From: Candidatus Buchananbacteria bacterium RIFCSPHIGHO2_02_FULL_39_17
Lineage (GTDB): Bacteria; Patescibacteriota; Patescibacteriia; Buchananbacterales; UBA6539
NCBI GenBank assembly: GCA_001817425.1
Contig: MHII01000012.1
Span: 77 to 64,076, forward strand
Reading direction: 5' to 3'
Length of the DNA stretch: 64,000 bases
Shown: piece after piece, positions 1 to 64,000 of the stretch
How positions within the stretch are numbered: position 1 is the first letter of the stretch
How the letters are laid out: the number at the start of each line of letters is the position of its first letter
Notes under the pieces: model-generated
The model's database searches: none
What the model saw: the letters and a program-made list of their open reading frames with translations, nothing else
What the model was told of the DNA's origin: nothing
Translations under genes and position numbers: made by a program

Positions 1-89
1 TTCGTCAACTAAAATCATTGCCAAGAAATTAGATTTTTGGTAGAATTAAAGTGCTTCATTTTTAGCAGTTAATTTAATTATTTAAAAAT

Positions 90-2651
90 ATGGGATTAAA
101 TAATTTGTTAGTGGACAAGGTTTCCCTAAGGTTAAAACAGATTATTTTTGTTTTGACTTTGGTGATTATTTTTTTGCCTTTAGTCATGAATAGCAATTTC
201 TTTTTTCCTTTTATCATCATCAAAAACGTTTTTTTTCATATCTCAGTTGAGATTATTTTTGTTGCCTATTTAATTTTAGCCTACCTTGATCGTCAATACC
301 GTCCAAATTTTAATCGGATCACTTTAGTTTTTTTGGCCTTTGTCGCCGTGGCCATTATCAGCAGTTTGTTTGGTCTGGGTTTTTATCGAAGTTTTTGGGG
401 GAATTACGAAAGAATGGCCGGTTTATTTCATCTTTTTCATCTATTTTTATTTTTCTTTGTTTTAGCGAATGTCATCAAGTCAGACAAAGATTGGCATTCA
501 TTTTTTACCTTTTCGGTTTTTGCCAGCCTGGTTATGAGTTTTATTGCCTTGGGGCAATGGCTCGGTGTTCCTTTTTTACTTAAGTCTTCCGGCGGCAGTC
601 GGCTTTCCGGCACGGTTGGTAATCCGACTTTTTTTGCCGCCTATCTGCTTTTTCATTTATTTTTTCTCCTCTATTTTTTCGCCGCCGAAAAAAAATTTAA
701 CCTTAAATTATTTTCTTTAAGTTTTTTAGCGCTTGATGGTTTTTTAATTATTTCTTCAATTTTTGATTTATTAGCCAGGGCGTTAGTGACCAATGGCATG
801 GCAAAAAGCCTGGACTGGGGTTTATTTAATTTAATTAAAGTGCCATTTTTAGGCGAAGCCATGCGCAGTTTGTCTAGTAGCCCTGAATATCAGGCCTATC
901 TGCCGTATCGTCGCGGCATTATTATTTTTGTGATTTCTTATCTTATTTTTCAGGGGTTAATTCTTTTAATTTGGCTTTTCCGCTCTAAAAAATTTAGTGT
1001 CACCGCTTTAATTTTAGTTAGTTTTATTTTTGAATTTATCATCTTTTTTAATACCCAAACGCGTGGTGCGATTATTGGCTTAGCGATCGGAATTTTTATT
1101 TTAGCGCTGGCGGCGCTCTTTGTCATTAAGGACAAAAAATTAAAACTTGTCAGTTTGCTTTGCTTATTAATTATTTTAATTTCACCGCTGGCGCTTTATT
1201 TAGGCAGAGATACAGAACTAATTAGAAATATTGGTCCATTAAGTCGTTTGGCCACCATCTCGCCTACTAACATCACCACGGAATCGCGCTTACTGGCCTG
1301 GAATGCTAGCTGGCAAGGCTGGAAAGAAACGCCTAAGTCGTTATTGATCGGTTATGGTTTGGAGCATTATTATTATGCCTTTAACAAATATTTTCCGGTA
1401 AAAATTTATAAGGACGCCGGTTCTCAGGTTTGGTTTGACCGAGCCCACAATGTCATTTTTGATATTGGTGTCACGACCGGGATGATTGGTTTAGTGATTT
1501 ATCTTTCGCTTCTCATTTTTGCGATTTTAGCCCTGATTAAAAATTTTTCTCAAGAAAAATTTTTAAGTTCAAGCTGGCTTTGGGTTGGCTTAATTGTGGC
1601 TTATTTTATTCAGAACTTTTTTGTCTTTGACACTTTAAACAGTGAAATACCTTTTTATTTATTTTTAGCTTTTGTCGTATTTCTGACCGGCAAAAATGCG
1701 TTAGTCAATGATCATTCAGAAAAAAAATCAAATCCGAATTATATCTATCTTGCAACGCTAGTCGTAGTTCTAATTTTTATAACTTTTGCGATTAATGTCA
1801 AAACTTTATCGGCCAATAATTATATTTTTCAAGCGTTACGGCCGAAGGAGGGTACCAAGCAAACAGTTCAGGATTCAATTAAATTTTTTAAAACGGCGCT
1901 TGAAAAATCTTTAGTCGGTCGCTATGAAGTCAGGGAGCAACTCTCTTACTATCTTGATGGCTTGATTAAAAAAGACGATATTTCGCCAGCTTACGCCGCG
2001 GAATTAGTCGATTACGTCAGCGAAGAATTAAATAAAAGCATTGCTGAAGAACCTAAAAACGTTAGACATTACCTTTTACTGGCCACTTTTTATAATGGCA
2101 TGACTAAAGTTAACCAAAGATATCCGCAAAAAGCCATTGAATTATTTGAAAAAGAAGTTGACTTGAATGCCACCCGACCCCAGATTTATTATGAAACTGG
2201 ACAGGCCTATTTGTTTCTCAATAATATTGATGAAGCAATTAAATATTTCAACCGCGGTTTAGCGCTTGCCCCCTGGGTCATTGATGACAATTGGAATTTA
2301 TTAGTTATTTACACGCTTTTTGGCAAAGATGATTTAGCCCAAAACCAATATCAGAAAATGATTAATGAGTTGGGCTGGCAGCCGGACATTGATGATTATC
2401 AAAAATTAGTTGATTTGTATGTTAAGGTTAAAAAATTTGATCAAGCGATTCAGTTTCAGGAGAAAATTATTGAATCAGTAAAATCAGCGGATAATTTTGC
2501 CAAATTAGCAGCGCTTTACGCTAAAATTGGCAACAACATTAAGGCCAGAGAATTAACAGACATGGCTGTTAAGATTGATCCAAATTTTACCCAAGAATCA
2601 GAAAAATTTTTGCAGCTTTTAGAATCAGGAGAATTACTTAACAAAGAATAG
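90..2651 (+). CDS. Polytopic membrane protein, O-antigen ligase (Wzy_C)-like, with C-terminal TPR repeats
   Basis: Many hydrophobic helices in the first ~550 aa. C-terminal ~300 aa has TPR-like helical repeats (YYETGQAYLFLNNIDEAIKYFNRGLALAP). The architecture matches O-antigen ligase/PglL-like proteins fused to TPR domains. Confidence 0.45.
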   Translation: MGLNNLLVDKVSLRLKQIIFVLTLVIIFLPLVMNSNFFFPFIIIKNVFFHISVEIIFVAYLILAYLDRQYRPNFNRITLVFLAFVAVAIISSLFGLGFYRSFWGNYERMAGLFHLFHLFLFFFVLANVIKSDKDWHSFFTFSVFASLVMSFIALGQWLGVPFLLKSSGGSRLSGTVGNPTFFAAYLLFHLFFLLYFFAAEKKFNLKLFSLSFLALDGFLIISSIFDLLARALVTNGMAKSLDWGLFNLIKVPFLGEAMRSLSSSPEYQAYLPYRRGIIIFVISYLIFQGLILLIWLFRSKKFSVTALILVSFIFEFIIFFNTQTRGAIIGLAIGIFILALAALFVIKDKKLKLVSLLCLLIILISPLALYLGRDTELIRNIGPLSRLATISPTNITTESRLLAWNASWQGWKETPKSLLIGYGLEHYYYAFNKYFPVKIYKDAGSQVWFDRAHNVIFDIGVTTGMIGLVIYLSLLIFAILALIKNFSQEKFLSSSWLWVGLIVAYFIQNFFVFDTLNSEIPFYLFLAFVVFLTGKNALVNDHSEKKSNPNYIYLATLVVVLIFITFAINVKTLSANNYIFQALRPKEGTKQTVQDSIKFFKTALEKSLVGRYEVREQLSYYLDGLIKKDDISPAYAAELVDYVSEELNKSIAEEPKNVRHYLLLATFYNGMTKVNQRYPQKAIELFEKEVDLNATRPQIYYETGQAYLFLNNIDEAIKYFNRGLALAPWVIDDNWNLLVIYTLFGKDDLAQNQYQKMINELGWQPDIDDYQKLVDLYVKVKKFDQAIQFQEKIIESVKSADNFAKLAALYAKIGNNIKARELTDMAVKIDPNFTQESEKFLQLLESGELLNKE

Positions 2652-2713
2652 GTTAAGGTTAATCAGCAGACTAAATTAGATATTAATTTTCTTAATTTTC
2701 AGCCATAAAAAAC

Positions 2714-4969
2714 ATGGCTTTAATTTCTAAAAAAATTAGATTAAAATTTTTTTTATTTGTTTTTTTATTTCAATTTTTCGTGTTTTTTTATAATTCAGAT
2801 GTTTTGGCTAAAAATGAACAAATCGACTATCGTCTAGGCGAGGTTTTGTTAAAGTTTAAGGGCGATGAGGAGATCTATAAATTAAAATTTTCCGTCGAGA
2901 CTGACGTTGGGCAAATTATTAATCAATACACAAATTTCGGTGAAATTGAAAATATCAGCCCAAACTATTTAGTTAGGGCTACGGCTTTTCCTAATGACCC
3001 GGACTATTTGTTGCAGTGGTACTTAAATCCAATTAACGCGAAAGCGGCTTGGTCAAAAGCCTTGGTGGTCCGGGAACAGGAATTTAATAGTCGGCAGTCA
3101 GTCATTGCTGTTTTAGATAGCGGTGTTGATTTAAATCATCCAGATTTAAAAGGACAAATTTGGCGCAATAAAAAAGAAATCGCTAATGACCAAGTTGATA
3201 ATGATAATAATGGCTATACGGATGACATCACTGGTTGGGATTTTGTTGAATGGGATAATGATCCCAATCCATCTTTTACTTTCGGTTTTGATGAAAGTGC
3301 GATTAAGCATGGAACAATTGTCGCGAGTCTCGCCGCGGCGACCTCGCATAATAATCAGGGCATTGCCGGCGTTAGTTGGTTCAGCCAAATTATGCCCTTG
3401 CGCGTTTTAGACAGCAGTGGGGCTGGGGATATCTATACGGTTATTCAGGCGATTAATTATGCGGTTAGTAACGGCGCGGATATTATTAATATGAGTTTTA
3501 TTGGTAGCCATTTTGAAGCTAATTGGTTTTCGGCCATCAGAAATGCTTATAATAAAAATGTGTTGGTGGTGGCCGCGGCGGGTAATACTGATCCAGCGGT
3601 CAATGGCGTTAATCTTGATCTTCATAAGTATTATCCAGTTTGTTTTGACGGGGATAATGGTGAAAATTTTGTCATTGGCGTGGCGGCCGTAGGCAAGGAT
3701 CTAAAGAAATCAAGCTTTTCCAATTATGGCAGTTGTATTGACATTACGGCGCCAGGCGAGGATTTTTATGCGGCCCAGGTTTATAATCCTAAATTTAGCG
3801 GCTTTAGCAATTATTATGATGGCTATTGGTCCGGGACTTCACTGTCCGCGCCATTAGTCAGCGGTACCCTGGCTTTAATTAAGGCTTTGCGACCTTCTTT
3901 AACTGCCTCGCAAATCAGAGATTTTGTTTTTGAAGGTGCTTCTGATATTGATCAATACAATGCCGAATTTAAAAATAAATTGGGAGCGGGAATGCTTGAT
4001 GTGGCTAATGCAGTGGAAGTCACCTTGGGCAAAAGAGTGTCTAAAGAAAAGGGCGGTGAAGATAATTATATTTTGGTGGGCTTAGGTTCAGGATCTTTTC
4101 CGCAATTAAAGATTTTAAGAACTGATGGTTCAGTTTTTAAAGAATTTTACGCCTATAGTCCGACTTTTAACGGGGAAGTGAAAGTGGCGGCGGGCGATGT
4201 TAACGGTGATGGTCAAGATGAAGTGGTCACCGGAACCGGCAGTGGCGGCGGGCCTCATGTTCGGATTTTTAACATTGAAGGTCAGTTAATTTCCCAATTT
4301 TTTGCGGCTGATAAAAAATTGCGCGGTGGGATTAATATCGCCGTGGCTGACATCAATGGGGATAACATTGACGAAATTATTACTGGTGCGGGCAAGGGGA
4401 GCGAGCCAGAAGTTAAAATTTTTGACTCGCAAGGTAATCTTTTAAAAAAGTTTTTGGCTTATAACCAAACTTTTCGGGGCGGAGTTAAGGTTGCGGTCGC
4501 TGATTTTAACCATGACGGTAAGAACGATATTGTGACTGGGGCGGGCAGTGGCGGCGGGCCTCATGTTCGAGTTTTTAGTTCAGATGGCGAATTAATTTCC
4601 CAATTTTTTGCTTTTAATAAAAATTCTAGGGGTGGGGTTAATGTTGCCGTGGCTGACTTGCACGGTGACGGCCAGCCTGAAATTATTGCTGCGATTGAAA
4701 ATAATGCGGTGCCAGAAGTCAGGGTTTTTACTTATCTTGGTTCGCCGGCGGGCAGTTTTTTTGCCGCTAATCCGAATTCTTTAACCGGTGTTAATATTTC
4801 TGCCGGCGATGTTGACAATGACCGAATTGCCGAAGTTATTACCGGCTTAGGCGTTGGCGGCAATTCGGAAATTAAAATTTTTGATTTACAAGGGAAAACT
4901 AAATTTGAATTTTTTGCCCACACCTTAAATTATCTTGGCGGCGCTAGGACCGCTGTCTTGCGCTATTAA
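2714..4969 (+). CDS. Secreted subtilisin-like serine protease (peptidase S8) with C-terminal FG-GAP/VCBS-type repeats
   Basis: N-terminal signal/TM segment. Catalytic Asp (VLDSGVD), His (HGTIVASLAAA) and Ser (GTSLSAP) motifs. Five or more repeats of VADxNGDGxDEIxTGxGxGGGPHVRIF, typical FG-GAP. Confidence 0.8.
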   Translation: MALISKKIRLKFFLFVFLFQFFVFFYNSDVLAKNEQIDYRLGEVLLKFKGDEEIYKLKFSVETDVGQIINQYTNFGEIENISPNYLVRATAFPNDPDYLLQWYLNPINAKAAWSKALVVREQEFNSRQSVIAVLDSGVDLNHPDLKGQIWRNKKEIANDQVDNDNNGYTDDITGWDFVEWDNDPNPSFTFGFDESAIKHGTIVASLAAATSHNNQGIAGVSWFSQIMPLRVLDSSGAGDIYTVIQAINYAVSNGADIINMSFIGSHFEANWFSAIRNAYNKNVLVVAAAGNTDPAVNGVNLDLHKYYPVCFDGDNGENFVIGVAAVGKDLKKSSFSNYGSCIDITAPGEDFYAAQVYNPKFSGFSNYYDGYWSGTSLSAPLVSGTLALIKALRPSLTASQIRDFVFEGASDIDQYNAEFKNKLGAGMLDVANAVEVTLGKRVSKEKGGEDNYILVGLGSGSFPQLKILRTDGSVFKEFYAYSPTFNGEVKVAAGDVNGDGQDEVVTGTGSGGGPHVRIFNIEGQLISQFFAADKKLRGGINIAVADINGDNIDEIITGAGKGSEPEVKIFDSQGNLLKKFLAYNQTFRGGVKVAVADFNHDGKNDIVTGAGSGGGPHVRVFSSDGELISQFFAFNKNSRGGVNVAVADLHGDGQPEIIAAIENNAVPEVRVFTYLGSPAGSFFAANPNSLTGVNISAGDVDNDRIAEVITGLGVGGNSEIKIFDLQGKTKFEFFAHTLNYLGGARTAVLRY

Positions 4970-4978
4970 TTATCAGCG

Positions 4979-5428
4979 ATGATTAATTTTCAATTAGTTT
5001 TTAGAAATTATTTAGATCAGCACAAGCTTTTTAAACAGTTTGTCAAATTTTGTATTGTCGGTGGGACTTCGGCGGCATTTAATTTTTTGATTTACTATTC
5101 CGTGACGGAGTGGTTAGGGGTTTGGTACGTTTATTCTTCAATTGTTGCTTTTTTAATTTCTGCAGTATTTAATTTTTTGGCAAATAAAAACTGGACTTTT
5201 AGAAATACCGATATCGGCTGGGCGATGATAAACCAGTTAAGTAAATTCGCCACGGTGATGATCTCTGGCCTAATTATTAATACCGCCATTATTTATTTTT
5301 TAACTGATTGGTTCGGATTTGATTATCGTCTATCCTGGGTTTTTGCCACGGGCATAGTCACTTTTTGGAATTTTAGTTTCAATCGGTTTTGGACTTTTCG
5401 CCATCGTCAAAATTTATCCCTTGAATAA
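4979..5428 (+). CDS. GtrA family polysaccharide-synthesis membrane protein
   Basis: ~150 aa with 4 TM helices and the FVKFCIVGGTSAAFNFLIYY GtrA signature. Sits with GT2 and DUF2304 genes. Confidence 0.7.
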   Translation: MINFQLVFRNYLDQHKLFKQFVKFCIVGGTSAAFNFLIYYSVTEWLGVWYVYSSIVAFLISAVFNFLANKNWTFRNTDIGWAMINQLSKFATVMISGLIINTAIIYFLTDWFGFDYRLSWVFATGIVTFWNFSFNRFWTFRHRQNLSLE

Positions 5429-5526
5429 ATAAATTAGTTATTTTATAATTATAATAAAGGTTAAGATTAATACAGTGTTTGTTTAAAGGCATAAGATAAT
5501 ATTATACAAATTCATTTTGAGATTTT

Positions 5527-5560
5527 CCGCCCAAGGCGGATCCGCCTCTGGCGGAGAGGA
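5527..5560. mobile_element. GC-rich double-hairpin element, family 2, flanked by an 11-bp direct repeat
   Basis: ccgcccaaggcggatccgcctctggcggagagga lies between two copies of tttgagatttt (5516-5526 and 5561-5571). Confidence 0.65.
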
Positions 5561-5576
5561 TTTGAGATTTTAAACT

Positions 5577-6599
5577 ATGGCTAAAAAACCAATATTTGAA
5601 AAACCCAATATTTTAGTCACTGGCGGCGCTGGTTTTATCGGTTCGCACCTTTGCGACGAACTGATTAAAACCAGTAAAGTTATCTGCGTTGATAATTTTA
5701 TTTCCGGCGATGAAGTGAATATTGACCATTTGCTTCAGAATCCTGATTTTGAATTTATCAAACATGATATTAATCAACCTATTATTTTGGAAGATTATCG
5801 GGAATTGGAGAAATTCAAAATTAAATTTCAAGGGCTTCAGGAAATTTATCATCTGGCTTGCCCGACTTCACCGAAAGATTTTGAAAAAACAAAAATTGAA
5901 ACGGCTTTAGCTAATTCGGTTGGCACCAAAAATGTTTTGGATTTAGCCCTAAAATACAAAGCTAAATTTTTACTTGCTTCTTCGTCGGTCGTCTATGGCC
6001 CGAGAAACCAGAAAAATCTTTATTTTAAAGAAGATTATAACGGTGCAGTTAATCATTTGAGTCCCCGGGCTTGCTATGACGAGGGCAAAAGATTTGCTGA
6101 AACTTTGGCATGGACTTACGGTGAAGTTTATAATTTGGATACTAAAATTGCCAGAATTTTTCGGACCTATGGGCCTAAAATGAGACTAAAAACCGGCGAG
6201 ATGATTCCTGATTTTGTTTATAATGCCATCGAGGGAAGCGATTTGGTAATTTATGGGGATAAAAATTTTTCTTCTTCTTTTTGCCACGTGACTGATATTG
6301 TCGTTGGTTTAATGAAATTAATGAAGAGTTCGGAAAGCGGGCCATTTAATTTTGGCAGCGATATTGAATCAAAGTTAGTTGGTTTTGCCGAAAAAGTCAT
6401 TAACCTGACTGGTTCAAAATCAAAAATTATTTTTAAAGAGCCATTGCTTTTTATGACGCCGCTTGGCCTGCCGGATATTAGTTTAGCTAAAGAACGTTTA
6501 TCCTGGTTTCCCGTGGTTTTGCTTGATGAAGGCATTAAGGGGACGATTGATTATTTCAAAGCTTATCGGACGATTGTTCGCCCCGGCACTAAATTTTGA
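5577..6599 (+). CDS. NAD-dependent epimerase/dehydratase, UDP-glucuronate decarboxylase (UXS)-like
   Basis: Rossmann motif VTGGAGFIGSHLCDEL and SDR-family Y..K region (YDEGKR). Length and family fit UDP-xylose synthase-like enzymes. Confidence 0.65.
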   Translation: MAKKPIFEKPNILVTGGAGFIGSHLCDELIKTSKVICVDNFISGDEVNIDHLLQNPDFEFIKHDINQPIILEDYRELEKFKIKFQGLQEIYHLACPTSPKDFEKTKIETALANSVGTKNVLDLALKYKAKFLLASSSVVYGPRNQKNLYFKEDYNGAVNHLSPRACYDEGKRFAETLAWTYGEVYNLDTKIARIFRTYGPKMRLKTGEMIPDFVYNAIEGSDLVIYGDKNFSSSFCHVTDIVVGLMKLMKSSESGPFNFGSDIESKLVGFAEKVINLTGSKSKIIFKEPLLFMTPLGLPDISLAKERLSWFPVVLLDEGIKGTIDYFKAYRTIVRPGTKF

Positions 6600-6600
6600 T

Positions 6601-7296
6601 ATGAATGTCCAGGTTGTTATTCCGGCTTACAATGAAGCAAAAACAATTTTTGAAATTATTAGAAAACTTAAAGATCAAGTCAGTCAAATCATTACGGTTG
6701 ATGACGGTTCAACAGATGACACCGGTGAATTAGCCAAACAGGCCGGAGCAAAAGTCTTAACTCATTTTTTAAATCGTGGCCAGGGTGCAGCACTGCAAAC
6801 TGGCATTTCTTTTGCTTTGGCGAATGGGGCGGAAATTATTGTCACTTTTGACGCCGATGGTCAGCATAATCCCGATGAGATTGATCAGGTCATTAAACCA
6901 TTATTGTTGGGTGAGGTAGATGTAGTGCTGGGTTCAAGATTTCTGGAATCAAGAATTAAGAATCAAGAATTAAGAATCAAGAATGTTCCTTTAATGAGGT
7001 TCGTTGTCTTGAAACTGGCGGCTTGGTTTACCCGGCTTTATACTGGTCTTAAAGTGACCGATGCCCATAATGGTTTTCGGGCTTTTTCGGCAAAAGCCGC
7101 CAGTTTAATTGAAATTAAGCAAGACGGGATGGCGCATGCTTCAGAAATTATTGAACAAATTAAAAAACAAGGCCTAAAATTCAAAGAAGTGCCGGTGGAA
7201 ATTAATTATACCAACTACTCATTGGAGAAGGGTCAAAAGTTAAGCAATTCCTGGAGGATTGTTTGGGATTTAATCATTAAGAGAATATCAAAATGA
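6601..7296 (+). CDS. Glycosyltransferase family 2 (dolichyl-phosphate mannose/glucose synthase-like)
   Basis: VVIPAYNEAKTI, DDGSTDDT and DADGQH motifs. Likely start is ATG 6601, just after the upstream TGA; the ORF track extends it to 6523. Contains an in-frame heptamer repeat tract at 6959-6998. Confidence 0.8.
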   Translation: MNVQVVIPAYNEAKTIFEIIRKLKDQVSQIITVDDGSTDDTGELAKQAGAKVLTHFLNRGQGAALQTGISFALANGAEIIVTFDADGQHNPDEIDQVIKPLLLGEVDVVLGSRFLESRIKNQELRIKNVPLMRFVVLKLAAWFTRLYTGLKVTDAHNGFRAFSAKAASLIEIKQDGMAHASEIIEQIKKQGLKFKEVPVEINYTNYSLEKGQKLSNSWRIVWDLIIKRISK

Positions 7297-7679
7297 TTAT
7301 AAAAATAATTATTCTTTTGTTTGTTATTTTTGTTTTGTGGCGAACAACTTCTCGTTATTTAAGAGGCGATATCACGGTTCGCGAGTTGATGATTTGGGTT
7401 ATATTTTGGCTTTTAGTCGGTCTGGCCGTCGTTTTACCGCAAAAAACTGATATCATTGCTCAATGGCTGGGAGTCAGCCGCGGCGCTGATTTATTAGTTT
7501 ATTTGTCAATTATCGTTTTATTTTTTGTGGTTTTTAGAATTATTGTCAAATTGGAAAAGATTGATCAGGAGGTCACGAAAATAGTGAGGGAGGCAGCCTT
7601 AGAAAATGATAATAAATCCAAAGTTCAAAATCAAAATGTCAACTCAATGTCAAATGACAAAATTCAAAATAATATTTGA
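7293..7679 (+). CDS. Small membrane protein, DUF2304-like (GT2-associated)
   Basis: ~128 aa with 3 TM helices, 4-bp overlap with the upstream GT2. The GtrA-GT2-DUF2304 arrangement is common. Confidence 0.5.
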   Translation: MIIKIIILLFVIFVLWRTTSRYLRGDITVRELMIWVIFWLLVGLAVVLPQKTDIIAQWLGVSRGADLLVYLSIIVLFFVVFRIIVKLEKIDQEVTKIVREAALENDNKSKVQNQNVNSMSNDKIQNNI

Positions 7680-7714
7680 CATTTGGATTTTGGATTTGAT
7701 TTGACATTGGTCAT

Positions 7715-8791
7715 TTGGATTTTGTTATTTTGCGTATGGCCGACAGAGTATTAATTATCATTTTATGCTACAACGGCGCGGATTATCTCCGCGACTGTTT
7801 GTCTTCACTTAGTAAACTTAATTATTCTAAAGATAGTTTTGAAATTTTAGTCATTGACAACGCTTCAACTGATAATTCCGTTGCAACAATTAACAGTTTA
7901 CAATCAACAATTAACAATTTAATTTTAATTCAGAATAAAACTAATCTTGGTTTTGCCACCGGCAATAATATTGGCCTGCAATATGCCATTAACCATAATT
8001 TTGATTATGTTTATTTGTTAAACCAAGATACGGTGGTTGAGCCAGATTTTTTGGAAAAAGCTGTTGAAATCGGGGAGTCAGATATTCAAATCGGCGCGGT
8101 GCAATCAAAACTGCTTTTATTTCAAGATAAAACTAAAATTAACAGCATCGGCAATGAAATTCATTATTTAGGCTTTGGTTTTGCCGGCGGTTACCAGTTG
8201 CCAGATCAGGAGTTAGAAGTCAGAGAGATTACCTATAGTTCCGGCGCCGCCAGCCTGTACCGCATCTTAGCGTTAAAACAAGTTGGCCTCTTTAACCCTG
8301 ATTTTTTTATGTACCACGAAGATACTGATTTGGGCTGGCGGCTGTGGCTTTTTGGTTTTAAAATAATTTTAGCGCCAAAATCTGTGGTTTACCATAAATA
8401 TGAGTTTTCCCGCAGCATTCAAAAATATTATTTTATGGAACGGAACCGTTATTTGGTGCTTTTACAAAATTATAAATGGCAAACTTTGTTGTTAATTGGT
8501 CCAGCTTGCGCCTTGATGGATGTGGTGATGTTTTTTTACTCATTTTTTGCCGGCTGGTGGCGGGAAAATTTAAAAGTCTGCTGGTATTTTTGCCACCTAA
8601 AAAATTGGCAAAAAATAATAAAGACCAGACGTCGGGTCCAATCTAAACGAAAAATCACTGACCGGGAAATGGTTGAACGTTTTGTCGGTAAAATTGAGTT
8701 TCAGGATTTGGATAATCCGTTACTGACTAATTTAGTCAACCCGGTTTTTAATTTATATTGGCAAATAGTGAAGAGATTGATTTTTTGGTAG
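7715..8791 (+). CDS. Glycosyltransferase family 2 (rhamnosyltransferase-like)
   Basis: ILCYNGADYLRDCLSSL and DNASTDNS motifs plus a DxD-region. An alternative start is ATG 7736. Confidence 0.75.
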   Translation: MDFVILRMADRVLIIILCYNGADYLRDCLSSLSKLNYSKDSFEILVIDNASTDNSVATINSLQSTINNLILIQNKTNLGFATGNNIGLQYAINHNFDYVYLLNQDTVVEPDFLEKAVEIGESDIQIGAVQSKLLLFQDKTKINSIGNEIHYLGFGFAGGYQLPDQELEVREITYSSGAASLYRILALKQVGLFNPDFFMYHEDTDLGWRLWLFGFKIILAPKSVVYHKYEFSRSIQKYYFMERNRYLVLLQNYKWQTLLLIGPACALMDVVMFFYSFFAGWWRENLKVCWYFCHLKNWQKIIKTRRRVQSKRKITDREMVERFVGKIEFQDLDNPLLTNLVNPVFNLYWQIVKRLIFW

Positions 8792-8896
8792 GAAATAAAT
8801 TTTGAATTTTGAAATTTGAATTTTGAATCAATTTTGAATAACCGAATTTTGAAAAATTAAGATATTAGAATTTGAATCGAAATTCAAAATTAAAAA

Positions 8897-9238
8897 TTAG
8901 ATTTTTTTTACCTCTCTTTCTACCCATTTCTCGTATTCCAGATTAGACTCGGTTTTCCAACCCTCAATTAATGGAATTTTATAAGGGTGGAGTTTTTTTA
9001 TTTCATTTTTAACTTTTTGCCAGTTTTCTTTTTTAGTTTTAAAAATCGCCGCGATTTCTTGGTCATTAACAATTTTGCCTTGCCACCAATAACTTGATTT
9101 AATTGGGAAAAAATTGGCGCAAGCAATCAATCGCTTTTTTAATAATACCGAAGCGATTTTTTTCGCGGTTTTTAAATTAGGAAAAGTAGCGTAAATATTA
9201 ATAATCATATTTATTTGATTTTTTCTACTTGTTGTCAT
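8897..9238 (-). CDS. cutA: Divalent-cation tolerance protein CutA
   Basis: ~113 aa. The pattern IINIYATFPNLKTAKKIASVLLKKRLIACANFFP...YWWQGKI matches the CutA1 family. Confidence 0.65.
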   Translation of the reverse strand: MTTSRKNQINMIINIYATFPNLKTAKKIASVLLKKRLIACANFFPIKSSYWWQGKIVNDQEIAAIFKTKKENWQKVKNEIKKLHPYKIPLIEGWKTESNLEYEKWVEREVKKI

Positions 9239-9283
9239 CCTGAATTTATTTCAGGATCTCATTCAATAGATTCTGAAACAAGT

Positions 9284-9532
9284 TCAGAATGACACACTCT
9301 TGTCAATCAATTTTGCCATTTCCGTATCTTTGTCCGTCACCTTGCCTTCGCTGTGCGTGGTTAAAGTGATTTTCACTTTTTTGTAGCCGTAAATTAAAAT
9401 ATCAGGATGATGGTTATTCGCCTCGGCGATTTCCCCGACTTGATTGACAAAAGCCAAAGCTTCTTTAAAATTTTGAAATATAAATTCTTTAGTTAAACAA
9501 TTATTTTGATTGAGCCAGTTATCATTACTCAT
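9284..9532 (-). CDS. Pterin-4-alpha-carbinolamine dehydratase (PCD/DCoH)
   Basis: 82 aa with the conserved E..NHHPD motif (EANNHHPD). Confidence 0.8.
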   Translation of the reverse strand: MSNDNWLNQNNCLTKEFIFQNFKEALAFVNQVGEIAEANNHHPDILIYGYKKVKITLTTHSEGKVTDKDTEMAKLIDKSVSF

Positions 9533-9595
9533 ATTTTTAAATATTGGATGAGTGAGTTAAAAAATTTGACTTATTTTTTTATTCAAAATCCTCTT

Positions 9596-9791
9596 CAATT
9601 AACCTCGATCGACGCACAATAGATTTGAAAGTTCGATACGGTATTTCTTTACCATGAATTGGAACGATGACATTTAATGTCGGAATACTAATTTTGCGAT
9701 ACTTGGCATGACTGCCGCTTTGCGAAACAAAAAAGAAGCCCTTTTATTTAAGGACTTTTAGAACGGATTTAAGTGGAATTGGTCTAGGCAT
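9596..9791 (-). pseudogene. hicA: hicA-like toxin gene, frameshifted
   Basis: Minus-strand ATG at 9791 gives MPRPIPLKSVLKVLK then a stop. After a frame change the reading continues GFFFVSQSGSHAKYRKISIPTLNVIVPIHGKEIPYRTFKSIVRRSRLIEEDFE, the HicA/YcfA fold signature. The start overlaps the hicB stop codon; no coding frame is recorded for the feature, only the strand. Confidence 0.55.
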
Positions 9792-10002
9792 ATTTAAGTG
9801 TTACTGAGGCGATGGCTGGCTGTTCAATCCTGCTTGACTTAGGCAGTCTTTCATCTTCAAGATATAATTCTAAGGCATCTTGAAGATTATCAAGAGCCTC
9901 TTTTTTTGTATTACCAAAACTTGCCACGTCAACATCTAAACATTGAGAAACATAGTATTTACCCTCTTTCCAAATCACTGATTTTAAAGCTATTTTTTTC
10001 AT
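9784..10002 (-). CDS. hicB: HicB-family antitoxin
   Basis: MKKIALKSVIWKEGKYYVSQCLDVDVASFGNTKKEALDNLQDALELYLED is the HicB/UPF0150 N-domain pattern. The true start is probably the internal ATG at 10002; the ORF track starts at 10110. Confidence 0.6.
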   Translation of the reverse strand: MKKIALKSVIWKEGKYYVSQCLDVDVASFGNTKKEALDNLQDALELYLEDERLPKSSRIEQPAIASVTLKYA

Positions 10003-10195
10003 ACATTCTATTATACTAATTAAGAAAAAATAAGTCAAATTTTTGAGTGAATCGGATAACCGTATCGGGTGATGTAAATTTATTTTTTTAATCTTACTTT
10101 TAAAGAACAAAAATAAATTTATTTCACCTAACTATTATTATGCGAACTTGTTAATTTTTTTAAAAATTTTAGATCATTAATAATATTTTTTTATT

Positions 10196-10561
10196 TTACA
10201 CCTTAACAACTTCCTCGTCATCTGGTCGCCAAGCAGGATCAAATATGCATAAAAATTTTAAATCAGCATTTCCCTTATTTTTGAGATATTGTTTGGCGCT
10301 TGGTGGAATATAAATCGCTTGGCCGGGGTGCCCCTCGGCCGATTCATCATTGATATAGATTATCCCTTCTCCCTCTAAAATATAGTAAACCTCCGAAGTT
10401 TTCATTCTGTGAGGCAAGGAAATTTCGCCCGATTTGACAATGGCATGAGCTAAGCTGTAGCGAATTTTCAATTCCTCATTTTTTGGATGCAAAACTTCGC
10501 GCAAGATTGAATTATCGCCAGCAATAATTTCTGGACAATCTTTTAAGTCTTTTATTAGCAT
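10196..10561 (-). CDS. Cupin domain protein
   Basis: GEGIIYINDESAEGHPGQAIYIPPSAKQY is the cupin_2 two-motif pattern. Confidence 0.6.
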   Translation of the reverse strand: MLIKDLKDCPEIIAGDNSILREVLHPKNEELKIRYSLAHAIVKSGEISLPHRMKTSEVYYILEGEGIIYINDESAEGHPGQAIYIPPSAKQYLKNKGNADLKFLCIFDPAWRPDDEEVVKV

Positions 10562-10711
10562 ATTTTTATTATCTTAACATATTAAATTTATCACTTTTAA
10601 ATCTAAAAGTCCAATTGATTTTTAAAAAGAAATTTGCTAAAATTACTATATTATTTTTGTTTTTACATGATAAAACCTACAAGCTACTTTCTACAAGCTA
10701 CGAGCTAAAAT

Positions 10712-11860
10712 ATGAGAATTGCCATTATTACCCCCACTTTTCCGTCGTATGCCGGCGGCATTGGCAAGGTCGCGGCGTTTAACGCGCGAGAACTGAAAAA
10801 GCTTGGCCATCAGGTCACGGTTTTTACTCCTGACTATGAACCGGTTAAAGAAGAATTTACTGATTTAGAAATTAAGCGCATTAAGCCGCTTTTTAAATAT
10901 GGTAATGCCGCTTTTATTCCGGCTTTGGGTAAAATGCTCAAAGGTTTTGATATTATTCATCTCCATTATCCATTTTTCGGCGCCGCCGAAATTATTTGGC
11001 TCCATAATTCAAAATTCAAAATTCAAAATTCAAAATTGATTCTACATTACCATATGGATGTAGTCGGGCGCGGATGGTTAAAATTAATTTTCAAATTTCA
11101 CAATCAATTTATCTTGCCTAAAATTGTTAAAGCCGCGGATAAAATCATTTTCACTTCATTGGATTATAGTAAAAATTCAAATTTGGCAAAATGGTTGAAA
11201 AATCAGCCGTCAAAATTTGTGGCAATCCCCAACGGCGTTGACAGCCAAAATTTTTTACCTCAACTAAAAAGTCAAACCTTGCTGGAAAAATACCAGATTA
11301 ATCCTAGCGATAAAATTATCCTTTTTGTCGGCGGTTTAGACCAGGCGCATTATTTCAAAGGCATTGAATATTTACTCCAAGCGGTTTCGCGCCTGCGCCA
11401 AACCGCTTATTTTTGGAAATTAATCATTGTCGGCGAAGGTGATTTAAAAAATTATTATTCTGATTACGCCAATCAGTTAGGGCTTGATAATGAAGTAATA
11501 TTTAGTGGTTATGCTCCGGACGAGGATTTACCCAATTATTATAACTTGGCTGATGTTTGCGTTTTGCCCTCCATTGACAAATCTGAAGCTTTTGGCTTAG
11601 CTTTAATTGAGGCGATGGCGTGCGGAAAACCGGTCGTGGCAACAGATTTGGCCGGCGTGCGAAGCGTGGTTGAAGACGGGGTTAACGGGCTTTTGGCCCA
11701 GCCGAAAAATGCCGCTGATTTGGCGGCAAAAATTAATTATTTATTAATTAATCCCGAAATTGCCCAAGAGTTTGGCCACAACGGCCGGAAAAAAGTGGAA
11801 GAAGAGTATGAGTGGGGGAGGATCGGGAGAAAGCTAGATGAATTATATAAGAGTTTATAA
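10712..11860 (+). CDS. Glycosyltransferase family 4
   Basis: C-terminal EAFGLALIEAMACGKPVVATDLAGVRSVVEDGVNGLL (GT4 E-X7-E region). Contains an in-frame (attcaaa)x4 heptamer tract at 11006-11036, encoding NSKFKIQNSK. Confidence 0.8.
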   Translation: MRIAIITPTFPSYAGGIGKVAAFNARELKKLGHQVTVFTPDYEPVKEEFTDLEIKRIKPLFKYGNAAFIPALGKMLKGFDIIHLHYPFFGAAEIIWLHNSKFKIQNSKLILHYHMDVVGRGWLKLIFKFHNQFILPKIVKAADKIIFTSLDYSKNSNLAKWLKNQPSKFVAIPNGVDSQNFLPQLKSQTLLEKYQINPSDKIILFVGGLDQAHYFKGIEYLLQAVSRLRQTAYFWKLIIVGEGDLKNYYSDYANQLGLDNEVIFSGYAPDEDLPNYYNLADVCVLPSIDKSEAFGLALIEAMACGKPVVATDLAGVRSVVEDGVNGLLAQPKNAADLAAKINYLLINPEIAQEFGHNGRKKVEEEYEWGRIGRKLDELYKSL

Positions 11861-11866
11861 AAATTT

Positions 11867-11961
11867 CCCTCTTAAGATAAGAGGGGAGAGGGGAGTTATG
11901 AGTGTAAGTTTTAAAAAATTAATAACCCCATCCACCTCCCCCTTAATTTAAGGGGGGAGAG
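11867..11961. mobile_element. MITE-like derivative (~95 bp) of the DUF559 element, with hairpin termini and no ORF
   Basis: The left end ccctcttaagataagaggggagaggggagttatgag and right end taaccccatccacctcccccttaatttaaggggggagag closely match the two ends of the DUF559 element at 61224-61656. Only ~20 bp lies between them here. Confidence 0.6.
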
Positions 11962-13146
11962 ATGATAGATATGAAATTTTGTCTAATCCACTCACTATAT
12001 TATCCTTATGCCAAAGGCGGCGCTGAAGTGGTGGTTGAAATTATTTTAAATGAACTTTTGGCGCAAGGCCATCAAGTGATTTTAATTACTTTAGGTCGAA
12101 GAAAAGAAATTCAGCGTCAGGGCAATTTGATGATTTATCGGATTAATCCGTTTAATATTTTTTCTTTTTTAGATATTGACCGTCGGCCGATTTGGCTTCG
12201 GTTTATCTGGCATCCAATGGATGTTTTTAATATTTCCAGTTATTTTGCGGTTAAAAAAATTCTAAAACAGGAAACGCCAAAAGCGGTTTTAACCCATAAT
12301 CTCAAAGGCTTGGGTTACTTAATTCCTAAAGCGATTAGAAGAGTTGGGCTGAAGCAGATTCATACCATTCATGACGTTCAATTGTCTCGGCCGTCCGGCT
12401 TGATTTATTTTGGCCAGGAAAAGCCGTTTTTAATTTTAGATAAAATGTATGAAAAAATCGTTAAGCGGTTATTCGGCAATTCAGATGTGGTCATTTCGCC
12501 TTCGCGCTGGCTGATGGGCTATTATCAGGCGCGCGGGTTTTTTTATGAATCAAAAAAAATAATCTTGCCTAATCCGGTGATTTTTAAAAAAGTGGAAAAA
12601 AGGGATGAGACGATGGAGCAAGGCCAGGGTGGAAAAATTACTTTGCTTTATGTCGGCCAATGGGAGAGGCATAAAGGCATTTTATTTTTAGTTAACGCTT
12701 TAAAAAAGATTAAATTAGAAAATTGGCAGATTTTAATCGTTGGCAACGGCGGTGCCAAACTGAATTTAGAAAAACTGGTTGGCGGCGATTTACGTTTTAA
12801 GCTGGTTGGTTGGGTGGAGCCGGAGAAATTATCTGATTATTTTCGCCAATCCGATCTCACCCTTGTCCCGTCGCTTTGTTATGAAAATTCGCCGCAGGTG
12901 ATTAATGAAAGCTTAGTCGCCAATGTGCCAGTCGTGGCCGCGGATATCGGCGGCGTTTCGGAAATTGTCAAAGACAATTACAATGGATTTACTTTTGCGC
13001 CGGGAAACGAAAAAAACCTCATTGAGGTTTTGGAATATTTTTTGAGCCATCCCCAGTTTATCTCTGACTTAAAGCGAAATTGTTTTGTTTCGGTGCGGGA
13101 TTATTCAGTCGGTCATTATATTAAAAAATTGTTAAATTTGATTTAA
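11962..13146 (+). CDS. Glycosyltransferase family 4
   Basis: ENSPQVINESLVANVPVVAADIGGVSEIVKDNYNGFTF is a GT4 C-terminal motif. The start codon directly abuts the end of the MITE-like element. Confidence 0.75.
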   Translation: MIDMKFCLIHSLYYPYAKGGAEVVVEIILNELLAQGHQVILITLGRRKEIQRQGNLMIYRINPFNIFSFLDIDRRPIWLRFIWHPMDVFNISSYFAVKKILKQETPKAVLTHNLKGLGYLIPKAIRRVGLKQIHTIHDVQLSRPSGLIYFGQEKPFLILDKMYEKIVKRLFGNSDVVISPSRWLMGYYQARGFFYESKKIILPNPVIFKKVEKRDETMEQGQGGKITLLYVGQWERHKGILFLVNALKKIKLENWQILIVGNGGAKLNLEKLVGGDLRFKLVGWVEPEKLSDYFRQSDLTLVPSLCYENSPQVINESLVANVPVVAADIGGVSEIVKDNYNGFTFAPGNEKNLIEVLEYFLSHPQFISDLKRNCFVSVRDYSVGHYIKKLLNLI

Positions 13147-15242
13147 TTTTTTGAGTATTTGAAGATAAAAATTTTTCCCTCATCAATGTTAAAAATTTTA
13201 TCGGCAGTTTTGACGGCTTGTTGGCGGATTTTTTCCGAATTATTCCAGTATTGATTTAAAACAAAGTAAGCTTCGTTAACTTGGGCTTCGGCCATGGCTT
13301 TTGCCATGGTTTCTTTTTTTGCTCCTTGATAAATCATCTCTAAATATAAATCATAAAGTGTTTGTTTGGGGCCCATGGGCATGGAATAATAAAATTGATT
13401 GTCATAGTATTTTTTAAAGCCAAATTCTTTAATCGCTGCGGCGCCGATCATTTGATTGGCTAAAACAATATGCTCCGGCGCACTGATTTGTTCAATTAAA
13501 TTAACCGCTTTTAAATCAGAAGTGGAAACGTTGAAAAATTTTGCCGGTTCATACTGATTTAGCCGTGGATAGGAAAGATAAAAAGAAATCGTAAAAGTGC
13601 CGGTTAAAAATAAGATTAAAAAAGTTTTAGCGACTAAATTTTTAGTCCAGAATTTTTTGATTAGATAATAGCCACCGACAAAAAATATCGGCAGTAAGAT
13701 ATAAAAAACAATGGTCAAGAGCCGGCTGATAAAAGCATTCTTGTCATTGTCGCGTAAAGCCGAAAAGACCAAAAAATATTTTACGATTAAATAATTAATA
13801 AAAATAATGGCGGTGGCGGTTAGATAAGCGGCGTTATTTCTCAATAATTTATGTTTCGCCAAATAATATAACCCAACGCCGATAATTAAGCCGGCCATTA
13901 GAATTTTGTTTGTCAAAAAAAGATAAGCGAGGTCAAGCGGTAAATCAAAATGGTTAACCCAGCCAAAGATTTTAAAATCAGAGAGCTTGACCCCGATCGA
14001 ACTTAATTTTAAGGCCTCACCGTTAACAACTAAAGCCAGGGGAATAAATAAAGTAAAAACTAAGGCCGCCAAAACGTAAAGGCTTAAATGCCGGTGGTAG
14101 CTCTTATAAAGAATTTTAAAAAGCTGAAGTAAAAAAATAGTGATTAAAAGCGGAATGCCGGCTAGGGGGTGAATGGCAATCGTGGCAATGGTTAGAAGGT
14201 GCAAAACAATAGGCGAGAGTTGGTTGCGGAAATAAAGCAAGGACAAAAAAATTGTTAAAATAAAAAATAAATTAGCCAGATTTTGCGGGGCGGTCATAAT
14301 AAAACCAGCATAGGGGATGGCCAAGGGCAAAGCGGTTAAAACCAAGACGTAATTTTTTTTCAGCCAATGGGAAAAAACATAAAAAATCGTCAATGGCAAA
14401 AACAGTGAATATAAAACCGGCACTAGCCAGCGGTCTAAAAATTCAAAATTAATCAAAGTTAATTTATTTAAAAATATAATCAGCGCATATTGGCCAAGAT
14501 AGTAAAGCGGTTTTGGGCTAATCGTGCCGGTTTGGGCAATAATTTTTTCTGTGGCTTGGTGAATAAATGGATCAAAACCATAGCCAATTCGGTAGATAAT
14601 CGCGGCGACACTCGTGCTGAAAAAAGTGTGAATAATAATTAAAATTAAAGGCAGTTTAGTCCGATGAGACCGGAAAAGAAAAACAAGCAAGATTAAACTG
14701 GCAAAGAAATAGAGGGAAAAAATTTTAGGGGGAACAACTTGCCACGGCGACTGGATTGATTCTGTAGTTTGGCTCAAAAACAATAGCCAAAAGCCGAAAC
14801 TGATTAAAACGAGATATGAAATTACCAAAGCGGAATTACTTTTTGGCTCGCGCCGGCCATCAAATTGATCAAGATATTTTTTTATGATTTTTTTTAAGGA
14901 AAATTTTTCTCTGATTTCAATTTGATAATAGGGGATAAATAAAACAGCGGGGAGTAAAACCAGAACAAGATAAAAAACATAGTTATTAAATTGGTAAAAA
15001 TAAATTAGTAAGCCACCCAAAAAAGCAATAATGGTTGTAAGTAAAATTGAACCAAAAATAGTAGACCAGCCGCCTTTGTTAAAAAAAATCGAGCCAGTGA
15101 TTTGGCTGACGAAAAGCAAGTAGAATGTTCCTGTGATAATTCCCAAAATTAAAATTTGCCAGTTTTGTTGATTGAAAATCAAAACTAGACAAAGCAGAGA
15201 ACTTAAAGTCAGATATTTGATTTTACTGATTTTAGCCTCCAT
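13143..15242 (-). CDS. Large polytopic membrane protein, probable GT-C-type glycosyltransferase or related
   Basis: About 14 predicted TM helices followed by a ~200 aa soluble C-terminal domain. No specific catalytic motif was confirmed. Confidence 0.35.
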   Translation of the reverse strand: MEAKISKIKYLTLSSLLCLVLIFNQQNWQILILGIITGTFYLLFVSQITGSIFFNKGGWSTIFGSILLTTIIAFLGGLLIYFYQFNNYVFYLVLVLLPAVLFIPYYQIEIREKFSLKKIIKKYLDQFDGRREPKSNSALVISYLVLISFGFWLLFLSQTTESIQSPWQVVPPKIFSLYFFASLILLVFLFRSHRTKLPLILIIIHTFFSTSVAAIIYRIGYGFDPFIHQATEKIIAQTGTISPKPLYYLGQYALIIFLNKLTLINFEFLDRWLVPVLYSLFLPLTIFYVFSHWLKKNYVLVLTALPLAIPYAGFIMTAPQNLANLFFILTIFLSLLYFRNQLSPIVLHLLTIATIAIHPLAGIPLLITIFLLQLFKILYKSYHRHLSLYVLAALVFTLFIPLALVVNGEALKLSSIGVKLSDFKIFGWVNHFDLPLDLAYLFLTNKILMAGLIIGVGLYYLAKHKLLRNNAAYLTATAIIFINYLIVKYFLVFSALRDNDKNAFISRLLTIVFYILLPIFFVGGYYLIKKFWTKNLVAKTFLILFLTGTFTISFYLSYPRLNQYEPAKFFNVSTSDLKAVNLIEQISAPEHIVLANQMIGAAAIKEFGFKKYYDNQFYYSMPMGPKQTLYDLYLEMIYQGAKKETMAKAMAEAQVNEAYFVLNQYWNNSEKIRQQAVKTADKIFNIDEGKIFIFKYSKN

Positions 15243-15360
15243 TTTTTCATTTTATCAAAAATATTGAAATTTTGCTATAATATAAATAGAATTAAGAATC
15301 AAGAATCAAGAATCAAGAATTAAGGTCATTTTACTTTGATTTTTCATCTTTAATTTTAGC

Positions 15361-16932
15361 ATGTTCAAACCAATAACCATCTTAATTATTTTAGCCATTA
15401 TTTTTGGCGGTATTTATTTTTGGCTGGTAACACCAGTAGTGACTGACGCTAATTTATCGCTACGGTTTGATTGGCCGGATGAGGCCGCCAATTATTTTTG
15501 GATTAAAAATTATGCCCAAACCGGTCAGTTTGCCGTTTTTGAGCCATTGAATTTAGTCGCCAAAAACCAGATTCATCCGCGCAGTTTTAACGTCCGTGAC
15601 GACGGTTCATTAGTGCCCGGCAGTTTTTTGGGCTTGATTTTATTTTATGGTTTATTGGGAAAAGTTTTTGGCAGTTTATTAATAATTTATTTCACGCCAA
15701 TCTTTGCCGTTTTTGGCGCTTTAGCTTTTTATTCAATTATTAAAAAATTTTTTGATCAAAAAATTGCCTTGATTTCGGCCATTTTGCTTTTATTCCATCC
15801 GGCCTGGTGGTATTATTCAGTCACTTCACTTTTGCCTAACGTGGTATTTATTTCCCTAGTTTTAATCAGCCTTTATTTTTTATTAAAGATAGAAAAAACG
15901 AAATTTTTAAATTTAATTTTATCTGCTTTTTTCGCCGGCCTCGCCGTTTTAATCCGGCCCGCGGAGTTAGTTTGGCTCTTAGCCATTTATTTAGTCTTTA
16001 TCATTTACCAGCGAAAGAAATTAAACTTGATTAGGTTAACAATTTTTCTGGCTTTGATTTTTCTTTTGATTTTGCCCGTTTTATACCATCAGCAGATTTT
16101 ATTTGGTGATTTTTTAGTTTCCGGCTATGATCAGTTGCAAACAGATGAAATTAATTTTTGCCAGACTTGTAAAGTAGTCCAGTCAATTCTTTTGCCTTTT
16201 GGCTTTCATCCGGCTCAAGCAGTTTATAACTTTTGGACTCATTTTGTCAGCCGGTTTTGGTGGTGGTCGCTTTTAGCGATTTTAGGTTTAGTCGCTTACT
16301 TAGTGAACCAAAACCGGCAGAAAACGGAGATTTTTGTTTATCTCCTTTTAAGCTTGTTTGTTTTTGGCTGGCTGATTATTTATTACGGCAGTTGGCAGTT
16401 TTCTGATTTATTGACTGTTCATTTAAATACCTTGGGTCTATCTTATGTCCGCTATTTTTTGCCGCTTTATATTTTAGCTTTGCCATTTGTCGCTTTGGGT
16501 CTGCTTTGGCTGATTAGTATTTTTAAACATCAGTTTCAAACACTCGCCTTAATTATTTTAACCAGCATTTTATTTTATCATTCGGCTAACCTCGTGCTTT
16601 ATCAGAAAGCTGACAGTATTATGCCAGTGAGAAATCGGATTTTAAGTTATCAGCAGATTGCGAGTGAAGTTAATAATTTGACGCCGGCTGAATCAGTGAT
16701 TGTCACCATCAGAAAAGATAAAGTTTTTTTTCCCGAGCGCCGAGTGATTCACAGTTTTGACGCTTTAGCCGACAATCAGGAATTACAGGAAATCATTTTG
16801 CCGTTAATTAATCAGACAGCGGTCTATTATTATGCCTTAGAGCCAGAGTCATCATTAGAAGTCGGCAATTTAAAATTAGCAGAAATTAAAAAATTTGGTC
16901 AGGAAATTTTATATCAAGTACAATTAAAATAA
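15361..16932 (+). CDS. GT-C glycosyltransferase (family 39/83, ArnT/PMT-like)
   Basis: Polytopic, with an acidic DE motif in the first extracytoplasmic loop (RFDWPDEAANYFW), as in ArnT/PMT. Confidence 0.5.
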   Translation: MFKPITILIILAIIFGGIYFWLVTPVVTDANLSLRFDWPDEAANYFWIKNYAQTGQFAVFEPLNLVAKNQIHPRSFNVRDDGSLVPGSFLGLILFYGLLGKVFGSLLIIYFTPIFAVFGALAFYSIIKKFFDQKIALISAILLLFHPAWWYYSVTSLLPNVVFISLVLISLYFLLKIEKTKFLNLILSAFFAGLAVLIRPAELVWLLAIYLVFIIYQRKKLNLIRLTIFLALIFLLILPVLYHQQILFGDFLVSGYDQLQTDEINFCQTCKVVQSILLPFGFHPAQAVYNFWTHFVSRFWWWSLLAILGLVAYLVNQNRQKTEIFVYLLLSLFVFGWLIIYYGSWQFSDLLTVHLNTLGLSYVRYFLPLYILALPFVALGLLWLISIFKHQFQTLALIILTSILFYHSANLVLYQKADSIMPVRNRILSYQQIASEVNNLTPAESVIVTIRKDKVFFPERRVIHSFDALADNQELQEIILPLINQTAVYYYALEPESSLEVGNLKLAEIKKFGQEILYQVQLK

Positions 16933-16962
16933 TTTTTTAATTTCGAATATAGAAATTCAAAG

Positions 16963-17481
16963 TTGATGAAAAAAAATTTGATAGAACTAATTAATATGGT
17001 CTTAATTTTTTCGGCCATTGGCTTGATCTTGTGGTTAGTGAACCAAAATTTTCCGGCCTCTGGGGAACTTCAAATTAAATCAGCTTTAGCAAAAGATTTG
17101 CCGATGATTTCAAAATTAGGCCCAGAAGGCCGGATTAAGATTAAAGATAATTTGACGCTTGTTTTAGACGGTCCGGTTTATTTTGACTTGCGGTTTTTGC
17201 CATGGTTTAAAAAAGCTAGAATTTTTATTCAATATCAACCCAAGGGCAGAAATTTGGAAGGCTTAGGCCGGCAAATTGGTCCGGGTTTTAACTATGAAGT
17301 GCAAAAAGCTTTATTGATTTCTGATTTTGAGGATGGCTTTAGCCAAGCCGTATTTGATTTTGATTTGACCCGGGTCTATCAGCGAAAAAATATTACCCGT
17401 TTTTTAATTGAAACTAAACCAAGCAGTCAGTTGGCCGGAGAGCTAAGAATTAAGGAATTAAAAATAATTTTAAGCCGATGA
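16963..17481 (+). CDS. Hypothetical protein with N-terminal TM anchor
   Basis: ORF only; one N-terminal hydrophobic helix. Confidence 0.3.
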   Translation: MMKKNLIELINMVLIFSAIGLILWLVNQNFPASGELQIKSALAKDLPMISKLGPEGRIKIKDNLTLVLDGPVYFDLRFLPWFKKARIFIQYQPKGRNLEGLGRQIGPGFNYEVQKALLISDFEDGFSQAVFDFDLTRVYQRKNITRFLIETKPSSQLAGELRIKELKIILSR

Positions 17482-17681
17482 GGCTATTCAAAATTTTTCA
17501 ATCAAAGACAAAAATCTTTCCGGCAGTTGCAAAAATAATTTTTTATTATAGTTTTTTTATTTTTCTTATTCTTTTTTTATTAGATTATCTGGCGCCCGGA
17601 TTTGTCACGAATTATTTTAATCCAGTTTATCTATTGATTTTAGCTGTGATTTCAGGTATAATAATAATCCAAACAGATTAA
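17478..17681 (+). CDS. Small hypothetical membrane protein
   Basis: 67 aa with two hydrophobic helices; 4-bp overlap with the upstream ORF. Confidence 0.25.
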   Translation: MRLFKIFQSKTKIFPAVAKIIFYYSFFIFLILFLLDYLAPGFVTNYFNPVYLLILAVISGIIIIQTD

Positions 17682-17727
17682 TTTGCTTATTAGCTTATCT
17701 CGCTTACTTCTTAATCTTGCTTAATAT

Positions 17728-18180
17728 ATGATTAATGGAGTAGAAGTCAGAAAACTAAAAATTTACCATGATACGCGCGGCTGGTTAACTGAAATTTATC
17801 GGCAAGATGAAACTAACTATCGGCCGGTGATGGCCTATTTGTCGGAAACTAAGCCGGGCGTGGTCCGCGGGCCGCATGAACACAAAAATCAATCAGATTT
17901 TTTTGTTTTTTTGGCGGGCAAATTTAAATTATATTTGTGGGAAAACAGGAAAAACCAGAAAAATTACCGAAAATTTCAGACATTTATTGTCGGCGGGAAA
18001 AATCCGTGTTCGGTTTTAATCCCTCCGGGTGTAGTCCATGCCTATCAATGTGTCTCCCAACCCCCGGGTTTAATTGTTAATTTTCCTAACCGATTATTTA
18101 TGGGCAAGGGCAGAAAACAGAAAGTTGACGAAATCAGGTGGGAAGTTGATTTAAAATCGCCGTTTATCGTCAAAAATTAA
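17728..18180 (+). CDS. dTDP-4-dehydrorhamnose 3,5-epimerase-like cupin (RmlC-like)
   Basis: Cupin pattern HEHKNQSDFFVFLAGKFKLYLWEN...VLIPPGVVHAYQCVS. rmlB, rmlD and rmlA lie nearby. Shorter than canonical RmlC. Confidence 0.5.
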   Translation: MINGVEVRKLKIYHDTRGWLTEIYRQDETNYRPVMAYLSETKPGVVRGPHEHKNQSDFFVFLAGKFKLYLWENRKNQKNYRKFQTFIVGGKNPCSVLIPPGVVHAYQCVSQPPGLIVNFPNRLFMGKGRKQKVDEIRWEVDLKSPFIVKN

Positions 18181-18497
18181 TGATAAAAATTTACCATAAA
18201 TTAGTTTGTGATAAGATTCCAGAGATTTGTAAAAAAGATGATGAAAAGCCGGTTTATTATGTTTTAAGCCAGAAAAGATTCAGAGAGGAATTAAAAAAGA
18301 AATTAATTGAAGAAACTGAAGAATTGACCCGAGCCAAGAAATCAGAATTAAAAAATGAAATTATTGATGTGTACGAAATTTTATTGAATTTAGCCAGAGT
18401 TAATCGCCTGAAATGGTCTACGATTGAAAAGCACCGTTTAGAAAAAAATAAACCCGACCTCAAAGCAAGCTTTGAGGTATCTGGGCGGGGTTTTTAG
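18180..18497 (+). CDS. MazG/HisE-like nucleoside triphosphate pyrophosphohydrolase
   Basis: N-terminal KLVCDKIPEI resembles the KLVRDKIPEI signature of MazG-like all-alpha NTP-PPases. The 3' end runs into a GC-rich hairpin element. Confidence 0.45.
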   Translation: MIKIYHKLVCDKIPEICKKDDEKPVYYVLSQKRFREELKKKLIEETEELTRAKKSELKNEIIDVYEILLNLARVNRLKWSTIEKHRLEKNKPDLKASFEVSGRGF

Positions 18498-18646
18498 GAG
18501 CAGAGTCCCGCCACGGCGGGACGTATTGTTTTACAAACTCTCCTCATCCTCGGTCGCTTTAGACGACCGAGATATTCGGAGAACACCTAATAAAAAACGA
18601 GGCGGATTTAGGAAACGTTATTTTTTGGAAAAAAGCCAAAAATAGT

Positions 18647-20341
18647 ATGGAGTTTATTTTAACCCCAGTGGAAATCTGGCAATTGGCAGTAATTAAACTG
18701 TTTTTTTATTTATTTTTGATTTTTGGCATCATTTTATTTTTTAAATGGCCTAAGCCATTTTTATTTGTTTTATTAATCTCTTTATTTTTGGGGGGCACTT
18801 ATTTATTTTTAATTTGGCAGGCGCAATTGCCTTGGTGGAGTTTGCAGGGGGATGAGATTTTTGTCACTTCGTTTCTCCAGAAGGTCGCTTCCGGCAATTT
18901 CTTTTCTGATTTTTTTTATAAAAATTTGCCGTTATTTTATCCGCCGCTTTATTTTTGGCTGGTTGGCGGCTTAGCCTCATTTTTTAAGTTAAACGGCATA
19001 CAAGCGGCGCAGTTGGGCGTGGCTTTAGTTTTATTTTTATCGCCATTTTTAGTTTATTTTTGCCAAAAAATTTACTGGCGGCTTTCCAAAAAAGAAGGCA
19101 TTCCGGCCTGGAAATTAGCCGTTTTGACCGCCTCGGTTTTTCTGGTTTGGGATTGGACGGCGGTGATTTTAAAACCTTATGAATTCATTTCGGCGATTTT
19201 AATTGTTTTTTGGTCAATTTTTTTATTCCAGGATTTATATTTTAAAACTTTATCGCGGCTAAAAATTATCATCTATGGTCTGGGCGGCGGGCTTTTATTT
19301 TTGACTTTCCATTTCTGGTTTTTTCCTTTGGCTTTAGCAATTTTATTATTTAAATTATTTGTTGATGTTTCACATCTTTATTTTTACAGCCGCCTGAGCT
19401 TGATTGTCCTTTTAATCTTAATCATTGCTTGGCCGTTTTTATACCCTTTGATTAATTCGCTTTGGCAAAACGGCGGACAGAATTTTCAGCCCTTATTTTT
19501 TATCCCCAGCGATTTAAATTTAAAATTGCCATTTTTTGATTTTTCCATTTTAGGTTTAATTTCAATTTTTGGTTTGCTTTCAATAATTTTTTATTGGTCA
19601 AAACCGGCGGCTAAGGCGATGGGCATTTTGCTTGGTTCAATATATTTTTGGCAATTTCTGAATTTAATCGGCATTATCTTTTGGCAGGTTTCCGTTTTGC
19701 CGGCAAAACCTTTTTTGTTTTTAGGTACGGTAGTTTTAGATCTTGCTTTTGGTTATGGCATTATTCAGTGGCTGGAATCAAAAGGCGAAAACAAAAATCT
19801 GCAGACAGCCGCTTTCATTATTGGCTGGTTAGTTTTGTCAAGTCAGCTTTTGGGTGGAAATTTTGTTGATGATCCAGTTGTCCAGAAACGTTTGGTTGAA
19901 ATAAAAAAACCAATTCGTGAGGAATTTACCGATTTAATTAGAGAGCTTAAAACCGTTTCTAATTTAAATAATTTGGTTTTACTTTCAAGCAATATTCCGG
20001 AGATTTCGGCTTATTTGCCCTTGAATTATTACCTTAGCTATAATATCCATTTTTCTCATCCGGCGGCGAATTTTATTGATCGCTATAATTTTGTCACTGA
20101 TTTAGCGGCCAGTCAGAGTCCGGATCAATTTTATCAAAAAATAAAAAAAGCGCCGTTTCAGCCAATTGATAATTTATTATTTTTAAAAGGCAATGGTTTT
20201 TATCCAATCAATTTTTGGTACGAAAACTATCCAACCGGCGGTATTGAGCAAGAAATTAGAATTCCGTCTGACTTGATTAGTGAACAATATTTTGCTAAAA
20301 TTTTTGAAGACAAATACTTTGTTTTTTATAAGGTAAAATAA
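18647..20341 (+). CDS. Large polytopic membrane protein, GT-C-like
   Basis: More than 10 TM helices, a GDE motif in the first loop (WWSLQGDEIFVTSF), and a C-terminal soluble domain. Confidence 0.4.
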   Translation: MEFILTPVEIWQLAVIKLFFYLFLIFGIILFFKWPKPFLFVLLISLFLGGTYLFLIWQAQLPWWSLQGDEIFVTSFLQKVASGNFFSDFFYKNLPLFYPPLYFWLVGGLASFFKLNGIQAAQLGVALVLFLSPFLVYFCQKIYWRLSKKEGIPAWKLAVLTASVFLVWDWTAVILKPYEFISAILIVFWSIFLFQDLYFKTLSRLKIIIYGLGGGLLFLTFHFWFFPLALAILLFKLFVDVSHLYFYSRLSLIVLLILIIAWPFLYPLINSLWQNGGQNFQPLFFIPSDLNLKLPFFDFSILGLISIFGLLSIIFYWSKPAAKAMGILLGSIYFWQFLNLIGIIFWQVSVLPAKPFLFLGTVVLDLAFGYGIIQWLESKGENKNLQTAAFIIGWLVLSSQLLGGNFVDDPVVQKRLVEIKKPIREEFTDLIRELKTVSNLNNLVLLSSNIPEISAYLPLNYYLSYNIHFSHPAANFIDRYNFVTDLAASQSPDQFYQKIKKAPFQPIDNLLFLKGNGFYPINFWYENYPTGGIEQEIRIPSDLISEQYFAKIFEDKYFVFYKVK

Positions 20342-20428
20342 GTCAAAAATCAAAAATCAAAAGGCAAAAGTCAAAAGTTTAAGTCAAAATTCAAAAGCTG
20401 TAGTTTAATTACTTTTAACTTTTGAATT
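20342..20428. repeat. Partial copy of the caaaag-rich ~100-bp intergenic repeat that also flanks rmlA
   Basis: caaaaggcaaaagtcaaaag...acttttaacttttgaatt matches the start and end of the 22957-23059 arm. It ends ~6 bp before the HIT-gene ATG. Confidence 0.55.
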
Positions 20429-20431
20429 AAT

Positions 20432-20866
20432 ATGTCAGATTGTATTTTTTGTAAAATTGTGGCGGGTCAAATTCCGGCAGCTAAAATTTACGAGGACGAC
20501 AAAGTCTTGGCTTTTTTGGATATTAATCCGATCAATCCCGGCCATACTTTGGTTATTCCTAAAATTCATTTTTCCAATTTAACCCAAACGCCAGTTGAAG
20601 TTTCACAGAATTTAATTATGGTAATCAAAAAAATCAGTCCAGCCATCATGAAAGGCGTAGGCGCCCAAGGTTTTAATTTAGGGTTAAATAATGGTTCAAT
20701 CGCCGGCCAAATTATTTTTCATATGCATTTTCATTTAATACCGCGATTTGCCGATGATGGCCATAAACTTTGGTCTGGCCGGCAATATCAGCTAGGCGAA
20801 ATGGAAAAAGTTGCAGAAAACATAAAAAAATTCCTAATTCCTAATTCCTATTTCCTATATGGCTAA
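20432..20866 (+). CDS. HIT family hydrolase (histidine triad)
   Basis: HIT motif HMHFHLIP and the N-terminal CIFCKI zinc-binding-like motif. Confidence 0.8.
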   Translation: MSDCIFCKIVAGQIPAAKIYEDDKVLAFLDINPINPGHTLVIPKIHFSNLTQTPVEVSQNLIMVIKKISPAIMKGVGAQGFNLGLNNGSIAGQIIFHMHFHLIPRFADDGHKLWSGRQYQLGEMEKVAENIKKFLIPNSYFLYG

Positions 20867-21866
20867 GTTATTGGTAACAGGTGGAGCTGGCTTTATTGGC
20901 TCAAATTTTATCCATTATTGGTTGAAAACTCATCTTCAAGATGAGATTATTAATTTAGATAAATTGACTTACGCCGGCAATTTAGAGAACTTAAAAGACA
21001 TTGAAAAAAATCCAAATTATAAATTGGTGGTCGGCGATATTACTAACGTTGATATTGTTGGTAGTTTAGTTAAGGATTGCGATGCGGTCGTTCACTTGGC
21101 GGCGGAATCTCATGTTGACCGTTCAATTATGGATGCCGCTGAATTTATCCGGACCAATGTTTTAGGCACGCAAATTCTGCTTGACGCGGTTAAACAATAT
21201 GATAAACGTTTTCACCATGTTTCCACTGATGAAGTTTTCGGTGCCCTAACCCTAGAATCAAAAAATAAATTTAATGAAAATACGCCCTATCATCCAACTA
21301 GCCCTTACGCCGCTTCCAAAGCCGCTTCTGACCATTTAGTCAGGGCATTTATTTACACTCACAAAATTGCGGCGACTATCAGCAATTGTTCCAATAATTT
21401 TGGCCCATATCAATTCCCGGAAAAATTTATTCCCTTGGCCGTCACTAATTTGTTGGTCGGCAAAAAAATACCGGTGTATGGTGATGGCTTGTATGTCCGC
21501 GATTGGCTTTTTGTGGAAGATCATTGTCGCGGCATTGATTTAATTTTAGAGAAAGGGAGAATCGGTGAAACTTATTGCCTTGGCGGTATGACTAGTGAAA
21601 TCAATAATTTAGAGGTGATAAAAAAGATTTTAAAAATTTTAGGCGAAAGTGAAGATAAAATTGAGTTGGTCAAAGATCGGCCTGGGCACGACCGACGTTA
21701 TGCGATTAATTGGTCAAAGGCCAAACAAGAATTGGGCTACCAACCCCAGTTTGACTTTGACCGTTATTTAGAAAAAACTGTCCAATGGTATCAACAAAAC
21801 AAAAATTGGTGGCAAAATATTAAGTCCGGCAGTTATAAGGATTACTATGAAAAACAATATCAATAA
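20859..21866 (+). CDS. rmlB: dTDP-glucose 4,6-dehydratase
   Basis: MAKLLVTGGAGFIGSNFIHYWL, the catalytic YAASKAASDHLVRAF (Y..K) motif, and ~335 aa length. Confidence 0.9.
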   Translation: MAKLLVTGGAGFIGSNFIHYWLKTHLQDEIINLDKLTYAGNLENLKDIEKNPNYKLVVGDITNVDIVGSLVKDCDAVVHLAAESHVDRSIMDAAEFIRTNVLGTQILLDAVKQYDKRFHHVSTDEVFGALTLESKNKFNENTPYHPTSPYAASKAASDHLVRAFIYTHKIAATISNCSNNFGPYQFPEKFIPLAVTNLLVGKKIPVYGDGLYVRDWLFVEDHCRGIDLILEKGRIGETYCLGGMTSEINNLEVIKKILKILGESEDKIELVKDRPGHDRRYAINWSKAKQELGYQPQFDFDRYLEKTVQWYQQNKNWWQNIKSGSYKDYYEKQYQ

Positions 21867-22098
21867 AGATGATCAGTGATTTTAAAATAAAGTTGAGTTA
21901 CAAAGTAATCAAATAAATTAGAATTTTTAATTTTGATTTCCCGCAATTACGGGATCCTCGATTTTTCATCCCGCCACGGCGGGGGAAAAATCGGGACAAT
22001 TTTGAATATTAAAATATTGAATTATTCAATCAAAATTCTGATTTAAAAATTCAAAATTATTTAAACTTTAATCAGATAAAAAATTATTATCCTTATTT

Positions 22099-22953
22099 AT
22101 GGCCAATCAACGGAAAATCCTTATCCTTGGCGCAAACGGCATGCTGGGCCACGATCTGGCTGAAATTTTTTTTGATCAAAAACCAATTCTTTGGGATATG
22201 CCAAATCTTGATATTACTGATGAATTTGCGGTCAAACAAAAATTAGCTGATTTAATGCCTTCTTTAGTGATTAATGCCGCTGCCTATACTGACGTTGATG
22301 GTGCTCAAAATCAGCCAGATTTGGCGTTTAAGGTCAATGCCGACGCCATTGGCTACTTGGCAGTTGCCTGTCAGCAATTAGGGGCGATTTTGGTGCATTA
22401 CAGCACTGAATACGTTTTTTCCGGTAACAAGGATACTGGTTATCAAGAAGACGACAAAACTGATCCGTTAAATATTTATGGCCAGTCTAAAGCCAAAGGT
22501 GAAGAGATTTTAAAACAAAATTGTGAAATGTTTTATTTAATTCGTTCAAGCTGGCTTTACGGCCGTTCACCCCAAGTCGGCAAGCCGCGCGGCTTGAATT
22601 TCGTCCAAACTATGCTAAAATTGGCAGGTGAGGGTAAAGAGATTAATGTTGTTTCCGACCAGTTTGGCAAGCCGACTTATACTTTAGACTTAGCTAAAAA
22701 AACCCGGGAAATTATTGAAACTCAAAAGCCCTGCGGCATTTATCATGCGGTTAACGAAGGTGTTTGCAGCTGGTATGAATTTGCCAAAAAAATTTTTGAA
22801 ATAAAAAATATTTCCGCAAATTTAAATTCAATTAATTCAGATCAATATCCTTTGCCTACGCCACGGCCAAAATACAGCATTTTAGTTAACACCAAATTAG
22901 AGCCGTTGCGGAAGTGGGACGAGGCGTTGCGAGATTACCTACGGCAAAGTTAA
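22099..22953 (+). CDS. rmlD: dTDP-4-dehydrorhamnose reductase
   Basis: KILILGANGMLGHDL, YGQSKAKGEE, ~284 aa. Confidence 0.85.
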   Translation: MANQRKILILGANGMLGHDLAEIFFDQKPILWDMPNLDITDEFAVKQKLADLMPSLVINAAAYTDVDGAQNQPDLAFKVNADAIGYLAVACQQLGAILVHYSTEYVFSGNKDTGYQEDDKTDPLNIYGQSKAKGEEILKQNCEMFYLIRSSWLYGRSPQVGKPRGLNFVQTMLKLAGEGKEINVVSDQFGKPTYTLDLAKKTREIIETQKPCGIYHAVNEGVCSWYEFAKKIFEIKNISANLNSINSDQYPLPTPRPKYSILVNTKLEPLRKWDEALRDYLRQS

Positions 22954-22956
22954 AAG

Positions 22957-23059
22957 TCAAAAGGCAAAAGTCAAAATTGCAATTCAAAATTCAAAAGTAA
23001 AAAGTAATAATTTTGATTTTTAACTTGAACTTTTAATTTTTAACTTTTAACTTTTGAAT
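22957..23059. repeat. Left arm of the 103-bp inverted repeat enclosing rmlA
   Basis: Its reverse complement matches 23824-23926 at 102 of 103 positions. Built from caaaag/acttttaa units. Confidence 0.85.
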
Positions 23060-23064
23060 TTTTT

Positions 23065-23781
23065 ATGAAAGGCATAATTTTAGCCGGCGGGACCGGTTCG
23101 CGCTTGGATCCGCTGACTCGAGTCACCAATAAACATTTACTACCGATCTACGACCGGCCAATGATTTATTATCCGATTCAGACTTTAGTCAAAGCTGGCA
23201 TCACTGACATTATGATTGTTTCCGGCAAAGGCCATGCCGGGCAGTTTTTGGAATTACTTCAATCTGGTAAAGAATTGGGCGCGAAGTTTTCCTATGGCGT
23301 GCAAGAAGAAGCCGGCGGCATTGCCCAAGCCTTGGCCGTCTGCCAAGATTTTGCTGACAATGATAAAATTGTGGTAATGTTAGGCGATAATATTTTGCAA
23401 AATGATATTTCTAATGCCGTCAAAGATTTTGAAAAACAAGATAAGGGCTCAAAGATATTTTTAAAAGAAGTGGAAAATCCCAAATCTTTTGGCGTGGCGC
23501 AAATTGCCGGCGACAAAATCATTGAAATTGAAGAAAAACCAAAAAACCCCAAAACCAATTTAGCGGTTATTGGGGTTTATCTGTATGATAGTCAGGTTTG
23601 GCAAGTGATTAAAACTTTGAAACCTTCAGGGCGAGGCGAATTGGAAATCACTGATGTTAATAATTTTTACGTTAAAAAAGGGGAAATGACTTTTGAAATT
23701 TTGCGCGGCTGGTGGGGAGACGGAGGTGAGTCATTTGATAGTTTATTGGCGGCCGGGAATTTGGTTGCCAAGAAAAAATAA
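23065..23781 (+). CDS. rmlA: Glucose-1-phosphate thymidylyltransferase-like sugar-phosphate nucleotidyltransferase (short form)
   Basis: MKGIILAGGTGSRLDPLTRVTNKHLLPIYDRPMIYYPI is the nucleotidyltransferase signature. Adjacent to rmlB and rmlD. Confidence 0.7.
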   Translation: MKGIILAGGTGSRLDPLTRVTNKHLLPIYDRPMIYYPIQTLVKAGITDIMIVSGKGHAGQFLELLQSGKELGAKFSYGVQEEAGGIAQALAVCQDFADNDKIVVMLGDNILQNDISNAVKDFEKQDKGSKIFLKEVENPKSFGVAQIAGDKIIEIEEKPKNPKTNLAVIGVYLYDSQVWQVIKTLKPSGRGELEITDVNNFYVKKGEMTFEILRGWWGDGGESFDSLLAAGNLVAKKK

Positions 23782-23823
23782 TTTTTCAAGCACCAAATCC
23801 AAAATCACAAGCTCCAAATAATA

Positions 23824-23926
23824 ATTCAAAAGTTAAAAGTTAAAAATTAAAAGTTCAAGTTAAAAGTCAAAATTATTACTTTTTACTTTTGAATTTTGAA
23901 TTGCAATTTTGACTTTTGCCTTTTGA
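23824..23926. repeat. Right arm of the 103-bp inverted repeat enclosing rmlA
   Basis: Reverse complement of 22957-23059 with one mismatch. Confidence 0.85.
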
Positions 23927-23983
23927 ATTTTAACTTTGATGCTTATTTATAATTTGGAATTTATTTGAGATTTAATATTTCAA

Positions 23984-25357
23984 TTATTGAATTTCTAGTT
24001 GATAAATTCCCGCCGTTTGGCCAATTGCGCCTTGAAAATAAAGATTTTTTCCGTTTTGGTCCAGAAAAATCGAATTAATCTTTAAAGCTTCAACCAAGAT
24101 AATGTCATTTTTAATTTCGCCGCTACTATAATTTTCCAATGCTCGAATTTGATTGCCTGTTTGATAGATTAAATATGAACCGAGCGGATGCCAAATCACA
24201 TCATCAATCGTTTCGCTTAAGCGGGTGATTAATTCCTTTTCTTCACTTTTTAGATTAAGAACTTTTATTTCAAAATCAGTAAAGTACAACAACTGATTAA
24301 AATTTTTTGACCAAGATATTTTTTTTGCTTGATCGGTTAAGATGATGCTTTGGTTGATGTCGGCCGAGTCAAAAATTTGGCTTTTTATGACTAATAAGTC
24401 ATTATTTTTTTTATCTGATAAAATTAAAAAATTTTCTAAAGAATCTTTGAATTCATAAATAGAGAATTTTGGCAATTTTATTATTTTTAAATCATTTTCG
24501 CTACCATCCTCAATCGGTTTATTTTTTAAATAAATTTCGCCTTTTTCTTGGCTAATTAAGTAAAACTGATCATTAATAATTTCAAAATCAAAAACGTTAG
24601 CCTCCGCTAGATTGACGGTGTTGGCGATTAGATCGATTTGATAAAGCGCATTTTTCCTTAAACCATATAAGAAGAAATCATTATTTTTATTCCATTTAAT
24701 CTTTTCAAAATTTAACTTGGTTAGGGTCGTTAAATCCTTGATTTTTAAGGTTTCGGCATCTACGATCAAATATCGGTTAAAACTGCCGATGGTCATTTTT
24801 AAAAGCATTTTTGTTTTGTTCGGTGACCAACTGATAAATTCCAGTTGCTGATAATTTTTTTTATCAAATTTTTTAATATCAAGATTAACTTGATTTTTTA
24901 AGTTATAAATTTTTAGTTCTTCAATGCCGCGATTGATTACGGAGTAAATTATTTTTTCCTGATCCGGCACTAAAGAGAGTATATTAATTTCGCCGTTAAT
25001 GATATTAATGGGTAGGTTTTTTTTAAATAAAATAACATCTCTTTTGAAAGTGGTTAAATTGCTTTTAATTTCTAGTTTCTGTTGCCAGAAAGAATATCCG
25101 TTTTTTTTAATTTCTACGAGATATTGATCAGGTAAGAGGCGGCTAAAACGCGCTGGCGTTTGGCCTTGATATTTTTCGTCAAAATAAATTTCTGCTCCTT
25201 TTGGCATTGAATCAAGGTAGAGGATGCCGGTTTTTTCGAATTTATTTTTTTTGAAATTATAACGGTAGCCGGTGCTGTAAATAATTAAGGCTGGGGCAAT
25301 CGCCAAAAAAATGGCGAAAAATGAAAGGTATAAAATTCGGCGATATTTGAGATTCAT
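23984..25357 (-). CDS. Membrane-anchored PEGA-domain protein with a beta-propeller-like C-terminal region
   Basis: N-terminal TM helix, a PEGA-like segment (YLDSMPKGAEIYFDEKYQGQTPARF...YLVEIKKNGY), then a long beta-rich repeat region. Confidence 0.4.
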   Translation of the reverse strand: MNLKYRRILYLSFFAIFLAIAPALIIYSTGYRYNFKKNKFEKTGILYLDSMPKGAEIYFDEKYQGQTPARFSRLLPDQYLVEIKKNGYSFWQQKLEIKSNLTTFKRDVILFKKNLPINIINGEINILSLVPDQEKIIYSVINRGIEELKIYNLKNQVNLDIKKFDKKNYQQLEFISWSPNKTKMLLKMTIGSFNRYLIVDAETLKIKDLTTLTKLNFEKIKWNKNNDFFLYGLRKNALYQIDLIANTVNLAEANVFDFEIINDQFYLISQEKGEIYLKNKPIEDGSENDLKIIKLPKFSIYEFKDSLENFLILSDKKNNDLLVIKSQIFDSADINQSIILTDQAKKISWSKNFNQLLYFTDFEIKVLNLKSEEKELITRLSETIDDVIWHPLGSYLIYQTGNQIRALENYSSGEIKNDIILVEALKINSIFLDQNGKNLYFQGAIGQTAGIYQLEIQ

Positions 25358-25472
25358 AGGCAGCTTTTAGTTTGTAGGTTAATTAATTTGACTCTTGAAA
25401 AGAGGGAGAAAAAATGTTAGAATTAAGAGGTAAATAATAGTTAAATTTTAGCAGGAATTTAATTTTATTGCT

Positions 25473-26777
25473 ATGAGTAATTATTTAATCTCGGGCGGCC
25501 AAAAGCTGAAAGGCGCTTTGACGACTAATACTTCTAAAAACGCGGCCGTGGTTTTACTTAACGCCGCTTTGTTAAATCAGGGTCAAACCCATCTTTTAGG
25601 CGTGCCAAAAATTGAAGAAGTCTACCGAATAATTGAAGTTTTGAAAAGCATCGGCGTTGAATTTAAATGGTTTAATGGCCATAATTTATTAATTAAGCCG
25701 CCTAAACATTTTAAATTAAATCAGATTAATTATCAGTCAGCGATTAAGACCAGAAGCATTTTATTTTTGTTGGCCGCTTTGTCATCTTATCAAAAAAAAT
25801 ATCACGTGCCCCATCCCGGCGGCTGCGATTTAGGCTCAAGAACAGTCAAACCGCATCTTTTTGCTCTGGAGAATTTTGGCATTAAAATCAAAACTCAGCC
25901 GAAATATTACCAAATCACATTTAGTAAATTAAAGGCGGCTCGGGAAATTATTTTGTATGAATCCGGCGATACGGTAACAGGAAATGTGATGCTCGCCGCC
26001 GCCAAAATTCCCGGTAAAACCCTGATTAAATTTGCCTCTGCTAATTATCAGGTTTGTGAATTAGCTTATTTTTTGCAAAAGCTGGGCGTGAAAATCAAAG
26101 GCATTGGCACGACGACTTTGGAAATTTGGGGCAAAAAAAATATCAAGCAAAATATCAGTTATCATTTAAGCGAAGACCCGATTGAATCAATGCTTTTTTT
26201 GGCGATTGCGGCCACGACCAATTCGGTCATCACCATTCGTCGCTGTCCAATTGAATTTTTGAAACTGGAATTGCTTAAATTGGAAAAAATGGGGTTTAAA
26301 TATAAAATTTCGAAAACTTATTTAGCTGTTAATGGCAAGACGATCTTAGCCGACATTAAAACTTTTTCCAGCAAGCTTCGGGCACTAGCGGAAAAAATTT
26401 ATGCCCGGCCTTACCCGGGATTAAATATTGATAATCTGCCTTTCTTTGCGCCCATTGCCACCAAAGCCACTGGCAAGACTTTGATTTTTGATTGGGTTTA
26501 TGAAAACCGGGCAATTTATTATACTGAATTAAATCGCTTAGGCGCTAAAGTTGAATTAGCTGATCCCTACCGGGCGATTATTACCGGTCCGACTAATTTA
26601 AAAGCAGCGGAAATTGTTTGTCCACCGGCACTGCGACCAGCGACAATAATTTTAGTGGCGATGCTGGCCGCCAAAGGCAAATCGATTTTGAGAAATGTTT
26701 ATTCTATTGAACGCGGCTATGAGGATTTATGCCAGCGGTTAGCCAAAGTCGGCGCGAAGATTGAAAAAATTGATTAA
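25473..26777 (+). CDS. murA: UDP-N-acetylglucosamine 1-carboxyvinyltransferase
   Basis: The N-terminus ISGGQKLKGALTTNTSKNAAVVLLNAALL matches MurA. The active-site Cys region is HPGGCDLGSRTVKPH. Confidence 0.85.
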   Translation: MSNYLISGGQKLKGALTTNTSKNAAVVLLNAALLNQGQTHLLGVPKIEEVYRIIEVLKSIGVEFKWFNGHNLLIKPPKHFKLNQINYQSAIKTRSILFLLAALSSYQKKYHVPHPGGCDLGSRTVKPHLFALENFGIKIKTQPKYYQITFSKLKAAREIILYESGDTVTGNVMLAAAKIPGKTLIKFASANYQVCELAYFLQKLGVKIKGIGTTTLEIWGKKNIKQNISYHLSEDPIESMLFLAIAATTNSVITIRRCPIEFLKLELLKLEKMGFKYKISKTYLAVNGKTILADIKTFSSKLRALAEKIYARPYPGLNIDNLPFFAPIATKATGKTLIFDWVYENRAIYYTELNRLGAKVELADPYRAIITGPTNLKAAEIVCPPALRPATIILVAMLAAKGKSILRNVYSIERGYEDLCQRLAKVGAKIEKID

Positions 26778-26793
26778 TTTATTTTTTAAAAAA

Positions 26794-28092
26794 ATGCCAA
26801 ATAATCAAAATCAGAAACCAAAATCAAAATTTACTAAATTTTTTTTAGTCAGTTTATCGGCGACAATATTATTAATTTTAGTTTTTGTTTTTGGTTATGC
26901 TTTGGGCGATTTTTCTCTAGCAAAAAAAGTTGGTTTATTTGAAAAAGGCGGCCAGCTTTTAAATGCGGAAAAACTGCCTGATTATTTAAAAAATGATGTT
27001 AATTTTGATCAGTTCTGGCAGGTTTGGCGGTATCTTAAAGATAATTATGTTAAAACTAATATCACGGACACTCAACTTTTCTATGGCGCTTTAAGCGGTT
27101 TGGTCGGCGCTTTAAATGATCCTTACTCGGTATTTTTTGATCCAGAAATTTCAAGGAAGTTTAATCAGGAGCTGGCTGGCAGTTTTGAAGGCGTTGGCGC
27201 GGAAATCGGTTTGCGTGAAGGCCGATTGACCGTGATTGCCCCTCTGGCTGGAACGCCAGCGGATAAGGCCGGATTAAAAGCTGGAGATTTGATTGTGGAA
27301 ATTGACGGCAAAGATACTTCAGGCATTGCCCTTGACTATGCGGTGAGCCTAATTCGGGGCGAGAAAGGAACGAAAGTGGCTTTGACCGTTTACCGCAACG
27401 GCGATGATGAACCGCGGAAGCTTGAAATTATCCGCGATAAAATTGAAATTGACAGCGTCAGATTTTCGCGCAAAGATAAGACCGGCAAAAGCGAAGGGGA
27501 TGAAGGATTCGTCCTTAAGGAAGGCAACATCGCTTATGTTGAATTGCTCTACTTTAATGAAAACACTTTAGCTGATTGGAACCAGACGGTTCAAAATATT
27601 TTAGCCATTAATCCAAGCGGCATTATTTTAGATTTGCGCAATAATCCGGGCGGATTTTTGGGAACAGCCATTGAAGTCGCCGGTGAATGGGTAAATGGTA
27701 AAACCGTGGTGGCCGAGCAACTAAGAAGCGGCGAAAAAATTGAGCACAAAGCCAATCGCCAAGCGCGTTTCGTCGCTATTCCCACCGTAGTTTTAGTCAA
27801 TAAAGGCAGCGCTTCAGGGTCAGAAATCGTGGCCGGCGCTTTGCAGGATTATAAGGCGGCGACTATCGTCGGTGAAACAACTTTTGGCAAAGGTTCGGTC
27901 CAGGATTTAAAAGAGTTTTCTGACGGTTCGTCAGTCAAATTGACCATTGCCGAATGGCTGACGCCGAACGGCAAAAACATCAATGAGCAGGGGATTAAGC
28001 CGGATATTGAGGTGAAAATGACTAAAGAGGATTACGATGCGGACAAAGATCCGCAGTTAGATAAAGCCCTTGAAATTTTGCGGGCAAAATAA
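26794..28092 (+). CDS. ctpA: Carboxyl-terminal processing protease (peptidase S41)
   Basis: PDZ segment GLKAGDLIVEIDG and the S41 catalytic region GSASGSEIVAGALQDY. Start chosen at ATG 26794; the ORF track's 26761 overlaps murA. Confidence 0.8.
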   Translation: MPNNQNQKPKSKFTKFFLVSLSATILLILVFVFGYALGDFSLAKKVGLFEKGGQLLNAEKLPDYLKNDVNFDQFWQVWRYLKDNYVKTNITDTQLFYGALSGLVGALNDPYSVFFDPEISRKFNQELAGSFEGVGAEIGLREGRLTVIAPLAGTPADKAGLKAGDLIVEIDGKDTSGIALDYAVSLIRGEKGTKVALTVYRNGDDEPRKLEIIRDKIEIDSVRFSRKDKTGKSEGDEGFVLKEGNIAYVELLYFNENTLADWNQTVQNILAINPSGIILDLRNNPGGFLGTAIEVAGEWVNGKTVVAEQLRSGEKIEHKANRQARFVAIPTVVLVNKGSASGSEIVAGALQDYKAATIVGETTFGKGSVQDLKEFSDGSSVKLTIAEWLTPNGKNINEQGIKPDIEVKMTKEDYDADKDPQLDKALEILRAK

Positions 28093-28179
28093 AATTTAAT
28101 ATGAGTAAAAAAGAAAAATGGGAAATAATTGCTCACGAATATTATCGTGTAGTTTGTTTCCCATTTTTAGGTTAGTGAT

Positions 28180-29640
28180 ATGAAAATTAATATCGATCCA
28201 AAAGCTGAATTATTTGAGTGGGGGCCAATTGACGGTAAGTTAATTTATACGGATTATTTTAACGTTGCTTTTACTGAATATGCTAATAAAGTTTTTATTA
28301 GTTGGCCTGATATTTTATGGATTGGGCTTAAAGAAAAGGTAACGTGTATTATTGACTATGCTGAATTGAGAAAAAGCGGTGAAAGGAATTTTAAGGCTTT
28401 TATCTTAAACGATAAAAAATTCAAAAATAATTTTATTTGGTGGCAGAAGGCAGTAAAATCACTTTTAACTTTTCAAAAAAATATCAGTCAGAAATCATTA
28501 AAAAAAATGAGTCAAGAACAATTGGCCGACTGTTATGATCAATGGGCAAAATTATTTCTTGATTTTTGGACAATTGGCGAACTGCCAGAGCTAGCAGGTT
28601 GGGGTGGTGAGGTGATTTTAAAAAAGGCTTTAGAAAAATCAGTGCCAGAAAAATATCTCAGCACGGCTTTCGAAAAATTATTTGCCTTAGAAGAGCTTTC
28701 TTTTTACCAAAAATCGGAATTAGATTTATTAAAAATTGGCAAATTTTTGAATAATAAGTCAGTATTAGAAAACCAACTTGAGAATTATCAAAAAAATCAT
28801 TTTTGGATTTTAAATAGTTATTATCATACTAAAATTTTAAACAAAAATTATTTTAAAAATGAACTGCTTAATTATTCACCAAAGCTACGTAAAGAAAAAA
28901 TAGAGGAATTATCGGATTTGCCAAAAAAGGCAATGAAAGAAAAAAATAGAATTGCCAAAATATTTCAGCTAGATAAAAAAACTCTTAAAATAGCTAAACG
29001 CCTTAGTTTTTGTATGTGGTGGCAAGATTCGCGCAAGTTTTATATCTTTTTAGCTAATTATTATATTGATTTATTTTTAAAAGAATTTTCCAGTCGATTT
29101 AAAATTAATTTTGATGATTTACATTATTATAATTGTTACGAAATTTTAGATTTAGCTAAAAAAGGTAAAAAAATACCGACAACAGAAATCAAAAAACGTT
29201 ATAATAATTTGGTTGTTTATTACTCTAAAAATTATAACTCCTTAAAATATGTTTTTGGAAAAGAGGCGGCGGCAGTTACTTCAAAGTTTTTAAACGTTAA
29301 GGTTGATAAAAACATCGCCGAATTAAAAGGAGTGGTTGTGAGTCGTGGTCGCACTATTAAGGCTATAGTCAAGATCTTAACCAGCCCGTCTCAAGCTGAT
29401 AAGCTTAAGGAAGGCGAGATTTTAGTGGCGCCGATGACTTCCCCTGACTATATTTTGGCCATTAAAAAGGCCAGTGCCATTATTACCGATGTTGGTGGCA
29501 TGACTTCTCATGCCGCAGTGGTATCACGTGAATTAGGTATACCCTGTATTGCTGGAACAAAGATTGCCACAAAAGTTCTTAAAGATGGAGATTTGGTCGA
29601 GGTAAATACCAATAATGGAATAATCAAAAAATTAAAATAA
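28180..29640 (+). CDS. PEP-utilizing-enzyme mobile (phosphohistidine swivel) domain protein with a large unknown N-terminal domain
   Basis: The C-terminal ~90 aa carry GGMTSHAAVVSRELGIPCIAGT, the PEP-utilizers phospho-His motif. The N-terminal ~380 aa is helical with no recognised motif. Confidence 0.55.
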   Translation: MKINIDPKAELFEWGPIDGKLIYTDYFNVAFTEYANKVFISWPDILWIGLKEKVTCIIDYAELRKSGERNFKAFILNDKKFKNNFIWWQKAVKSLLTFQKNISQKSLKKMSQEQLADCYDQWAKLFLDFWTIGELPELAGWGGEVILKKALEKSVPEKYLSTAFEKLFALEELSFYQKSELDLLKIGKFLNNKSVLENQLENYQKNHFWILNSYYHTKILNKNYFKNELLNYSPKLRKEKIEELSDLPKKAMKEKNRIAKIFQLDKKTLKIAKRLSFCMWWQDSRKFYIFLANYYIDLFLKEFSSRFKINFDDLHYYNCYEILDLAKKGKKIPTTEIKKRYNNLVVYYSKNYNSLKYVFGKEAAAVTSKFLNVKVDKNIAELKGVVVSRGRTIKAIVKILTSPSQADKLKEGEILVAPMTSPDYILAIKKASAIITDVGGMTSHAAVVSRELGIPCIAGTKIATKVLKDGDLVEVNTNNGIIKKLK

Positions 29641-29648
29641 TTAATGAT

Positions 29649-30491
29649 ATGAAAAAGTTAACTGATTTAATATTAAAAAAAGCTAAGAAACAAAGAAAAA
29701 GAATTGGTATTGGAATTATAAAAATTGATAATGAAATTTTAACCAGCTTAAACAAAGCAAAGAAAATAGTTGATGTGGTTATTTATGGCAGAAAAATTCC
29801 TGGTCTTAATTGTATAGAATTTTTCGACTACGGTAAGGCAGCTAGACAGATGGTCAAAGATTTCAAGGAAGAAAAAATTGATCAATTCGTTCGAGGTCAA
29901 TTTGATGATTTTTATGTTACTGATGAATTTAAAAGACAATTTAATATTAATCCAAGGGAGAAAAGAATTGACGTGAGTTTTATGGAGGATGCAAGTGGGT
30001 GGCAATTTTTTATAACTGGTATATCAAATCCTGACCTCAACGATTTAAAAGATAAAATCAGAGTAATTACTGGTTTAACCGGTTGGCTTAAGAAGCAATT
30101 TGATCTGGAATTAAAAGTAGCAGCGATGGCAACTTGCCGGCCCGGCAGTTATGGTAAAAATAAAGAAATGGATAAAACTTATGATGAAGCTGAGGCAGTA
30201 GCAAAATATTTGAAAAGAAGAAATATTAATACTAGAAATGTCAATATAGAAATAGAAGAAGCTAAAAAATGGGGAGCTAACCTTGTTTTACCGGCGAGGG
30301 GAATGATTGGTAATCAGATTTTTAGAACCATTTTGTATCTAGGCGGCGGCAAAAATTATTTTTGTCCAACGATTTTTTCGGGCAAAGGAGTTTATGCCGA
30401 CAATTCACGGAATGAAAAAGATTGGTTTTATCATTTAATTTTTGCCCAGTATTTGGCGAATTATAAAAATTATGAAAGACAATCGGATTAA
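29649..30491 (+). CDS. Phosphate acetyl/butyryltransferase (PTA_PTB) family protein
   Basis: The C-terminus ANLVLPARGMIGNQIFRTILYLGGG...DNSRNEKD follows the PTA pattern (D/N-L-V...GN...G..D.SR). The N-terminus RIGIGIIKIDNEIL resembles PTA. Confidence 0.45.
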   Translation: MKKLTDLILKKAKKQRKRIGIGIIKIDNEILTSLNKAKKIVDVVIYGRKIPGLNCIEFFDYGKAARQMVKDFKEEKIDQFVRGQFDDFYVTDEFKRQFNINPREKRIDVSFMEDASGWQFFITGISNPDLNDLKDKIRVITGLTGWLKKQFDLELKVAAMATCRPGSYGKNKEMDKTYDEAEAVAKYLKRRNINTRNVNIEIEEAKKWGANLVLPARGMIGNQIFRTILYLGGGKNYFCPTIFSGKGVYADNSRNEKDWFYHLIFAQYLANYKNYERQSD

Positions 30492-30502
30492 ACTGATTAT
30501 TT

Positions 30503-31477
30503 TTGGCTCGCAATGACAAAATAAAAACTATGTCCAAATTCATCAAGCCATTTTCTCAACTTTCCAAAACCGACGTGAAAATTGCTGGCGGCAAGGGTGC
30601 GTCTTTAGGTGAGATGACGCATGCCAAAATTCCAGTGCCGCCAGGCTTTGTTGTATTAGCCCAAGCTTTTGACCGGTTTTTAGCGGAAACTGATTTAGTC
30701 GTGGAAGTGGAAGCGAATTTAAACAAAATAAATTATAAAGACACAAATTCCATTAACAAAGCATCAAATGTGATTCGCGATTTGATTCATGACTCAAAAA
30801 TGCCGCTTGATTTGCAAAAAGAAATTTTAGCGGAATTTAAAAAATTAAAAGCGAAGCTTGTCGCCGTTCGATCATCAGCCACAGCCGAAGATTCCTCTCA
30901 AGCGAGCTGGGCCGGAGAATTAGAAACATTTTTAAACACGACTGAGAAAAATTTATTAGGCAAAGTCAAACAATGCTGGTCATCGCTTTTTACACCTCGC
31001 GCAATTTTTTATCGCTTTGAAAAAGGATTGCGTAATTCTAAAGTATCTGTGGCGGCGGTGGTCCAGCAAATGGTTGATTCAGAAATTTCCGGCATTGCTT
31101 TTACCGTTCATCCCGTGACTAAAACTAAAAGTCAAATGATCATTGAAGCTGGCTGGGGTTTGGGTGAAGCCATAGTCTCTGGCCAGATTACGCCAGACAG
31201 TTATGTCATTGATAAAACAGATTTTTCCATTTTGGATATTAATGTATCGCAGCAAACAAAAATGTTAGTCAAAAAAGGCTCGGCTGGCGGCAATGTCTGG
31301 AAGCCAGTGCCAAAAAATCAGCAAGAAGCTCAAGTGTTATCTGGCAAACAAATAATCGAGCTAGCCAAAATTTGTGCTGGCATTGAAAAACATTACAAAA
31401 AACCGCAAGACATTGAGTGGGCATTTGCTAAAGGTAAATTTTATATTACCCAAAGCAGGCCGATTACGACGCTTTAA
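30503..31477 (+). CDS. PEP synthase / pyruvate phosphate dikinase N-terminal PEP/pyruvate-binding (ATP-grasp) domain protein
   Basis: IAGGKGASLGEM...PVPPGFVV and VAVRSSATAEDSSQASWAGELETFLN match the PPDK_N signature. It is a stand-alone domain here. Confidence 0.7.
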   Translation: MARNDKIKTMSKFIKPFSQLSKTDVKIAGGKGASLGEMTHAKIPVPPGFVVLAQAFDRFLAETDLVVEVEANLNKINYKDTNSINKASNVIRDLIHDSKMPLDLQKEILAEFKKLKAKLVAVRSSATAEDSSQASWAGELETFLNTTEKNLLGKVKQCWSSLFTPRAIFYRFEKGLRNSKVSVAAVVQQMVDSEISGIAFTVHPVTKTKSQMIIEAGWGLGEAIVSGQITPDSYVIDKTDFSILDINVSQQTKMLVKKGSAGGNVWKPVPKNQQEAQVLSGKQIIELAKICAGIEKHYKKPQDIEWAFAKGKFYITQSRPITTL

Positions 31478-31497
31478 TGAAAAATAACTTCCTCTTT

Positions 31498-31545
31498 CTC
31501 CCCCTTAAATTAAGGGGGGGGGTGAGAGGGGGTTAAATTTCAAAA
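31498..31545. repeat. Hairpin element related to the DUF559-element termini
   Basis: ctcccccttaaattaaggggggg followed by gagagggggtta, cf. 11936-11959 and 61634-61656. Confidence 0.5.
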
Positions 31546-31805
31546 TGATAATTATGCAAAAAATTTGGCGGAAAAATTTTGAAATTCAGCGGAGTCATCC
31601 GCTTTTAGCTTATGATGCGCTGAAAGTGTGTTATGAATATGGCACGATTCTGCTTGGCCGCAAATTTTTTACTGAAATATTTTGGGTTAACGAAGGAGTT
31701 AATAATACCGGTACTTATTTTATTAAGAGCGAATTAAGAAAAGCTGCGGAATTGACTTTAAAAAAAATTATCCATCATTCGGGGTTGGTGAAAAAAATAA
31801 ATTAA
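31545..31805 (+). CDS. Hypothetical small protein
   Basis: ORF only, 86 aa. Confidence 0.2.
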   Translation: MIIMQKIWRKNFEIQRSHPLLAYDALKVCYEYGTILLGRKFFTEIFWVNEGVNNTGTYFIKSELRKAAELTLKKIIHHSGLVKKIN

Positions 31806-31855
31806 GCAAAATAAGTTTTAAGCAAGATAAGCGAGATAAGCAAATCAAGCTAATT

Positions 31856-32128
31856 ATGACCAAGAGATTGAATTTAAAAATACACGGATTAGTTCAGGGC
31901 GTTGGTTTTCGCTATTTAAGTCGGAAAGAAGCGGAAAAACGCGGTTTTACCGGTTCTGTCCATAATATAAGGGATGGCGGCGTGGAGATTGTCGCTGAGG
32001 GCGAAGAGACTGACTTGAAAAAATTTATTGACTGGTGCTACAATGGAGTTGGATCCGTTCAGGTTTCCAAAATAGATATTAACTGGTCCGAGGCGACTGG
32101 TGAATTCAGGGATTTTTTGATAAGATAA
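31856..32128 (+). CDS. acyP: Acylphosphatase
   Basis: IHGLVQGVGFRY and GSVHNIRDGGVEIVAEGE are the two acylphosphatase signatures. Confidence 0.8.
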   Translation: MTKRLNLKIHGLVQGVGFRYLSRKEAEKRGFTGSVHNIRDGGVEIVAEGEETDLKKFIDWCYNGVGSVQVSKIDINWSEATGEFRDFLIR

Positions 32129-32139
32129 CGTAGATAATC

Positions 32140-32595
32140 ATGAGAAAGATTATGAAAGTAATTTTATTAAAAAATGTTTCAAATCTTGGAGAAGAAAACG
32201 AGATTAAAGAGGTGGCCATGGGCTATGCTCGTAATTTTTTATTTCCCCAAAATTTAGCAATTGAGGCGACGCCACAAGCCCTGGCTCAATTAGAAGAAAA
32301 AAAAGCTAAACAGGAAAAAGAGGCCGAGGCGGATTTAGCCGCCGCCGAAGCTTTAGCCCAAAAGATTGACGGTGAAAGTTTTGAAATTAAAGTTAAAGCG
32401 AGCGGAGCCGGGACTTTATATGCGGCGATTGCTCCGGCGAAAATTGTTTCAATCTTAAAGGCCAAGGGTTTTTCAGTCAGGCCAAATCAAATTATTTTAA
32501 AAACAGCGATGAAAGAAGTCGGCGAATACGAAGCTTTAATCCAATTAGATCACGGCTTAGAAGCCAAAGTGACATTAATTGTTAGTACTGAATAA
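32140..32595 (+). CDS. rplI: 50S ribosomal protein L9
   Basis: [40 protein letters not shown] is the L9 N-domain. ~150 aa. Confidence 0.85.
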
Positions 32596-32645
32596 TAGAG
32601 ATAAAAATTAGCTTTTTAGCTTCCTTAGCTTTTTAGGTAAAAAAT

Positions 32646-32684
32646 CTACAAGCTACAAGCTACAAGCTACAAGCTACAAGCTAA
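32646..32684. repeat. Tandem heptamer (ctacaag)x5 immediately upstream of the pyrG start
   Basis: ctacaagctacaagctacaagctacaagctacaagcta ends 4 bp before the pyrG ATG. The same ctacaagct motif lies upstream of GT4 (10686-10705) and at the edges of the in-frame palindromic elements in murD and fpg. Confidence 0.8.
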
Positions 32685-32688
32685 AACT

Positions 32689-34317
32689 ATGTCCAAATTT
32701 ATTTTTGTCATGGGCGGGGTGATGTCTGGAGTGGGTAAGGGCGTGACTGCCTCATCAATTGGTAAAATTCTTCAGGCCCGCGGTTACCAAGTGACAGCGA
32801 TCAAAATTGATCCATATATTAATGTTGACGCCGGCACCATGAATCCGACTGAACATGGTGAAGTTTTTGTGACTGAAGACGGCGATGAAACCGATCAAGA
32901 TATTGGCCATTATGAACGGTTTTTAAATACCAATATTTTGCGGGACAACTACATGACCACCGGTCGGGTTTATCAGTCAGTCATTGCTCGCGAAAGAAAT
33001 TTAGAATATGGCGGTAAATGCGTGGAAGTCGTGCCGCACATCCCCGAAGAAGTTATCGCCCGCATCAAAAAGGCCGGCACCAAAGCCAAGGCCGATATTA
33101 CCATCATTGAAATTGGCGGTACGGTTGGCGAGTACCAAAACATTTTGTTTTTAGAAGCGGCAAGAATGATGCATTACCGTACCCCGAAGGATGTTTTAAT
33201 AATTTTGGTGAGTTTTTTGCCGATTCCGGGCACTTTAGGCGAGATGAAAACCAAGCCGACCCAGTACGCGGTCCAGCAGCTAAATTCCGCCGGCATCCAG
33301 CCGGATTTTATTGTTTGCCGCTCGGCCAAGCCAATTGACGGCCCGCGGCGCAAAAAACTTTCAATTTTTTGCAACATCCATGAAACTGACGTGATTTCCA
33401 ATCCGGACGTTGATTCAATTTATGAAGTACCGTTGGTTTTAGAAAAAGAACGTTTGAGTGATAAAATTATCAAAAAACTTGAACTAAAAGCTAAAACTAA
33501 AGATTTGAAAGAATGGCAGAAAATGGTTCGGACATTAAAAACCGCCAGCAAAATAGTAAAGATTGGCATTGTGGGCAAATATTTTGCCACGGGCGATTTT
33601 ATTTTGCCTGATTCTTATATTTCTGTCATTGAATCCTTGAAACATGCCGCTTGTGCCGATAAAGTGAAACTAGTCATTGATTGGATTAATTCTGACGCCT
33701 ATGAGAAAAGTCCGTCCGCCGTTAAAGAGCTTAATGGTTATGATGGTATTGTCGTGCCCGGTGGTTTTGGCAGCCGAGGGGTTGAGGGAAAAATTTTAGC
33801 GATTAAATACGCTCGGGAAAATAAATTGCCGTTTTTGGGACTTTGCTACGGGATGCAGCTCGCCTCCATTGAATTTGCTCGAAACGTCGCCAAGCTGCCT
33901 GACGCTCACACGACCGAAATCAAGCCTAATGCTAAAAATCCGATTATTCATATTATGCCGGATCAGGCAGAAAAGTTAGCCCATAAAAATTATGGCAATA
34001 CCATGCGCTTGGGCGCTTATCCCTGTGTTTTAGATAAAGATTCCGTTAGTTTTAAGGCGTACGGTAAAAACCGGATTAGCGAGCGCCACCGTCATCGCTA
34101 TGAATTTAATAATGACTATCGAGCGCGCTTAACTAAAAAAGGTTTATTACTCGCCGGTCTTTCGCCAGACAAAAAATTAGTGGAAATTATTGAAATCAGC
34201 GGTCATCCATTTTTTGTTGGCACCCAGTTTCACCCGGAATTAAAATCGCGCCCGTTAGCGCCCCATCCACTATTTAAAGCGTTTATCGCCGCGGCCAAAG
34301 CAAGAATTAAGAATTGA
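32689..34317 (+). CDS. pyrG: CTP synthase
   Basis: MSKFIFVMGGVMSGVGKGVTASSIGKIL, a GATase domain with GLCYGMQL, ~542 aa. Confidence 0.95.
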   Translation: MSKFIFVMGGVMSGVGKGVTASSIGKILQARGYQVTAIKIDPYINVDAGTMNPTEHGEVFVTEDGDETDQDIGHYERFLNTNILRDNYMTTGRVYQSVIARERNLEYGGKCVEVVPHIPEEVIARIKKAGTKAKADITIIEIGGTVGEYQNILFLEAARMMHYRTPKDVLIILVSFLPIPGTLGEMKTKPTQYAVQQLNSAGIQPDFIVCRSAKPIDGPRRKKLSIFCNIHETDVISNPDVDSIYEVPLVLEKERLSDKIIKKLELKAKTKDLKEWQKMVRTLKTASKIVKIGIVGKYFATGDFILPDSYISVIESLKHAACADKVKLVIDWINSDAYEKSPSAVKELNGYDGIVVPGGFGSRGVEGKILAIKYARENKLPFLGLCYGMQLASIEFARNVAKLPDAHTTEIKPNAKNPIIHIMPDQAEKLAHKNYGNTMRLGAYPCVLDKDSVSFKAYGKNRISERHRHRYEFNNDYRARLTKKGLLLAGLSPDKKLVEIIEISGHPFFVGTQFHPELKSRPLAPHPLFKAFIAAAKARIKN

Positions 34318-34336
34318 GATAAAATAATTTATAACA

Positions 34337-34372
34337 GTAGAGACGCACAATTGTGCGTCTCTACTTTGTTTT
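34337..34372. terminator. Bidirectional intrinsic terminator between pyrG and rpmA
   Basis: Perfect 12-bp stem gtagagacgcac-aatt-gtgcgtctctac followed by a T-run. Confidence 0.6.
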
Positions 34373-34377
34373 CATTA

Positions 34378-34662
34378 TTATTTTTTGGTCGGAATTATGT
34401 TAACAAATTGAGCCGGCTTAAGTTTGCCGGTGAATCTTTTGATTTTTTTTTGATTAAATTGAATAAAGCCGCCAATGGCAGCATAAAGCGTGTCATCAGT
34501 GCCTTTTTTAACATTTTTTCCCGGTCTGAATTTAGCGCCTCGTTGGCGAACTAAAATACTGCCCGCTTGAGCAAACTCACCGGCAAAAAGTTTAATGCCT
34601 AATCTTTGGGCTTGAGAATCGCGTCCCAGGGCGGTTGAGCCGCCGGCTTTTTTATGAGCCAT
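34378..34662 (-). CDS. rpmA: 50S ribosomal protein L27
   Basis: [29 protein letters not shown]...[13 protein letters not shown] is the L27 signature. It has a C-terminal extension and no adjacent rplU. Confidence 0.9.
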
Positions 34663-34768
34663 ATTTAAAAAATTAAAAATTAAAATCTAAAATTTGAAAT
34701 ATGTTTTTAATATTATACCAAATCAACAAAATTGTCAAGAAGTTTTGATTAATATATACTGGAAAAGT

Positions 34769-35659
34769 ATGAAATTTAGATATTTTTTATTCATTTTAAC
34801 ATCATTTTTGTTATTAGCTGGTTGTCAATATATTAGTCGAGATAGGGCTAAAATAGAGCCAATAAGCCAAGATAGAGTAACACAGCAAGATAAGCGAGAT
34901 CAACCCACCTCTGCTGAAGCTTCGGTGGACAAGCAAGATAAGGCGCCAACTTCAGTGTCGACTTCTTTAACTCCGGTTTTAAATCAGCCTAATCAAAGAA
35001 ATTCTCAAGTAAAGACAGAAGAAGAAAAAGATCCAGTGCCGTCGGTAGAAATACCGGAATTATTAGTAAGTTTTTTAGACTATCCAGTGCCGTTTGCGCC
35101 GCAAGCGCCATATGGTGTTTGGGATGCTTTGCACCAAGAGGCCTGTGAAGAAGCGTCCATGATTATGGCAAAAGCTTATTTTAAAAACGAGAGTTTAAAT
35201 TCTCATTTAATGGAGCAAGAGATTTTAAATTTAATAAAGTGGGAGAAAGAAAATGGTTATCAAATTGATGTTTCTGCGGCAGAGGTAATAAAAATTTTGG
35301 GCGAATATTTTAGCCTTAAGGCAGAATTAGTCAGTGAGGTGACGGTGGAAAACATAAAAAGTCAGCTTCGGGCGGGAAAATTAATTATCGTGCCGGCGGC
35401 TGGCCGCAAATTAGGTAATCCTTATTTTCGTCAGCCCGGGCCGATTTACCATATGCTTTTGATTCGGGGTTTTGATGAAGCCAAAGGTGAATTTATTGTC
35501 AATGATCCTGGAACCAAACGGGGCGAAGCTTACCGCTATTCTTATCAAAAATTAATTTTGGCGGTTGCTGACTGGGATCACGAATTGGGCGGTGATGGTA
35601 TGTCGGAATTGGAGATGGCACAAGGCAGAAAAGTGATGATCGTGGTGAGTAAAAATTAG
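34769..35659 (+). CDS. Putative lipoprotein with a C39-like (papain-fold) peptidase domain
   Basis: Signal and lipobox-like MKFRYFLFILTSFLLLAGCQ. The C-terminal region with a conserved Cys/His context resembles peptidase_C39-like domains. Start taken at ATG 34769. Confidence 0.35.
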   Translation: MKFRYFLFILTSFLLLAGCQYISRDRAKIEPISQDRVTQQDKRDQPTSAEASVDKQDKAPTSVSTSLTPVLNQPNQRNSQVKTEEEKDPVPSVEIPELLVSFLDYPVPFAPQAPYGVWDALHQEACEEASMIMAKAYFKNESLNSHLMEQEILNLIKWEKENGYQIDVSAAEVIKILGEYFSLKAELVSEVTVENIKSQLRAGKLIIVPAAGRKLGNPYFRQPGPIYHMLLIRGFDEAKGEFIVNDPGTKRGEAYRYSYQKLILAVADWDHELGGDGMSELEMAQGRKVMIVVSKN

Positions 35660-35865
35660 ATTTTTACATTTTTTTTAATTTTAAAAGTGAATAAAGTTTC
35701 GGTGGGCAGGGCATCAGACCCTGCCCACCGACCAAAGGAGTATCCTCCTTTGGAATCCTCTTATGATTAGTGTTCGCTCGCTACCGCTCGCTCACAGATT
35801 TTATTATTGACTCCGCCTCATCCCTGCGGCAGAGACCGCAGGGTATTCGGCGGATTTGCATAATA

Positions 35866-35903
35866 AAATAAGCGAAGTCTTTATCCTTCGCTTATTTTAT
35901 TAT
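35866..35903. terminator. Bidirectional terminator hairpin in the convergent gap
   Basis: aaataagcgaag-tctttatc-cttcgcttattt stem-loop, with T-runs on both sides. Confidence 0.5.
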
Positions 35904-35915
35904 AATAATTTTTAA

Positions 35916-36242
35916 CTAGTTTGTTGGTGGAGCCAATTCAACTTTAAAGGTAATGGCAAAAGGGTTTTTAATTTCTGACCAACTGATATTTTTTTTGCTG
36001 GTTTTTGCTTCAATAGCGGCTAGGGCCTCATTAACTTTTTTTAAATCAATTGTATCGGGAGCGACTTCTTGTTTTAATAATATAATTTCTTTTGATTGGG
36101 CAATGGTTTGATAAAGATTATTATAGAGAAAATAGCCAAGCAACGTCAAAACGCCGATAATCATGATTAAAATTATCAAATAAATATACTTTAGAGAAAA
36201 AATAATTGGCGCAATTTTTATTTTTGGTAATTTTAATTTCAT
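35916..36242 (-). CDS. Hypothetical single-TM protein, last gene of the pilus assembly operon (PilP-like position)
   Basis: 108 aa with one TM helix. Lies downstream of pilO in the operon. Confidence 0.3.
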   Translation of the reverse strand: MKLKLPKIKIAPIIFSLKYIYLIILIMIIGVLTLLGYFLYNNLYQTIAQSKEIILLKQEVAPDTIDLKKVNEALAAIEAKTSKKNISWSEIKNPFAITFKVELAPPTN

Positions 36243-36245
36243 AAA

Positions 36246-36809
36246 TTAATTTTTGGTGGTAGTTTTTGAGAGAGAATAAATTTCTCCCGCCAGATTAGTA
36301 TTGATTATTTCCGGATTATTTCTATTAGCTGATTGGTTGCTAAAAGTGATGGCGGAAACATTAAAATAATATTTAAGGTTTTGTAAATCGCTTAAGTATT
36401 TTAAAGTATTAAGAAAACTACCTGTGGCATTAAGGGTCAAGGGGAGTGGTGAATAAAACTTTTTTTCCAAAGTTTTGTCTTGAGTGGGCTGAAGCTTAAT
36501 TATTTGGCTTAAGCCGTTTGCCGCGGCCACCCGCTCCAAAGCCGTAATAAATTCTAATTCTTCTCCTTCTTTAATGAAAGCGGCAGCCAATTTTTCTTGC
36601 TGGGGTTTAATTTTTTCGAAATCTTGAATAGTTTTTTTGAGGAGTTGCCCTCGAAGATATTTTTTTTCTAAATCAACTCTTTCCTGATAGACGGCATCAC
36701 TAATTTTTTTAATATCCCGGATTGTTGGTAAAATGATAAAATAAACAACAATAAAGGTAACACTTAAAACAGCGGCAACGGAAATAATTATTTTTCTTTT
36801 AACGCTCAT
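36246..36809 (-). CDS. pilO: Type IV pilus assembly protein PilO-like
   Basis: N-terminal TM helix followed by a coiled-coil. Position after pilM and pilN. Confidence 0.5.
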   Translation of the reverse strand: MSVKRKIIISVAAVLSVTFIVVYFIILPTIRDIKKISDAVYQERVDLEKKYLRGQLLKKTIQDFEKIKPQQEKLAAAFIKEGEELEFITALERVAAANGLSQIIKLQPTQDKTLEKKFYSPLPLTLNATGSFLNTLKYLSDLQNLKYYFNVSAITFSNQSANRNNPEIINTNLAGEIYSLSKTTTKN

Positions 36810-36811
36810 AA

Positions 36812-37336
36812 CTACGGTTTAATATTAATTGTTGCCTTAAAAGTAAAGTCGACATTGTCTTTTTTGAGCAAATTCTCTAAGGGGATGGCGACTTCCGCGA
36901 AAAGATTTGATTCTTCAAAATTTTCTTTTAACTGAATGAGATTTTGGCGAGTTTTGGCTAAACCCGTAATTAAAATTTTATTGTCTTTAATACTTAAATT
37001 GTATAAGCCAACATCAGCGGGGATGAGCTGGTTTAATTGTATAAAAAATTCTACCCAATCATGATAATTTTTCTGGATACTAATAACGGCACCGAGGTCT
37101 TGATTAAATTCTTTAATATCTTTATTAAAAATATTGGCATAACGGGTGGTCATTGTTGTTTGCGCAACGATTTGATTAAAATGGTTTTGCAGAATTAATT
37201 TAGTCATCAATAAAGCAATCGCGATAATAATTGTGATTAAAAGAATTAAGATGATTAAATCTTTAATCATCAGGTAAAGTTGGGTGAGGTGAAATTCTTG
37301 TTTTTTTACCGGTGGCAATAAATTAAGAGTGATCAT
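36812..37336 (-). CDS. pilN: Type IV pilus assembly protein PilN-like
   Basis: Short cytoplasmic N-terminus, one TM helix and a periplasmic domain. Overlaps the pilM stop. Confidence 0.5.
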   Translation of the reverse strand: MITLNLLPPVKKQEFHLTQLYLMIKDLIILILLITIIIAIALLMTKLILQNHFNQIVAQTTMTTRYANIFNKDIKEFNQDLGAVISIQKNYHDWVEFFIQLNQLIPADVGLYNLSIKDNKILITGLAKTRQNLIQLKENFEESNLFAEVAIPLENLLKKDNVDFTFKATINIKP

Positions 37337-38397
37337 ATAAATTTTTCTTTTTGTAAGCTTCTAAGGGCTAAACCGATGGCTGAAGTGTAAGATAAAATTT
37401 TATTTTTAGACAAGGAAATTTTTTTGTCTAAAGATAAATTATTTAGGGGATTTCCGATTTTAACCGGCAGGTTTAACATTTCTTTTAAAACTTCGTCAAT
37501 TTTAAGAAAATTAGCGCCACCGCCACAAATAATGATTTCACTAATTTCATTGCCGCTGACAAAATTAGTTTTATAGAAAATAATCGCTTTTTTTATTTGT
37601 TCGGCTAAATTATTTATTGATCCCATCAAAACTTTAAGCATCGCCCCTTCGCATTTTTCTCGATCAAGGCCGCAGACCAGTTTTGCTTTTTCGGCTTTTT
37701 TTTCATCCAGTTTGAGGGTTTTAGCGATTGCCTCAGTGATTTTATTACCTGAAATCGGCAGGCTGACCGTGAACTGAATCGTATTTTTGTCAAAAATAAT
37801 TAAGCCGGTTCGCATGGCTCCAAAATCGATAATAATCTTTGCCCCTTTTTCTTTTTCGGAAAGTAAACTTCTGACAATGGCGGCCGCTTCGATTTCTAAA
37901 ACATACGGCGTTAAGCCGCAATTCTGTAGAACTGAATAATAAGAATCAACTAGATTTTTCGGGGTGGCGCCAACTAAAACAGAAGACCAGTCACTGCCTT
38001 GTTCCAAGAGTTGCCAATCAAAATAGATTTCCTCTGGAGCAAGAGGAATATGATTAATAATTTCTTTTTCAATCAATTTTGGGGTTTCCTCCAAATTTTT
38101 TTTATTAATTTGGTTTGGTAGAGTTAGAACTTTAATAAAAGTTTTTGTTTCCGGCAAAACGGAAATAACATTTTTTGTTTTTATTTTTTGGCCAGCCGCA
38201 GTTTTAATCAGTTGTTGAATTAGTTTTATTAATTTATCCGGCTGTTGAATTTCACCATTAATAACAATATCATTTGGTACCGCTGATTCATTATAAGAAG
38301 TCAAGATTATTTTTTTGCCGATTTTTTTGCATTTTGCCAGTCTGATTGTTCGATCACTAAGATCTAAACCAAACGCCTGTTGCATTTGTCCAAACAT
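37333..38397 (-). CDS. pilM: Type IV pilus assembly protein PilM (actin-like ATPase fold)
   Basis: GLDLSDRTIRLAKCKK, IIIDFGAMRTGLIIFD and ICGGGANFLKIDEVL are PilM/FtsA-like motifs. Confidence 0.8.
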   Translation of the reverse strand: MFGQMQQAFGLDLSDRTIRLAKCKKIGKKIILTSYNESAVPNDIVINGEIQQPDKLIKLIQQLIKTAAGQKIKTKNVISVLPETKTFIKVLTLPNQINKKNLEETPKLIEKEIINHIPLAPEEIYFDWQLLEQGSDWSSVLVGATPKNLVDSYYSVLQNCGLTPYVLEIEAAAIVRSLLSEKEKGAKIIIDFGAMRTGLIIFDKNTIQFTVSLPISGNKITEAIAKTLKLDEKKAEKAKLVCGLDREKCEGAMLKVLMGSINNLAEQIKKAIIFYKTNFVSGNEISEIIICGGGANFLKIDEVLKEMLNLPVKIGNPLNNLSLDKKISLSKNKILSYTSAIGLALRSLQKEKFI

Positions 38398-38485
38398 AGG
38401 TTAAATTTTATTTCAATTATCTAAAATTATACCAATTAATTTATATCGCGGCAAATTTTAACGCCTGTATCCTAAATTCCTAACT

Positions 38486-38516
38486 CTCCGCCAGAGGCGG
38501 ACTCGCCTCTGGCGAG
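38486..38516. repeat. GC-rich double-hairpin element, family 2, inverted copy
   Basis: ctccgccagaggcggactcgcctctggcgag. Its reverse complement aligns with 5527-5560, sharing an identical second hairpin and a covarying first stem. Confidence 0.7.
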
Positions 38517-39731
38517 CTAATATTGTTCTTCCCAGTGATCAATTTGAATAATTGGTGCGGTGGTATTATAGCTTGGGTCAATTACCGGCAAAAAATTTTC
38601 CGGAACATAATTTAAAATAATTGAGCCGCCGCTGGCGGTGATCCGAGCGTCAAAACCAGTTAAGCTACCGTTAACCGTAAAATTTGTGCCCGAACTGGTT
38701 ATTTCCAAATCATCAGCCGCGTAAATTAGCCCATTAATAGTAATAGTGCCGCCGGCAGTGGTAAATTCCACGTCGTCTTTTGATAAAAGGCCGCCACCAT
38801 AGATTGGGTCAGCCGTCACCGTCACAATTTGGCCGGAGAGAGTGATTTCAATTTCTTCATCGGCGATTAAAACACCGTTAATCGTAAAATTTTTGCCGAT
38901 GATTTCCGCTTCACCCGTGACATAAATAATGCCATTTAAAGTCGTACCGCTAGGCAAATTTTTAAATTGAGTTTCGGTATAAACAGTGCCAGAGGCAAGA
39001 GCGCGGTTTTTCCAAGAATTCGGATCAGTTGAATCAAAATCAATTTGCAGCATATCAATCGTGGTCGTCGGCGCGCTTTGATAGCTCGTACCGTTTAGAG
39101 TTAAACGGCCGCCGGAAACAACATTAATCACATTGCTGGCGCTGACGATGCCGTCATTGACCACTACCTCCGCCCCTTGAACTTTAAAGACCTGATTGGC
39201 GTGGAGGCGGCCGCCGTTAGCCGTTAAGACAATGCCTGAACCAGTAAAAGTAAAATTGCCGTTTTGCTGGGAACCGCGGCCGCCAGCAAAAGAACTAAAT
39301 TCCCATTCTTCACTGCTACCAGTCGGCCGGGTGATATAAGATTTAACTACTCGTTGGGAAATGTTATCGGCAATTTGATAAGTTGAGGTGGAGATAATCC
39401 AAGCTTCAGCCGTGGCTGTGTTTTCTACTCTGACTTGATAACTGGCGTTCGTCTCGCCAAAAATATTTGTCCGGCTGATATTATTCGCGCTGCTTAAGGT
39501 GCCAGCGATAAAAGCATTTTTGGTTGCTTGATTGTTTTGAATTTTCCAAATCATTTCATTAATGCCGGTTTCCGCCAAATAATAATTTTTTGTCGCCAAA
39601 GATTGAACCACGGAAATCTTATTTTCCGAATTGGTTAATGACAAAAGATAAGAACCAGTCATTAAAAGAGCGGTTAAAGTTAAAATGGAAACGATTAAGA
39701 CAAAGCCCTGATTTTTTGTTTTTTTTGTCAT
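38517..39731 (-). CDS. Large prepilin-type (type IV pilin-like) protein
   Basis: N-terminal KNQGFVLIVSILTLTALLMTGSYLL is the class III signal plus hydrophobic helix, followed by a ~370 aa beta-rich domain. Confidence 0.6.
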   Translation of the reverse strand: MTKKTKNQGFVLIVSILTLTALLMTGSYLLSLTNSENKISVVQSLATKNYYLAETGINEMIWKIQNNQATKNAFIAGTLSSANNISRTNIFGETNASYQVRVENTATAEAWIISTSTYQIADNISQRVVKSYITRPTGSSEEWEFSSFAGGRGSQQNGNFTFTGSGIVLTANGGRLHANQVFKVQGAEVVVNDGIVSASNVINVVSGGRLTLNGTSYQSAPTTTIDMLQIDFDSTDPNSWKNRALASGTVYTETQFKNLPSGTTLNGIIYVTGEAEIIGKNFTINGVLIADEEIEITLSGQIVTVTADPIYGGGLLSKDDVEFTTAGGTITINGLIYAADDLEITSSGTNFTVNGSLTGFDARITASGGSIILNYVPENFLPVIDPSYNTTAPIIQIDHWEEQY

Positions 39732-39732
39732 T

Positions 39733-40311
39733 TTAGTTGTTTCTGGGATTGATTACGGCTTTCATTTCAATTTGTTCAGCGCCTTTATTTAAATTTAAAA
39801 TAATATTAATATTTGAATTGCCAAAAAAATCAAGGCTGGTAAAATTTTCACCGATTATTTTTTCTTCTAAGATATTTTGAGTCGGCGCGCCAAAGGAATC
39901 AACATCATTCCAGTGAACGTAAATTGAGGGATCAGCATCAAAGTAATAAACAATAGTTTGTCGTTTTAATTGGTTATTGGCCAGTAAATATTTGAGGTAT
40001 TGGATTTGGGAAGTCGTGTGGCCGTCCTCAAATTCCAGCTCGTGGGCTAATAAGTTAGGGTCGGTGTCATCGGACGGAAGCGTGGTGACAATTTCAGCCG
40101 CTTGACGAATTTCCCGGGACATTAAATCAAGAACAATTCTGGCGTTTTGCGATAATTCGGCTTTAATATTGCCCTTGCGGAAAACTTTCTGGTTTAAAAG
40201 AAAAGTTGAGCTGACAACCATAATAATTAGCATGCCGATAATTACCGCAATTAGAAGTTCGGTTAAAGTGAACCCCGCACCTTTTAGATATATATTTTGT
40301 GATTTAGCCAT
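39733..40311 (-). CDS. Prepilin-type N-terminal cleavage/methylation domain protein (pseudopilin)
   Basis: KGAGFTLTELLIAVIIGMLIIM, G-F-T-L-x-E. Confidence 0.65.
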   Translation of the reverse strand: MAKSQNIYLKGAGFTLTELLIAVIIGMLIIMVVSSTFLLNQKVFRKGNIKAELSQNARIVLDLMSREIRQAAEIVTTLPSDDTDPNLLAHELEFEDGHTTSQIQYLKYLLANNQLKRQTIVYYFDADPSIYVHWNDVDSFGAPTQNILEEKIIGENFTSLDFFGNSNINIILNLNKGAEQIEMKAVINPRNN

Positions 40312-40398
40312 TTAAAACAAATGAAAATATTAATATTGAAAAATTATTTTAAACGAATTATCTAAAGCGCGAAGCGCAATATCTAAAAGGTGCGGGGT
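40271..40398. repeat. Long-range inverted repeat around the start of prepilin gene 39733-40311
   Basis: Arm 40271-40290 aaccccgcaccttttagata lies in the coding sequence for YLKGAGFT. Arm 40379-40398 tatctaaaaggtgcggggtt is its perfect 20-bp complement. Spacer ~88 bp. Confidence 0.8.
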
Positions 40399-40856
40399 TA
40401 AAAATCAGAAATAGCTGAACTTAATTGGGTTGATTTTTCCGAGGTGCCAACTGTTGAGGGCCAAAAAACCGTTACCGTAATTTTTTTCAGTCCAGTATCG
40501 TTGGCGCTAACATTAAAATTACTGTCAAGATATTCAACAATTGTCTGTCTTTGAAAAGCGTAATAAAAATCAGTCGGATCACTTGATAATCTTTGTTTGG
40601 CTTCAATCGTGCCAGTGCTGATATTGTCGTAGCCTAGGCTGATGACTTCTTCAATTTTTGCCACGGCTAAATTAGAGGCGGTAGTTAATCTTTGGGCATC
40701 GCCGGTGATTTTCAAGCTTAAAGGGAAAATTTGAACCACGGCAAAAAGGCCAACCATTAAAATCATTGTGGCAATGGCCGCTTCAATAATGGTAAACCCC
40801 GCACTATGTTGGCGTAAGTTATTTTTGTCAATTTTTATAAATGATTTTTTAAACAT
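40398..40856 (-). CDS. Prepilin-type N-terminal cleavage/methylation domain protein (pseudopilin)
   Basis: RQHSAGFTIIEAAIATMILMVGLFAVVQIF. Confidence 0.65.
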   Translation of the reverse strand: MFKKSFIKIDKNNLRQHSAGFTIIEAAIATMILMVGLFAVVQIFPLSLKITGDAQRLTTASNLAVAKIEEVISLGYDNISTGTIEAKQRLSSDPTDFYYAFQRQTIVEYLDSNFNVSANDTGLKKITVTVFWPSTVGTSEKSTQLSSAISDF

Positions 40857-40922
40857 TACTATTTTTTTGATTATTCTTTATGAATTTTGGTATCTACTGA
40901 ATTAACGCCAACATAGTGCGGG
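40797..40922. repeat. Long-range inverted repeat around the start of prepilin gene 40398-40856
   Basis: ccccgcactatgttggcg (40797-40814, codes RQHSAG) and cgccaacatagtgcgggg (40905-40922) are an 18-bp perfect inverted repeat. The 90-bp spacer contains the ATG. Confidence 0.8.
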
Positions 40923-40936
40923 GTAAACCCTTGTTT

Positions 40937-41419
40937 TTAATCAATAACTTCAACATAGCCTGATGGTTTGATGTTTATCGTGGATATTTGACTTCTGGTG
41001 TTAGTCAAGGTAATTGAGCCGGTTTCCGCCACCCCGCCTGTCGGATTGAAACTGACTAAATCATTAGTCAGGCCAGAGATTTGACTGATGGAAACTTCAG
41101 TGTCTAAATTAACTTCTTTATTGACGTTACTGGTTTCCGAATTAACGATTTGATATTTTTTAGTTAGGGGAAAGAGTTTGAGCTGATAAATTTTTTGTTC
41201 CGTGACAGCTAATTGCTGGGTAAGCCGTAAATTGGTGGCTAAGACCCGAGCCTCACTTTTTAATTTGGTGTTTTTTTGGTAGTTGACAAAAAGCGGGGCG
41301 CTAATAATTGAAATAAAAGCGATAATACCTAAAACCGCAGCAAGCTCAGTAATCGTAAACCCCGCACTTTGTTGGCGTAGGTAATTTTTGTTTATTCTTT
41401 TGAAAATATTTTTAACTAT
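40937..41419 (-). CDS. Prepilin-type protein; reading frame intact but no ATG start (ATA at the aligned start position)
   Basis: Manual minus-strand translation gives IVKNIFKRINKNYLRQQSAGFTITELAAVLGIIAFISIISAPLF...GYVEVID*. It aligns codon for codon with MFKKSFIKIDKNNLRQHSAGFT of the neighbouring gene. It is absent from the ORF track because it lacks ATG. Confidence 0.45.
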   Translation of the reverse strand: MVKNIFKRINKNYLRQQSAGFTITELAAVLGIIAFISIISAPLFVNYQKNTKLKSEARVLATNLRLTQQLAVTEQKIYQLKLFPLTKKYQIVNSETSNVNKEVNLDTEVSISQISGLTNDLVSFNPTGGVAETGSITLTNTRSQISTINIKPSGYVEVID

Positions 41420-41486
41420 TTATCATTTATTAATTTATTTTTTGAACCTAAAATTTTGAGGAATAAATGCCAACATAGTGCGGGGT
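41360..41486. repeat. Long-range inverted repeat around the start of the prepilin reading frame 40937-41419
   Basis: ccccgcactttgttggc (41360-41376) against gccaacatagtgcgggg (41470-41486), 16 of 17 complementary. Spacer ~90 bp. Confidence 0.7.
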
Positions 41487-41533
41487 AAATCCTTTTTAAT
41501 TTATTTTGATCTATCGTCATTAAACTTTAACGC

Positions 41534-42613
41534 TTAAATTTGTTGGCTTAAGGAATAAATCGGCATAATGATGGCTACGGCCATACCACCGACGCCAATG
41601 CCTAGAACAACCATTAACAGCGGTTCAATAATTGATGGCAGATTTTCCATAGTTTGGGCGACATCATCTTCATAAAAAATTGCTGATTCTTCCAAAATAT
41701 CATCCAAGGCGCCAGTTTCTTCGCCGACGGCAATCATTTGTAAAACAACCGGCGGGAAAAGTTTAAGATGAGGTTTGAGTGATTCTTTAATGCTAATTCC
41801 TTTTTTGATTTTTTCTTTAGCAATGAGGAGGGCTTCCTGATACAAAGCGTTGCCTAAAACGCGGGAAGTAATTTCAAAAGATTGAACAATCGGGATGTCG
41901 GTTTTTAAAAGTGAGCTTAAAGTTCGGCAGAATCTTGCCAGATTAACTTTTTTAATAATTGAGCCGGCAACTGGGGTTTTAATCAGGAAAGAGTGAAATT
42001 GTTTTTTTCCGCCCGGGGTGGCGACAAAACGATTAAAAATAATGATTAATACCGCCAGGCCAATTAAGACAAAAATTCCGTACTTTAAAACAAACTCACT
42101 GCTAAAAATTAGAATTCGGGTCGCGAGAGGCAAGGCGACATTGAGTTCCTTAAAAACTCCGGAAATCGTCGGAATGACATAGATGAGCATCAGAATACCG
42201 ATAATAACCATCATGGCCATGACGATTGAAGGGTAGATCATGGCGCCTTTAACTTTAGCAATAATCTCGTGATCTTTTTTCATTTGGACAAATAATTCTT
42301 TTAAAACATCCTCTAATTTACCAGAAGCCTCGCCCGCTTTAACCATATTAATAAAAAGTTCGCCAAAAATTTTTTGATATTTCTCCAGACCAAGGGAAAG
42401 CAAATTGCCTTTTTCCACGCCTTGTTGCAGATCAACTAAAATTGTTTTGAATGTTTTTGAGGTGGTCTGCTCCGCTAAAGTTTTTAAAGCGACCGAAAGC
42501 GATATGCCTGACTTGAGCATCACTCCAAGCTGTTGAACAAAAAAAATCTTTTGCGACAAAGTAATTTTTCGCGGTTTAGTGATCCACTGAATTATTTTAT
42601 TGTTATTAGCCAT
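41534..42613 (-). CDS. pilC: Type IV pilus / type II secretion platform protein PilC (GspF family)
   Basis: Two GspF-type repeats, 3 TM helices, ~359 aa, adjacent to pilB. Confidence 0.85.
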   Translation of the reverse strand: MANNNKIIQWITKPRKITLSQKIFFVQQLGVMLKSGISLSVALKTLAEQTTSKTFKTILVDLQQGVEKGNLLSLGLEKYQKIFGELFINMVKAGEASGKLEDVLKELFVQMKKDHEIIAKVKGAMIYPSIVMAMMVIIGILMLIYVIPTISGVFKELNVALPLATRILIFSSEFVLKYGIFVLIGLAVLIIIFNRFVATPGGKKQFHSFLIKTPVAGSIIKKVNLARFCRTLSSLLKTDIPIVQSFEITSRVLGNALYQEALLIAKEKIKKGISIKESLKPHLKLFPPVVLQMIAVGEETGALDDILEESAIFYEDDVAQTMENLPSIIEPLLMVVLGIGVGGMAVAIIMPIYSLSQQI

Positions 42614-42620
42614 TTTTTAA

Positions 42621-44408
42621 TTAATCTTTGGTTACCCTCAAGACTTCCTCGATGGTGGTAATTCCTGATTTTGATTTAATAAAGCCATCCTCTAAAATTG
42701 TGAGCATGCCTTGGTCTTTTGCCATTTTTTGGATTTCTTTCGCCGGTGAATTTTTGAGAATTAATTCAGAAATTTCTGAACTGACATTCAAGACTTCGTA
42801 AATGCCGATTCGGCCGCGATAGCCGTTCTGGTTGCATTTTTTACAGCCTTTGCCGCGATAAAAAAGCAGGGATTCCTTGGTTTGTTTTTTCGTGACCAGA
42901 TTTTCTTTTTCCAGAGTTTCTAAAACTAAAGCAAAATTAATTTGTTTTTCCAACTCCGCCAATTCGGTTTTATTTAAAGTATAACTTTCCATACAGTCTT
43001 GGCAGATGCGTCGAACCAGCCGTTGAGCCACAATCATAATGCAAGTGGAAGCGACTAAAAAGGCGGGTACGCCCATTTCGCTTAAACGAGGCAAGGTGGT
43101 GGGCGCGTCATTGGTATGGAGAGTAGAAAGAACTAGGTGGCCGGTCAGGGACGCATGAATAGCAATTTCAGCGGTTTCGTTGTCCCTGATTTCACCCACC
43201 ATAATGATATTTGGGTCTTGACGCAGAAAGGACCGGAGGGCGGAAGCGAAAGTATAGCCGATTTTTGGATTGACTTGAGTTTGATTTAAACCCGGCATCC
43301 GGTATTCAATCGGATCTTCAATCGTGGTGATATTAATTTCCGGCTTATTTAAAATATTTAAAACCGCATAAAGGGTGGTGGTTTTTCCTGAACCAGTCGG
43401 GCCGGTGACCAAAATTAGACCATGGGGTTTTTTAATATTTTTTCTGACGACTTCTAAGGCGCGTCTTTGAAAACCAAGCTGCTCTAAGCTAATGACGCTG
43501 GTTTGCTCGTTTAAAGCGCGCAAGACTACTTTTTCCCCGTCGTAAGTTGGGATAATGGAAACACGGAAAGAAACTTTATATTCGTTGGTCGCGACTTTGA
43601 AACGGCCGTCTTGAGGCAGGCGGTGCTCGTCTAATTTAAGATTGGAAAGAATTTTAATTCTGGCGACGATGCCGGCGTGGACAGATTTAGGCAAAGTCAT
43701 CACTGGGCGCAAGACGCCGTCAATCCGATAGCGGACCACAACTTCTTTTTCGGTTGGTTCAATATGAATATCTGAAGCATTTTCTAAAATGGTGTATTCC
43801 AGGAGCGTGTCAACAATCCGAATCACTGGTAAGTCATGGGCTAATTCTTTTAACTTTGAGCCGCCTTCAGCTTCTTCACCAGTTTTTTCTTGATCCTTAG
43901 TTAATTCCTGAAACTCGGCTTTTAAGCCTTTATGATAAAGTTTTATTACTTCATTTAAACTCTCCGGCGTGGTTAAATAAATTTTTATCTCCAAGCCGGT
44001 TTTTTTTGATAAAAATTCAAAAAGTTGCAAATCAGTTGGATTTAAAGTGGCAATTTTTAATTCGGTGTCCGTTTTATTAAAAGCGATAATTTTATGGGTG
44101 GCGGCAAGCGGTTCAGGGATTAAAAATAAGATATCTTTTCTAACGGTTTCATTTTTTAAATTAATAAACGGCAAATTATAGTAATTTGCCGCTATTTGGT
44201 AGAGCTGTTCTTGACCGATGACTTTTTGGCTAACTAAGTAGTCCTCAAGGGTTTGGTTTCTTTTTTTTGCCTCTTCAAGATAAAGATCAAGCTCTTGAGC
44301 GCCAACGGTTTTGGTTTCAAGCAAGACTTTTTTTAATTGATCTTCTTTGAACATATTTTTGATTAAAGCAATCATTAAATCATGAAAACTATTGCGGTTT
44401 AGACACAA
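42621..44408 (-). CDS. pilB: Type IV pilus assembly ATPase PilB (GspE family)
   Basis: Walker A GPTGSGKTTTLYAVL, Walker B/Asp-box and His-box, and C-terminal CxxC pairs (CQDC...CKKC). Confidence 0.9.
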   Translation of the reverse strand: MCLNRNSFHDLMIALIKNMFKEDQLKKVLLETKTVGAQELDLYLEEAKKRNQTLEDYLVSQKVIGQEQLYQIAANYYNLPFINLKNETVRKDILFLIPEPLAATHKIIAFNKTDTELKIATLNPTDLQLFEFLSKKTGLEIKIYLTTPESLNEVIKLYHKGLKAEFQELTKDQEKTGEEAEGGSKLKELAHDLPVIRIVDTLLEYTILENASDIHIEPTEKEVVVRYRIDGVLRPVMTLPKSVHAGIVARIKILSNLKLDEHRLPQDGRFKVATNEYKVSFRVSIIPTYDGEKVVLRALNEQTSVISLEQLGFQRRALEVVRKNIKKPHGLILVTGPTGSGKTTTLYAVLNILNKPEINITTIEDPIEYRMPGLNQTQVNPKIGYTFASALRSFLRQDPNIIMVGEIRDNETAEIAIHASLTGHLVLSTLHTNDAPTTLPRLSEMGVPAFLVASTCIMIVAQRLVRRICQDCMESYTLNKTELAELEKQINFALVLETLEKENLVTKKQTKESLLFYRGKGCKKCNQNGYRGRIGIYEVLNVSSEISELILKNSPAKEIQKMAKDQGMLTILEDGFIKSKSGITTIEEVLRVTKD

Positions 44409-44847
44409 GGAGTGAGATTTTAGGGAAACTCAGGATTGATTGAGATTTTCTTGCTTCCATATTATACCATAATTTTAATTTTTGGAGAAATTCAAAGCCA
44501 TTTGTAGTTGGTAAGCGGTCTATTTGGGTGGACAAATTGCCAAATTATTATTATGATAGTATTATCAAGACTCATCAATATGCCCCGATATCGAGCATCG
44601 GGGCTGGTTAATCTTTTCGCGGCCGGAAAAGTACCTCGTCCCCGCCTGCCGCCCGCCCGTTTTTAACTTCGCCAAAGGCGAGTGGGGGCGGGTCACCTTA
44701 ACACATTTTTTAAGATTAAAATGGTTTAGCTGGGTTTAAATTTTAGTTTTATAATCCCCAATTAAACAGGCATTGGCGGGCAGGCTGCCCGCCGGATCTG
44801 CTAACTGGCGGAGAAGGCGGATTAAGATGGAAAAAAATTATTAAATT

Positions 44848-45219
44848 ATGCCGATTTTTCAACATCAATTTAGCCTGACTAAAACTTATTGGCGTGACCG
44901 GTTTATTCTGATTAATTTGGCTATCAGTTTAATTTTAAATGCCAGTCTTTGGTTTTTTTTATTTCAGCAAGCGATCAATTTATTTGAGCTAAAACCCCTT
45001 CATTATAATATTTATTTTGGCATTGACTTGTTCGGCCAGTGGTATCGCATATTTTTATTGCCTTTAATCGGTTTAATTTTTTATTTAATTAACTCAGCCA
45101 TTGGTTTAGTAATTTTTCAGAAAGAAAAAATTTTTAGTTACTTTTTGATTGGGACAAGCAGTTTTGTTCAATTGATTTTAATCATCGCCGCGATTTTTAT
45201 CGTTTACGTTAACTTATAA
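44848..45219 (+). CDS. Hypothetical membrane protein (4 TM)
   Basis: ORF with hydrophobic helices, immediately upstream of mraY. Confidence 0.3.
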   Translation: MPIFQHQFSLTKTYWRDRFILINLAISLILNASLWFFLFQQAINLFELKPLHYNIYFGIDLFGQWYRIFLLPLIGLIFYLINSAIGLVIFQKEKIFSYFLIGTSSFVQLILIIAAIFIVYVNL

Positions 45220-45223
45220 AATC

Positions 45224-46267
45224 ATGGCCACTAATTTTTTTATTATTAAAATTTTTCTTTTGACAACAGTTTCTTTTATTTTGACTTTAATTTGGACACC
45301 ATTTTTGACCCATCTTTTGTATAAGTTCCGGCTCGGCAAAGGCATCAGGGATGAAAAAGTTGCCCCGATTTTTGCCATGATTCATAAAAAGAAAGCGGGA
45401 ACGCCGACGATGGGCGGCGTTTTGGTTTGGGGGACAACTTTATTTTTAATTATTTCAATTTTTTATTTATCAAAAATTTTTGACGGGATTTTTAGTGGCT
45501 TGAATTTTTTATCTCGGAGCGAAACTCTTTTGCCCTTAGGGGCGTTAATTGCTTCAGCGATCGTTGGTTTAATTGATGATTTGTTTGACATTTGGCGGAT
45601 GGGCAAGGATGGCGGTGGCCTTAGAATGCGTCATCGCTTTATGATTTATGGATTGATTGCCGGGGTTGGCGCTTGGTGGTTTTTCTATAAATTGGGTTGG
45701 ACGATTTTATATGTGCCATTTTTTGGTTATTTGGATATTGGTCTTTGGTATATTCCTTTTTTTATTTTTATCATCATTGGGACCGCTCATGCCGTGAATT
45801 TAACTGACGGTTTGGACGGTTTGGCCGGCGGGACACTCTTAGCCGCTTTTAGCACTTACGGCGCAATTGCCTTTGCCCTTGGCCGTTACGATTTAGCAAC
45901 TTTTTGCGGGGTGATTGCCGGCGCGCTTTTGGCTTTTTTGTGGTTTAACATTAACCCGGCGCGGTTTTTCATGGGTGACACCGGTTCAATGTCACTTGGG
46001 GTCACTTTAGGCATTATTGCCATGCTCACTAACGCCGCTTTGCTTTTGCCAATTATTGGTTTTATTTTCGTGGTTGAAACAGTTTCGGTTTTAATTCAGA
46101 TGTTCTGGAAAAAAGTCTTTGGTCATAAACTTTTTCTTTCTTCGCCGCTTCATCATCACTTGGAGGCTATTGGCTGGCCAGAGCCAAAAATTGTGATGCG
46201 TTTTTGGGTCATTGCCGCGGTTTCATCAATTATTGGTTTAATTTTGTTTTTGGTGGATAAAGTGTAG
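45224..46267 (+). CDS. mraY: Phospho-N-acetylmuramoyl-pentapeptide transferase
   Basis: NAVNLTDGLDGLAGG, FMGDTGSMSLG and HHHLE motifs. Confidence 0.9.
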   Translation: MATNFFIIKIFLLTTVSFILTLIWTPFLTHLLYKFRLGKGIRDEKVAPIFAMIHKKKAGTPTMGGVLVWGTTLFLIISIFYLSKIFDGIFSGLNFLSRSETLLPLGALIASAIVGLIDDLFDIWRMGKDGGGLRMRHRFMIYGLIAGVGAWWFFYKLGWTILYVPFFGYLDIGLWYIPFFIFIIIGTAHAVNLTDGLDGLAGGTLLAAFSTYGAIAFALGRYDLATFCGVIAGALLAFLWFNINPARFFMGDTGSMSLGVTLGIIAMLTNAALLLPIIGFIFVVETVSVLIQMFWKKVFGHKLFLSSPLHHHLEAIGWPEPKIVMRFWVIAAVSSIIGLILFLVDKV

Positions 46268-46271
46268 AATT

Positions 46272-49007
46272 ATGAATAAAGAAGAAAGTAAAAAACAGAT
46301 TAAAAGGCTAGTGGAAAAATATCAAAATTTTACCCCAAGCCAAAAAAGAGAATGCAATGAATCAATGATTTGCAAAGATTTTGTTTTGCCTCTTTTTCAG
46401 GCGCTTGGCTGGGACGTTTATAATAATTTTGGCCACGAAGTGGCTTCGGAAGCGCAAATTTCAGGTAAAAGAGCCGATTATGCTTTTTATGTTAATGACG
46501 TGATAAAATTTTTTGTTGAAGCAAAAAAACCGTCGGTTGATTTACGGGAAGAAAAATTAGCCGAGCAGGCGGTATTTTATGCTTGGCACAAAAGCGTGCC
46601 TTGGGCAATATTGACGAATTTTGAAGTGATTAAAGTTTTTAACGCCGAATGGGACGAACCGGATGTGGAAAGAAGTCTAATTTTTGAAATCAATTACAAA
46701 GATTTTTTGCAAGACGAAAAATTGTGGTGGCTTTCCAAAGAATCAATGGAAAAAGGCGAGTTAGATCAATATGCGCAGGAAAATTTTAAAAAACCGAAAA
46801 GAGAACCAGTTGATAAGCAATTAGCTAACGATTTAGTCAGATGGCGGACAGCGTTATTTAGCGATCTTAGTCAATGGAATCGCGATAAAAATTTGGGTGA
46901 AAAAAATATTGCCAAGGCCGTCCAACAGTTATTGGACAGCTTTATTTTTATTCGCACGACTGAAGACAGAAAAATTGAAGGGGAACGGCTTCGGGAACTA
47001 GTCAGAAATTGGGAGGAAGAAAAAAAGACAATTAATTTAGGAGATGAGCTAAAAAAGTTATTCCAGCACTATAATGACGGTTATGATAGCAGATTATTTG
47101 AATTATCAGTCTGCGATAAATTGGAATATGAAGACAGCTTGTTTGCCGATGTAATCAAGCAACTATATAAAAATAAAAAAGGCATCCGTTATGATTTTGC
47201 GTCAATTAATGCTGATGTTTTAGGCAGTATTTACGAACAATATTTGGGACAAATTCAGGAAAGCGAAAAAAATAAAAGTAAAAGAAAATCTCAAGGGATT
47301 TATTATACGCCAAGATACATTGTTGATTATATTGTCAAAAATACTTTAGGCGAATTATTGAAAGGCAAGTCTGGCTTTGAGGCTTCAAAGATTAAAATAT
47401 TAGATCCGGCCTGCGGGTCAGGGTCATTTTTGATTAAAGCTTTTGAAGTTATAGATAATCATATTCAGAGAGAAAATAACCAGATAAACGCGCAAAAATT
47501 CACCAATTACGCCAGAAAGGTCGCGATTTTAACGGCAAATATCTATGGCGTTGACTTGGATGAAGAGGCCGTGGAAATTGCTCAATTAAATTTATTGCTA
47601 AAAGTTCTTGAACAAAGAGAGAAATTGCCAAATTTAGGACATAATATTGAAAACGGCAATTCTTTAATCTCTGGTGAACCAAAAGAATTGGAGAAATATT
47701 TTGGCAAGGGCTGGAAAGCCAAAAAGCCGTTTAACTGGGAAGAAAAATTTTCCGGTGTATTTAAGCAAGGCGGATTTGATGTGATTATTGGTAATCCGCC
47801 TTATATTGATTCGGAGGAGATGGTTAAAAATGATAAAAATTTTAGAATTTATTGCACTGAATTTTATGAAGGTGCTAAGGGGAATTGGGATATTTTTTGT
47901 ATATTTGTTGAAAAAGCATTAAACCTGTTGAGGGTAGGAGGTTATTTAGGAATGATTATTCCTAATAAGATACTATCTGCCGATTATGCTGATTCCGTTA
48001 GAAAAATGATAGAAGAATATTCAGTAGTTTCTATAAATGATTATTCAGGTATAAAAGTTTTTGGCGCCAGTGTCTATCCTATCGTTTTAATAATACAGAA
48101 ATTAAAACCTATACAAGATCATAAAATTATTGTCAATTCTTATACTATAGATAAGGAAGTTATTAAAATAGAGGATAGTAAAAAAATTAGTCAAACGATG
48201 CTGAAAGAATACAAAAATAGTTGGTCTCCTATATTTAATTATTCTGAGAATGAAAATTTTATTGATAGAATTACAAAAAGTAGTCAGAGATTAAAAGAAA
48301 TTTGTGATATTCACGGTGCCGCTACAGTAAATGAGGCCTATGAATTAAAAAAGATAGTCAAAAATTTAAAAGATGAAGATAAAGATGAATACTTTAAATT
48401 TATTAACACTGGAACTATTGATAGATATACCTCTCTGTGGGATCACCAAAAAACCCAATATATCAAAGCAAGCTATCTTAGGCCAGTAGTTATAAAGAAA
48501 AAATTACGTGAATTATTGCCTAACAGATATTTAGATTCAACAAAAAGTAAATTGATTGTAGCTGGTATGACAAAAAAGATGGAGTGTTTTTTTGACGAGC
48601 GTGGAGAATATTTAGCAGGTAAATCCACTACAATAATCGAAAACAATAAATTAGATCTTAAATTTATTTTAGCATTATTAAATAGTAAGTTGTTGACATT
48701 TATTTTTAAAAATATTTTTAAATCGCTATCTTTGCAAGGAGGGTATCTAAGGATAGGCGCCCCTCAAATTAAAGAGTTGCCAGTCATTATGGCGAATAAA
48801 AATGAAATGTCGGTAATTATAAAATTAACTGATAAAATTTTCATTTTAAACAAAAAATTTCAAACAATAGACCCTATTTTATACAAGGAAGAATATGAAG
48901 AAAAGAAAAAAGAAATTGAAAAAACCGACCGAGAAATTGACCAAAAAGTTTATGAGCTTTACGGCTTGATGGCGGAGGAGATTAAGATCGTGGAAGGAAA
49001 AAAATAA
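46272..49007 (+). CDS. MmeI-family type IIL/IIG restriction-modification enzyme (PD-ExK nuclease, gamma-class N6-adenine methyltransferase and TRD fused)
   Basis: The N-terminus ADYAFY...FVEAKKP gives a D-X10-E-X-K nuclease motif. Methyltransferase motif I is DPACGSGSFL and motif IV is GNPPY. Length is 911 aa; MmeI is about 919. The C-terminal half (~47850-48900) is visibly more AT-rich than the N-terminal half. Confidence 0.75.
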   Translation: MNKEESKKQIKRLVEKYQNFTPSQKRECNESMICKDFVLPLFQALGWDVYNNFGHEVASEAQISGKRADYAFYVNDVIKFFVEAKKPSVDLREEKLAEQAVFYAWHKSVPWAILTNFEVIKVFNAEWDEPDVERSLIFEINYKDFLQDEKLWWLSKESMEKGELDQYAQENFKKPKREPVDKQLANDLVRWRTALFSDLSQWNRDKNLGEKNIAKAVQQLLDSFIFIRTTEDRKIEGERLRELVRNWEEEKKTINLGDELKKLFQHYNDGYDSRLFELSVCDKLEYEDSLFADVIKQLYKNKKGIRYDFASINADVLGSIYEQYLGQIQESEKNKSKRKSQGIYYTPRYIVDYIVKNTLGELLKGKSGFEASKIKILDPACGSGSFLIKAFEVIDNHIQRENNQINAQKFTNYARKVAILTANIYGVDLDEEAVEIAQLNLLLKVLEQREKLPNLGHNIENGNSLISGEPKELEKYFGKGWKAKKPFNWEEKFSGVFKQGGFDVIIGNPPYIDSEEMVKNDKNFRIYCTEFYEGAKGNWDIFCIFVEKALNLLRVGGYLGMIIPNKILSADYADSVRKMIEEYSVVSINDYSGIKVFGASVYPIVLIIQKLKPIQDHKIIVNSYTIDKEVIKIEDSKKISQTMLKEYKNSWSPIFNYSENENFIDRITKSSQRLKEICDIHGAATVNEAYELKKIVKNLKDEDKDEYFKFINTGTIDRYTSLWDHQKTQYIKASYLRPVVIKKKLRELLPNRYLDSTKSKLIVAGMTKKMECFFDERGEYLAGKSTTIIENNKLDLKFILALLNSKLLTFIFKNIFKSLSLQGGYLRIGAPQIKELPVIMANKNEMSVIIKLTDKIFILNKKFQTIDPILYKEEYEEKKKEIEKTDREIDQKVYELYGLMAEEIKIVEGKK

Positions 49008-49011
49008 AAAT

Positions 49012-49554
49012 ATGAAACCGCAGGAAAACAATTTTGCTTATATTGACGGAGCCAATTTGCATAATGCTATTAAAGAATTAGGCTGGCAGCTCGACTATGT
49101 CAGGTTTAGAATTTGGCTTTCCGAAAAGTACGGTGTGAAAAGGGTTTACATTTTTATTGGTCTCATTGCTAAATATAAGGATTTATATACTTATTTACAG
49201 GAATCAGGTTTTACCCTTATCTTTAAAGAAGTAGTGTATGACGGCGGTGGGAAACCAAAAGGGAATTGTGACGCTGATTTAGTATTGCAGGCGGCGCGTG
49301 ATACTTATGAAAATAATTTTGAAAAGGTAATTATTGTCGCCAGTGATGGTGATTATGCTAGCTTAGTAAAGTTTTTATTAGAAAAATGGAAAATTTTAGC
49401 CTTGTTGTCGCCGAGTGAGGAAAAGAAATGCTCAATCCTTTTAAAAAGAACGGGAGTTAAAATCGCTTACCTTAAAGATCAGCAATCTATTTTAAGTTAT
49501 GGAAAAGAAAAAGCCCCCGGTAGGGACGGAACCCCACAAGGGTCTTTTTCGTAA
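49012..49554 (+). CDS. NYN-domain (LabA-like) nuclease
   Basis: YIDGANL, DADLV and ASDGDY acidic motifs in NYN order. 180 aa. Confidence 0.65.
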   Translation: MKPQENNFAYIDGANLHNAIKELGWQLDYVRFRIWLSEKYGVKRVYIFIGLIAKYKDLYTYLQESGFTLIFKEVVYDGGGKPKGNCDADLVLQAARDTYENNFEKVIIVASDGDYASLVKFLLEKWKILALLSPSEEKKCSILLKRTGVKIAYLKDQQSILSYGKEKAPGRDGTPQGSFS

Positions 49555-49596
49555 TGATTAATTATAGTATATCACATTTAAAATATTTGTCAAGGT

Positions 49597-51111
49597 ATGA
49601 ATTTCACGGGTAGAAAAGTGACGGTCATGGGTTTAGGGCTCCACGGTGGTGGAGTCTCTTGCGCTAACTGGCTGATAAAGCACGGCGCTAAAGTGACGGT
49701 GACTGATTTGAAAACCAAAGAAGAGCTTAAGCCATCTTTAGATAAGTTAGCGATCAAACGATCAAGCGATCAAACGATCAAGTTAGTGCTTGGATATCAC
49801 CGTGAAAATGATTTTAGAAATGCTGATCTAATTGTTCAAAACCCGGGTGTGCCAAGGGAATCAAAATATTTGGCAATTGCCAAAAAATCTGGCGTGCCAA
49901 TTGAAAATGAAGCCAGCCTTTTTTTTAAATATTGTCCGGCAAAAATTATCGGCGTCACAGGAACGCGTGGCAAATCAACCACGTCAAGCTTAATTTATCA
50001 ACTTCTAAAAGTTAAAAGCTATCCCGACGTAAAGTCGGGATCCCGACCGAAGCGTCGGGACAAACTACAAGCTCGTAAAGTCTGGCTGGCCGGACTGCCC
50101 CAAAAGCCGATGTTAGAAATTTTAGATCAAATTAAGCCTAATGATTTGGTGGTTTTAGAGCTTTCCAGCTGGCAATTAGAAATTTTAGGCGAACAAAAAT
50201 TAAGTCCGCAAATCGCGGTTCTGACTAATATTTATCCCGATCATTTAAATCGCTATTTGGGTATGGCTGATTACGTTAAAGCTAAAATCAACATTTTTCA
50301 GTGGCAAAATAAAAATGATTTTGTCGTTTTGAATTTAGATAATTTTGAAACAAAAAAACTTGGCGGAAAAGTCAGGGCCAAAAGATTTTTGTTTTCCAAA
50401 AAATATTTTGCCGAACAAAACGGCAGCTTTATTAAAAATAAACAAATTTTTTTCCGAAAAGACGGCAAAACTTACAAACTTACTAACTTATCAACTTATA
50501 AACTTATTGGCGAGCACAATTTAGAAAATTTTTTGGCCGCGATCACGGTTGCCGGAATTTTTGGTGTTAAACCAAAAGAAATAACGGCGGCTTTGAATAA
50601 GTTTAAGGGTTTGCCGGGGCGAATTGAGTTAATCAGGGAAAAAAACGGCGTAAAATATATTAATGACACAACCGCGACCACGCCTGATGCCACCATGGCC
50701 GCTCTAAAAATATTTTTAGAGCGGCAAATCCCAAATTCTAAATCCCAAACCCTAAGTAAATTCAAAATTCAAAATTCAAGATTCAAAATTATTCTGATAG
50801 CTGGAGGAGCGTCAAAAAATATTCCTATTCAAAAATATCAAGAGTTAGCCGCAATGATAAAAAAAACTTGTAAGGCCGTGATTCTATTTGAGGGGGAAGG
50901 GAGCGATCAGATGGCCAAAGATTTAAAGGCCATAAAATTTAGAGAATTAGTGACCAATGTTTTAGGGATGTCTTCAGCGGTTGGCATTGCTAATAATTTT
51001 TCGCAAACAGGCGATATCATTTTACTCTCTCCGTCTTCAGCTTCGTTTGGTTTGTTTATTAATGAATTTGATCAGGGTGATCAATTTAATAAGATAGTTT
51101 CTGATATTTAA
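49597..51111 (+). CDS. murD: UDP-N-acetylmuramoylalanine--D-glutamate ligase
   Basis: KVTVMGLGLHGGGVSCANWL, the P-loop GVTGTRGKSTTSSL, and the Mur ligase C-domain. Three in-frame repeat insertions: 49745-49778, 50011-50071 and 50757-50793. Confidence 0.85.
   Translation: MNFTGRKVTVMGLGLHGGGVSCANWLIKHGAKVTVTDLKTKEELKPSLDKLAIKRSSDQTIKLVLGYHRENDFRNADLIVQNPGVPRESKYLAIAKKSGVPIENEASLFFKYCPAKIIGVTGTRGKSTTSSLIYQLLKVKSYPDVKSGSRPKRRDKLQARKVWLAGLPQKPMLEILDQIKPNDLVVLELSSWQLEILGEQKLSPQIAVLTNIYPDHLNRYLGMADYVKAKINIFQWQNKNDFVVLNLDNFETKKLGGKVRAKRFLFSKKYFAEQNGSFIKNKQIFFRKDGKTYKLTNLSTYKLIGEHNLENFLAAITVAGIFGVKPKEITAALNKFKGLPGRIELIREKNGVKYINDTTATTPDATMAALKIFLERQIPNSKSQTLSKFKIQNSRFKIILIAGGASKNIPIQKYQELAAMIKKTCKAVILFEGEGSDQMAKDLKAIKFRELVTNVLGMSSAVGIANNFSQTGDIILLSPSSASFGLFINEFDQGDQFNKIVSDI
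50011..50071. mobile_element. GC-rich double-hairpin element, family 1, inserted in frame in murD
   Basis: aaaagctatcccgacgtaaagtcgggatcccgaccgaagcgtcgggacaaactacaagct has two hairpins sharing the tcccgac/gtcggga stem and ctacaagct at its edges. It encodes KSYPDVKSGSRPKRRDKLQA, which is absent from canonical MurD. Confidence 0.7.
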
Positions 51112-51172
51112 GGCAAATTAATTATGATGTTTAATTCTAAATTATTGATTTTTAATTTTTAATTTTGAAACA

Positions 51173-52348
51173 ATGAATCGTCTTTTATTAGTTAGAAGAA
51201 AATTTAACCGCCGAAAAAATTTTAATCCATTTTCCAAGATTAAAATACGAAATTTTATCGGCAAGCCGGACTTAGTGCTGTTAGGAACTATTTTTGTTAT
51301 TTTAATTTTTGGTCTAGTAATGCTGACTTCCGCTTCAAGTATTAAATCTTATCGCGAATTCAACAGCACTTATTATTTATTTTTTCACCAAATCATTTTT
51401 GGTCTTTTGCCCGGCACGATTTTATTTTTTTGGTTGAGTCGCGTCTCGTATCACTTGTGGGAAAAATATTCTGTTTTGTTTTTTATTTTGAGCCTGATTA
51501 TTTTAGGTTTAGTTTTTATTCCTGGTTTAAGTTTAGAAATTGGGGAAACGAAAAGTTGGCTAAAAATTTTTGGCGCTTCAGTTCAGCCGTCAGAAATCAT
51601 TAAACTCTTTTTGATTTTATCGCTTGCTGGCTGGTTTTCCTATCGTGGTCGGGAAAAAAATCAGGACTTTTGGAATGGTTTGATACCTTTTGTTTTTATT
51701 TTAGGTCTGATTTCTTTACCCATCGCTTTACAGCCGGATTTAGGCACTTTGGTTGTCGTGGCCGTTATCGCTTTAAGCATTTATTTTGTTGCTGGTGCTA
51801 AAATTAGCCATCTGCTTGGTTTAGCGGCGGTTGGCCTTGGCCTTTTTGGTATTTTGATCTTTCAAACGCCTTATCGGGCCGAGAGATTAATGACTTTTTT
51901 AAATCCGGAACTTGATCCGCAGGGGATTGGTTACCAAATTAATCAAGCTTTACTCGCGGTTGGTTCTGGCGGTTTTTTTGGTTTAGGCTTTGGCCAATCA
52001 CGGCAAAAATTCGCCTATTTGCCCGAAGTCATTGGTGATTCAATTTTTGCGATTATTGCTGAAGAACTTGGTTTTATTATCAGCCTTAGTTTGATTTTTT
52101 TACTGGTTTTTTTTGCTTATCGGGGCCTTAAGTTGGCGCGGGGAATTAATGATGAATATGGTAAATTAATTGTCACCGGCATAATTGCCTGGTTTATTTT
52201 TCAATCTTTTTTTAACATCGCCGTGATGATTGGTTTAATGCCTTTAACCGGCATTCCGTTGCCATTTGTCAGTTATGGCGGTACGGCTTTAGCCACGCTT
52301 TTGGCGGCAACCGGAATTTTAGCTAATATTTCGCGGCAGGCCTCTTAA
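51173..52348 (+). CDS. ftsW: Cell division protein FtsW (SEDS family)
   Basis: 10-TM SEDS pattern. The conserved GIPLPFVSYGGTA region near the C-terminus. Confidence 0.85.
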   Translation: MNRLLLVRRKFNRRKNFNPFSKIKIRNFIGKPDLVLLGTIFVILIFGLVMLTSASSIKSYREFNSTYYLFFHQIIFGLLPGTILFFWLSRVSYHLWEKYSVLFFILSLIILGLVFIPGLSLEIGETKSWLKIFGASVQPSEIIKLFLILSLAGWFSYRGREKNQDFWNGLIPFVFILGLISLPIALQPDLGTLVVVAVIALSIYFVAGAKISHLLGLAAVGLGLFGILIFQTPYRAERLMTFLNPELDPQGIGYQINQALLAVGSGGFFGLGFGQSRQKFAYLPEVIGDSIFAIIAEELGFIISLSLIFLLVFFAYRGLKLARGINDEYGKLIVTGIIAWFIFQSFFNIAVMIGLMPLTGIPLPFVSYGGTALATLLAATGILANISRQAS

Positions 52349-52389
52349 TTAATCTTGATTTTTTCTCTCAAATTTGCTATTTTTAAAGC

Positions 52390-53442
52390 ATGAAAATTGT
52401 ATTTTCCGGGGGTGGCACCTTAGGTTCAGTCAGCCCCTTAATTGCTATTTTTCAAGAATTTAAAAAACAGCGGCCCGACGCTGAATTTTTGTGGCTTGCC
52501 ACGAGAAATGGTCCGGAGCAAAATTTAATCACCAGCTATGGCATACCCTTGAAAAAGATTTTTGCTGGAAAATTCCGCCGTTATTTTAGCTGGGAAAATT
52601 TTTTTAATCCGATTTTTGTTATTTTAGGTTTTTTTCAGGCATTTTTTATTTTGTTTAAATTTAAACCAGAGGCGGTCATTGCCGCCGGCGGCTTTATCGC
52701 TGTGCCCGTGGCTTTTGCCGCTTGGCTTTTGAAAAAACCAGTTTTCATCCACCAACAAGATATTGTCGCCGGTTTGGCCAATCGGCTAATGGCGCCGTGG
52801 GCAAAAAAAATAACGGTTACTTTTGAAAAATCATTGAAGGATTTTTCTAGCCAGAAAACGGTTTTAACCGGTAATCCAGTCAGAAATGATTTAGTGGCGC
52901 TAGATCGGAAGACTTCATGTGAGTTTTTTAAATTTGATCCCAATCTGCCGGTGGTTTTAATTATTGGCGGCAGCACGGGCGCTTTAAATTTGAATAATCT
53001 AGTTTTAGCCAGCATTAGTCAGTTAGTTGAATTTTGCCAAGTGATTCATTTAACTGGCGGTAAAATCAGTCAGCAATTTAAACATCCGCGCTATCAAGCT
53101 TTTGATTTTTTAACTCAAGATTTGAAGCAAGTTTATGCCGCCTGTGATTTAGTGGTGAGCCGAGGCGGAATGTCAGTCTTAACGGAGTTAGCCTATTTAA
53201 AAAAATCGGCCATTATTATCCCGATTTCTCAAAGTCACCAAGAAAATAATGCAATTGAATTTTTTCGCAATAATGCCGCTTTATTTTTGGCCGAAAAAAA
53301 TTTAACGCCTCAGAATTTTATTTCAGCTGTTAAGGAGGTAATTGGTAATCAGTCACTTTTAAGTAATTTAAGCCGGAATATTGGTAAAATGATGCCGACA
53401 GATGCAGCGACCAACATTGTCCGTTTAATTTTAAGTTTATAA
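52390..53442 (+). CDS. murG: Undecaprenyldiphospho-muramoylpentapeptide beta-N-acetylglucosaminyltransferase
   Basis: MKIVFSGGGTLGSVSPLIAI and a GT28 C-domain containing GGSTGA. Confidence 0.85.
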   Translation: MKIVFSGGGTLGSVSPLIAIFQEFKKQRPDAEFLWLATRNGPEQNLITSYGIPLKKIFAGKFRRYFSWENFFNPIFVILGFFQAFFILFKFKPEAVIAAGGFIAVPVAFAAWLLKKPVFIHQQDIVAGLANRLMAPWAKKITVTFEKSLKDFSSQKTVLTGNPVRNDLVALDRKTSCEFFKFDPNLPVVLIIGGSTGALNLNNLVLASISQLVEFCQVIHLTGGKISQQFKHPRYQAFDFLTQDLKQVYAACDLVVSRGGMSVLTELAYLKKSAIIIPISQSHQENNAIEFFRNNAALFLAEKNLTPQNFISAVKEVIGNQSLLSNLSRNIGKMMPTDAATNIVRLILSL

Positions 53443-53628
53443 TCAAATTAAACGGGAAGAAATAGAAGATAACTAAAATAGATTAAAAAATTCCAAATTC
53501 TAAATCCTAAATTATAAATAATATTAAAATTCAAATTTACAAATTTAAAAAAGTTTTATTCGTTTGGATTTTAGTTATTGGGATTTATTTAGGATTTAGT
53601 GCTTAGAATTTAGGATTTATCTTTATTT
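53443..53628. repeat. AT-rich palindromic element (ctaaatcc-unit inverted repeats) upstream of the patatin gene
   Basis: aattctaaatcctaaa...tttaggatttagtgcttagaatttaggattta. Shares its 3' ~30 bp with the element at 54538-54678. Both end ~5 bp before an ATG. Confidence 0.7.
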
Positions 53629-54537
53629 ATGTCTGACGACCAGTTAAAGAATAATAATTTAAAGCAAGAAAATATTCAAATTAAGAGAAAAACAGTCGGT
53701 TTAGCCGTTGGCGGCGGGTTTATCCGTTCAACGGCGGCCATTGGCGCCATTGAGGTCTTGCAGGAAAATAATATTCCGATTGATTTGGTTTCTGGTTGCA
53801 GTTCCGGGGCGGCGGTGGCCAGCGCCTATGCCGCTGGGACTCTAAGGCAATTTAAAGAGAGATTAATCCGCGGTCCGCGGCGAGAATATTGGCGAATTAT
53901 TTTTGAGCCAACCGTTCCGAAAGAGGGCTTACTGAAGGGAGAGCGCAATCGTAGATTTTTTGAAGAATTTGTCGGCGATAAAAATTTTTCTGATTTGCAA
54001 AAAAAGCTTTTAATTTTGACTACGGATTTAATCAGTATGAAAGAGGTGGTAGTTGATTCCGGACGAGTCGGACGGGCGATTCAGGCCGCGACTTCGGTTC
54101 CCGGAGTTTTTGTTCCAGTGAAGGATGGTAGTCGAATTTTAGTTGATGGCGGTAATTTTAATATTATCCCCTCAAAAATTTTATATCAAAAAGGCGTTGA
54201 TTATGTAATTGCCATTCATACGGCCCAACTGCCAAATCTAATTACTCGTTTTTTGTCAAACTTTAAACATCTTCATAAAAGAGACCAGATAATTGAACAG
54301 AAAAAAATTAAAAATCTGGATTTAAATATTTTGCAAATTGTTTTGCGAGCTGTAAAAATTTCCAGTGGTCAAATTAAGAATTTTTATTATTCAAATTTTC
54401 CTTACGATGCCTTGATTATTCCAGATATCACCGGGATAAAGCGCTGGCATATTGGCCGAGTCAACTATTTAGTTAATCAGGGTCGGAAAGCGGCTGAAGC
54501 GATGCTGCCGAAAATAAAAAGCGATTTAGGATTATAA
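53629..54537 (+). CDS. Patatin-like phospholipase
   Basis: Oxyanion GGGFIRS, nucleophile GCSSG (GxSxG), and the catalytic Asp in VDGGN. Confidence 0.8.
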   Translation: MSDDQLKNNNLKQENIQIKRKTVGLAVGGGFIRSTAAIGAIEVLQENNIPIDLVSGCSSGAAVASAYAAGTLRQFKERLIRGPRREYWRIIFEPTVPKEGLLKGERNRRFFEEFVGDKNFSDLQKKLLILTTDLISMKEVVVDSGRVGRAIQAATSVPGVFVPVKDGSRILVDGGNFNIIPSKILYQKGVDYVIAIHTAQLPNLITRFLSNFKHLHKRDQIIEQKKIKNLDLNILQIVLRAVKISSGQIKNFYYSNFPYDALIIPDITGIKRWHIGRVNYLVNQGRKAAEAMLPKIKSDLGL

Positions 54538-54678
54538 CTTAAAATTCTAAATTCTAAATCCGAAATCCTAAACAAATTCCAAATTCTAAACTCCAATTTT
54601 TTAAACAGTTTGTAATTTGTGATTTTGGATATTGTGATTTACTTAGAATTTAGTGCTTAGAATTTAGGATTTAATATT
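54538..54678. repeat. AT-rich palindromic element upstream of murC, paralogous to 53443-53628
   Basis: aaattctaaattctaaatccgaaatcctaaa...cttagaatttagtgcttagaatttaggattta. Confidence 0.7.
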
Positions 54679-56076
54679 ATGTTTGTTGATTTGGCAAAAA
54701 TTAAAAGGATCTATTTTATTGGTATTAAAGGGGTGGCAATGACTGGTTTGGCGGTGATTTGCCAAAAAATGGGTAAAGAAATTTTTGGTTCTGATGTGGC
54801 AGAAAAATTTATTACGGATAAAATTTTAGAAAAAAATCAGATTAAATCTTTTGAAAATTTTTCGATAACTAATTTAAATTGCCAGCCGGATTTAGTGGTT
54901 TTGGGCACATCTTTTAGTGATGAAAACCCTGAAGTGATTGAGGCAAAAAAGAGGAAAATAAAAATAATTTTTGATTCAGAGCTTCGGGGGCTATTAAGCC
55001 AAAAAAAAGAAACTATTGCGGTTGCGGGCATTCACGGCAAGACAACGACTACCGCCATGCTGGCTTATTTATTTTCAAAAGCCGGACTAAAACCGAGTTA
55101 TTTAATTGGTACCGGCGCGGTGCCTGATTTAGGCGGCAATTCAGATTGGGGGGTGGGGGATTATTTTATTGTTGAGGGCGATGAATATAGCCGAAGCAAA
55201 TACGATACAACGCCGAAATTTTTAGACTTGGAGCCAAAAATCAGCGTGATTACTAATATTGAATGGGAGCATGTTGATATTTATCCTGATTTGTCAGCAG
55301 TTGAAAAAGCTTTCACCGCCTTAGTTGAAAAAACTAAAGATTTAATTGTTGTCTGCGGCGATTGGCCTTCAGTCAAAAAAATTATTAAAAATAGCGATAA
55401 AAAAGTTGTGACTTATGGCTTGGGGGCGGATAATCTCTGGCAAGCGTTTGATCTTAAGCAACAATCTGACGGCACAATTTTTAAAATTAGAAAAGAAGGC
55501 GTTCGCTTAGGGGAGTTTAAAATTAAACTTTTTGGAGAGCATAATGCTTTAAACGCTCTTTCAGCCATTATTGTTGGTTTAGAGTTGGGCCTAGAGTTAG
55601 AACAAATTAAGCAGATTTTGAAAGATTTTTCCGGAGCGGAAAGGCGTTTTGATGTTTTAGAAAATAAGGGTGTCATTTTCGTTGATGATTATGGTCATCA
55701 CCCAAGTGAAATAAAAACCACGCTTAAAGCCGTTCGCCAACGTTATCCTAAAAATCAAATTTGGTGCGTATTTCAGCCCCACATGGCATCACGAACAAAA
55801 GCATTCTTAGCTGAATTCGCCCGGAGTTTTAGCGAAGTTGATCAAGTGATTTTTGCTGATATTTTTGCTTCAGCCAGAGAAAAATCTTTAGCGATTACGG
55901 CCAGAGATTTAACCAATGAAACCAAAAAATACCAGACTTCAGCGATTTACGGCGGCAGTTTGGATGAAATTACCAAATATTTAAAAAATAATTTAAAGCC
56001 GGGAATGATTTTAGTCACCATGGGCGCGGGGGATGTGTATAAAATTAGAGATAAACTAATTAATTTTAAATTTTGA
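54679..56076 (+). CDS. murC: UDP-N-acetylmuramate--L-alanine ligase
   Basis: IYFIGIKGVAMTGLAV, the P-loop GIHGKTTTTAMLA, and the DDYGHHP region. Confidence 0.9.
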   Translation: MFVDLAKIKRIYFIGIKGVAMTGLAVICQKMGKEIFGSDVAEKFITDKILEKNQIKSFENFSITNLNCQPDLVVLGTSFSDENPEVIEAKKRKIKIIFDSELRGLLSQKKETIAVAGIHGKTTTTAMLAYLFSKAGLKPSYLIGTGAVPDLGGNSDWGVGDYFIVEGDEYSRSKYDTTPKFLDLEPKISVITNIEWEHVDIYPDLSAVEKAFTALVEKTKDLIVVCGDWPSVKKIIKNSDKKVVTYGLGADNLWQAFDLKQQSDGTIFKIRKEGVRLGEFKIKLFGEHNALNALSAIIVGLELGLELEQIKQILKDFSGAERRFDVLENKGVIFVDDYGHHPSEIKTTLKAVRQRYPKNQIWCVFQPHMASRTKAFLAEFARSFSEVDQVIFADIFASAREKSLAITARDLTNETKKYQTSAIYGGSLDEITKYLKNNLKPGMILVTMGAGDVYKIRDKLINFKF

Positions 56077-56176
56077 AATTCGAATTTTGATTCAATATCT
56101 TAATATTTTAATTTTTAAAAATTCAGATATTCAAAATTGATTCAAAATTCAAAATTAAAAATTCAGATTTTTACGT

Positions 56177-57145
56177 ATGCTATTCAAACTCAAAGAAAAA
56201 TTACCAGAGATCAAAGAAAATGAGCCATTAGTGCCGCATACGACTTATAAAATTGGCGGGCCAGCCAAGTATTTCTTTGAAGCAAAAAATAATTCAGATT
56301 TAATCAAAGCTTTACGGGCCGCTGATCAATTTAAATTAAAATATTTTGTTTTAGGCGGCGGCAGTAATATTTTATTTTCTGACAATGGTTTTGACGGGTT
56401 AGTGATTAAACAAAGTAACGATGATTTTGAAATTAAAGGCAATAAAATTTTTGCCGAATCCGGAGCTGATGTCCAAAAAGTGCTGATGGCCACCTTAGAC
56501 GCTGGTTTAATTGGCTGGAGCTGGGCTGGCGGTTTGCCTGGCACCATTGGCGGGGCGATTCGGGGCAATGCTGGCGCTTATGGCAAAGGTATGTCGGATA
56601 TTACTGAATCAACGGAACTTTATTATCAGGGAAAAGTCCAATTTTTTTCCCGTGAGCAAATGAAATTTTCTTACCGTCACAGCATTGCCAAAATTATTCC
56701 CTGTGTGCTCATTGCCGCAGTTTTGAAATTAGAAAAAGGTGATGTGATAAAAGATCGAGCGCAGGTTAAAGATTATATTGATTATCGAATTAGAACTCAG
56801 CCGCTTGATTGCCCTAATGTCGGCTGTATTTTTAAAAATATTGATTTAACTAAAATTCAAGTTGATAAAGAAAGAATTAAAAAAAAGTTAGATATCACAG
56901 AAGTTGAATGGCAAAAGGCGACTAAGTATAATAAACTGCCGGTTAGTTTTATTTTTGAAAAAATGAATTTAAAAGGCAAAACTATGGGCGGAGCGCAGGT
57001 TTCAGAAAAGCATGGGGCTTTTATCATTAATATCGGCAAAGCCAAAGCCGAACACGTAGTGATGTTAATGTCAGACTTAAAAATGCGAGTTAGAAATGAA
57101 TTGGGTATTGCTTTAGAAGAAGAAATTGAATTAGTCGGTTTTTAG
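56177..57145 (+). CDS. murB: UDP-N-acetylenolpyruvoylglucosamine reductase
   Basis: FAD-binding N-domain HTTYKIGGPAKYF, GGGSNILF and C-terminal MurB motifs. Confidence 0.85.
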   Translation: MLFKLKEKLPEIKENEPLVPHTTYKIGGPAKYFFEAKNNSDLIKALRAADQFKLKYFVLGGGSNILFSDNGFDGLVIKQSNDDFEIKGNKIFAESGADVQKVLMATLDAGLIGWSWAGGLPGTIGGAIRGNAGAYGKGMSDITESTELYYQGKVQFFSREQMKFSYRHSIAKIIPCVLIAAVLKLEKGDVIKDRAQVKDYIDYRIRTQPLDCPNVGCIFKNIDLTKIQVDKERIKKKLDITEVEWQKATKYNKLPVSFIFEKMNLKGKTMGGAQVSEKHGAFIINIGKAKAEHVVMLMSDLKMRVRNELGIALEEEIELVGF

Positions 57146-57359
57146 TAGTATGCGAACCCGCCCAAGTTTTTTGTACAGCAAAAAATTTAGGCGGGTGAAT
57201 GCGCACATACGAATAATTTTATTGTATACGAATGGCGACACGCGAATAATTCGTAGGATTGGTAGATTCGCATATATTCGTAGATTCGTATTATATATAA
57301 TTAGATAAAAAAAGGTAACTCCTGATGAGTGAGTTACCATTAATTTTCCGGCGGCCGCG

Positions 57360-58097
57360 TTAAGGCCTTTTACTTTTGGCGAGTGCTTTTTCAATCAATT
57401 CTACTAATTCAGCTTCAAATTGATGAATTTGGCAGACCCCAGCATAACCAGAAGCTATTAGATCAGTGTGGAAATTAACATCAGGATTATAGGTTAAGAC
57501 AAGAAAAGGAGCAGCCACCCTTTCATTATCCAATCTTTCTAAAAGTTGGTACAAATTGATATACTGGCTGTCATGAACAACCAGAATATCAGGTTTGACT
57601 TCCTTAGTCATTAGATCAATGCGATTATTTTCCACGACAATCGTTACCTGAAAACCAAAACTCTCTAGAAAACTGGGTAAGGTGTAACGCATCCAGCCAT
57701 CAGTGTTCACCAAGAGCACAGAGATTTTTTTCCGTCCCAAAATTTTTTTGACGGCCGGCAAAAACATCTGGTCGTAGGGAATTGGTTTGGCAATAACCTC
57801 AACAAACCCCAGTTGCCGAAATTTTTCGCGTTCGGCTTCATCGCCCAGTCCCGTCACTAAAATTACGGGAGTAGTTATTCCTTCCTTGCGCAGTCTTGCC
57901 AAAAGATCAGTGCCGCACATCTTAGGCATTTTTTGGTCTGTGATCACCAAAGCAAAAGGTTGAGTCTCTGCCTTTAATATTTTAAAGGTTTCTTGGCCAT
58001 CAGGGGCGGTGACGACCTCATATCCTGCCTGCTTTAATTGATTTTCTGTTAATTCTCTTAAAGCTGCATTATCGTCAACTAAAAGAATTCTGTCCAT
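57360..58097 (-). CDS. Response regulator with receiver domain plus a second degenerate receiver-like domain, no output domain
   Basis: N-terminal REC with LLVDDN, a D in ITDQKMP and a conserved K (AKP). The second half has REC-like topology but lacks the canonical acidic pocket. Confidence 0.65.
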   Translation of the reverse strand: MDRILLVDDNAALRELTENQLKQAGYEVVTAPDGQETFKILKAETQPFALVITDQKMPKMCGTDLLARLRKEGITTPVILVTGLGDEAEREKFRQLGFVEVIAKPIPYDQMFLPAVKKILGRKKISVLLVNTDGWMRYTLPSFLESFGFQVTIVVENNRIDLMTKEVKPDILVVHDSQYINLYQLLERLDNERVAAPFLVLTYNPDVNFHTDLIASGYAGVCQIHQFEAELVELIEKALAKSKRP

Positions 58098-58221
58098 AGT
58101 TTTTCCTCCTAAGTCAAAGGACGAATTATTTTCTTAACTTAATAATATAGCTTAATAATCAACTCTTGTCAATATATTAAAAATTTTGTAAAATATTACC
58201 ACTATTTTGACTATTTAATTT

Positions 58222-60951
58222 ATGAAGTTATTTAATCTTATCCTCGGTAACCTTAATGAAAAATTAATCAAAGATTTAAAACAGCAAGTTTTGGTGATTA
58301 ATCATTTAGAAGAAAAAATTTCCGTTTTGACTGACGAACAATTAAAAGAAAAAACAACGTTTTTTAAGGAAGAATTAACCAAAGGAAAAACTTCAGATGA
58401 TATTTTGTCCGAGGCTTTCGCTTGCGTCCGGGAAGCTGCCAAGCGCACCATTGGTCAGCGCCATTATGATGTCCAGTTCTTGACGGGCATTGTTTTAAAC
58501 CAGGGCCAAATTGCCGAGCAAAAAACCGGCGAAGGAAAAACTCTTTCCGCCACTTTGCCGCTTTATTTAAACGCTTTGATTGGCAAAGGCTGCCATCTAG
58601 TGACGGTCAATGATTATCTCTCGCGGCGTGACTGCGGCTGGATGGGACCGGTTTATCATTTTTTAGGCTTAAGTTGTGGCGTCATTATCCATGAAACCGC
58701 TTTTTTATACGATCCAAGTTATAGTGACGAAAATGCCACGGACGAGAGGTTAATCCATTTACGGCCGGTTTCTAGAAAAGAGGCTTATCTGGCGGATATC
58801 ACTTATGGCACGAATAATGAATTTGGTTTTGATTATTTGCGCGATAATATGGTTTCAAGCTTAGACCAAATGGTTCAGCGCGATCTGCATTACGCTATTG
58901 TTGATGAGGTTGACAGTATTTTGATTGATGAGGCGAGAACGCCTTTAATCATTTCGGCACCGGATATGGATTCCACTGATAAATATTATCAGTTTGCCAA
59001 ATTAGTGACGCAATTAAAAGAAAATGAAGATTATAATATTGATGAAAAAATGCAGGCCGCGACTTTGACCGAAAACGGCATTACCAAAATGGAGAAATGG
59101 TTAGGGGTGGAAAATATTTATACGGAAGGCGGCATTAGCGAAGTTCATCATCTTGAGCAGGCTTTACGCGCCCAGACTTTATTTAAGCGCGATCGTGATT
59201 ATGTGGTGAAAGACGGTGAAGTGATTATTGTTGACGAATTTACGGGGCGGATGATGTTTGGCCGGCGCTACAGCGAAGGTCTGCATCAGGCAATTGAAGC
59301 CAAAGAGGGCGTCCAGATTCAGCGTGAAAGCCGGACTTTGGCGACGATTACTTTTCAAAATTATTTTCGTTTGTATCACAAATTAGCCGGTATGACCGGT
59401 ACGGCCGCCACCGAGTCCGAAGAATTTTCCAAAATTTATAATTTAGACGTTACCGTTATCCCCACCCATCAGCCAATGGTCAGGCAGGATTTGGCGGACC
59501 GGATTTATAAAAATCAAGAAGCAAAGTTTCAGGCGGTTGTCCAAGAAGTGAAAGAGCGTCACCAAAAAGGCCAGCCAGTTTTAGTTGGCACAATTTCTAT
59601 TGAAAAAAATGAATTGATCGCGGCTATGCTTAAGCGTGAAGGCGTGGAACTCCAAGTTTTAAACGCGAAATTTCACGAAAAAGAGGCGCAAATTATTGCT
59701 CAAGCCGGCCAGTTTGGCGCGGTGACGGTGGCCACGAATATGGCCGGACGCGGGGTGGACATTAAATTGGGCGGTGACCCATTTGACGAAAAAGAAGAAA
59801 AAAAAGTTAAAGAGGCTGGCGGTCTTTTGATTTTAGGCACCGAGCGTCATGAATCGCGCCGGATTGACAATCAATTGCGCGGTCGAGCCGGACGGCAAGG
59901 GGACCCTGGGGCGTCGCAATTTTATGTTTCTTTAGATGATGATTTAATGCGGATTTTTGGTGGTAGCCGGATTAAAGGAGTGATGGAACGTTTAGGCGTG
60001 CCGGATGAGATGCCGATTGAAAATAAAATGGTTTCGCATTCACTTGAGTCAGCCCAAAAAAAAGTGGAAGGTTTTCATTTTGATACCCGTAAGCATTTAG
60101 TGGAGTATGATGACGTTTTAAACAAACACCGGGAAACGATTTATAAAAAACGACGGGATATTTTAACCGGCGAAAATCTTAAAGAACAAATTTTAAAACT
60201 AATCAGAGAAGAGATTTCCGAAGTGGTTAATTTCCACACTCAAGCTGGCGACGAGACGACTTGGAATATGGAGGAGATTTACGAAGTGACCAATACGATT
60301 TTTCCGGTTACTTCCGGCGTGCGGCTGAAATTAAATGAAATTCAAGAAGAGGCGGGAAATTTATTGGCCGATCAAAGCAGCCGCGGCCGATTGATTAATT
60401 ATTTATATAAATTAGCCGTTGTCAGTTATAATTATTTAGAAGAACAAATTAGTCAGGTCTTAGGCCAAAAAGAAGCGATGAGAAATGTAGAAAAGGGGAT
60501 GATGATTCGCAGTATTGATATGTTGTGGATTGAACATTTGGAAGCCCTAGATCATCTGCGCGCCGGTATTGGTTTGCGCGGTTATGGCCAAAGGGATCCT
60601 TTAATTGAATACAAAAAAGAAGCCTTTGGGCTTTTTAAGGAATTATTAGTGATGATTAGAAAACAGGTGGTTTATAGTATTTATAAAGTCGGCGTGGCGA
60701 CTAAAGTCGCGCCGTCAATGATGGAGCAGATTCCGGGCTTAACTTTTTCCGCGCCGGCGAAAACCATGGAAAAAGATTCTTCACCAATTTTATCGGCGGC
60801 TAATGGCAAAACGCCGCAACAACGCGAAGTTGAGTCGCGCCAAGCCGGGCTGATTAATGACCAGTCCCATTACCACGGCCAAAAAGTCGGCCGCAATGAC
60901 CCCTGCCCGTGCGGTTCGGGACGTAAATTTAAGAAATGCCATGGAAAATAA
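58222..60951 (+). CDS. secA: Preprotein translocase ATPase SecA
   Basis: DEAD motor with GEGKTL Walker A and VDEVDSILIDEARTPLIIS, and a C-terminal zinc finger CPCGSGRKFKKCHG. Confidence 0.95.
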   Translation: MKLFNLILGNLNEKLIKDLKQQVLVINHLEEKISVLTDEQLKEKTTFFKEELTKGKTSDDILSEAFACVREAAKRTIGQRHYDVQFLTGIVLNQGQIAEQKTGEGKTLSATLPLYLNALIGKGCHLVTVNDYLSRRDCGWMGPVYHFLGLSCGVIIHETAFLYDPSYSDENATDERLIHLRPVSRKEAYLADITYGTNNEFGFDYLRDNMVSSLDQMVQRDLHYAIVDEVDSILIDEARTPLIISAPDMDSTDKYYQFAKLVTQLKENEDYNIDEKMQAATLTENGITKMEKWLGVENIYTEGGISEVHHLEQALRAQTLFKRDRDYVVKDGEVIIVDEFTGRMMFGRRYSEGLHQAIEAKEGVQIQRESRTLATITFQNYFRLYHKLAGMTGTAATESEEFSKIYNLDVTVIPTHQPMVRQDLADRIYKNQEAKFQAVVQEVKERHQKGQPVLVGTISIEKNELIAAMLKREGVELQVLNAKFHEKEAQIIAQAGQFGAVTVATNMAGRGVDIKLGGDPFDEKEEKKVKEAGGLLILGTERHESRRIDNQLRGRAGRQGDPGASQFYVSLDDDLMRIFGGSRIKGVMERLGVPDEMPIENKMVSHSLESAQKKVEGFHFDTRKHLVEYDDVLNKHRETIYKKRRDILTGENLKEQILKLIREEISEVVNFHTQAGDETTWNMEEIYEVTNTIFPVTSGVRLKLNEIQEEAGNLLADQSSRGRLINYLYKLAVVSYNYLEEQISQVLGQKEAMRNVEKGMMIRSIDMLWIEHLEALDHLRAGIGLRGYGQRDPLIEYKKEAFGLFKELLVMIRKQVVYSIYKVGVATKVAPSMMEQIPGLTFSAPAKTMEKDSSPILSAANGKTPQQREVESRQAGLINDQSHYHGQKVGRNDPCPCGSGRKFKKCHGK

Positions 60952-61249
60952 TATGGAAAATTTAGAAGAGAGAATCCAAAAAATTGAAGAGCGCAATCTG
61001 CGGGTGGAAGCCGATAAAACTTGGGAACAGAGCTGGACACGACGCGCTTTATTAGCGATTTTTAGCTATGTTGCCGTTGGGGCATATCTTCAGGCGATTC
61101 AAATCCCGCGGCCGTGGATTAACGCCATTGTGCCAGCCGCGGCGTTTATGATTCAGACCTTAACCTTGCCGTTTTTCAAAAAACTTTGGCTAAAATTTTT
61201 TTCTAAAAATGATTTTTTAAATCCCCCTCTTAAAGGTAAGAGGGGTTAG
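60941..61249 (+). CDS. Small hypothetical membrane protein
   Basis: ~100 aa with 2 TM helices. Overlaps the secA stop. Its last codons run into the left hairpin of the DUF559 element. Confidence 0.3.
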   Translation: MENNMENLEERIQKIEERNLRVEADKTWEQSWTRRALLAIFSYVAVGAYLQAIQIPRPWINAIVPAAAFMIQTLTLPFFKKLWLKFFSKNDFLNPPLKGKRG

Positions 61250-61656
61250 GGGAGTTATGAAGTATAATTATCATTATAATAACCATAAATTAAAAACTTT
61301 AAGACGAAACTTACGACAGAACCAAACTGATGCCAAAAAATTAATTTGGTCAAAACTTAGGAATAAACAATTAAATGATTTGAAATTTTATAGACAATAC
61401 AGTATTGGCTCGTATATTTTAGATTTTTATTGTCCTAAAAAGAGATTAGCGATAGAGATTGACGGCGGACAGCATAACGAAACAATTAATCTAAAAAAAG
61501 ATAATGTGCGATCAGAATATTTAAAACATCAGGACGTTAAGGTTATAAGATTTTAGAATAATGATATTATAAATAATTTAGAAGGAGTATTTGAAAAAAT
61601 TAAAGAAGCAGTATCGTTAATAACCCCCTCCATCTCCCCCTTATATTAAGGGGGAG
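61224..61656 (+). mobile_element. Mini mobile element with hairpin termini carrying a DUF559 (Vsr-like endonuclease-fold) gene
   Basis: The left end cccctcttaaaggtaagaggggttaggggagttATG and right end taaccccctccatctcccccttatattaagggggag are palindromic. The same two ends occur back to back at 11867-11961 without the ORF. Confidence 0.6.
61257..61649 (+). pseudogene. DUF559 endonuclease-domain gene interrupted by an in-frame TAG at the conserved RFW motif
   Basis: YRQYSIGSYILDFYCPKKRLAIEIDGGQHNE...DVKVIRF*NNDIINNLEGVFEKIKEAVSL. DUF559 proteins normally read RFWN followed by a tail, so TAG replaces the Trp codon. Confidence 0.55.
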
Positions 61657-61699
61657 AATAATAATAGGCGGCAAAATATTTTAATTTTGAAATTTAATA

Positions 61700-62452
61700 T
61701 TGAACAAATCTAAATTTATGGAAAATATCATTAAAGTCAAAAATGTGGAAATCGGCAAAGGTTTTGTCGTCATGGCCGGGCCCTGCGCCATTGAATCTTT
61801 GGCACAATTGGAAAAAACCGCGGAACTAATTAAAAAAAATACCCAGATCTTGCGCGGCGGGGCTTATAAGCCGCGGACTAAACCAAGTAGTTTTCAGGGA
61901 CTTAAAGAAGAAGGCTTGAAATTATTAAAGCAAGTCGGCGATAGATTGAATCTGCCGACCATAACAGAAATTTTAGATCCGCGGGAAGTAGCGTTAGTTG
62001 CAAGTTTTGTTGATATATTTCAAGTGGGCACCCGCAATATGGCAAATTACGCGTTATTAAAAGAAATCGGCAAAAGCGGCAAGCCCGTAATGTTAAAACG
62101 GGGAATGTCGGCAACAATTAACGAATGGCTTTCCGCCGCGGAATACATTTTTGCCGAAGGCAATCAACAAGTGATTTTGTGCGAGCGGGGGATAAGAACT
62201 TTTATGACCGAAACCCGTTTTACTTTGGATTTGGCCGGGGCGATGCTCGCGAAACAAAAATCCGGTTTGCCGGTTATTATTGATCCATCGCATGCCACCG
62301 GTATTCCAGCTTTAATTCCACCCATGGTCAAGGCGGCCAAAGCCGCGGGTTTTGATGGGATTATGGTGGAAGTTCATTATAATCCGAGTCAGGCCAAATG
62401 CGACGCCGAGCAAGCTCTGACACCCGACCAATTTAATGAAATGTTTCAATAA
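61700..62452 (+). CDS. 3-deoxy-7-phosphoheptulonate (DAHP) synthase, class I-beta core
   Basis: MAGPCAIES, LRGGAYKPRTKPSSFQGL, KRGMSAT, ILCERGIRTF and DPSH match Thermotoga/Bacillus-type DAHPS more closely than KDO8PS. The likely start is ATG 61718. Confidence 0.75.
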   Translation: MNKSKFMENIIKVKNVEIGKGFVVMAGPCAIESLAQLEKTAELIKKNTQILRGGAYKPRTKPSSFQGLKEEGLKLLKQVGDRLNLPTITEILDPREVALVASFVDIFQVGTRNMANYALLKEIGKSGKPVMLKRGMSATINEWLSAAEYIFAEGNQQVILCERGIRTFMTETRFTLDLAGAMLAKQKSGLPVIIDPSHATGIPALIPPMVKAAKAAGFDGIMVEVHYNPSQAKCDAEQALTPDQFNEMFQ

Positions 62453-62958
62453 TTTTTTTTAGCCATTGACATTTAATTAATGTTTTGATATATTTATTTT
62501 ACAGTTTTAGAATAAATGAGATGGGATTGGAAAAACTTGGATTTCCGGCAATGCAAACATTAGTCATTACTTTATTTTATTCAATTTTTCTTCTAGTTTG
62601 GATTTTGCTTTTAATTTATAGTATTGGACAATTTTGGAGATAAAAAAGGAGAAAATGACAATGAAGAATGCTATTCTCTCATTTGTCCCTTATGCACCTT
62701 GGATCAGAGAATTCACATCAAAAATGTCCAGAAGACAAAGTTTGTTTTTTGGGTAATGCATATTTTGATGTCATTCTCATGGGTACTAATCGCTATTGCG
62801 GTTATATCCGCCGTAGTTTACGGCATTTGACCAAGATAATCTGCTCTTGTTCAATAAGTTAGGGCAGATTTACCACATCAAAAGATTTGGTGCGGCTTTT
62901 TTATTTTATAAAAAAATGATAGGATATATTAGCAATTTAATTTCCTAACTTCTAAATC

Positions 62959-63948
62959 ATGCCTGAATTACCGGAAGTGGAAACTCTACGCCGCGAATTA
63001 AATTCAGCGATTAAAGGTAAAACCATTAAATCAGCAGAAATCAAATGGCCGAAAATGGTTAAGCCATTAACGCCGCTTGAGTTTGCCAAAAAAATAAAAG
63101 GCAAAAAAATCACGGCTATTAATCGCCGCGCCAAGGTTTTGATTTTATTTTTATCTGATGGTAATTTTTTACTCATCCATTTGAAACTCACAGGCCAACT
63201 CATTTATCAACCTAAAAAGCTACAAGCTATCCCGACGTTGCCGATGCGAAGATCGGCATTCCGACTTTACGTCGGAACAAGTCGGGATCCCGACCGAAGC
63301 GTCGGGACAAGCTATAAGCTAATCATCGGTGGTCACCCGCTTCCGCTTCGCTTCAGCGAGGCGAGTCCGCAAAAAGGCGGCACCGAAAATCTGCCCAATA
63401 AATTTACTCATATTATTATTACTTTTAACGATAGTTCAAAATTATTTTTTAATGATTTGCGAAAATTTGGCTGGATGCGGATAGTTAATAAGTTAGAAGT
63501 TGATAAGTTGTTAAGTGAGTACGGGGTTGAGCCTTTGACAAAAGAATTTAATTTGAAAAAATTTAAAGAAATATTAAAGAGATATCCGAACCGGAAAATT
63601 AAGCAGATTTTAATGGACCAAAGTTTAATCGCCGGGATTGGCAATATTTATTGCGACGAAAGTTGTTTTGGCGCGAAAATCTTGCCCACCAGAATCATTC
63701 AAACTTTAAAGGAAGAAGAAATTAAATTACTTTATCGCTGTATCCCAAAACTTTTAAAATTTGCCATTTCAAAAAAAGGTACATCAGCCAATACTTATAT
63801 CCAGCTTGACGGTAAGCCAGGCGGTATGGAGCCATATTTAAAAGTTTACGCTCGAAAAGGGGAGAAGTGCAAAAGGTGCGCCGGTGAAATTAAGAGAATT
63901 AAATTAAACGGCCGCGGCACTCATTTTTGTCCAAATTGCCAAAAATAA
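62959..63948 (+). CDS. mutM: Formamidopyrimidine-DNA glycosylase (Fpg/MutM)
   Basis: N-terminal MPELPEVE with the catalytic Pro2 and Glu3, an H2TH region, and a C-terminal zinc finger CKRC...CPNC. Carries ~170 bp of in-frame GC-rich palindromic insertions at 63216-63385. Confidence 0.85.
   Translation: MPELPEVETLRRELNSAIKGKTIKSAEIKWPKMVKPLTPLEFAKKIKGKKITAINRRAKVLILFLSDGNFLLIHLKLTGQLIYQPKKLQAIPTLPMRRSAFRLYVGTSRDPDRSVGTSYKLIIGGHPLPLRFSEASPQKGGTENLPNKFTHIIITFNDSSKLFFNDLRKFGWMRIVNKLEVDKLLSEYGVEPLTKEFNLKKFKEILKRYPNRKIKQILMDQSLIAGIGNIYCDESCFGAKILPTRIIQTLKEEEIKLLYRCIPKLLKFAISKKGTSANTYIQLDGKPGGMEPYLKVYARKGEKCKRCAGEIKRIKLNGRGTHFCPNCQK
63216..63320. mobile_element. GC-rich hairpin element, family 1, expanded copy, inserted in frame in fpg
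   Basis: aaaagctacaagctatcccgacg...gtcgggatcccgaccgaagcgtcgggacaagctataagct. Its 3' 40 bp are nearly identical to the murD copy and its edges carry ctacaagct. Confidence 0.7.
63349..63385. repeat. Family-2-like double hairpin inside the fpg coding sequence
   Basis: cgcttcagcgaggcgagtccgcaaaaaggcgg follows the ggcgag-tccgcNNNNNggcgg layout of 38486-38516 and 5527-5560. Confidence 0.5.
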
Positions 63949-64000
63949 AAAGGCTTAATATTTTAAGCCTTTGGATAAAGAACGTTATAGGTTTTGATTA

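What the first reader, a model, noticed from the sequence alone, without database searches (positions are those of the whole stretch)
18497..18600. GC-rich hairpin element family with conserved flanks and covarying stems (cctcatcc – 8-bp hairpin – tattcgg); candidate structured RNA or REP family
At 18532-18570 the layout is cctcatcc-tcggtcg-cttta-gacgaccga-gatattcggag. At 35808-35846 it is cctcatcc-ctgcgg-cagaga-ccgcagg-gtattcggcgg. The flanks are identical and the stem sequences are completely different, yet both stems are perfectly paired.

Both copies are preceded by another strong hairpin: gtcccgccacggcgggac at 18505-18522, and ggtgggcagggcatcagaccctgcccacc plus ccaaaggag-tatc-ctcctttgg at 35700-35765. 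Both are followed by ggcggattt. A further cccgccacggcggg copy lies in a nested 9+6-bp hairpin at 21944-21990, after rmlB.

These are islands of high GC in AT-rich spacers. They could be an uncharacterised small RNA, protein-binding REP-type elements, or unusually elaborate terminators.
Basis: seen in the sequence. Interest (0 to 1): 0.5.

Follow-up and report, generated by a model that had tools for sequence, protein, structure and literature searches.

The report
Structured mobile repeat in CPR genome
The two GC-rich hairpins are the 3' ends of two copies of a ~150-190-nt non-coding, multi-hairpin repeat that inserts at AATAAA sites, has many copies in candidate-phyla-radiation and other uncultured bacteria, keeps its fold through compensatory mutations, and matches no catalogued RNA family.

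Summary
CCTCATCC–hairpin–TATTCGG occurs twice (18542-18579, 35816-35850), against 0 expected by chance.

Each hairpin is the 3' module of a larger element:
- W2, 35685-35867.
- W1, 18447-18594, a diverged copy.

Scans and a covariance model found about 36 distinct insertion loci. They lie in Rifle-aquifer CPR contigs, other Patescibacteria, a Firestonebacteria MAG (4 copies) and one circular 2.9-Mb MAG (4 copies).

The fold has a variable hairpin P1, a near-invariant hairpin P2, and a three-way junction. In the model-fitted alignment 97% of pair cells are paired, and 37 of 46 pairs show double-sided changes.

W1 sits inside a gene. The host C-terminus continues intact after the element, and AATAAA is present at both junctions. 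Syntenic loci of relatives lack both copies.

There is no Rfam, plasmid or phage match, no conserved ORF and no linked transposase.

Best reading: an undescribed, non-autonomous, site-specific mobile element whose single-stranded fold is under selection. The strand, the nucleic acid (RNA or ssDNA) and the enzyme are unresolved.

The parts
35685..35867 (+). W2: full-length 'type A' copy.
   Evidence: CM R1 hit at 35684-35867, 224 bits, E 1e-57. It is 97-99% identical to copies at 10 or more loci with unrelated flanks.
35699..35731 (+). W2 P1: 13-bp GC-rich hairpin whose sequence varies across the family. On the - strand it is followed by AACTTTATTC, which looks like a terminator.
   Evidence: All 13 P1 pairs show double-sided changes. 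Terminator-like on the - strand.
35732..35753 (+). W2 P2: CCAAAGGAG-TATC-CTCCTTTGG. Near-invariant in types A/B/C and in copies from other phyla.
   Evidence: The genome scan used a 19-mer from P2, so part of this invariance comes from how the copies were found.
35754..35760 (+). W2 conserved single-stranded AATCCTC (GAGGATT on the - strand).
   Evidence: It lies outside the scanned 19-mer yet is identical in all 11 true genome hits.
35761..35765 (+). W2 Pc, 5' strand (TTATG) of the long-range closing helix.
   Evidence: Pairs with 35859-35863. RNAalifold result and per-pair counts.
35770..35795 (+). W2 P3: weak, interrupted hairpin, longer in type B.
   Evidence: helices 5 and 6.
35812..35854 (+). 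Outer stem P4 TCCGCC/GGCGGA; internal loop TCAT / TATTC; inner stem P5 CCCTGCGG/CCGCAGGG; loop CAGAGA.
35859..35867 (+). W2 Pc 3' strand (CATAA, 35859-35863), overlapping the terminal AATAAA (35862-35867).
   Evidence: All copies diverge from one another immediately after AATAAA.
35868..35903 (.). Host bidirectional terminator hairpin abutting W2. Context only, not part of the element.
   Evidence: The relative L092 has only a plain bidirectional terminator in a 48-nt spacer at the syntenic junction.
18447..18594 (+). W1: diverged 'type E' copy lacking P1. 18447-18452 is the left AATAAA, host codons N-K. The inserted DNA is 18453-18594 (142 nt), ending in AATAAA.
   Evidence: CM R1 with filters off: 18438-18594, 21 bits, E 4e-4 over the whole window. 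79% identical to L034/L062 at a different locus. Junctions.
18458..18477 (+). W1 hairpin CCTCAAAG-CAAG-CTTTGAGG, aligned to P2 and followed by the conserved TATC.
   Evidence: alignment.
18494..18498 (+). W1 Pc 5' strand (TTAGG). It pairs with CCTAA at 18586-18590.
   Evidence: This is a compensatory version of W2's TTATG/CATAA.
18505..18522 (+).
   Evidence: Terminator-like on the + strand.
18539..18582 (+). P4 TCTCC/GGAGA; loop TCATC / ATATTC; P5 CTCGGTCG/CGACCGAG; loop CTTTAGA.
18586..18594 (+). W1 Pc 3' strand (CCTAA, 18586-18590) and the right-hand AATAAA (18589-18594).
18595..18645 (+). Displaced 3' end of the interrupted host gene (K R G G F R K R Y F L E K S Q K stop).
   Evidence: Colinear with the C-termini of the L013 and L011 orthologues.

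Best explanation
The two hairpins are the 3'-terminal two-stem module of two diverged copies (W1 18447-18594, W2 35685-35867) of a dispersed, non-coding repeat family of about 150-210 nt.

Shown:
- The family is multi-copy within single genomes and has sharp ends.
- It lands at or next to AATAAA (TTTATT), usually within a few nt of stop codons or terminators, in either orientation. In W1 it landed inside a coding sequence.
- It is absent from the syntenic sites of relatives.
- Its helices are kept by compensatory changes. The helices are P1, P2, and a three-way junction closed by a 5-bp long-range helix, Pc, that ends 4 nt from the element's end and holds P3 and the P4/P5 module.

Inferred: it is a non-autonomous, site-specific mobile element. 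Its single-stranded form must adopt this fold to be recognised and processed by an enzyme encoded elsewhere in the genome. The conserved unpaired nucleotides (the UCAUC/UAUUC loop, AAUCCUC) and P2 would be the contact or guide sites. Pc would position the right-end junction.

I lean, weakly (about 60:40), towards a single-stranded-DNA route of the IS200/IS605 'peel-and-paste' type over an RNA intermediate. The element has no inverted terminal repeats. It inserts 3' of a fixed short motif, and its own end carries the same motif. Any effect on neighbouring genes, such as extra terminator-like hairpins or truncation of the W1 host gene, would be a by-product.
For: Family and copy number:
- Metagenome pattern scan: 31 matches at 22 distinct CPR loci.
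- Genome scan with a P2 19-mer: 4 copies in one circular 2.9-Mb MAG, 4 in a Firestonebacteria MAG, plus Parcubacteria, Buchananbacteria, Patescibacteria and WWE3.
- Type A copies are 97-99% identical with unrelated flanks.
- A strain contig breaks 12 nt into W2.

Insertion:
- The W1 host gene continues in frame after the element, with AATAAA at both junctions.
- Relatives have 4-80-nt spacers at the W1 site and a plain terminator at the W2 site.
- All 5 type B left flanks end in AATAAA. In two of them it contains the host stop codon.

Fold:
- RNAalifold consensus, including Pc.
- 23 diverse members: 96.9% of cells paired against 81% in shuffles. 37 of 46 pairs have double-sided changes. Slid controls give about 45%.
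- A MAFFT-only alignment of 16 3' modules: 85% paired against 66% in shuffles, and 12 of 13 pairs with double changes.
- Pc versions in a fixed register: UUAUG/CAUAA, UUGUG/CACAA, UUGCC/GGCAA, UUUUG/CAAAA, UUUUC/GAAAA, UCGGA/UCCGA, UUAGG/CCUAA, GCGUG/CACGU, UAAUGU/AUAUUA.

Non-autonomous:
- No conserved ORF (reading).
- No recurrent neighbouring protein.
- Neighbours are housekeeping genes.

Orientation relative to genes is mixed.
Against: - No transposase, reverse transcriptase or nuclease was linked to any copy. Only about 400 kb around copies was seen, never a whole genome.
- Type A, Firestonebacteria and MFD copies begin with a conserved AGTG(AA) upstream of or instead of AATAAA. They show no target duplication, so one simple insertion rule does not fit all subfamilies.
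- A global fold with a long-range helix and an invariant P2 is more typical of a functional RNA than of IS200/IS605 ends.
- Orientation relative to GC skew is 12:14 overall. A bias appears only in the Rifle subset (about 12:3), so the replication-strand bias expected for ssDNA transposons is not established.
- G.U versus A.C counts (14:10) do not identify a folding strand.
- The covariation counts come from an alignment fitted to the model.
- MAG binning errors could inflate the phylum range.
Confidence: 0.5

Rival explanations
1. A host-serving structured small RNA, trans-acting or a cis module in UTRs, that became multi-copy. It would be transcribed from the strand complementary to the reader's. 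On that strand the RNA has purine-rich loops (GAAUA/AUGA and GAGGAUU). P2 carries a sequestered AAAGGAGG Shine-Dalgarno-like box. The RNA ends in P1 plus UUUAUU acting as its own intrinsic terminator.
For: - On the - strand, unpaired nucleotides are A 41%, G 19%, U 28%, C 12%, which is typical of structured RNAs. On the + strand they are U 37%, A 33%, C 22%, G 7%.
- The MFE is lower on the - strand in 18 of 23 members, mean -71.5 against -66.1 kcal/mol.
- P1 on the - strand is flagged as terminator-like. So is the last hairpin of W1 on the - strand.
- In co-directional gene pairs, the - strand is the sense strand in 7 of 9 cases.
- P2 and AAUCCUC are conserved across phyla.
Against: - No conserved promoter: flanks diverge immediately at both ends.
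- Both window copies have the + strand in the mRNA sense. On the - strand W2 lies behind a strong terminator.
- Near-identical copies at unrelated loci, an insertion that truncates a gene, and absence from relatives are the behaviour of selfish DNA.
- Orientation relative to genes is mixed.
Confidence: 0.2
2. A mobile RNA: a retroelement-like or ribozyme-like element that spreads through an RNA intermediate. Examples would be target-primed reverse transcription at TTTATT/AATAAA, or reverse-splicing-like insertion. The conserved fold would be the recognition or catalytic core.
For: - Multi-helix fold with a long-range closing helix, and highly conserved junction and loop nucleotides.
- All subfamilies share the 3' module plus an A-rich tail, while their 5' domains differ (types A-F). 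This resembles partner-dependent SINE/LINE 3' ends.
- 6-bp AATAAA at both W1 junctions.
- A few solo 3' fragments exist (L024 14100-14148, L047 8749-8782).
- Many copies sit right after terminator hairpins on the - strand, reminiscent of class C group II intron targets.
Against: - No reverse transcriptase nearby.
- No match to any ribozyme or intron model in Rfam, even at E up to 10.
- Solo 5' fragments are as frequent as solo 3' fragments.
- The hammerhead, hairpin-ribozyme, group II domain V and K-turn signatures I checked by eye do not fit.
- Hairpins next to the ends occur on both sides, as expected for any short intergenic spacer.
Confidence: 0.15
3. Elaborate transcription terminators, or REP-like mRNA-stabilising or protein-binding hairpins, retained for host gene expression.
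For: - Location in intergenic spacers next to stop codons.
- Terminator-like hairpins inside the element: P1 on the - strand and W1 P3 on the + strand.
- GC-rich palindromes in an AT-rich genome.
Against:
- W2 is followed by a separate host terminator.
- Relatives manage with a simple hairpin at the same junction.
- A terminator role would not account for the conserved internal loop, P2, or the long-range helix with covariation.
- W1 interrupts a gene.
Confidence: 0.08

Closest known systems
IS200/IS605-derived non-autonomous elements (PATEs) and the TnpB omega-RNA encoded at their right end
   Same: No terminal inverted repeats. No classical target duplication. Insertion 3' of a fixed short motif, with a similar motif at the element's own right end. 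Hairpins near both ends. A structured segment that stops a few nt from the right boundary. Small size and multiple copies.
   Different: No TnpA or TnpB was found near any copy. There is no Rfam IS605-type or HEARO match. The long-range helix and invariant P2 have no described counterpart. Replication-strand bias is not established. Type A, Firestonebacteria and MFD left ends do not abut AATAAA.
Bacterial MITE-like repeats that fold as RNA (Neisseria Correia, pneumococcal BOX/RUP, enterobacterial ERIC)
   Same: 100-200-nt, non-coding, multi-copy, intergenic, modular, often co-transcribed with neighbours and able to form stable structures.
   Different: Those have terminal inverted repeats, or are long imperfect palindromes, and are confined to a genus or family. 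This element has no TIRs. Its helices are kept by compensatory change. Its core is conserved across phyla.
REP / BIME / REPIN elements mobilised by RAYT transposases
   Different: REPs are single 20-40-nt palindromes with a conserved GTAG-type head. Here the hairpin is one module of a 150-210-nt multi-helix unit, has no GTAG, and no RAYT was seen.
Rickettsia palindromic elements (RPEs)
   Same: Small structured repeats in reduced genomes that can land inside coding sequences.
   Different: RPEs insert in frame and are translated. W1 brings a stop codon and cuts off the host C-terminus. The separate small-hairpin repeats inside fpg in this window look more RPE-like.
Orphan multi-copy structured RNA motifs in Rfam (e.g. 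Acido-Lenti-1, Dictyoglomi-1, Bacteroidales-1)
   Same: Covariation-supported folds, several copies per genome, no known function. (The resemblance is from my own knowledge of those families.)
   Different: None of the 4227 Rfam 15 models matches. This family also has demonstrable insertion junctions.

Membership tests
Any Rfam 15 family | Score at or above the family's gathering threshold | tested here: not met
   0 hits in the window. Only tRNAs in 12 related loci. In E-value mode only sub-threshold noise: DUF805 23.6 against 51 bits, traJ_5, STnc240, His_leader, mir-1789.
   P4/P5 was not reported at either copy. Other helices do qualify: W2 P1 on the - strand and W1 P3 on the + strand.
MITE | Terminal inverted repeats | tested here: not met
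   The first ~25 nt and the reverse complement of the last ~25 nt show no similarity in types A, B or E (reading).
MITE | Target-site duplication of fixed length | tested here: inconclusive
   AATAAA lies at both W1 junctions and flanks types B and E. The sequence is always the same, and types A and Firestonebacteria show none.
MITE | Small, non-coding, multi-copy, with unrelated flanks | tested here: met
IS200/IS605-type non-autonomous element (PATE) | Insertion 3' of a short fixed sequence, without TIRs | tested here: inconclusive
   Fits W1, L034 and all 5 type B copies. Does not fit type A, Firestonebacteria or MFD left flanks.
IS200/IS605-type non-autonomous element (PATE) | Subterminal hairpins at both ends | tested here: inconclusive
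   P1 near the left end and P4/P5 13 nt from the right end in types A/B/C. W1 lacks P1.
IS200/IS605-type non-autonomous element (PATE) | Autonomous partner (tnpA/tnpB) with the same ends in the genome | not testable with these tools
   None among neighbours within 2.5 kb of 30 copies. Whole genomes were not available.
IS200/IS605-type non-autonomous element (PATE) | Orientation bias relative to replication | tested here: inconclusive
   GC-skew sign on the element strand is 12 positive to 14 negative overall. It is about 3:12 in the Rifle subset.
REP/REPIN | Single 20-40-nt imperfect palindrome with a conserved tetranucleotide head; RAYT in the genome | tested here: not met
   The unit is 150-210 nt with 5-6 helices. 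No GTAG head. RAYT presence could not be tested.
Integron attC | R''/R' boxes (RYYYAAC ... GTTRRRY) at the base of the folded site | tested here: not met
   The outer stems are TCCGCC/GGCGGA and TCTCC/GGAGA, with no AAC/GTT core.
Group II intron (incl. class C, terminator-targeting) | Six-domain fold with domain V; GUGYG 5' end and AY 3' end | tested here: not met
   No Intron_gpII hit. The element is only about 190 nt. No hairpin has an AGC triad or a 2-nt bulge (by reading).
Rickettsia-type palindromic element | In-frame insertion that is translated with the host protein | tested here: not met
   W1 introduces TAG at 18495-18497 and displaces the last 16 host codons.
Type I toxin-antitoxin / small-ORF locus | Conserved short ORF downstream of the sequestered Shine-Dalgarno box | tested here: not met
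   Candidate ORFs on either strand are not conserved between types A, B, MFD and Firestonebacteria (reading).

The most novel reading that the evidence does not exclude
The conserved fold is itself the active agent of a new kind of mobile element. The fold comprises the three-way junction closed next to the element's end, the invariant P2 and AAUCCUC, and the UCAUC/UAUUC loop. It could be a ribozyme-like RNA or ssDNA that recognises AAUAAA/TTTATT by base pairing and helps catalyse its own insertion. Alternatively it could be a guide-RNA scaffold for a trans-encoded nuclease or recombinase, shared by CPR bacteria and unrelated phyla.
Probability: 0.12. Interest if true: 0.9.

Novelty: new variant of a known kind. 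Interest (0 to 1): 0.62.

Why it matters
CPR/Patescibacteria genomes are tiny and are usually described as poor in mobile DNA. Here roughly ten or more copies per genome of a structure-constrained, site-specific insertion element appear. The same core occurs in a Firestonebacteria MAG and in an unrelated 2.9-Mb genome.

If confirmed, three things follow:
- It adds a well-supported orphan fold to the catalogue of bacterial structured nucleic acids, with more than 35 examples and a long-range helix with many compensatory versions.
- It points to an unidentified trans-acting enzyme with AATAAA specificity.
- It has practical consequences for annotation. The element truncates genes (W1), creates false ORF extensions, adds terminator-like hairpins and breaks metagenome assemblies (L090).

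Tried and rejected
- **Rfam.** Gathering and permissive E-value searches of the window and related loci found nothing. The weak DUF805 hit (18571-18656) mostly covers the host-gene remnant.
- **Annotated collections.** blastn against plasmids and phages found no match. A scan of viral contigs for the P2 19-mer gave 0.
- **Literature.** Sequence-string and keyword searches found nothing relevant.
- **Protein-based locus search.** A genome-contig search with the neighbouring glycosyltransferase gave no relatives.
- **More copies in the window.** A regex structural scan and the covariance model with filters off found only W1 and W2. The 21.9-kb hairpin is not a member.
- **Structural motifs checked by eye and rejected.** K-turn, sarcin-ricin/loop E, 11-nt tetraloop receptor, hammerhead core, hairpin-ribozyme loops, group II domain V, attC R boxes.
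- **Other features rejected.** Terminal inverted repeats. Small conserved ORFs on either strand, including a type I toxin. An internal sigma-70 promoter: the -10-like CATAAT at the end covaries as helix Pc.
- **Strand call from wobble pairs.** G.U 14 against A.C 10, uninformative.
- **Replication-strand bias.** 12:14.
- **Recurrent neighbour protein or transposase.** None.
- **Preference for abutting terminator hairpins.** Seen at about 8 of 26 right ends but also at left ends, so not specific.
- **Possible tertiary pairings.** Loop UAUUC with the 5' GAAUA, and UCAU with AUGA, were not consistently supported across subfamilies.
Full report
**1. The observation**

The motif CCTCATCC–N(10-35)–TATTCGG occurs twice in the window, at 18542-18579 and 35816-35850 on the + strand. 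None was found in 100 shuffles.

Folding shows two stacked helices separated by a conserved internal loop, not a single hairpin.
- Copy 1: TCTCC / UCAUC / CTCGGTCG–loop–CGACCGAG / AUAUUC / GGAGA.
- Copy 2: TCCGCC / UCAU / CCCTGCGG–loop–CCGCAGGG / UAUUC / GGCGGA.

Folding z-scores are -4 to -6 on either strand. Both stems differ between the copies and stay paired. CCCGCCACGGCGGG occurs at 18507 and 21970.

**2. Genomic setting**

The window is from a Rifle-aquifer CPR MAG (GCA_001817295.1, contig MHIB01000037.1) close to Candidatus Buchananbacteria. GC content is about 36%.
- Copy 1 lies between a small ORF and an AftA_N-type glycosyltransferase in an rml/glycosyltransferase cluster.
- Copy 2 lies between a C39-like peptidase gene and the convergent end of a pilM-N-O operon.

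Ten contigs of the same population are identical across copy 1.

**3. The hairpin is the 3' module of a larger multi-copy element**

A metagenome scan with ACTC-N(1-2)-CCTCATCC-N(14-30)-TATTCGGNG returned 59 stretches.
- 31 matches, at 22 distinct loci, are in CPR-type contigs. Their middle segment forms a hairpin.
- The rest are unrelated sequences with no hairpin, about the number expected by chance.

Aligning the flanks showed that copy 2 is part of a 183-nt unit ('type A'). The unit is 97-99% identical at 10 or more loci whose flanks are unrelated. Similarity starts at AGTGAATAAAG and ends at GCAKAATAAA. Further subfamilies (B, C, D, E, F) share the architecture but have different stems. 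Copy 1 belongs to type E, together with L034/L062, which are 79% identical and at another locus.

A genome scan with a 19-mer from the invariant hairpin P2 found true copies in several lineages:
- 4 in one circular 2.9-Mb MAG (OZ218778.1);
- 4 in a Firestonebacteria MAG;
- single copies in Parcubacteria, Buchananbacteria and Patescibacteria MAGs, and a partial one in WWE3.

Three other hits look like chance or coding matches. The loci differ widely in GC (38-55%). This argues against simple mis-binning, though MAG contamination cannot be excluded.

**4. The fold**

RNAalifold on nine CPR copies predicted the following:
- P1, a variable GC hairpin.
- P2, CCAAAGGAG-UAUC-CUCCUUUGG.
- Single-stranded AAUCCUC.
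- Pc, a long-range helix between the 5 nt after AAUCCUC and the 5 nt before the terminal UAAA.
- P3, and the P4/P5 module, both inside the junction that Pc closes.

A covariance model built from this alignment (R1) gave these results:
- It scores W2 at 224 bits.
- With filters off, it scores W1 at 21 bits over its full length (E 4e-4 for the whole window). P1 is deleted in W1, and the hairpin 18458-18477 stands in the place of P2.
- It finds no other member in the window.

On 23 diverse members aligned to the model:
- 96.9% of pair cells are standard pairs, against 81% in shuffles and about 45% when partners are slid.
- 37 of 46 pairs have double-sided changes.

That alignment is fitted to the structure. 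I therefore repeated the count for P4/P5 on a plain MAFFT alignment of 16 3' modules. There 85% of cells are paired against 66% in shuffles, and 12 of 13 pairs show double changes.

Pc is read in a fixed register: immediately after AAUCCUC, and immediately before UAAA. At least nine complementary versions exist: UUAUG/CAUAA, UUGUG/CACAA, UUGCC/GGCAA, UUUUG/CAAAA, UUUUC/GAAAA, UCGGA/UCCGA, UUAGG/CCUAA (W1), GCGUG/CACGU and UAAUGU/AUAUUA.

The four copies in the single circular MAG already differ by compensatory changes in P1.

Two ascertainment caveats apply:
- P2 invariance in the genome set is partly by construction, because the scan used a P2 19-mer.
- Loop invariance in the metagenome set is likewise partly by construction.

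Each set does confirm the other's motif independently. The genome set shows (U)CAUC(C)…UNUUC. Metagenome types A-C show P2.

**5. It is an insertion**

W1. The small ORF upstream of W1 aligns with its orthologues in L011 and L013 up to …E-K-N-K and then diverges. Directly after the element, the window reads AAA CGA GGC GGA TTT AGG AAA CGT TAT TTT TTG GAA AAA AGC CAA AAA TAG. This translates to K R G G F R K R Y F L E K S Q K stop. It is colinear with K R G S F R K R Y F L V… of the orthologues.
- So 142 nt (18453-18594) were inserted into the coding sequence at GAAAAAAATAAA^AAACGAGG.
- AATAAA is now present at both junctions.
- Relatives with conserved synteny have only 4-80 nt at this position and no element in about 57 kb.

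W2. A Buchananbacteria relative has a 48-nt spacer with a plain bidirectional terminator at the corresponding convergent junction. A 99%-identical strain contig ends 12 nt into the element, as expected for a repeat.

Other subfamilies.
- All five type B copies have AATAAA immediately left of the element. In two it contains the host stop codon.
- Several copies lie 5-8 nt from the stop codon of a gene on the other strand.
- Type A, Firestonebacteria and MFD copies instead begin with a conserved AGTG(AA) and show no duplication. The insertion rule is therefore not uniform.

**6. What it is not**
- No Rfam family matches, even permissively.
- No match in plasmids, phages or viral contigs.
- No terminal inverted repeats and no conserved ORF.
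- No recurrent neighbouring protein. Neighbours are housekeeping genes such as recA, dnaA, topoisomerase, EF-G and mreB.
- P4/P5 is not terminator-like, although other helices are: W2 P1 on the - strand and W1 P3 on the + strand.
- Orientation relative to flanking genes is mixed. Orientation relative to GC skew is 12:14.

**7. Which strand, RNA or DNA?**

Wobble counts do not decide the strand: G.U 14 against A.C 10.

- Its unpaired positions are A/G-rich.
- It folds better in 18 of 23 members.
- Its internal loop reads GAAUA/AUGA, with possible G.A pairs.
- It ends in P1 plus UUUAUU.

No promoter is conserved on either strand. I therefore leave the strand open.

**8. Interpretation**

Shown: a dispersed, sharply bounded, non-coding insertion element with a fold maintained by compensatory evolution.

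Inferred: it is non-autonomous, and its folded single strand is the substrate of a trans-encoded enzyme.

The combination of features resembles IS200/IS605-derived elements most closely. Those features are the absence of TIRs, a fixed short motif on the left flank repeated at the element's right end, hairpins near the ends, and a structured segment ending a few nt from the boundary. I could not test for the partner genes, and the long-range helix and P2 have no described counterpart there.

Rival readings, with my probabilities:
- host sRNA, 0.2;
- mobile RNA or retroelement, 0.15;
- terminator or REP-like hairpins, 0.08.

**9. Verdict**

The element appears undescribed in Rfam 15 and in the searchable literature. 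I rate it a new variant of a known kind (small non-autonomous structured repeats), interest 0.62. There is about a 0.12 chance that it represents a new mechanism.

Noticed in passing
window 21952-21999 (also L034 9835-9880, L024 13649-13693): A separate 46-nt near-perfect hairpin repeat, CCTCGATTTTTCATCCCGCCACGGCGGGGGAAAAATCGGGAC. It is about 95% identical at three unrelated loci. Its core, CCCGCCACGGCGGG, equals P3 of W1. It sits in a 232-nt rmlB-rmlD spacer that relatives lack.
   Followed up: partly
window 63222-63390 (inside fpg ORF 62959-63948) and 50021-50075 (inside murD-like ORF 49597-51111): Strings of short GC hairpins (e.g. TCCCGAC-GTAAA-GTCGGGA-TCCCGAC-CGAAGC-GTCGGGAC) lie inside coding sequences. 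In Fpg the N-terminal Pfam domain spans 173 residues for 117 profile positions, which suggests an in-frame insertion of about 56 aa, like Rickettsia palindromic elements. The same hairpins recur in L022, L024, L030, L054 and L071.
   Followed up: partly
window 11919-11956, 31498-31519, 61617-61654: A family of CTCCCCCTTAA-N-TTAAGGGGGAG hairpins in intergenic spacers. They are terminator-like and mutually similar (89-100% over 19-38 nt).
   Followed up: no
window 5541-5558 and 38484-38512: Twin hairpins CCGCCAGAGGCGG / CGCCTCTGGCG, sharing an identical 18-mer in opposite orientation. Related GGGATCCCGCC…CCGCCAGAGGCGG strings occur in L022 and L024.
   Followed up: no
window 40787-41533: A 677-nt apparently non-coding stretch in the pilus cluster. 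It is bounded by 26-nt direct repeats (GCCAACATAGTGCGGGGTAAA…, 40907-40932 and 41469-41494) and also has inverted and 42-nt repeats. The GGTGCGGGGTAA motif also flanks elements in L020/L030. It may be a decayed gene or another repeat family.
   Followed up: no
window 44409-44847: A 439-nt GC-rich (42%), heavily hairpinned divergent intergenic region between pilB and the mraY cluster. 80 nt of it is 84% similar to L071 10239-10316. There is no Rfam hit. It may hold another unannotated structured RNA.
   Followed up: no
window 20342-20431, 22954-23064, 23782-23983, 53443-53628, 54538-54678: AT-rich spacers built from short degenerate repeats (AAAAGTCAAAAG…, TTCTAAATCC…). They are often arranged as long AT-only inverted repeats, and they contrast with the GC-rich hairpin families.
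   Followed up: no
L013 11734-12024 and L091 960-1268 (relatives of the window): Small Avd-like ORFs (PF05635 23S_rRNA_IVP / bAvd) are inserted at two syntenic positions in a related Buchananbacteria genome but are absent from the window. They may be remnants of diversity-generating retroelements.
   Followed up: no
L024 11105-11257; L035 8656-8739 (-); L019 11178-11330 (-); L027 1180-1325: Truncated, chimeric or divergent relatives of the element. Examples: a 5' half fused to a different terminator-like hairpin with a C(UUCG)G loop on the - strand; a mini version joining the 5' end to the GGGGUAUUC loop; a type D/E-like copy with outer stem UUGGCC/GGCCAG. They suggest modular recombination among copies.
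   Followed up: partly
L047 vs L058, and L062 vs L034/L054: Contigs that are 99.9% identical up to the exact end of an element and then diverge. This indicates either recombination between copies or assembly chimeras at the repeat.
   Followed up: no
window 46272-49007: A 911-aa Eco57I/MmeI-like type IIG restriction-modification gene and a NYN-domain gene are embedded in the cell-division/cell-wall (mraY-murD-ftsW) cluster.
   Followed up: no

What the first reader, a model, noticed from the sequence alone, without database searches (positions are those of the whole stretch)
22957..23926. rmlA is enclosed by near-perfect 103-bp inverted repeats, a candidate invertible or mobilisable cassette in the dTDP-rhamnose locus
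22957-23059 and 23824-23926 are reverse complements, identical at 102 of 103 positions. They sit 5 bp upstream and 42 bp downstream of the 717-bp nucleotidyltransferase gene. Recombination between the arms would invert rmlA relative to rmlB-rmlD, giving on/off control of rhamnose-containing surface glycan.

The arms belong to a caaaag-rich repeat family also found upstream of the HIT gene (20342-20428), always ending a few bp before an ATG. They may therefore also be portable promoter modules. Near-identity of the two arms implies recent duplication or ongoing gene conversion.
Basis: seen in the sequence. Interest (0 to 1): 0.6.

Follow-up and report, generated by a model that had tools for sequence, protein, structure and literature searches.

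The report
Palindromic heptamer repeats flanking rmlA
The near-identical inverted repeats around rmlA are real, but they are two recent copies of a common 119-base hairpin-forming spacer element of this groundwater bacterium, and nothing found here shows that they act as a gene-flipping switch.

Summary
22957-23059 and 23824-23926 are reverse complements at 102/103 positions. The match extends to 22945-23063 / 23820-23938 at 116/119, against 17-23 nt for the longest inverted repeat in simulated sequence.

- Each arm is itself an imperfect palindrome: about 7-nt units (AAAAGTC)n, a loop, then (GACTTTT)n.
- The host is Candidatus Buchananbacteria (Patescibacteria). Its spacers are full of such heptamer hairpins (33 period-7 arrays against about 4 expected).
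- Full-length relatives of the arm (75-85% identity) fill spacers in unrelated gene contexts on other low-GC contigs.
- Sister lineages have rmlD and rmlA overlapping (ATGA), or a different heptamer hairpin at that site. They have an older conserved hairpin, without the arm, downstream of rmlA.
- rmlA is native to the locus.
- The 64-kb window encodes no recombinase or transposase.
- All 14 independent assemblies show one orientation.
- No target-site duplication was found.

Strain variants show the arms diverging (113-117/119), with hints of patchy conversion between the arms.

Best reading: a MITE/REP-like, heptamer-periodic palindromic spacer element copied over pre-existing spacer hairpins. 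It probably acts, if at all, as a co-transcribed hairpin. Rare RecA-mediated inversion or a 116-bp RNA panhandle remain untested.

The parts
22945..23063 (+). Left arm. A 119-nt heptamer-periodic palindromic element that fills the rmlD-rmlA spacer. It supplies the last two codons and the stop codon of rmlD and ends 1 nt before the rmlA ATG.
   Evidence: Inverted repeat I1. Internal hairpin 22946-22991 / 23009-23054 at 78%. TRF period 7. Absent in L011, L214 and L216, where rmlD and rmlA overlap as ATGA.
23820..23938 (-). Right arm. The same element in the opposite orientation, nested in the apex of an older hairpin between the convergent 3' ends of rmlA and the PEGA-domain gene.
   Evidence: 116/119 complementary to the left arm. 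RNA fold -31 kcal/mol, z -5.1. L011 carries the outer hairpin without the arm.
20340..20428 (+). Third, shorter and more diverged family member, in the AftA_N-HIT spacer, ending 3 nt before the HIT ATG.
   Evidence: D1 87% over 52 nt and D6 90% over 21 nt. L011 has an unrelated (CTAACAG)x9 array at the same site.
23065..23781 (+). rmlA-type glucose-1-phosphate thymidylyltransferase, the enclosed gene. It is native to the locus.
   Evidence: PF00483, E 1e-56. Same position and orientation in L011, L012, L214 and L216. Third-position identity to L011 is 0.69, against 0.49-0.65 for the neighbouring genes.
23782..23819 (+). 5' half of the older outer hairpin (CCAAATCC/AAAATCA units), conserved with the sister species.
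   Evidence: 49 of the 52 window bases compared (23770-23821) are identical to L011, i.e. the last codons of rmlA, its stop codon and the spacer up to the arm. It pairs with 23939-23975 in the fold of the spacer.
23939..23983 (+). 3' half of the older outer hairpin, plus the spacer up to the stop codon of the PEGA-domain gene.
   Evidence: TTATAATTTGGAATTTATTTGAGAT is conserved with L011; fold.
22099..22953 (+). rmlD. Its C-terminal tail (..DYLRQS*) differs from the L011 type (..DYLNFNYL*) because of the spacer element.
   Evidence: PF04321, E 4e-87. Tail comparisons.

Best explanation
The two arms are two copies, in opposite orientation, of a roughly 119-nt non-coding palindromic repeat. Each copy is built from mirrored arrays of about 7-nt units: an A-rich array, a loop, then the complementary T-rich array.

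Such elements are the normal filling of intergenic and intercistronic spacers in this Candidatus Buchananbacteria genome and in related Patescibacteria. In the lineage of the window, one sequence variant was recently copied into two spacers that already held hairpins: the rmlD-rmlA junction and the apex of the terminator-like hairpin downstream of rmlA. An older copy lies upstream of the HIT gene. The enclosure of rmlA is therefore a by-product of local spread of a spacer element, not a dedicated switch.

**Shown**
- Identity and palindromic anatomy of the arms.
- Membership of a family found in unrelated gene contexts.
- Empty or differently filled sites in sister lineages.
- No recombinase or transposase in 64 kb.
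- A fixed orientation in all assemblies.
- No target-site duplication.

**Inferred**
- Copying works by overwriting. This would be gene conversion or template switching, primed by the short A/T-rich heptamer homologies shared by all these hairpins, rather than cut-and-paste transposition.
- Once in place, the element is co-transcribed. It acts as an RNA hairpin that separates cistrons (termination, attenuation, or mRNA processing and stability) and uncouples rmlA translation from rmlD.
For: **Anatomy**
- Searches give the arm identity, the internal palindrome and the 7-nt periodicity.

**Genome habit**
- 33 TRF rows of period 7 against 4.3 in simulations. 19 of the 29 merged arrays lie in the 10% of the window that is non-coding.
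- Other spacer hairpins lie at 8792-8896, 21998-22098, 32596-32688, 53443-53628, 54538-54678 and 56077-56176.

**Family**
- L209, L108, L135, L195, L096, L163, L178, L144 and L121 match the arm over about 104-121 aligned nt at 77-84% identity.
- Nearly all fill spacers, mostly between co-directional genes and abutting the downstream start codon, in unrelated contexts and in both orientations.
- L178, L195 and L108 carry the element between ftsW and murG homologues. The window has only 41 nt there.

**Recency and site history**
- L011, L214 and L216 (RmlA 92-93% identical) have an ATGA overlap of rmlD and rmlA.
- L217 has the same RmlA protein as L216 but carries a different AAATCTA-type hairpin at that site, and shares the window-type rmlD tail.
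- L011 keeps the outer hairpin downstream of rmlA without the arm.

**Local copying**
- The three best repeat pairs in the window lie within 3.6 kb of each other (arm/arm; arm/copy 3; 53487-53632 / 54541-54686).

**No enzyme, and a static arrangement**
- No recombinase or transposase.
- 14 assemblies share one orientation, with no length polymorphism in the arms.

**Patchy conversion**
-.
Against: - The copy number in the whole genome is unknown. Only 64 kb was available, with 3 copies of this subfamily.
- A transposase elsewhere in the genome cannot be excluded. A Y1 (IS200/IS605 or RAYT-like) enzyme would also leave no target-site duplication.
- The empty sites come from lineages that are strongly diverged at synonymous sites (third-position identity 0.5-0.7). 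Junction details such as replacement versus clean insertion may therefore have been blurred.
- Support for a conserved RNA structure is weak. The RNAalifold consensus energy is -0.3 kcal/mol. Mirror pairing is 74.5% against 73.1% in column shuffles (13 of 500 shuffles reach it), with modest covariation (17 cells against 11.6; 7 of 500).
- No transcript data were available, so any function is inference.
- The apparent conversion between the arms could be an artefact of de Bruijn graph assembly, which collapses inverted repeats.
Confidence: 0.6

Rival explanations
1. Classical MITE. The element is a non-autonomous transposon, mobilised in trans by a transposase encoded elsewhere in the genome, that inserted independently at both sides of rmlA.
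For: - Size (about 119 nt), A+T richness, a long stem-loop, terminal inverted symmetry and an intergenic location match the MITE properties listed in PMC2229807.
- Filled and empty sites exist among relatives.
- Family members are dispersed in unrelated contexts.
Against: - No target-site duplication at either site when compared with the empty sites. Both events look like replacements, of about 14 nt and about 32 nt of earlier sequence, rather than clean insertions.
- No transposase in 64 kb.
- The same sites carry unrelated heptamer hairpins in relatives. This fits turnover of the site filling better than rare insertion.
Confidence: 0.2
2. Invertible cassette. Recombination between the arms flips rmlA and changes the rhamnose-containing surface glycan.
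For: - 116/119 identity over 119 nt is more than enough for RecA-dependent recombination (established knowledge).
- The locus is a surface-polysaccharide locus.
- There are hints of sequence exchange between the arms.
Against: - All 14 assemblies, from different samples and assemblers, show one orientation.
- No invertase in the window.
- The arms are ordinary spacer elements that are also found singly.
- Strains tolerate arm divergence down to 113-114/119.
- Inversion would leave the same arm in front of rmlA, so on/off control is not an obvious outcome.
Confidence: 0.07
3. RNA panhandle. In a polycistronic rmlB-rmlD-rmlA transcript the two arms pair with each other into a roughly 116-bp duplex that loops out rmlA. 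This would create an RNase III substrate that processes or destabilises the rmlA message.
For: - The minimum-free-energy fold of 22930-23950 pairs 116 inter-arm positions. The duplex is -153 kcal/mol, against -21 and -30 kcal/mol for the two local hairpins.
- Correia/NEMIS stem-loops have been proposed to regulate adjacent transcripts through RNase III (PMC2229807).
Against: - No transcript data.
- The local hairpins would form first, during transcription.
- The older hairpin plus the arm may terminate transcription before the full right arm is made.
- Sister lineages do without the arrangement.
- Whether the genome encodes RNase III was not checked.
Confidence: 0.1
4. Portable promoter or 5'-UTR module. 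The arm provides rmlA and the HIT gene with their own promoter or translation-initiation leader.
For: - The left arm and copy 3 end 1-5 nt before the ATG. Most family members abut a downstream start codon.
- No Shine-Dalgarno sequence is visible, so an A/U-rich leader could matter.
- There is one 9/12 promoter-like site per arm.
- Heptamer arrays directly upstream of start codons are known elsewhere (PMC4679880).
Against: - Promoter-like sites are not enriched over shuffles (11 against 12.8).
- The -10 hexamer of that site lies in the family's variable loop.
- Family members occur in both orientations relative to the downstream gene.
- The right arm faces two stop codons.
Confidence: 0.08

Closest known systems
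Bacterial MITE-like intergenic repeats (ERIC/IRU 127 bp, Correia/NEMIS, RUP 107 bp, Rickettsia RPE)
   Same: About 100-150 nt, non-coding, A+T-rich, a long imperfect stem-loop, intergenic and co-transcribed positions, filled and empty sites among relatives, occasional in-frame presence in genes (PMC2229807).
   Different: - No TA termini or target-site duplication was seen.
- The internal structure is a mirrored array of about 7-nt units.
- The same sites carry unrelated heptamer hairpins in relatives.
- No candidate transposase was found.
Heptanucleotide simple-sequence repeats (cyanobacterial heptamer repeats, Beggiatoaceae TAACTGA arrays, Xanthomonas GGGAATC arrays)
   Same: Seven-nt tandem units, strongly intergenic, often directly upstream of start codons. 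Array sequence and length differ between close species. Inverted pairs of arrays that can form stem-loops were noted in Xanthomonas (PMC4679880; PMC4692102).
   Different: - Here many different units coexist in one genome (AAAAGTC, AATTCAA, AGAATCA, CTACAAG, AAATTCT).
- The arrays are systematically mirrored into palindromes.
- A whole 119-nt palindrome is copied as a unit.
- No slippage-type length variation appears among 14 strain assemblies.
REP/BIME elements with RAYT transposases
   Same: Intergenic palindromes at the ends of genes and between cistrons. Roles in mRNA stability and termination (own knowledge).
   Different: REPs are 20-40 nt, G+C-rich, and carry a conserved GTAG-type head. 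No RAYT gene was seen in the window. These arms are 119 nt with 18-21% G+C.
Repetitive hairpin-forming elements of organelle genomes (sponge mitochondrial DNA RHE, Volvox palindromic repeats)
   Same: Hairpin elements with no enzyme of their own that invade and fill intergenic regions, differ between close taxa, and disperse within a genome (PMC2800124; PMC2670323 abstract).
   Different: These occur in organelles rather than in bacterial chromosomes. No heptamer periodicity has been reported for them.
Site-specific DNA inversion switches (fimS, hin, Bacteroides invertons)
   Same: Inverted repeats flank a DNA segment in a surface-structure locus.
   Different: Those have short inverted repeats, an adjacent invertase, a promoter or alternative gene ends inside the segment, and both orientations present in populations. 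None of these was found here.

Membership tests
Site-specific invertible DNA switch (inverton) | Inverted repeats bound the segment | tested here: met
   116/119 inverted repeat. It is far longer than typical inverton repeats, and each arm is itself a palindrome.
Site-specific invertible DNA switch (inverton) | A tyrosine or serine recombinase encoded next to or near the segment | tested here: not met
   Pfam scans of nearly all sizeable ORFs of the 64-kb window found no recombinase, integrase or transposase domain. The rest of the genome was not available.
Site-specific invertible DNA switch (inverton) | Both orientations present in the population | tested here: not met
   14 independent assemblies from different samples all have the same orientation. 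Raw reads could not be examined, so a rare minority orientation is not excluded.
Bacterial MITE | Short (under 200-300 bp), non-coding, A+T-rich, terminal inverted repeats, stem-loop transcript | tested here: met
   119 nt, spacer G+C 0.18-0.21, internal palindrome at 78%, fold energies -21 to -31 kcal/mol.
Bacterial MITE | Target-site duplication (often TA) at filled sites compared with empty sites | tested here: not met
   Comparison with the empty sites in L011 and L216 shows no duplication. About 14 nt (left) and about 32 nt (right) of earlier sequence were replaced.
Bacterial MITE | Many dispersed copies in one genome, and a cognate transposase with matching ends | tested here: inconclusive
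   There are 3 copies in 64 kb. Full-length relatives lie on other contigs in unrelated contexts, but the whole genome was not available and no transposase was seen.
REP/BIME with RAYT | 20-40 nt G+C-rich palindrome with a conserved tetranucleotide head, and a RAYT gene | tested here: not met
   The arms are 119 nt and A+T-rich. No Y1 transposase domain is in the window.
Heptanucleotide long simple-sequence repeats | Tandem 7-nt units over-represented and concentrated in intergenic DNA | tested here: met
   33 TRF period-7 rows against 4.3 in Markov simulations. 19 of 29 arrays lie in the 10% non-coding fraction.
Heptanucleotide long simple-sequence repeats | Copy-number (slippage) variation between strains, as in phase-variable repeats | tested here: not met
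   Only substitutions, and no indels, occur in the arms across the 14 assemblies. No indel falls in any other heptamer array in the whole-locus alignments of L001-L010.
Composite transposon / mobilised gene cassette | The enclosed gene is foreign to the locus and the flanking repeats are insertion-sequence elements | tested here: not met
   rmlA has the same position and neighbours in relatives that lack the arms. Its synonymous divergence is comparable to that of its neighbours. The arms encode nothing.
Described RNA families (Rfam 15) | A match to a curated covariance model | tested here: not met
   No gathering-score hit in the window or in 14 related loci (the only hits were two tRNAs). 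Only chance-level E-value hits fall in 20200-24100.

The most novel reading that the evidence does not exclude
Heptamer-periodic palindromes may be an undescribed class of self-propagating spacer element in Patescibacteria that needs no enzyme of its own. They would overwrite neighbouring intergenic hairpins by conversion primed on the shared A4/T4 heptamer register.

When two copies come to flank a gene in opposite orientation, as around rmlA, they would create a functional unit. This could be a 116-bp RNA panhandle that is processed to set rmlA dosage. Alternatively it could be a RecA-driven inversion that moves rmlA between the rmlBD operon and the convergent PEGA-domain gene transcript.
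Probability: 0.12. Interest if true: 0.65.

Novelty: new variant of a known kind. Interest (0 to 1): 0.3.

Why it matters
**Annotation.** Long, near-perfect inverted repeats around a surface-glycan gene look like a phase-variation switch. In this Patescibacteria genome they are the ordinary spacer filling, and should not be annotated as invertons without read-level evidence.

**Biology.** These tiny genomes are about 90% coding, yet they keep and rapidly exchange roughly 100-nt hairpins in most operon spacers:
- the same site carries AAAAGTC-type, AAATCTA-type, CTAACAG-type or no array in close relatives;
- arrays even sit in frame inside genes.

This raises two questions: how such elements spread without visible transposases, and whether they replace classical terminators, ribosome-binding leaders or RNA processing sites in organisms with reduced regulatory equipment. 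Both can be tested with existing Rifle metagenomes and metatranscriptomes.

Tried and rejected
1. **Chance or low complexity.** Rejected by simulation and by the 70-83% background identity among other heptamer hairpins.
2. **Assembly artefact.** Rejected. The structure is present in 14 assemblies made with several assemblers. The conversion-like variants alone may still be artefacts.
3. **Known RNA family.** No Rfam match.
4. **Promoter or terminator consensus.** Promoter-like sites are at the shuffle expectation. The listed terminator-like sites lie inside genes, not in the arms.
5. **Recombinase or transposase nearby.** None found.
6. **rmlA as imported cargo.** Rejected by synteny and codon-level divergence. 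RmlA is simply the most conserved protein of the locus.
7. **Target-site duplications.** None found.
8. **Conserved RNA structure in the family.** The RNAalifold consensus is about 0 kcal/mol. The mirror structure is paired in 74.5% of cells, mostly through invariant A4/T4 blocks, and covariation is only modest.
9. **Genome-wide copy count through the metagenome scan.** This failed.
10. **Literature on heptamer hairpins in the Candidate Phyla Radiation.** Nothing found.
11. **TIGR arrays** (surfaced by the literature search). Dismissed: the 7-nt units bear no resemblance to them, and none of the proteins scanned against Pfam has a domain of that kind.
12. **Scan of viral contigs.** Only 3 hits, not followed up.
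Full report
**1. The observation**

22957-23059 and the reverse complement of 23824-23926 agree at 102 of 103 positions; the mismatch is 23017 T against 23866 G. The similarity runs on to 22945-23063 / 23820-23938 at 116/119.

Ten Markov-3 simulations of the window gave longest inverted repeats of 17-23 nt. The next best inverted pair in the real window is 100 nt at 78%.

The enclosed ORF, 23065-23781, is a nucleotidyltransferase of the RmlA type (PF00483, E 1e-56). It follows a HIT gene, rmlB and rmlD, and faces a convergent PEGA-domain gene. A third, shorter relative of the arms lies at 20340-20428 in front of the HIT gene.

**2.

Each arm is itself an imperfect palindrome: 22946-22991 pairs with 23009-23054 at 78%. 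Each half is a tandem array of about 7-nt units. These are AAAAGTC/AAAAGGC/AAAATTC on the 5' side and the complementary CTTTTAA/CTTTTGA units on the 3' side.

This is a habit of the whole window. TRF finds 33 period-7 rows against 4.3 in simulated sequence. Of the 29 merged arrays, 19 sit in the 10% of the window that is non-coding.

Folded spacers at 8792-8896, 21998-22098, 32596-32688, 53443-53628, 54538-54678 and 56077-56176 are hairpins of the same build with other units (AATTTTG, CTACAAG, AAATTCT).

**3. Organism and population**

The RmlA protein is identical to that of Candidatus Buchananbacteria bacterium RIFCSPHIGHO2_02_FULL_39_17, a Patescibacteria (Candidate Phyla Radiation) genome from Rifle groundwater.

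The exact protein, or a one-residue variant, is carried by contigs from many samples. Thirteen of these were retrieved with flanks (L001-L010, L211-L213). They are 99.6-99.9% identical to the window and all have the same gene order and rmlA orientation.

The arms are polymorphic by substitution only:

| Arm | Alleles seen |
|---|---|
| Left (22964, 22978, 22992, 23017) | GTCT, GTCC, TATC |
| Right (mirrored 22956, 22964, 22978, 22992) | TGTC, GGTC, GGTT |

Arm-to-arm identity ranges from 113 to 117 of 119. The lowest value is L213, which carries N at the four polymorphic left-arm sites.

One left-arm haplotype carries five substitutions within 83 nt (22935-23017), against a background of about one per kb. 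Outgroups (L011 for 22935; L209 for 22978 and 22992) suggest this haplotype is the derived one.

Both variants seen in the right arm (23891 in L006; 23927 in L006 and L010) change it to the state of the left arm of the same assembly. This suggests short conversion tracts between the arms. De Bruijn assemblers collapse inverted repeats, however, so it needs reads to confirm.

**4. Relatives: the arms are recent and the sites turn over**

In the sister lineages L011, L214 and L216 (RmlA 92-93% identical), rmlD and rmlA overlap by ATGA. There is no spacer and no left arm.

L217 encodes the same RmlA protein as L216. It has a spacer of about 100 nt holding a different heptamer hairpin (AAATCTA/TTAGATT units), and its rmlD tail (..YLSQS*) resembles that of the window (..YLRQS*). 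That site therefore carried a hairpin before the present arm sequence occupied it.

Downstream of rmlA, L011 has a hairpin of CCAAATCC/AAAATCA units. Its outer halves are almost identical to the window: 49 of the 52 window bases compared on the 5' side, and TTATAATTTGGAATTTATTTGAGAT on the 3' side. The right arm is absent from L011. In the window the arm replaces about 32 nt at the apex of that hairpin.

Upstream of the HIT gene, L011 has (CTAACAG)x9 where the window has copy 3. L012 (RmlA 81% identical) has no arms.

No target-site duplication is visible at either arm.

rmlA itself is native to the locus. Its neighbours are the same in relatives. Its third-codon-position identity to L011 is 0.69, against 0.49-0.65 for the other genes compared at this locus.

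**5. The arm is a member of a dispersed family**

Nearly all hits show heptamer arrays of this type, and most are followed by the mirrored T-rich array.

Nine low-GC contigs carry full-length relatives of the arm, with 77-84% identity over about 104-121 aligned nt. The match includes the irregular AAAATTGCAAGT / ACTTGTAATTTT centre.

Nearly all fill a spacer, in unrelated gene contexts, mostly between co-directional genes and abutting the next start codon. They occur in either orientation relative to transcription.

L178, L195 and L108 carry the element between ftsW and murG homologues, where the window has only 41 nt.

Within the window, the three most similar hairpin pairs are all less than 3.6 kb apart:
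- arm / arm;
- arm / copy 3;
- 53487-53632 / 54541-54686, which flank a patatin gene inside the mur cluster.

This points to local copying.

**6. What was not found**

- No Rfam family.
- No recombinase, integrase or transposase domain in the proteins of the window.
- No excess of promoter-like sites.
- No length variation of the arrays among strains.

Structural conservation across the family is weak. The RNAalifold consensus energy is about zero. The mirror structure is paired in 74.5% of cells, against 73.1% in column shuffles and 58% when slid by one column. Double-sided changes are modestly enriched, at 17 against 11.6. The A4/T4 blocks carry the pairing, and the variable unit positions are often mismatched.

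**7. Explanation**

The best-supported reading is as follows. rmlA is flanked by two recent copies of a MITE/REP-like spacer element with heptamer periodicity and palindromic symmetry, typical of this lineage. The copies overwrote earlier hairpins at two neighbouring spacers.

I infer a homology-assisted copying mechanism (gene conversion or template switching on the shared heptamer register). The reasons are:
- replacement-type junctions;
- absence of duplications;
- local clustering of similar copies;
- hints of conversion between the arms;
- absence of a transposase.

A trans-acting transposase remains a serious rival, especially a Y1-type enzyme, which leaves no duplication.

Functionally, the typical position fills intercistronic spacers up to the next ATG, in either orientation. 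This suggests a symmetric role as a co-transcribed hairpin, such as termination or attenuation, or mRNA processing and stability as shown for ERIC and proposed for Correia elements (PMC2229807). It may equally have no role.

One consequence in the window is established by the sequence. The rmlD-rmlA translational coupling (ATGA) seen in sister lineages is replaced by a 111-nt structured spacer with no Shine-Dalgarno motif.

Two special consequences of the inverted pair are possible but untested:
- rare RecA-mediated inversion;
- a 116-bp inter-arm RNA duplex (-153 kcal/mol, against -51 kcal/mol for the two local hairpins together) that could be an RNase III substrate.

**8. Comparison with known systems, and verdict**

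Heptanucleotide repeats are the most abundant class of long simple-sequence repeats in many bacteria. They are known directly upstream of start codons, and occasionally as inverted pairs (PMC4679880; PMC4692102). Palindromic repeats of about 100-150 nt are known as MITE-like elements (PMC2229807). Hairpin elements with no enzyme of their own that invade spacers are known from organelle genomes (PMC2800124).

The present element combines these features. I found no description of it for Patescibacteria. I therefore rate it a new variant of a known kind.

The specific claim of an invertible or mobilisable rmlA cassette is not supported. Overall interest is modest.

Noticed in passing
window 6946-6984, 11006-11037, 20829-20857, 50726-50790: Heptamer arrays also lie inside coding regions. 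(GAATCAA/GAATTAA)x5.6 encodes ..ESRIKNQELRIKN.. in frame within a family-2 glycosyltransferase gene. (AATTCAA)x4.6 lies inside a family-4 glycosyltransferase gene. (AATTCCT)x4 lies at the 3' end of the HIT gene, where it meets rmlB. A 65-nt array lies inside a MurD-like ligase gene.
   Followed up: partly
window 53487-53632 and 54541-54686: Two direct copies (76% over 146 nt) of an AAATTCT-type heptamer hairpin flank a patatin-like phospholipase gene (53629-54537). The gene sits between murG and murC in the cell-wall cluster. This is a second case of a gene bracketed by sibling spacer elements.
   Followed up: partly
window 8797-8896 and 56072-56171; 22000-22063 and 56057-56120: Distant pairs of AATTTTG/AATTCAA-type hairpins (78-83% complementary, 34-47 kb apart). 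Sibling elements are therefore not only local.
   Followed up: no
window 11861-11961, 31478-31544, 61200-61256, 61617-61654: A second, G+C-rich palindromic repeat family (..CTCCCCCTTAAnTTAAGGGGGAG..) occupies other spacers. It looks like terminator or REP-like hairpins.
   Followed up: no
L011 3615-3686: The sister species carries (CTAACAG)x9 immediately before the HIT start codon. The window has the AAAAGTC-type copy 3 at that site, so the array has been completely replaced at a conserved position.
   Followed up: partly
L216 3860-4040 versus L217 1-260: Two contigs encode the identical RmlA protein but differ by a hairpin spacer of about 118 nt at the rmlD-rmlA junction. Nucleotide identity jumps from 89% in the rmlD tail to 97% in rmlA, which suggests a recombination breakpoint at the junction.
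   Followed up: partly
L165 1361-2063, L183 4536-4990, L172, L162, L136 (G+C about 0.63): High-GC contigs, some apparently from soil metagenomes, carry (AAAAGKC)n arms around a G+C-rich palindromic core (GTGATTCGGTACGC...GCGTACCGAATCAC), in several copies per contig. This is an unrelated-looking palindromic element that uses the same A-rich heptamer arms. No Rfam match.
   Followed up: partly
L091 2461-2525 versus window 31273-31283: A relative's PPDK_N-domain gene has an insertion of about 63 nt made of AAAAGKC heptamers. The insertion lies between two blocks that align to the window gene.
   Followed up: no
window 46272-49007: An Eco57I/MmeI-like fused restriction-modification gene and a NYN-domain gene sit between a family-4 glycosyltransferase gene (MraY/WecA type) and a MurD-like ligase gene, upstream of ftsW, murG and murC.
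   Followed up: no
window 40783-40879, 41346-41442, 40785-40935: A 97-nt direct repeat (74%) and a 36-nt inverted repeat (83%) lie in a 677-nt stretch without a called ORF, next to the type IV pilus genes. They may be duplicated or degraded pilin gene starts.
   Followed up: no
L213 (JGI 3300002502), positions equivalent to window 22964, 22978, 22992, 23017: This assembly has N at exactly the four polymorphic left-arm sites. Both left-arm haplotypes therefore probably coexist in one sample.
   Followed up: no

What the first reader, a model, noticed from the sequence alone, without database searches (positions are those of the whole stretch)
28180..32128. Split, circularly permuted PEP-synthase/rifampin-phosphotransferase-like enzyme with an intervening PTA-family gene and a downstream acylphosphatase
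In PEP synthase and rifampin phosphotransferase the ATP-grasp (PPDK_N) domain precedes the phospho-histidine swivel domain in one polypeptide. Here the swivel domain (GGMTSHAAVVSRELGIPCIAGT) is the C-terminus of the first gene, 28180-29640, and carries a large unrecognised N-terminal domain. The ATP-grasp domain is a separate gene, 30503-31477, located downstream.

A PTA/PTB-family acyltransferase (29649-30491) is inserted between them, and acylphosphatase follows at 31856. All are co-directional with short gaps. This looks like a coherent but undescribed phospho- or acyl-phosphate transfer module rather than a decayed ppsA: every piece keeps intact catalytic motifs, and the C-terminal PEP-binding TIM-barrel domain is absent.
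Basis: partly seen in the sequence, partly recalled or inferred. Interest (0 to 1): 0.5.

Follow-up and report, generated by a model that had tools for sequence, protein, structure and literature searches.

The report
Split dikinase with MtxX-like partner
Three tightly packed genes in a Candidatus Buchananbacteria genome encode a two-piece ATP-driven phosphate-transfer enzyme of a known kind plus a phosphotransacetylase-fold protein related to the unexplained "methanogenesis marker 4"; this trio is the smallest form of a large gene cluster shared by ultra-small bacteria and archaea that I could not find described.

Summary

- g1 (28180-29640) is a rifampin-phosphotransferase (RPH)-type substrate-binding domain plus a C-terminal phospho-histidine swivel domain.
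- g3 (30503-31477) is the matching ATP-grasp component.
- Together they have the architecture and gene order of the known two-component dikinases PpsAB, CreHI and HpeHI. The split and the "permuted" order are therefore not new, and this is not a decayed ppsA.

The middle gene is what is new. g2 (29649-30491) is a PTA/PTB-fold protein whose closest relative is methanogen MtxX/Mmp4, a protein of unknown function.
- About 100 loci from Patescibacteria and DPANN archaea show g2-type genes embedded in clusters of swivel-domain genes. These clusters hold up to 11 paralogs and never more than one ATP-grasp gene.
- The clusters often include an M20, M29 or FGase amidohydrolase and phosphatases.
- Where g2 is absent, a canonical Pta-like gene sits next to the g1 ortholog instead.
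- The acylphosphatase follows the ATP-grasp gene only in the window's own lineage.

Best reading: a His-swivel dikinase whose phosphorylated product, possibly an acyl phosphate, is handled by the PTA-fold partner. The substrate is unknown.

The parts
28180..29640 (+). g1: substrate-binding (RPH RIF-binding-domain-like, aa 1-~375) plus C-terminal phospho-histidine swivel domain (aa ~376-486). The catalytic His444 codon is at 29509-29511. The invariant motif WWQDxRK lies at aa 280-286.
29649..30491 (+). g2: MtxX/Mmp4-like protein with a PTA/PTB fold. The conserved cleft residues are R164, K170, F225, S253 and R254 (motif YADNSRNE).
   Evidence: TIGR03270, E 4.5e-27, below cut-off. 9nzy, E 2.4e-12. 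AF2 pLDDT 92.9. Foldseek 9nzy 4.6e-15, then 3u9e, 7vg9 and 1yco. Family alignment A1.
30503..31477 (+). g3: stand-alone ATP-grasp (PPDK_N) component of the dikinase. The TTG start is at 30503; the ATG at 30530 is used by two annotations.
   Evidence: PF01326, E 1.3e-99. RPH ATP-grasp domain 5hv6, E 1.7e-63. Called as 315 or 324 aa in public assemblies.
31478..31542 (+). Strong stem-loop immediately after the g3 stop codon. It probably marks the 3' end of the g1-g2-g3 transcript.
   Evidence: MFE -36.7 kcal/mol, z-score -5.9, 0 of 200 shuffles as stable. Sequence. It has no clear T-run, so its role as a terminator is inferred.
31545..31805 (+). Orphan 86-aa ORF in the spacer between g3 and the acylphosphatase. 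Coding status is doubtful and it is probably not part of the module.
   Evidence: No Pfam or NCBIfam hit. No homolog in any related locus. In related loci L036 and L055 the acylphosphatase follows the ATP-grasp gene directly.
31856..32128 (+). Acylphosphatase. It is a lineage-specific downstream neighbour, and whether it belongs to the module is uncertain.
   Evidence: PF00708, E 3.1e-22. It follows the ATP-grasp gene only in the window, L036 (45-nt gap) and L055 (4-nt overlap), that is 3 of 30 ATP-grasp genes with visible downstream genes.

Best explanation
g1, g2 and g3 form one operon-like module.

**The dikinase.** g3 (ATP-grasp) and g1 (substrate domain plus swivel) are the two components of an RPH/PpsAB/HpeHI-type small-molecule dikinase.
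1. g3 binds ATP and transfers the beta,gamma-diphosphoryl group to His444 on the g1 swivel domain, releasing AMP.
2. The gamma-phosphate is lost as Pi.
3. The swivel domain carries His~P to the helical N-terminal domain of g1.
4. There, near the invariant R285/K286, the phosphate passes to a small-molecule oxygen nucleophile.

**The partner.** g2 is an MtxX-like protein with a PTA/PTB fold. It has a conserved basic cleft and the Ser-Arg pair that binds the phosphate or acyl-phosphate in phosphotransacylases. It is functionally coupled to this reaction. Most likely it takes the phosphorylated product, possibly an acyl phosphate, and transfers the organic group to an acceptor such as a thiol, releasing Pi.

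**The wider cluster.** The window holds the minimal form of a variable Patescibacteria/DPANN cluster. In that cluster one ATP-grasp protein appears to serve many swivel-domain paralogs with different substrate domains.

**Shown here:** domain identities, folds, conserved catalytic motifs and conserved gene linkage.
**Inferred:** the catalytic cycle (by homology), the coupling of g2 to the product, and the acyl-phosphate chemistry.
**Unknown:** the substrate.

**Sub-confidences:** two-component His-swivel dikinase about 0.85; functional coupling of g2 about 0.8; acyl-phosphate chemistry about 0.3.
For: **Domains and folds**
- The catalytic motif GGMTSH has invariant T442 and H444, and R285 is invariant. 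R285 lies 159 residues before the His. That is the same spacing as RPH-Lm R666 to H825, and R666 is essential for the second transfer (PMC4844700).
- Mechanism precedent: HpeH (RIF-binding-like domain plus swivel) and HpeI (ATP-grasp) form a two-component dikinase, and activity is abolished by mutating the His (PMC12167813). The PpsA and PpsB subunits behave likewise (PMC6114531).

**Linkage**
- 19 of 25 loci found through g2 alone have a swivel gene within two genes. Only L027 and L029 are true exceptions.
- The exact g1-g2-g3 order recurs in L005, where g2 is only 30% identical, and in L011.
- g2 homologs and g1 orthologs occur in many Patescibacteria lineages and in DPANN archaea.
- MtxX-like and canonical PTA_PTB genes are mutually exclusive. 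In 6 to 7 loci a Pta-like gene (PF01515, E 1.6e-85) abuts or overlaps the g1 ortholog where g2 is missing.
- The MtxX cleft residues R128, R134, F188, S215 and R216 are conserved in g2.
- The acylphosphatase overlaps the ATP-grasp stop codon in L055.
- 8- and 11-nt gaps separate the three genes, and a hairpin follows g3.
Against: - No biochemical data exist for any member of these clusters.
- All characterised RPH-type dikinases phosphorylate hydroxyl, enol or amine groups. None is known to make an acyl phosphate.
- g2 is not detectably related to canonical PTA by sequence (hhalign probability 32%). The published MtxX structure lacks the catalytic Asp of PTA, and M. jannaschii, which has MtxX, shows no PTA activity (PMC12978539).
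- PTA-fold domains can be purely regulatory, as in MaeB.
- Only 7 of 16 long g1-seeded loci show g2 within 10 kb. One archaeal lineage has the g1 ortholog inside a mevalonate-pathway operon, with no g2 or g3 nearby.
- The acylphosphatase linkage is confined to one lineage.
Confidence: 0.55

Rival explanations
1. g1/g3 is a scavenging or catabolic hydroxyl (phenol, alcohol or enol) kinase like PpsAB/HpeHI. g2 is only an accessory or regulatory subunit. It would be analogous to, but not homologous with, the stimulatory gamma subunit of phenylphosphate synthase, or a ligand-sensing PTA-fold domain as in MaeB.
For: All characterised relatives phosphorylate OH groups (PMC12167813; PMC4844700). Phenylphosphate synthase has a third subunit of unknown function that stimulates activity. 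MaeB PTA domains, which are regulatory, are among the structural matches of g2. MtxX lacks the PTA catalytic Asp.
Against: g2 has about 20 invariant polar residues lining the PTA-type cleft. It is replaced by catalytic-type Pta-like genes in other lineages. It is frequently paired with amidohydrolases rather than directly with a swivel gene. No aromatic-catabolism genes lie nearby.
Confidence: 0.28
2. The swivel-domain genes are RPH-like inactivating kinases. On this view the cluster is an arsenal that detoxifies host- or community-derived antibiotics and other small molecules.
For: The best structural match is rifampin phosphotransferase. Large arrays of divergent paralogs (up to 11 per locus) resemble detoxification or defence families. 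A CPR resistome survey scored rph-like hits (PMC8651080).
Against: NCBIfam RPH models score far below cut-off: 65 and 279 bits against 999. The g1 ortholog is conserved at 40-60% identity across Patescibacteria and DPANN archaea, which fits a core function. The window keeps only this one paralog. The conserved PTA-fold, amidohydrolase and phosphatase partners are not expected for drug inactivation.
Confidence: 0.07
3. The module acts in isoprenoid or polyprenyl-phosphate metabolism, for example phosphorylating a prenol or polyprenol, with g2/MtxX acting on a prenyl-phosphate-related compound.
For: The g1 ortholog is translationally coupled between UbiD and AcnX in an archaeal mevalonate-pathway operon (L033, L069, L070). 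BacA lies next to g2 in L014 and next to g1 in L062. Methanogen mtxX lies next to uppS in Methanobacteria and Methanococci (PMC12978539). The window cluster follows the cell-envelope genes murA and ctp.
Against: The mevalonate context comes from one lineage in one set of samples. The BacA adjacency is seen in only two loci. Most clusters have no isoprenoid genes. g1 is a soluble protein. All mevalonate-pathway steps in L033 already have assigned enzymes.
Confidence: 0.07
4. It is a fragmented or decaying PEP synthase (ppsA), or a true PEP synthase split into subunits.
For: g3 and the g1 swivel domain have PEP synthase as their best sequence matches.
Against: There is no PEP/pyruvate TIM-barrel domain anywhere in the locus. 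Scores are well below the PpsA cut-offs: 349 and 111 bits against 598. The g1 N-domain has the RPH fold. The ORFs are intact, conserved over roughly 100 loci, and identical across three assemblies.
Confidence: 0.02

Closest known systems
Two-component small-molecule dikinases: phenylphosphate synthase PpsAB(C), CreHI, HpeHI
   Same: Two polypeptides. One carries an RPH-type substrate-binding domain plus a C-terminal His swivel domain with the GGxT(S/C)H motif. The other is a stand-alone ATP-grasp (PPDK_N). The swivel-component gene comes first. There is no TIM-barrel domain. Phenylphosphate synthase also has a third, unexplained subunit.
   Different: The N-domain has no sequence-detectable similarity to any solved or curated relative. 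A PTA-fold MtxX-like gene sits between the two components. The genomic context is not aromatic catabolism. The hosts are ultra-small Patescibacteria and DPANN. In relatives, a single ATP-grasp gene accompanies up to 11 swivel paralogs.
Rifampin phosphotransferase (RPH, for example RPH-Lm 5FBS/5HV1)
   Same: The same three domain folds (ATP-grasp, helical substrate domain, swivel His). The conserved Arg lies at the same distance from the catalytic His.
   Different: RPH is one chain in the order ATP-grasp, RIF-binding, swivel. Here there are two chains. NCBIfam RPH models score far below cut-off. There is no evidence for rifamycin as the substrate.
MtxX / methanogenesis marker protein 4 (MTH_231, PDB 9NZY)
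   Same: It is the best sequence and structure match of g2. The PTA/PTB fold and the D(T/N)SR motif are conserved, as are the basic cleft residues R128 and R134 and the hydrophobic F188.
   Different: g2 is about 21% identical in the structural alignment and scores below the TIGR03270 cut-off. It is found in non-methanogens. Its neighbours are dikinase components and amidohydrolases, not mtxAH, mmp2, mmp12 or uppS.
Phosphate acetyl/butyryltransferases (PTA/PTB, PF01515) and PlsX
   Same: The fold and the Ser-Arg pair at the phosphate site. Canonical Pta-like genes occupy the equivalent position next to g1 orthologs in other lineages.
   Different: There is no Pfam PTA_PTB hit. g2 is 30-100 residues shorter. 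Equivalence of the PTA catalytic Asp is not established, and CoA binding is unknown.
PEP synthase / pyruvate phosphate dikinase
   Same: ATP-grasp and swivel domains, and the presumed His~P swivelling mechanism.
   Different: It lacks the PEP/pyruvate-binding TIM barrel. The substrate domain has a different fold, and the enzyme is split into two genes.

Membership tests
Two-component RPH-like dikinase (PpsAB/CreHI/HpeHI) | Stand-alone ATP-grasp (PPDK_N) polypeptide | tested here: met
   g3 matches PF01326 at E 1.3e-99 over profile positions 2-311 of 328. 5hv6, E 1.7e-63.
Two-component RPH-like dikinase (PpsAB/CreHI/HpeHI) | Second polypeptide with an RIF-binding-domain-like fold followed by a C-terminal swivel domain carrying GGxT(S/C)H | tested here: met
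Two-component RPH-like dikinase (PpsAB/CreHI/HpeHI) | ATP converted to AMP + Pi, with a phospho-His intermediate and phosphorylation of a small molecule | not testable with these tools
   Needs enzyme assays. Inferred by homology only.
Two-component RPH-like dikinase (PpsAB/CreHI/HpeHI) | Phenolic substrate or aromatic-catabolism gene context | tested here: not met
   The neighbours are murA, an S41 protease, rml genes, L9 and pyrG. Related clusters carry amidohydrolases, phosphatases and PTA-fold genes.
PEP synthase (PpsA, TIGR01418/NF005057) | C-terminal PEP/pyruvate-binding TIM-barrel domain, and a score above the curated cut-off | tested here: not met
   No PEP-utilizers_C hit. g3 scores 349 bits and g1 111 bits against a cut-off of 598.
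Rifampin phosphotransferase (NF041857) | Single three-domain chain scoring above cut-off | tested here: not met
   279 bits (g3) and 65 bits (g1) against a cut-off of 999, and the enzyme is split into two genes.
PTA/PTB (PF01515) | Match to the Pfam PTA_PTB profile | tested here: not met
   No Pfam hit for g2 at E <= 0.1. hhalign against a canonical PTA gives probability 32%.
PTA/PTB (PF01515) | PTA/PTB two-subdomain fold with the Ser-Arg pair in the cleft | tested here: met
   Foldseek to 3u9e 7e-15, 7vg9 1.7e-13 and 1yco 2.5e-13. S253 and R254 are conserved.
PTA/PTB (PF01515) | Catalytic Asp, and acyl-phosphate:CoA transferase activity | not testable with these tools
   E256 and D258 are conserved near the Ser-Arg pair, but their structural equivalence to the PTA Asp was not established. 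Activity needs an assay.
MtxX / Mmp4 (TIGR03270) | Score above the curated cut-off (equivalog) | tested here: not met
   94.8 bits against a cut-off of 190.
MtxX / Mmp4 (TIGR03270) | MtxX fold with the conserved DTSR motif and basic cleft | tested here: met
   9nzy is the top structural hit, E 4.6e-15, TM 0.70/0.81. DNSR and R164, K170 and F225 align with MtxX S215/R216, R128, R134 and F188.
Acylphosphatase (PF00708) | Pfam match above the gathering score, with the VQGVxFR motif | tested here: met
   79.1 bits against 22.5. The sequence IHGLVQGVGFRY is present. It scores below the NCBIfam equivalog cut-offs.

The most novel reading that the evidence does not exclude
The trio is the minimal core of a phospho-histidine relay found across Patescibacteria and DPANN that is still undescribed. 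One ATP-grasp 'charger' serves many swivel-domain modules of different specificity. Their products are acyl phosphates, or similarly activated phosphates, that an MtxX-type or Pta-type transferase passes to an acceptor.

If so, three things would follow.
1. This would be the first functional assignment for the MtxX/Mmp4 family: an activated-phosphate group transferase.
2. It would add a new reaction class, carboxylate phosphorylation, to the RPH-like dikinases.
3. The 'PEP synthase' reported as almost the only metabolic enzyme kept by the most reduced DPANN genomes would really be this system.
Probability: 0.2. Interest if true: 0.8.

Novelty: new variant of a known kind. Interest (0 to 1): 0.6.

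Why it matters
MtxX/Mmp4 has had no assigned function since the 1990s, and its 2026 crystal structure still left it open. A conserved partnership with a dikinase in non-methanogens gives a concrete biochemical lead.

Patescibacteria and DPANN have tiny genomes, yet they devote up to a dozen adjacent genes to this system. That suggests it is central to how they salvage or activate metabolites.

A recent preprint reports 'PEP synthase' in nearly all of the most reduced DPANN genomes, which lack glycolysis. I did not test whether those calls correspond to these genes. If they do, metabolic reconstructions of these organisms would need revising.

Tried and rejected
- **Paralogy of the 86-aa ORF.** I tested whether it is a truncated paralog of g1. 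BLASTP found nothing, and there is no homolog in any locus.
- **Sequence link of the N-domain.** A profile of the g1 N-domain against PDB sequences gave no meaningful hit. Only fold comparison links it to RPH.
- **Sequence link of g2 to PTA.** hhalign of the g2 family against a canonical PTA gave only 32% probability over 87 columns, and the Ser-Arg motif was not aligned.
- **Acylphosphatase as a conserved member.** Rejected as a general feature: 3 of 30 loci, one lineage.
- **Mevalonate and BacA contexts.** Real, but confined to one lineage and two loci, so they are kept only as a minor rival.
- **Fusions of MtxX-like proteins.** I looked for fusions to dikinase parts. I found only a rubrerythrin fusion (P0199), which is uninformative.
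- **Literature.** Searches for PEP-utilizers or RPH together with Patescibacteria found only a resistome survey.
- **Not possible.** The afdb50 fold library was unavailable. Multimer prediction of g1 with g3 was not possible with the tools.

Full report
**1. The observation**

- g1 (28180-29640, 486 aa) ends in a PEP-utilizers swivel domain: PF00391, E 1.5e-26, motif GGMTSHAAVVSRELGIPC.
- g3 (30503-31477) is a full PPDK_N ATP-grasp domain, E 1.3e-99.
- 31856-32128 is an acylphosphatase, E 3.1e-22.
- Neither g1 nor g3 has a PEP-binding TIM-barrel domain. All PEP synthase, PPDK and RPH equivalog models score far below their cut-offs.
- The gaps are 8 nt and 11 nt.

The window is contig MHIB01000037.1 of a Candidatus Buchananbacteria MAG (GCA_001817295.1). 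A JGI assembly and an ENA assembly show the same gene order, so mis-assembly is excluded.

It is a 378-nt spacer with a very stable hairpin directly after the g3 stop (-36.7 kcal/mol, z -5.9). It also holds an 86-aa ORF with no homolog anywhere.

**2. The two dikinase parts**

The "large unrecognised N-terminal domain" of g1 cannot be recognised by sequence. A profile of this domain finds nothing in the PDB.

A high-confidence AlphaFold model (pLDDT 94.7) resolves it.
- It matches rifampin phosphotransferase over almost its whole length: Foldseek E 1e-13, about 570 columns, TMq 0.57.
- Every other hit covers only the roughly 110-residue swivel domain.

So g1 is an RPH-type substrate-binding domain plus a swivel His domain, and g3 is the RPH/PEPS-type ATP-grasp domain (5hv6, E 1.7e-63).

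This is the architecture of the two-component dikinases.
- In phenylphosphate synthase, the alpha subunit carries the His and catalyses phenol/phenylphosphate exchange. The beta subunit transfers a diphosphoryl group from ATP. A gamma subunit of unknown function stimulates activity (PMC6114531).
- HpeHI and CreHI follow the same plan. [quoted passage not shown]

The split and the gene order are therefore known, and "circular permutation" is not an apt description.

In a 39-sequence alignment T442 and H444 are invariant. So is R285 in a WWQDxRK motif. R285 lies 159 residues before the His. That is the same spacing as R666 to H825 in RPH-Lm, where R666 is essential for the second phosphotransfer (PMC4844700). 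This equivalence rests on spacing only.

**3. The middle gene**

g2 has no Pfam hit. It matches NCBIfam TIGR03270, Mmp4/MtxX, at E 4.5e-27 but below the cut-off. It matches the 2026 crystal structure of M. thermautotrophicus MtxX (9nzy) at E 2.4e-12.

Its model (pLDDT 92.9) is closest to 9nzy (E 4.6e-15, TM 0.70/0.81). Next come phosphotransbutyrylases, phosphotransacetylases and the MaeB PTA domain.

The MtxX paper reports several relevant points (PMC12978539).
- MtxX has a PTA fold.
- It has a conserved DTSR motif, in which S215 and R216 correspond to the PTA Ser and Arg.
- Cleft arginines R128 and R134 are present.
- The PTA catalytic Asp is absent.
- No function has been assigned.

In the alignment these residues correspond to g2 S253/R254 (DNSR), the invariant R164, K170 and F225.

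The whole MtxX superfamily is small. Only 377 cluster representatives are found among 1.84 billion. The MtxX paper does not mention bacterial or DPANN homologs.

**4. Is the arrangement conserved?**

*Loci found through g2.* g2 homologs (25-59% identical) occur in many Patescibacteria lineages and in DPANN archaea. Of 25 loci retrieved through g2 alone, 19 have a swivel-domain gene within two genes. Four of the remaining six are cut by contig ends or interrupted by spurious small ORFs. Only L027 and L029 are real exceptions. The exact g1-g2-g3 order recurs in L005, where g2 is only 30% identical, and in L011.

*Loci found through the g1 N-domain.* A metagenome scan gave 67 more loci.
- g1 orthologs (40-61% identical) are present in Woesearchaeota, Nanoarchaeota and Ainarchaeum as well as in CPR bacteria.
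- They usually sit in arrays of swivel-domain paralogs. In loci of at least 20 kb the median is 8 and the maximum 11.
- 15 of 16 such loci have at least two swivel genes, 9 have an ATP-grasp gene and 7 have a g2-type gene.
- Loci with three or more swivel genes have zero or one ATP-grasp gene, never two.

The window is therefore the minimal version: one swivel gene, one g2 and one ATP-grasp gene. Its closest relatives (L036, L055, L035, L037, L031) keep the upstream murA-S41 synteny but carry 3 to 6 swivel genes.

**5. Clues to function**

1. g2-type genes are directly next to a metallo-amidohydrolase in 19 of 38 non-redundant loci. Three unrelated families take this role: M20 (TIGR01891 amidohydrolase, above cut-off), M29 and FGase.
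2. Seven g1-seeded loci carry a canonical Pta-like gene, and none of them carries g2. The gene matches PF01515 at E 1.6e-85 and TIGR00651 at about 250-260 bits. In six of the seven it lies within two genes of the g1 ortholog, often overlapping it. The two kinds of PTA-fold gene never co-occur in a locus.
   - Most of these loci fall in the tree clade that contains the Woesearchaeota and other archaeal loci.
   - This looks like replacement of one PTA-fold enzyme by another. It argues that a PTA-type catalytic activity is coupled to the g1-type dikinase.
3. Phosphatases recur in the clusters: HAD, HD and His_Phos_1/SixA-like, the last once fused to FGase. LbH acetyltransferase-like genes also recur.
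4. The acylphosphatase follows the ATP-grasp gene only in the window, L036 and L055. These are one lineage, and in L055 the two genes overlap by 4 nt. That is 3 of 30 cases.
5. Hints towards isoprenoid metabolism are confined to few loci.
   - A g1 ortholog sits between UbiD and AcnX in a mevalonate operon.
   - BacA lies next to g2 in one locus and next to g1 in another.
   - mtxX lies next to uppS in some methanogens.

**6. Mechanism**

The most likely cycle, by homology with RPH, PpsAB and HpeHI, has four steps.
1. g3 binds ATP and pyrophosphorylates His444 of g1.
2. The gamma-phosphate leaves as Pi.
3. The swivel domain delivers His~P to the g1 N-domain.
4. A small molecule is phosphorylated there.

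g2 is functionally coupled to this cycle. I favour the view that it processes the phosphorylated product by a PTA-like group transfer, and that the product may be an acyl phosphate. Three observations support this.
- The partner always has a PTA fold.
- Genuine Pta-like enzymes can replace it.
- An acylphosphatase is attached in the window's lineage.

I give the acyl-phosphate part about 0.3. No RPH-type dikinase is known to phosphorylate a carboxylate, MtxX lacks the PTA catalytic Asp, and PTA-fold domains can be regulatory. The main rival is a hydroxyl kinase with g2 as an accessory or regulatory subunit.

**7. Novelty**

The split dikinase is a member of a known kind. The following features were not found in the searchable literature:
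- the conserved MtxX-like or Pta-like partner;
- the "one ATP-grasp, many swivel modules" clusters;
- their distribution across Patescibacteria and DPANN.

A CPR resistome survey merely lists rph-like hits.

A 2026 preprint reports "PEP synthase (K01007)" in 54 of 54 Pacearchaeales genomes that lack glycolysis. These calls may correspond to the genes described here. I could not test this.

I classify the finding as a new variant of a known kind, with interest 0.6.

Noticed in passing
window 31478-31542: A very stable GC-rich hairpin (-36.7 kcal/mol, z -5.9) lies directly after the g3 stop codon, in an otherwise AT-rich genome. It has no clear T-run.
   Followed up: partly
window 31545-31805: An orphan 86-aa ORF in a spacer. 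In the closest related loci (L036, L055) the spacer is absent and the acylphosphatase abuts the ATP-grasp gene. This is possibly an insertion remnant.
   Followed up: partly
L030 1445-7036: A single 1,863-aa protein made of one ATP-grasp domain followed by four swivel modules, which amounts to a fused version of the whole cluster. An FGase gene and a g2-type gene lie downstream.
   Followed up: no
L003 3843-5921 (also L004, L009): A 693-aa ATP-grasp + swivel fusion without a large substrate domain, sitting among separate swivel-domain genes.
   Followed up: no
L033 6161-11525 (also L069, L070, L072): A g1 ortholog is translationally coupled between UbiX-UbiD and AcnX large/small subunit genes. 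A GHMP kinase and an AA_kinase lie nearby. This is an archaeal-type mevalonate pathway operon in a DPANN-like contig.
   Followed up: partly
L014 9983-11634; L062 (gene before 2524): An undecaprenyl-diphosphatase (BacA) gene overlaps the end of a g2-type gene in L014. In L062 it directly precedes a g1 ortholog.
   Followed up: no
L023 7962-9932: A 656-aa fusion of a His_Phos_1 phosphatase-like domain with an FGase amidohydrolase, immediately upstream of a g2-type gene. Separate His_Phos_1-like genes, weakly similar to SixA, recur in many clusters. They could be phospho-histidine phosphatases.
   Followed up: partly
L008, L010, L012, L015, L017, L028 (downstream of the ATP-grasp gene): A conserved block of PrgI-like and VirB4/TraG-like type IV secretion genes directly follows the ATP-grasp gene in six Patescibacteria loci.
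   Followed up: no
L037 19807-21107; L048; L053; L012; L016: g2-type genes occur twice in one cluster. In L037, L048 and L053 the two copies are adjacent, although the L037 pair (275 aa followed directly by 157 aa) could be one split gene. In L012 and L016 there is a second, divergent copy (about 1e-28 to g2).
   Followed up: no
window 28001-30000: This region has the lowest GC of the window (0.305, against roughly 0.33-0.42 elsewhere) together with a high GC skew. It coincides with g1.
   Followed up: no
window 17728-25357 and 34694-42613: The surrounding genes are envelope and housekeeping genes. Upstream lie dTDP-rhamnose genes (rmlC-like, rmlB-like, rmlD, rmlA-like), an AftA_N-like glycosyltransferase and a PEGA-domain protein. 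Downstream lie a C39-like peptidase and type IV pilus genes (PilM, T2SSF/PilC).
   Followed up: partly
P0199: A 449-aa protein in which a g2-type (MtxX-like) domain is fused to a C-terminal rubrerythrin domain.
   Followed up: no
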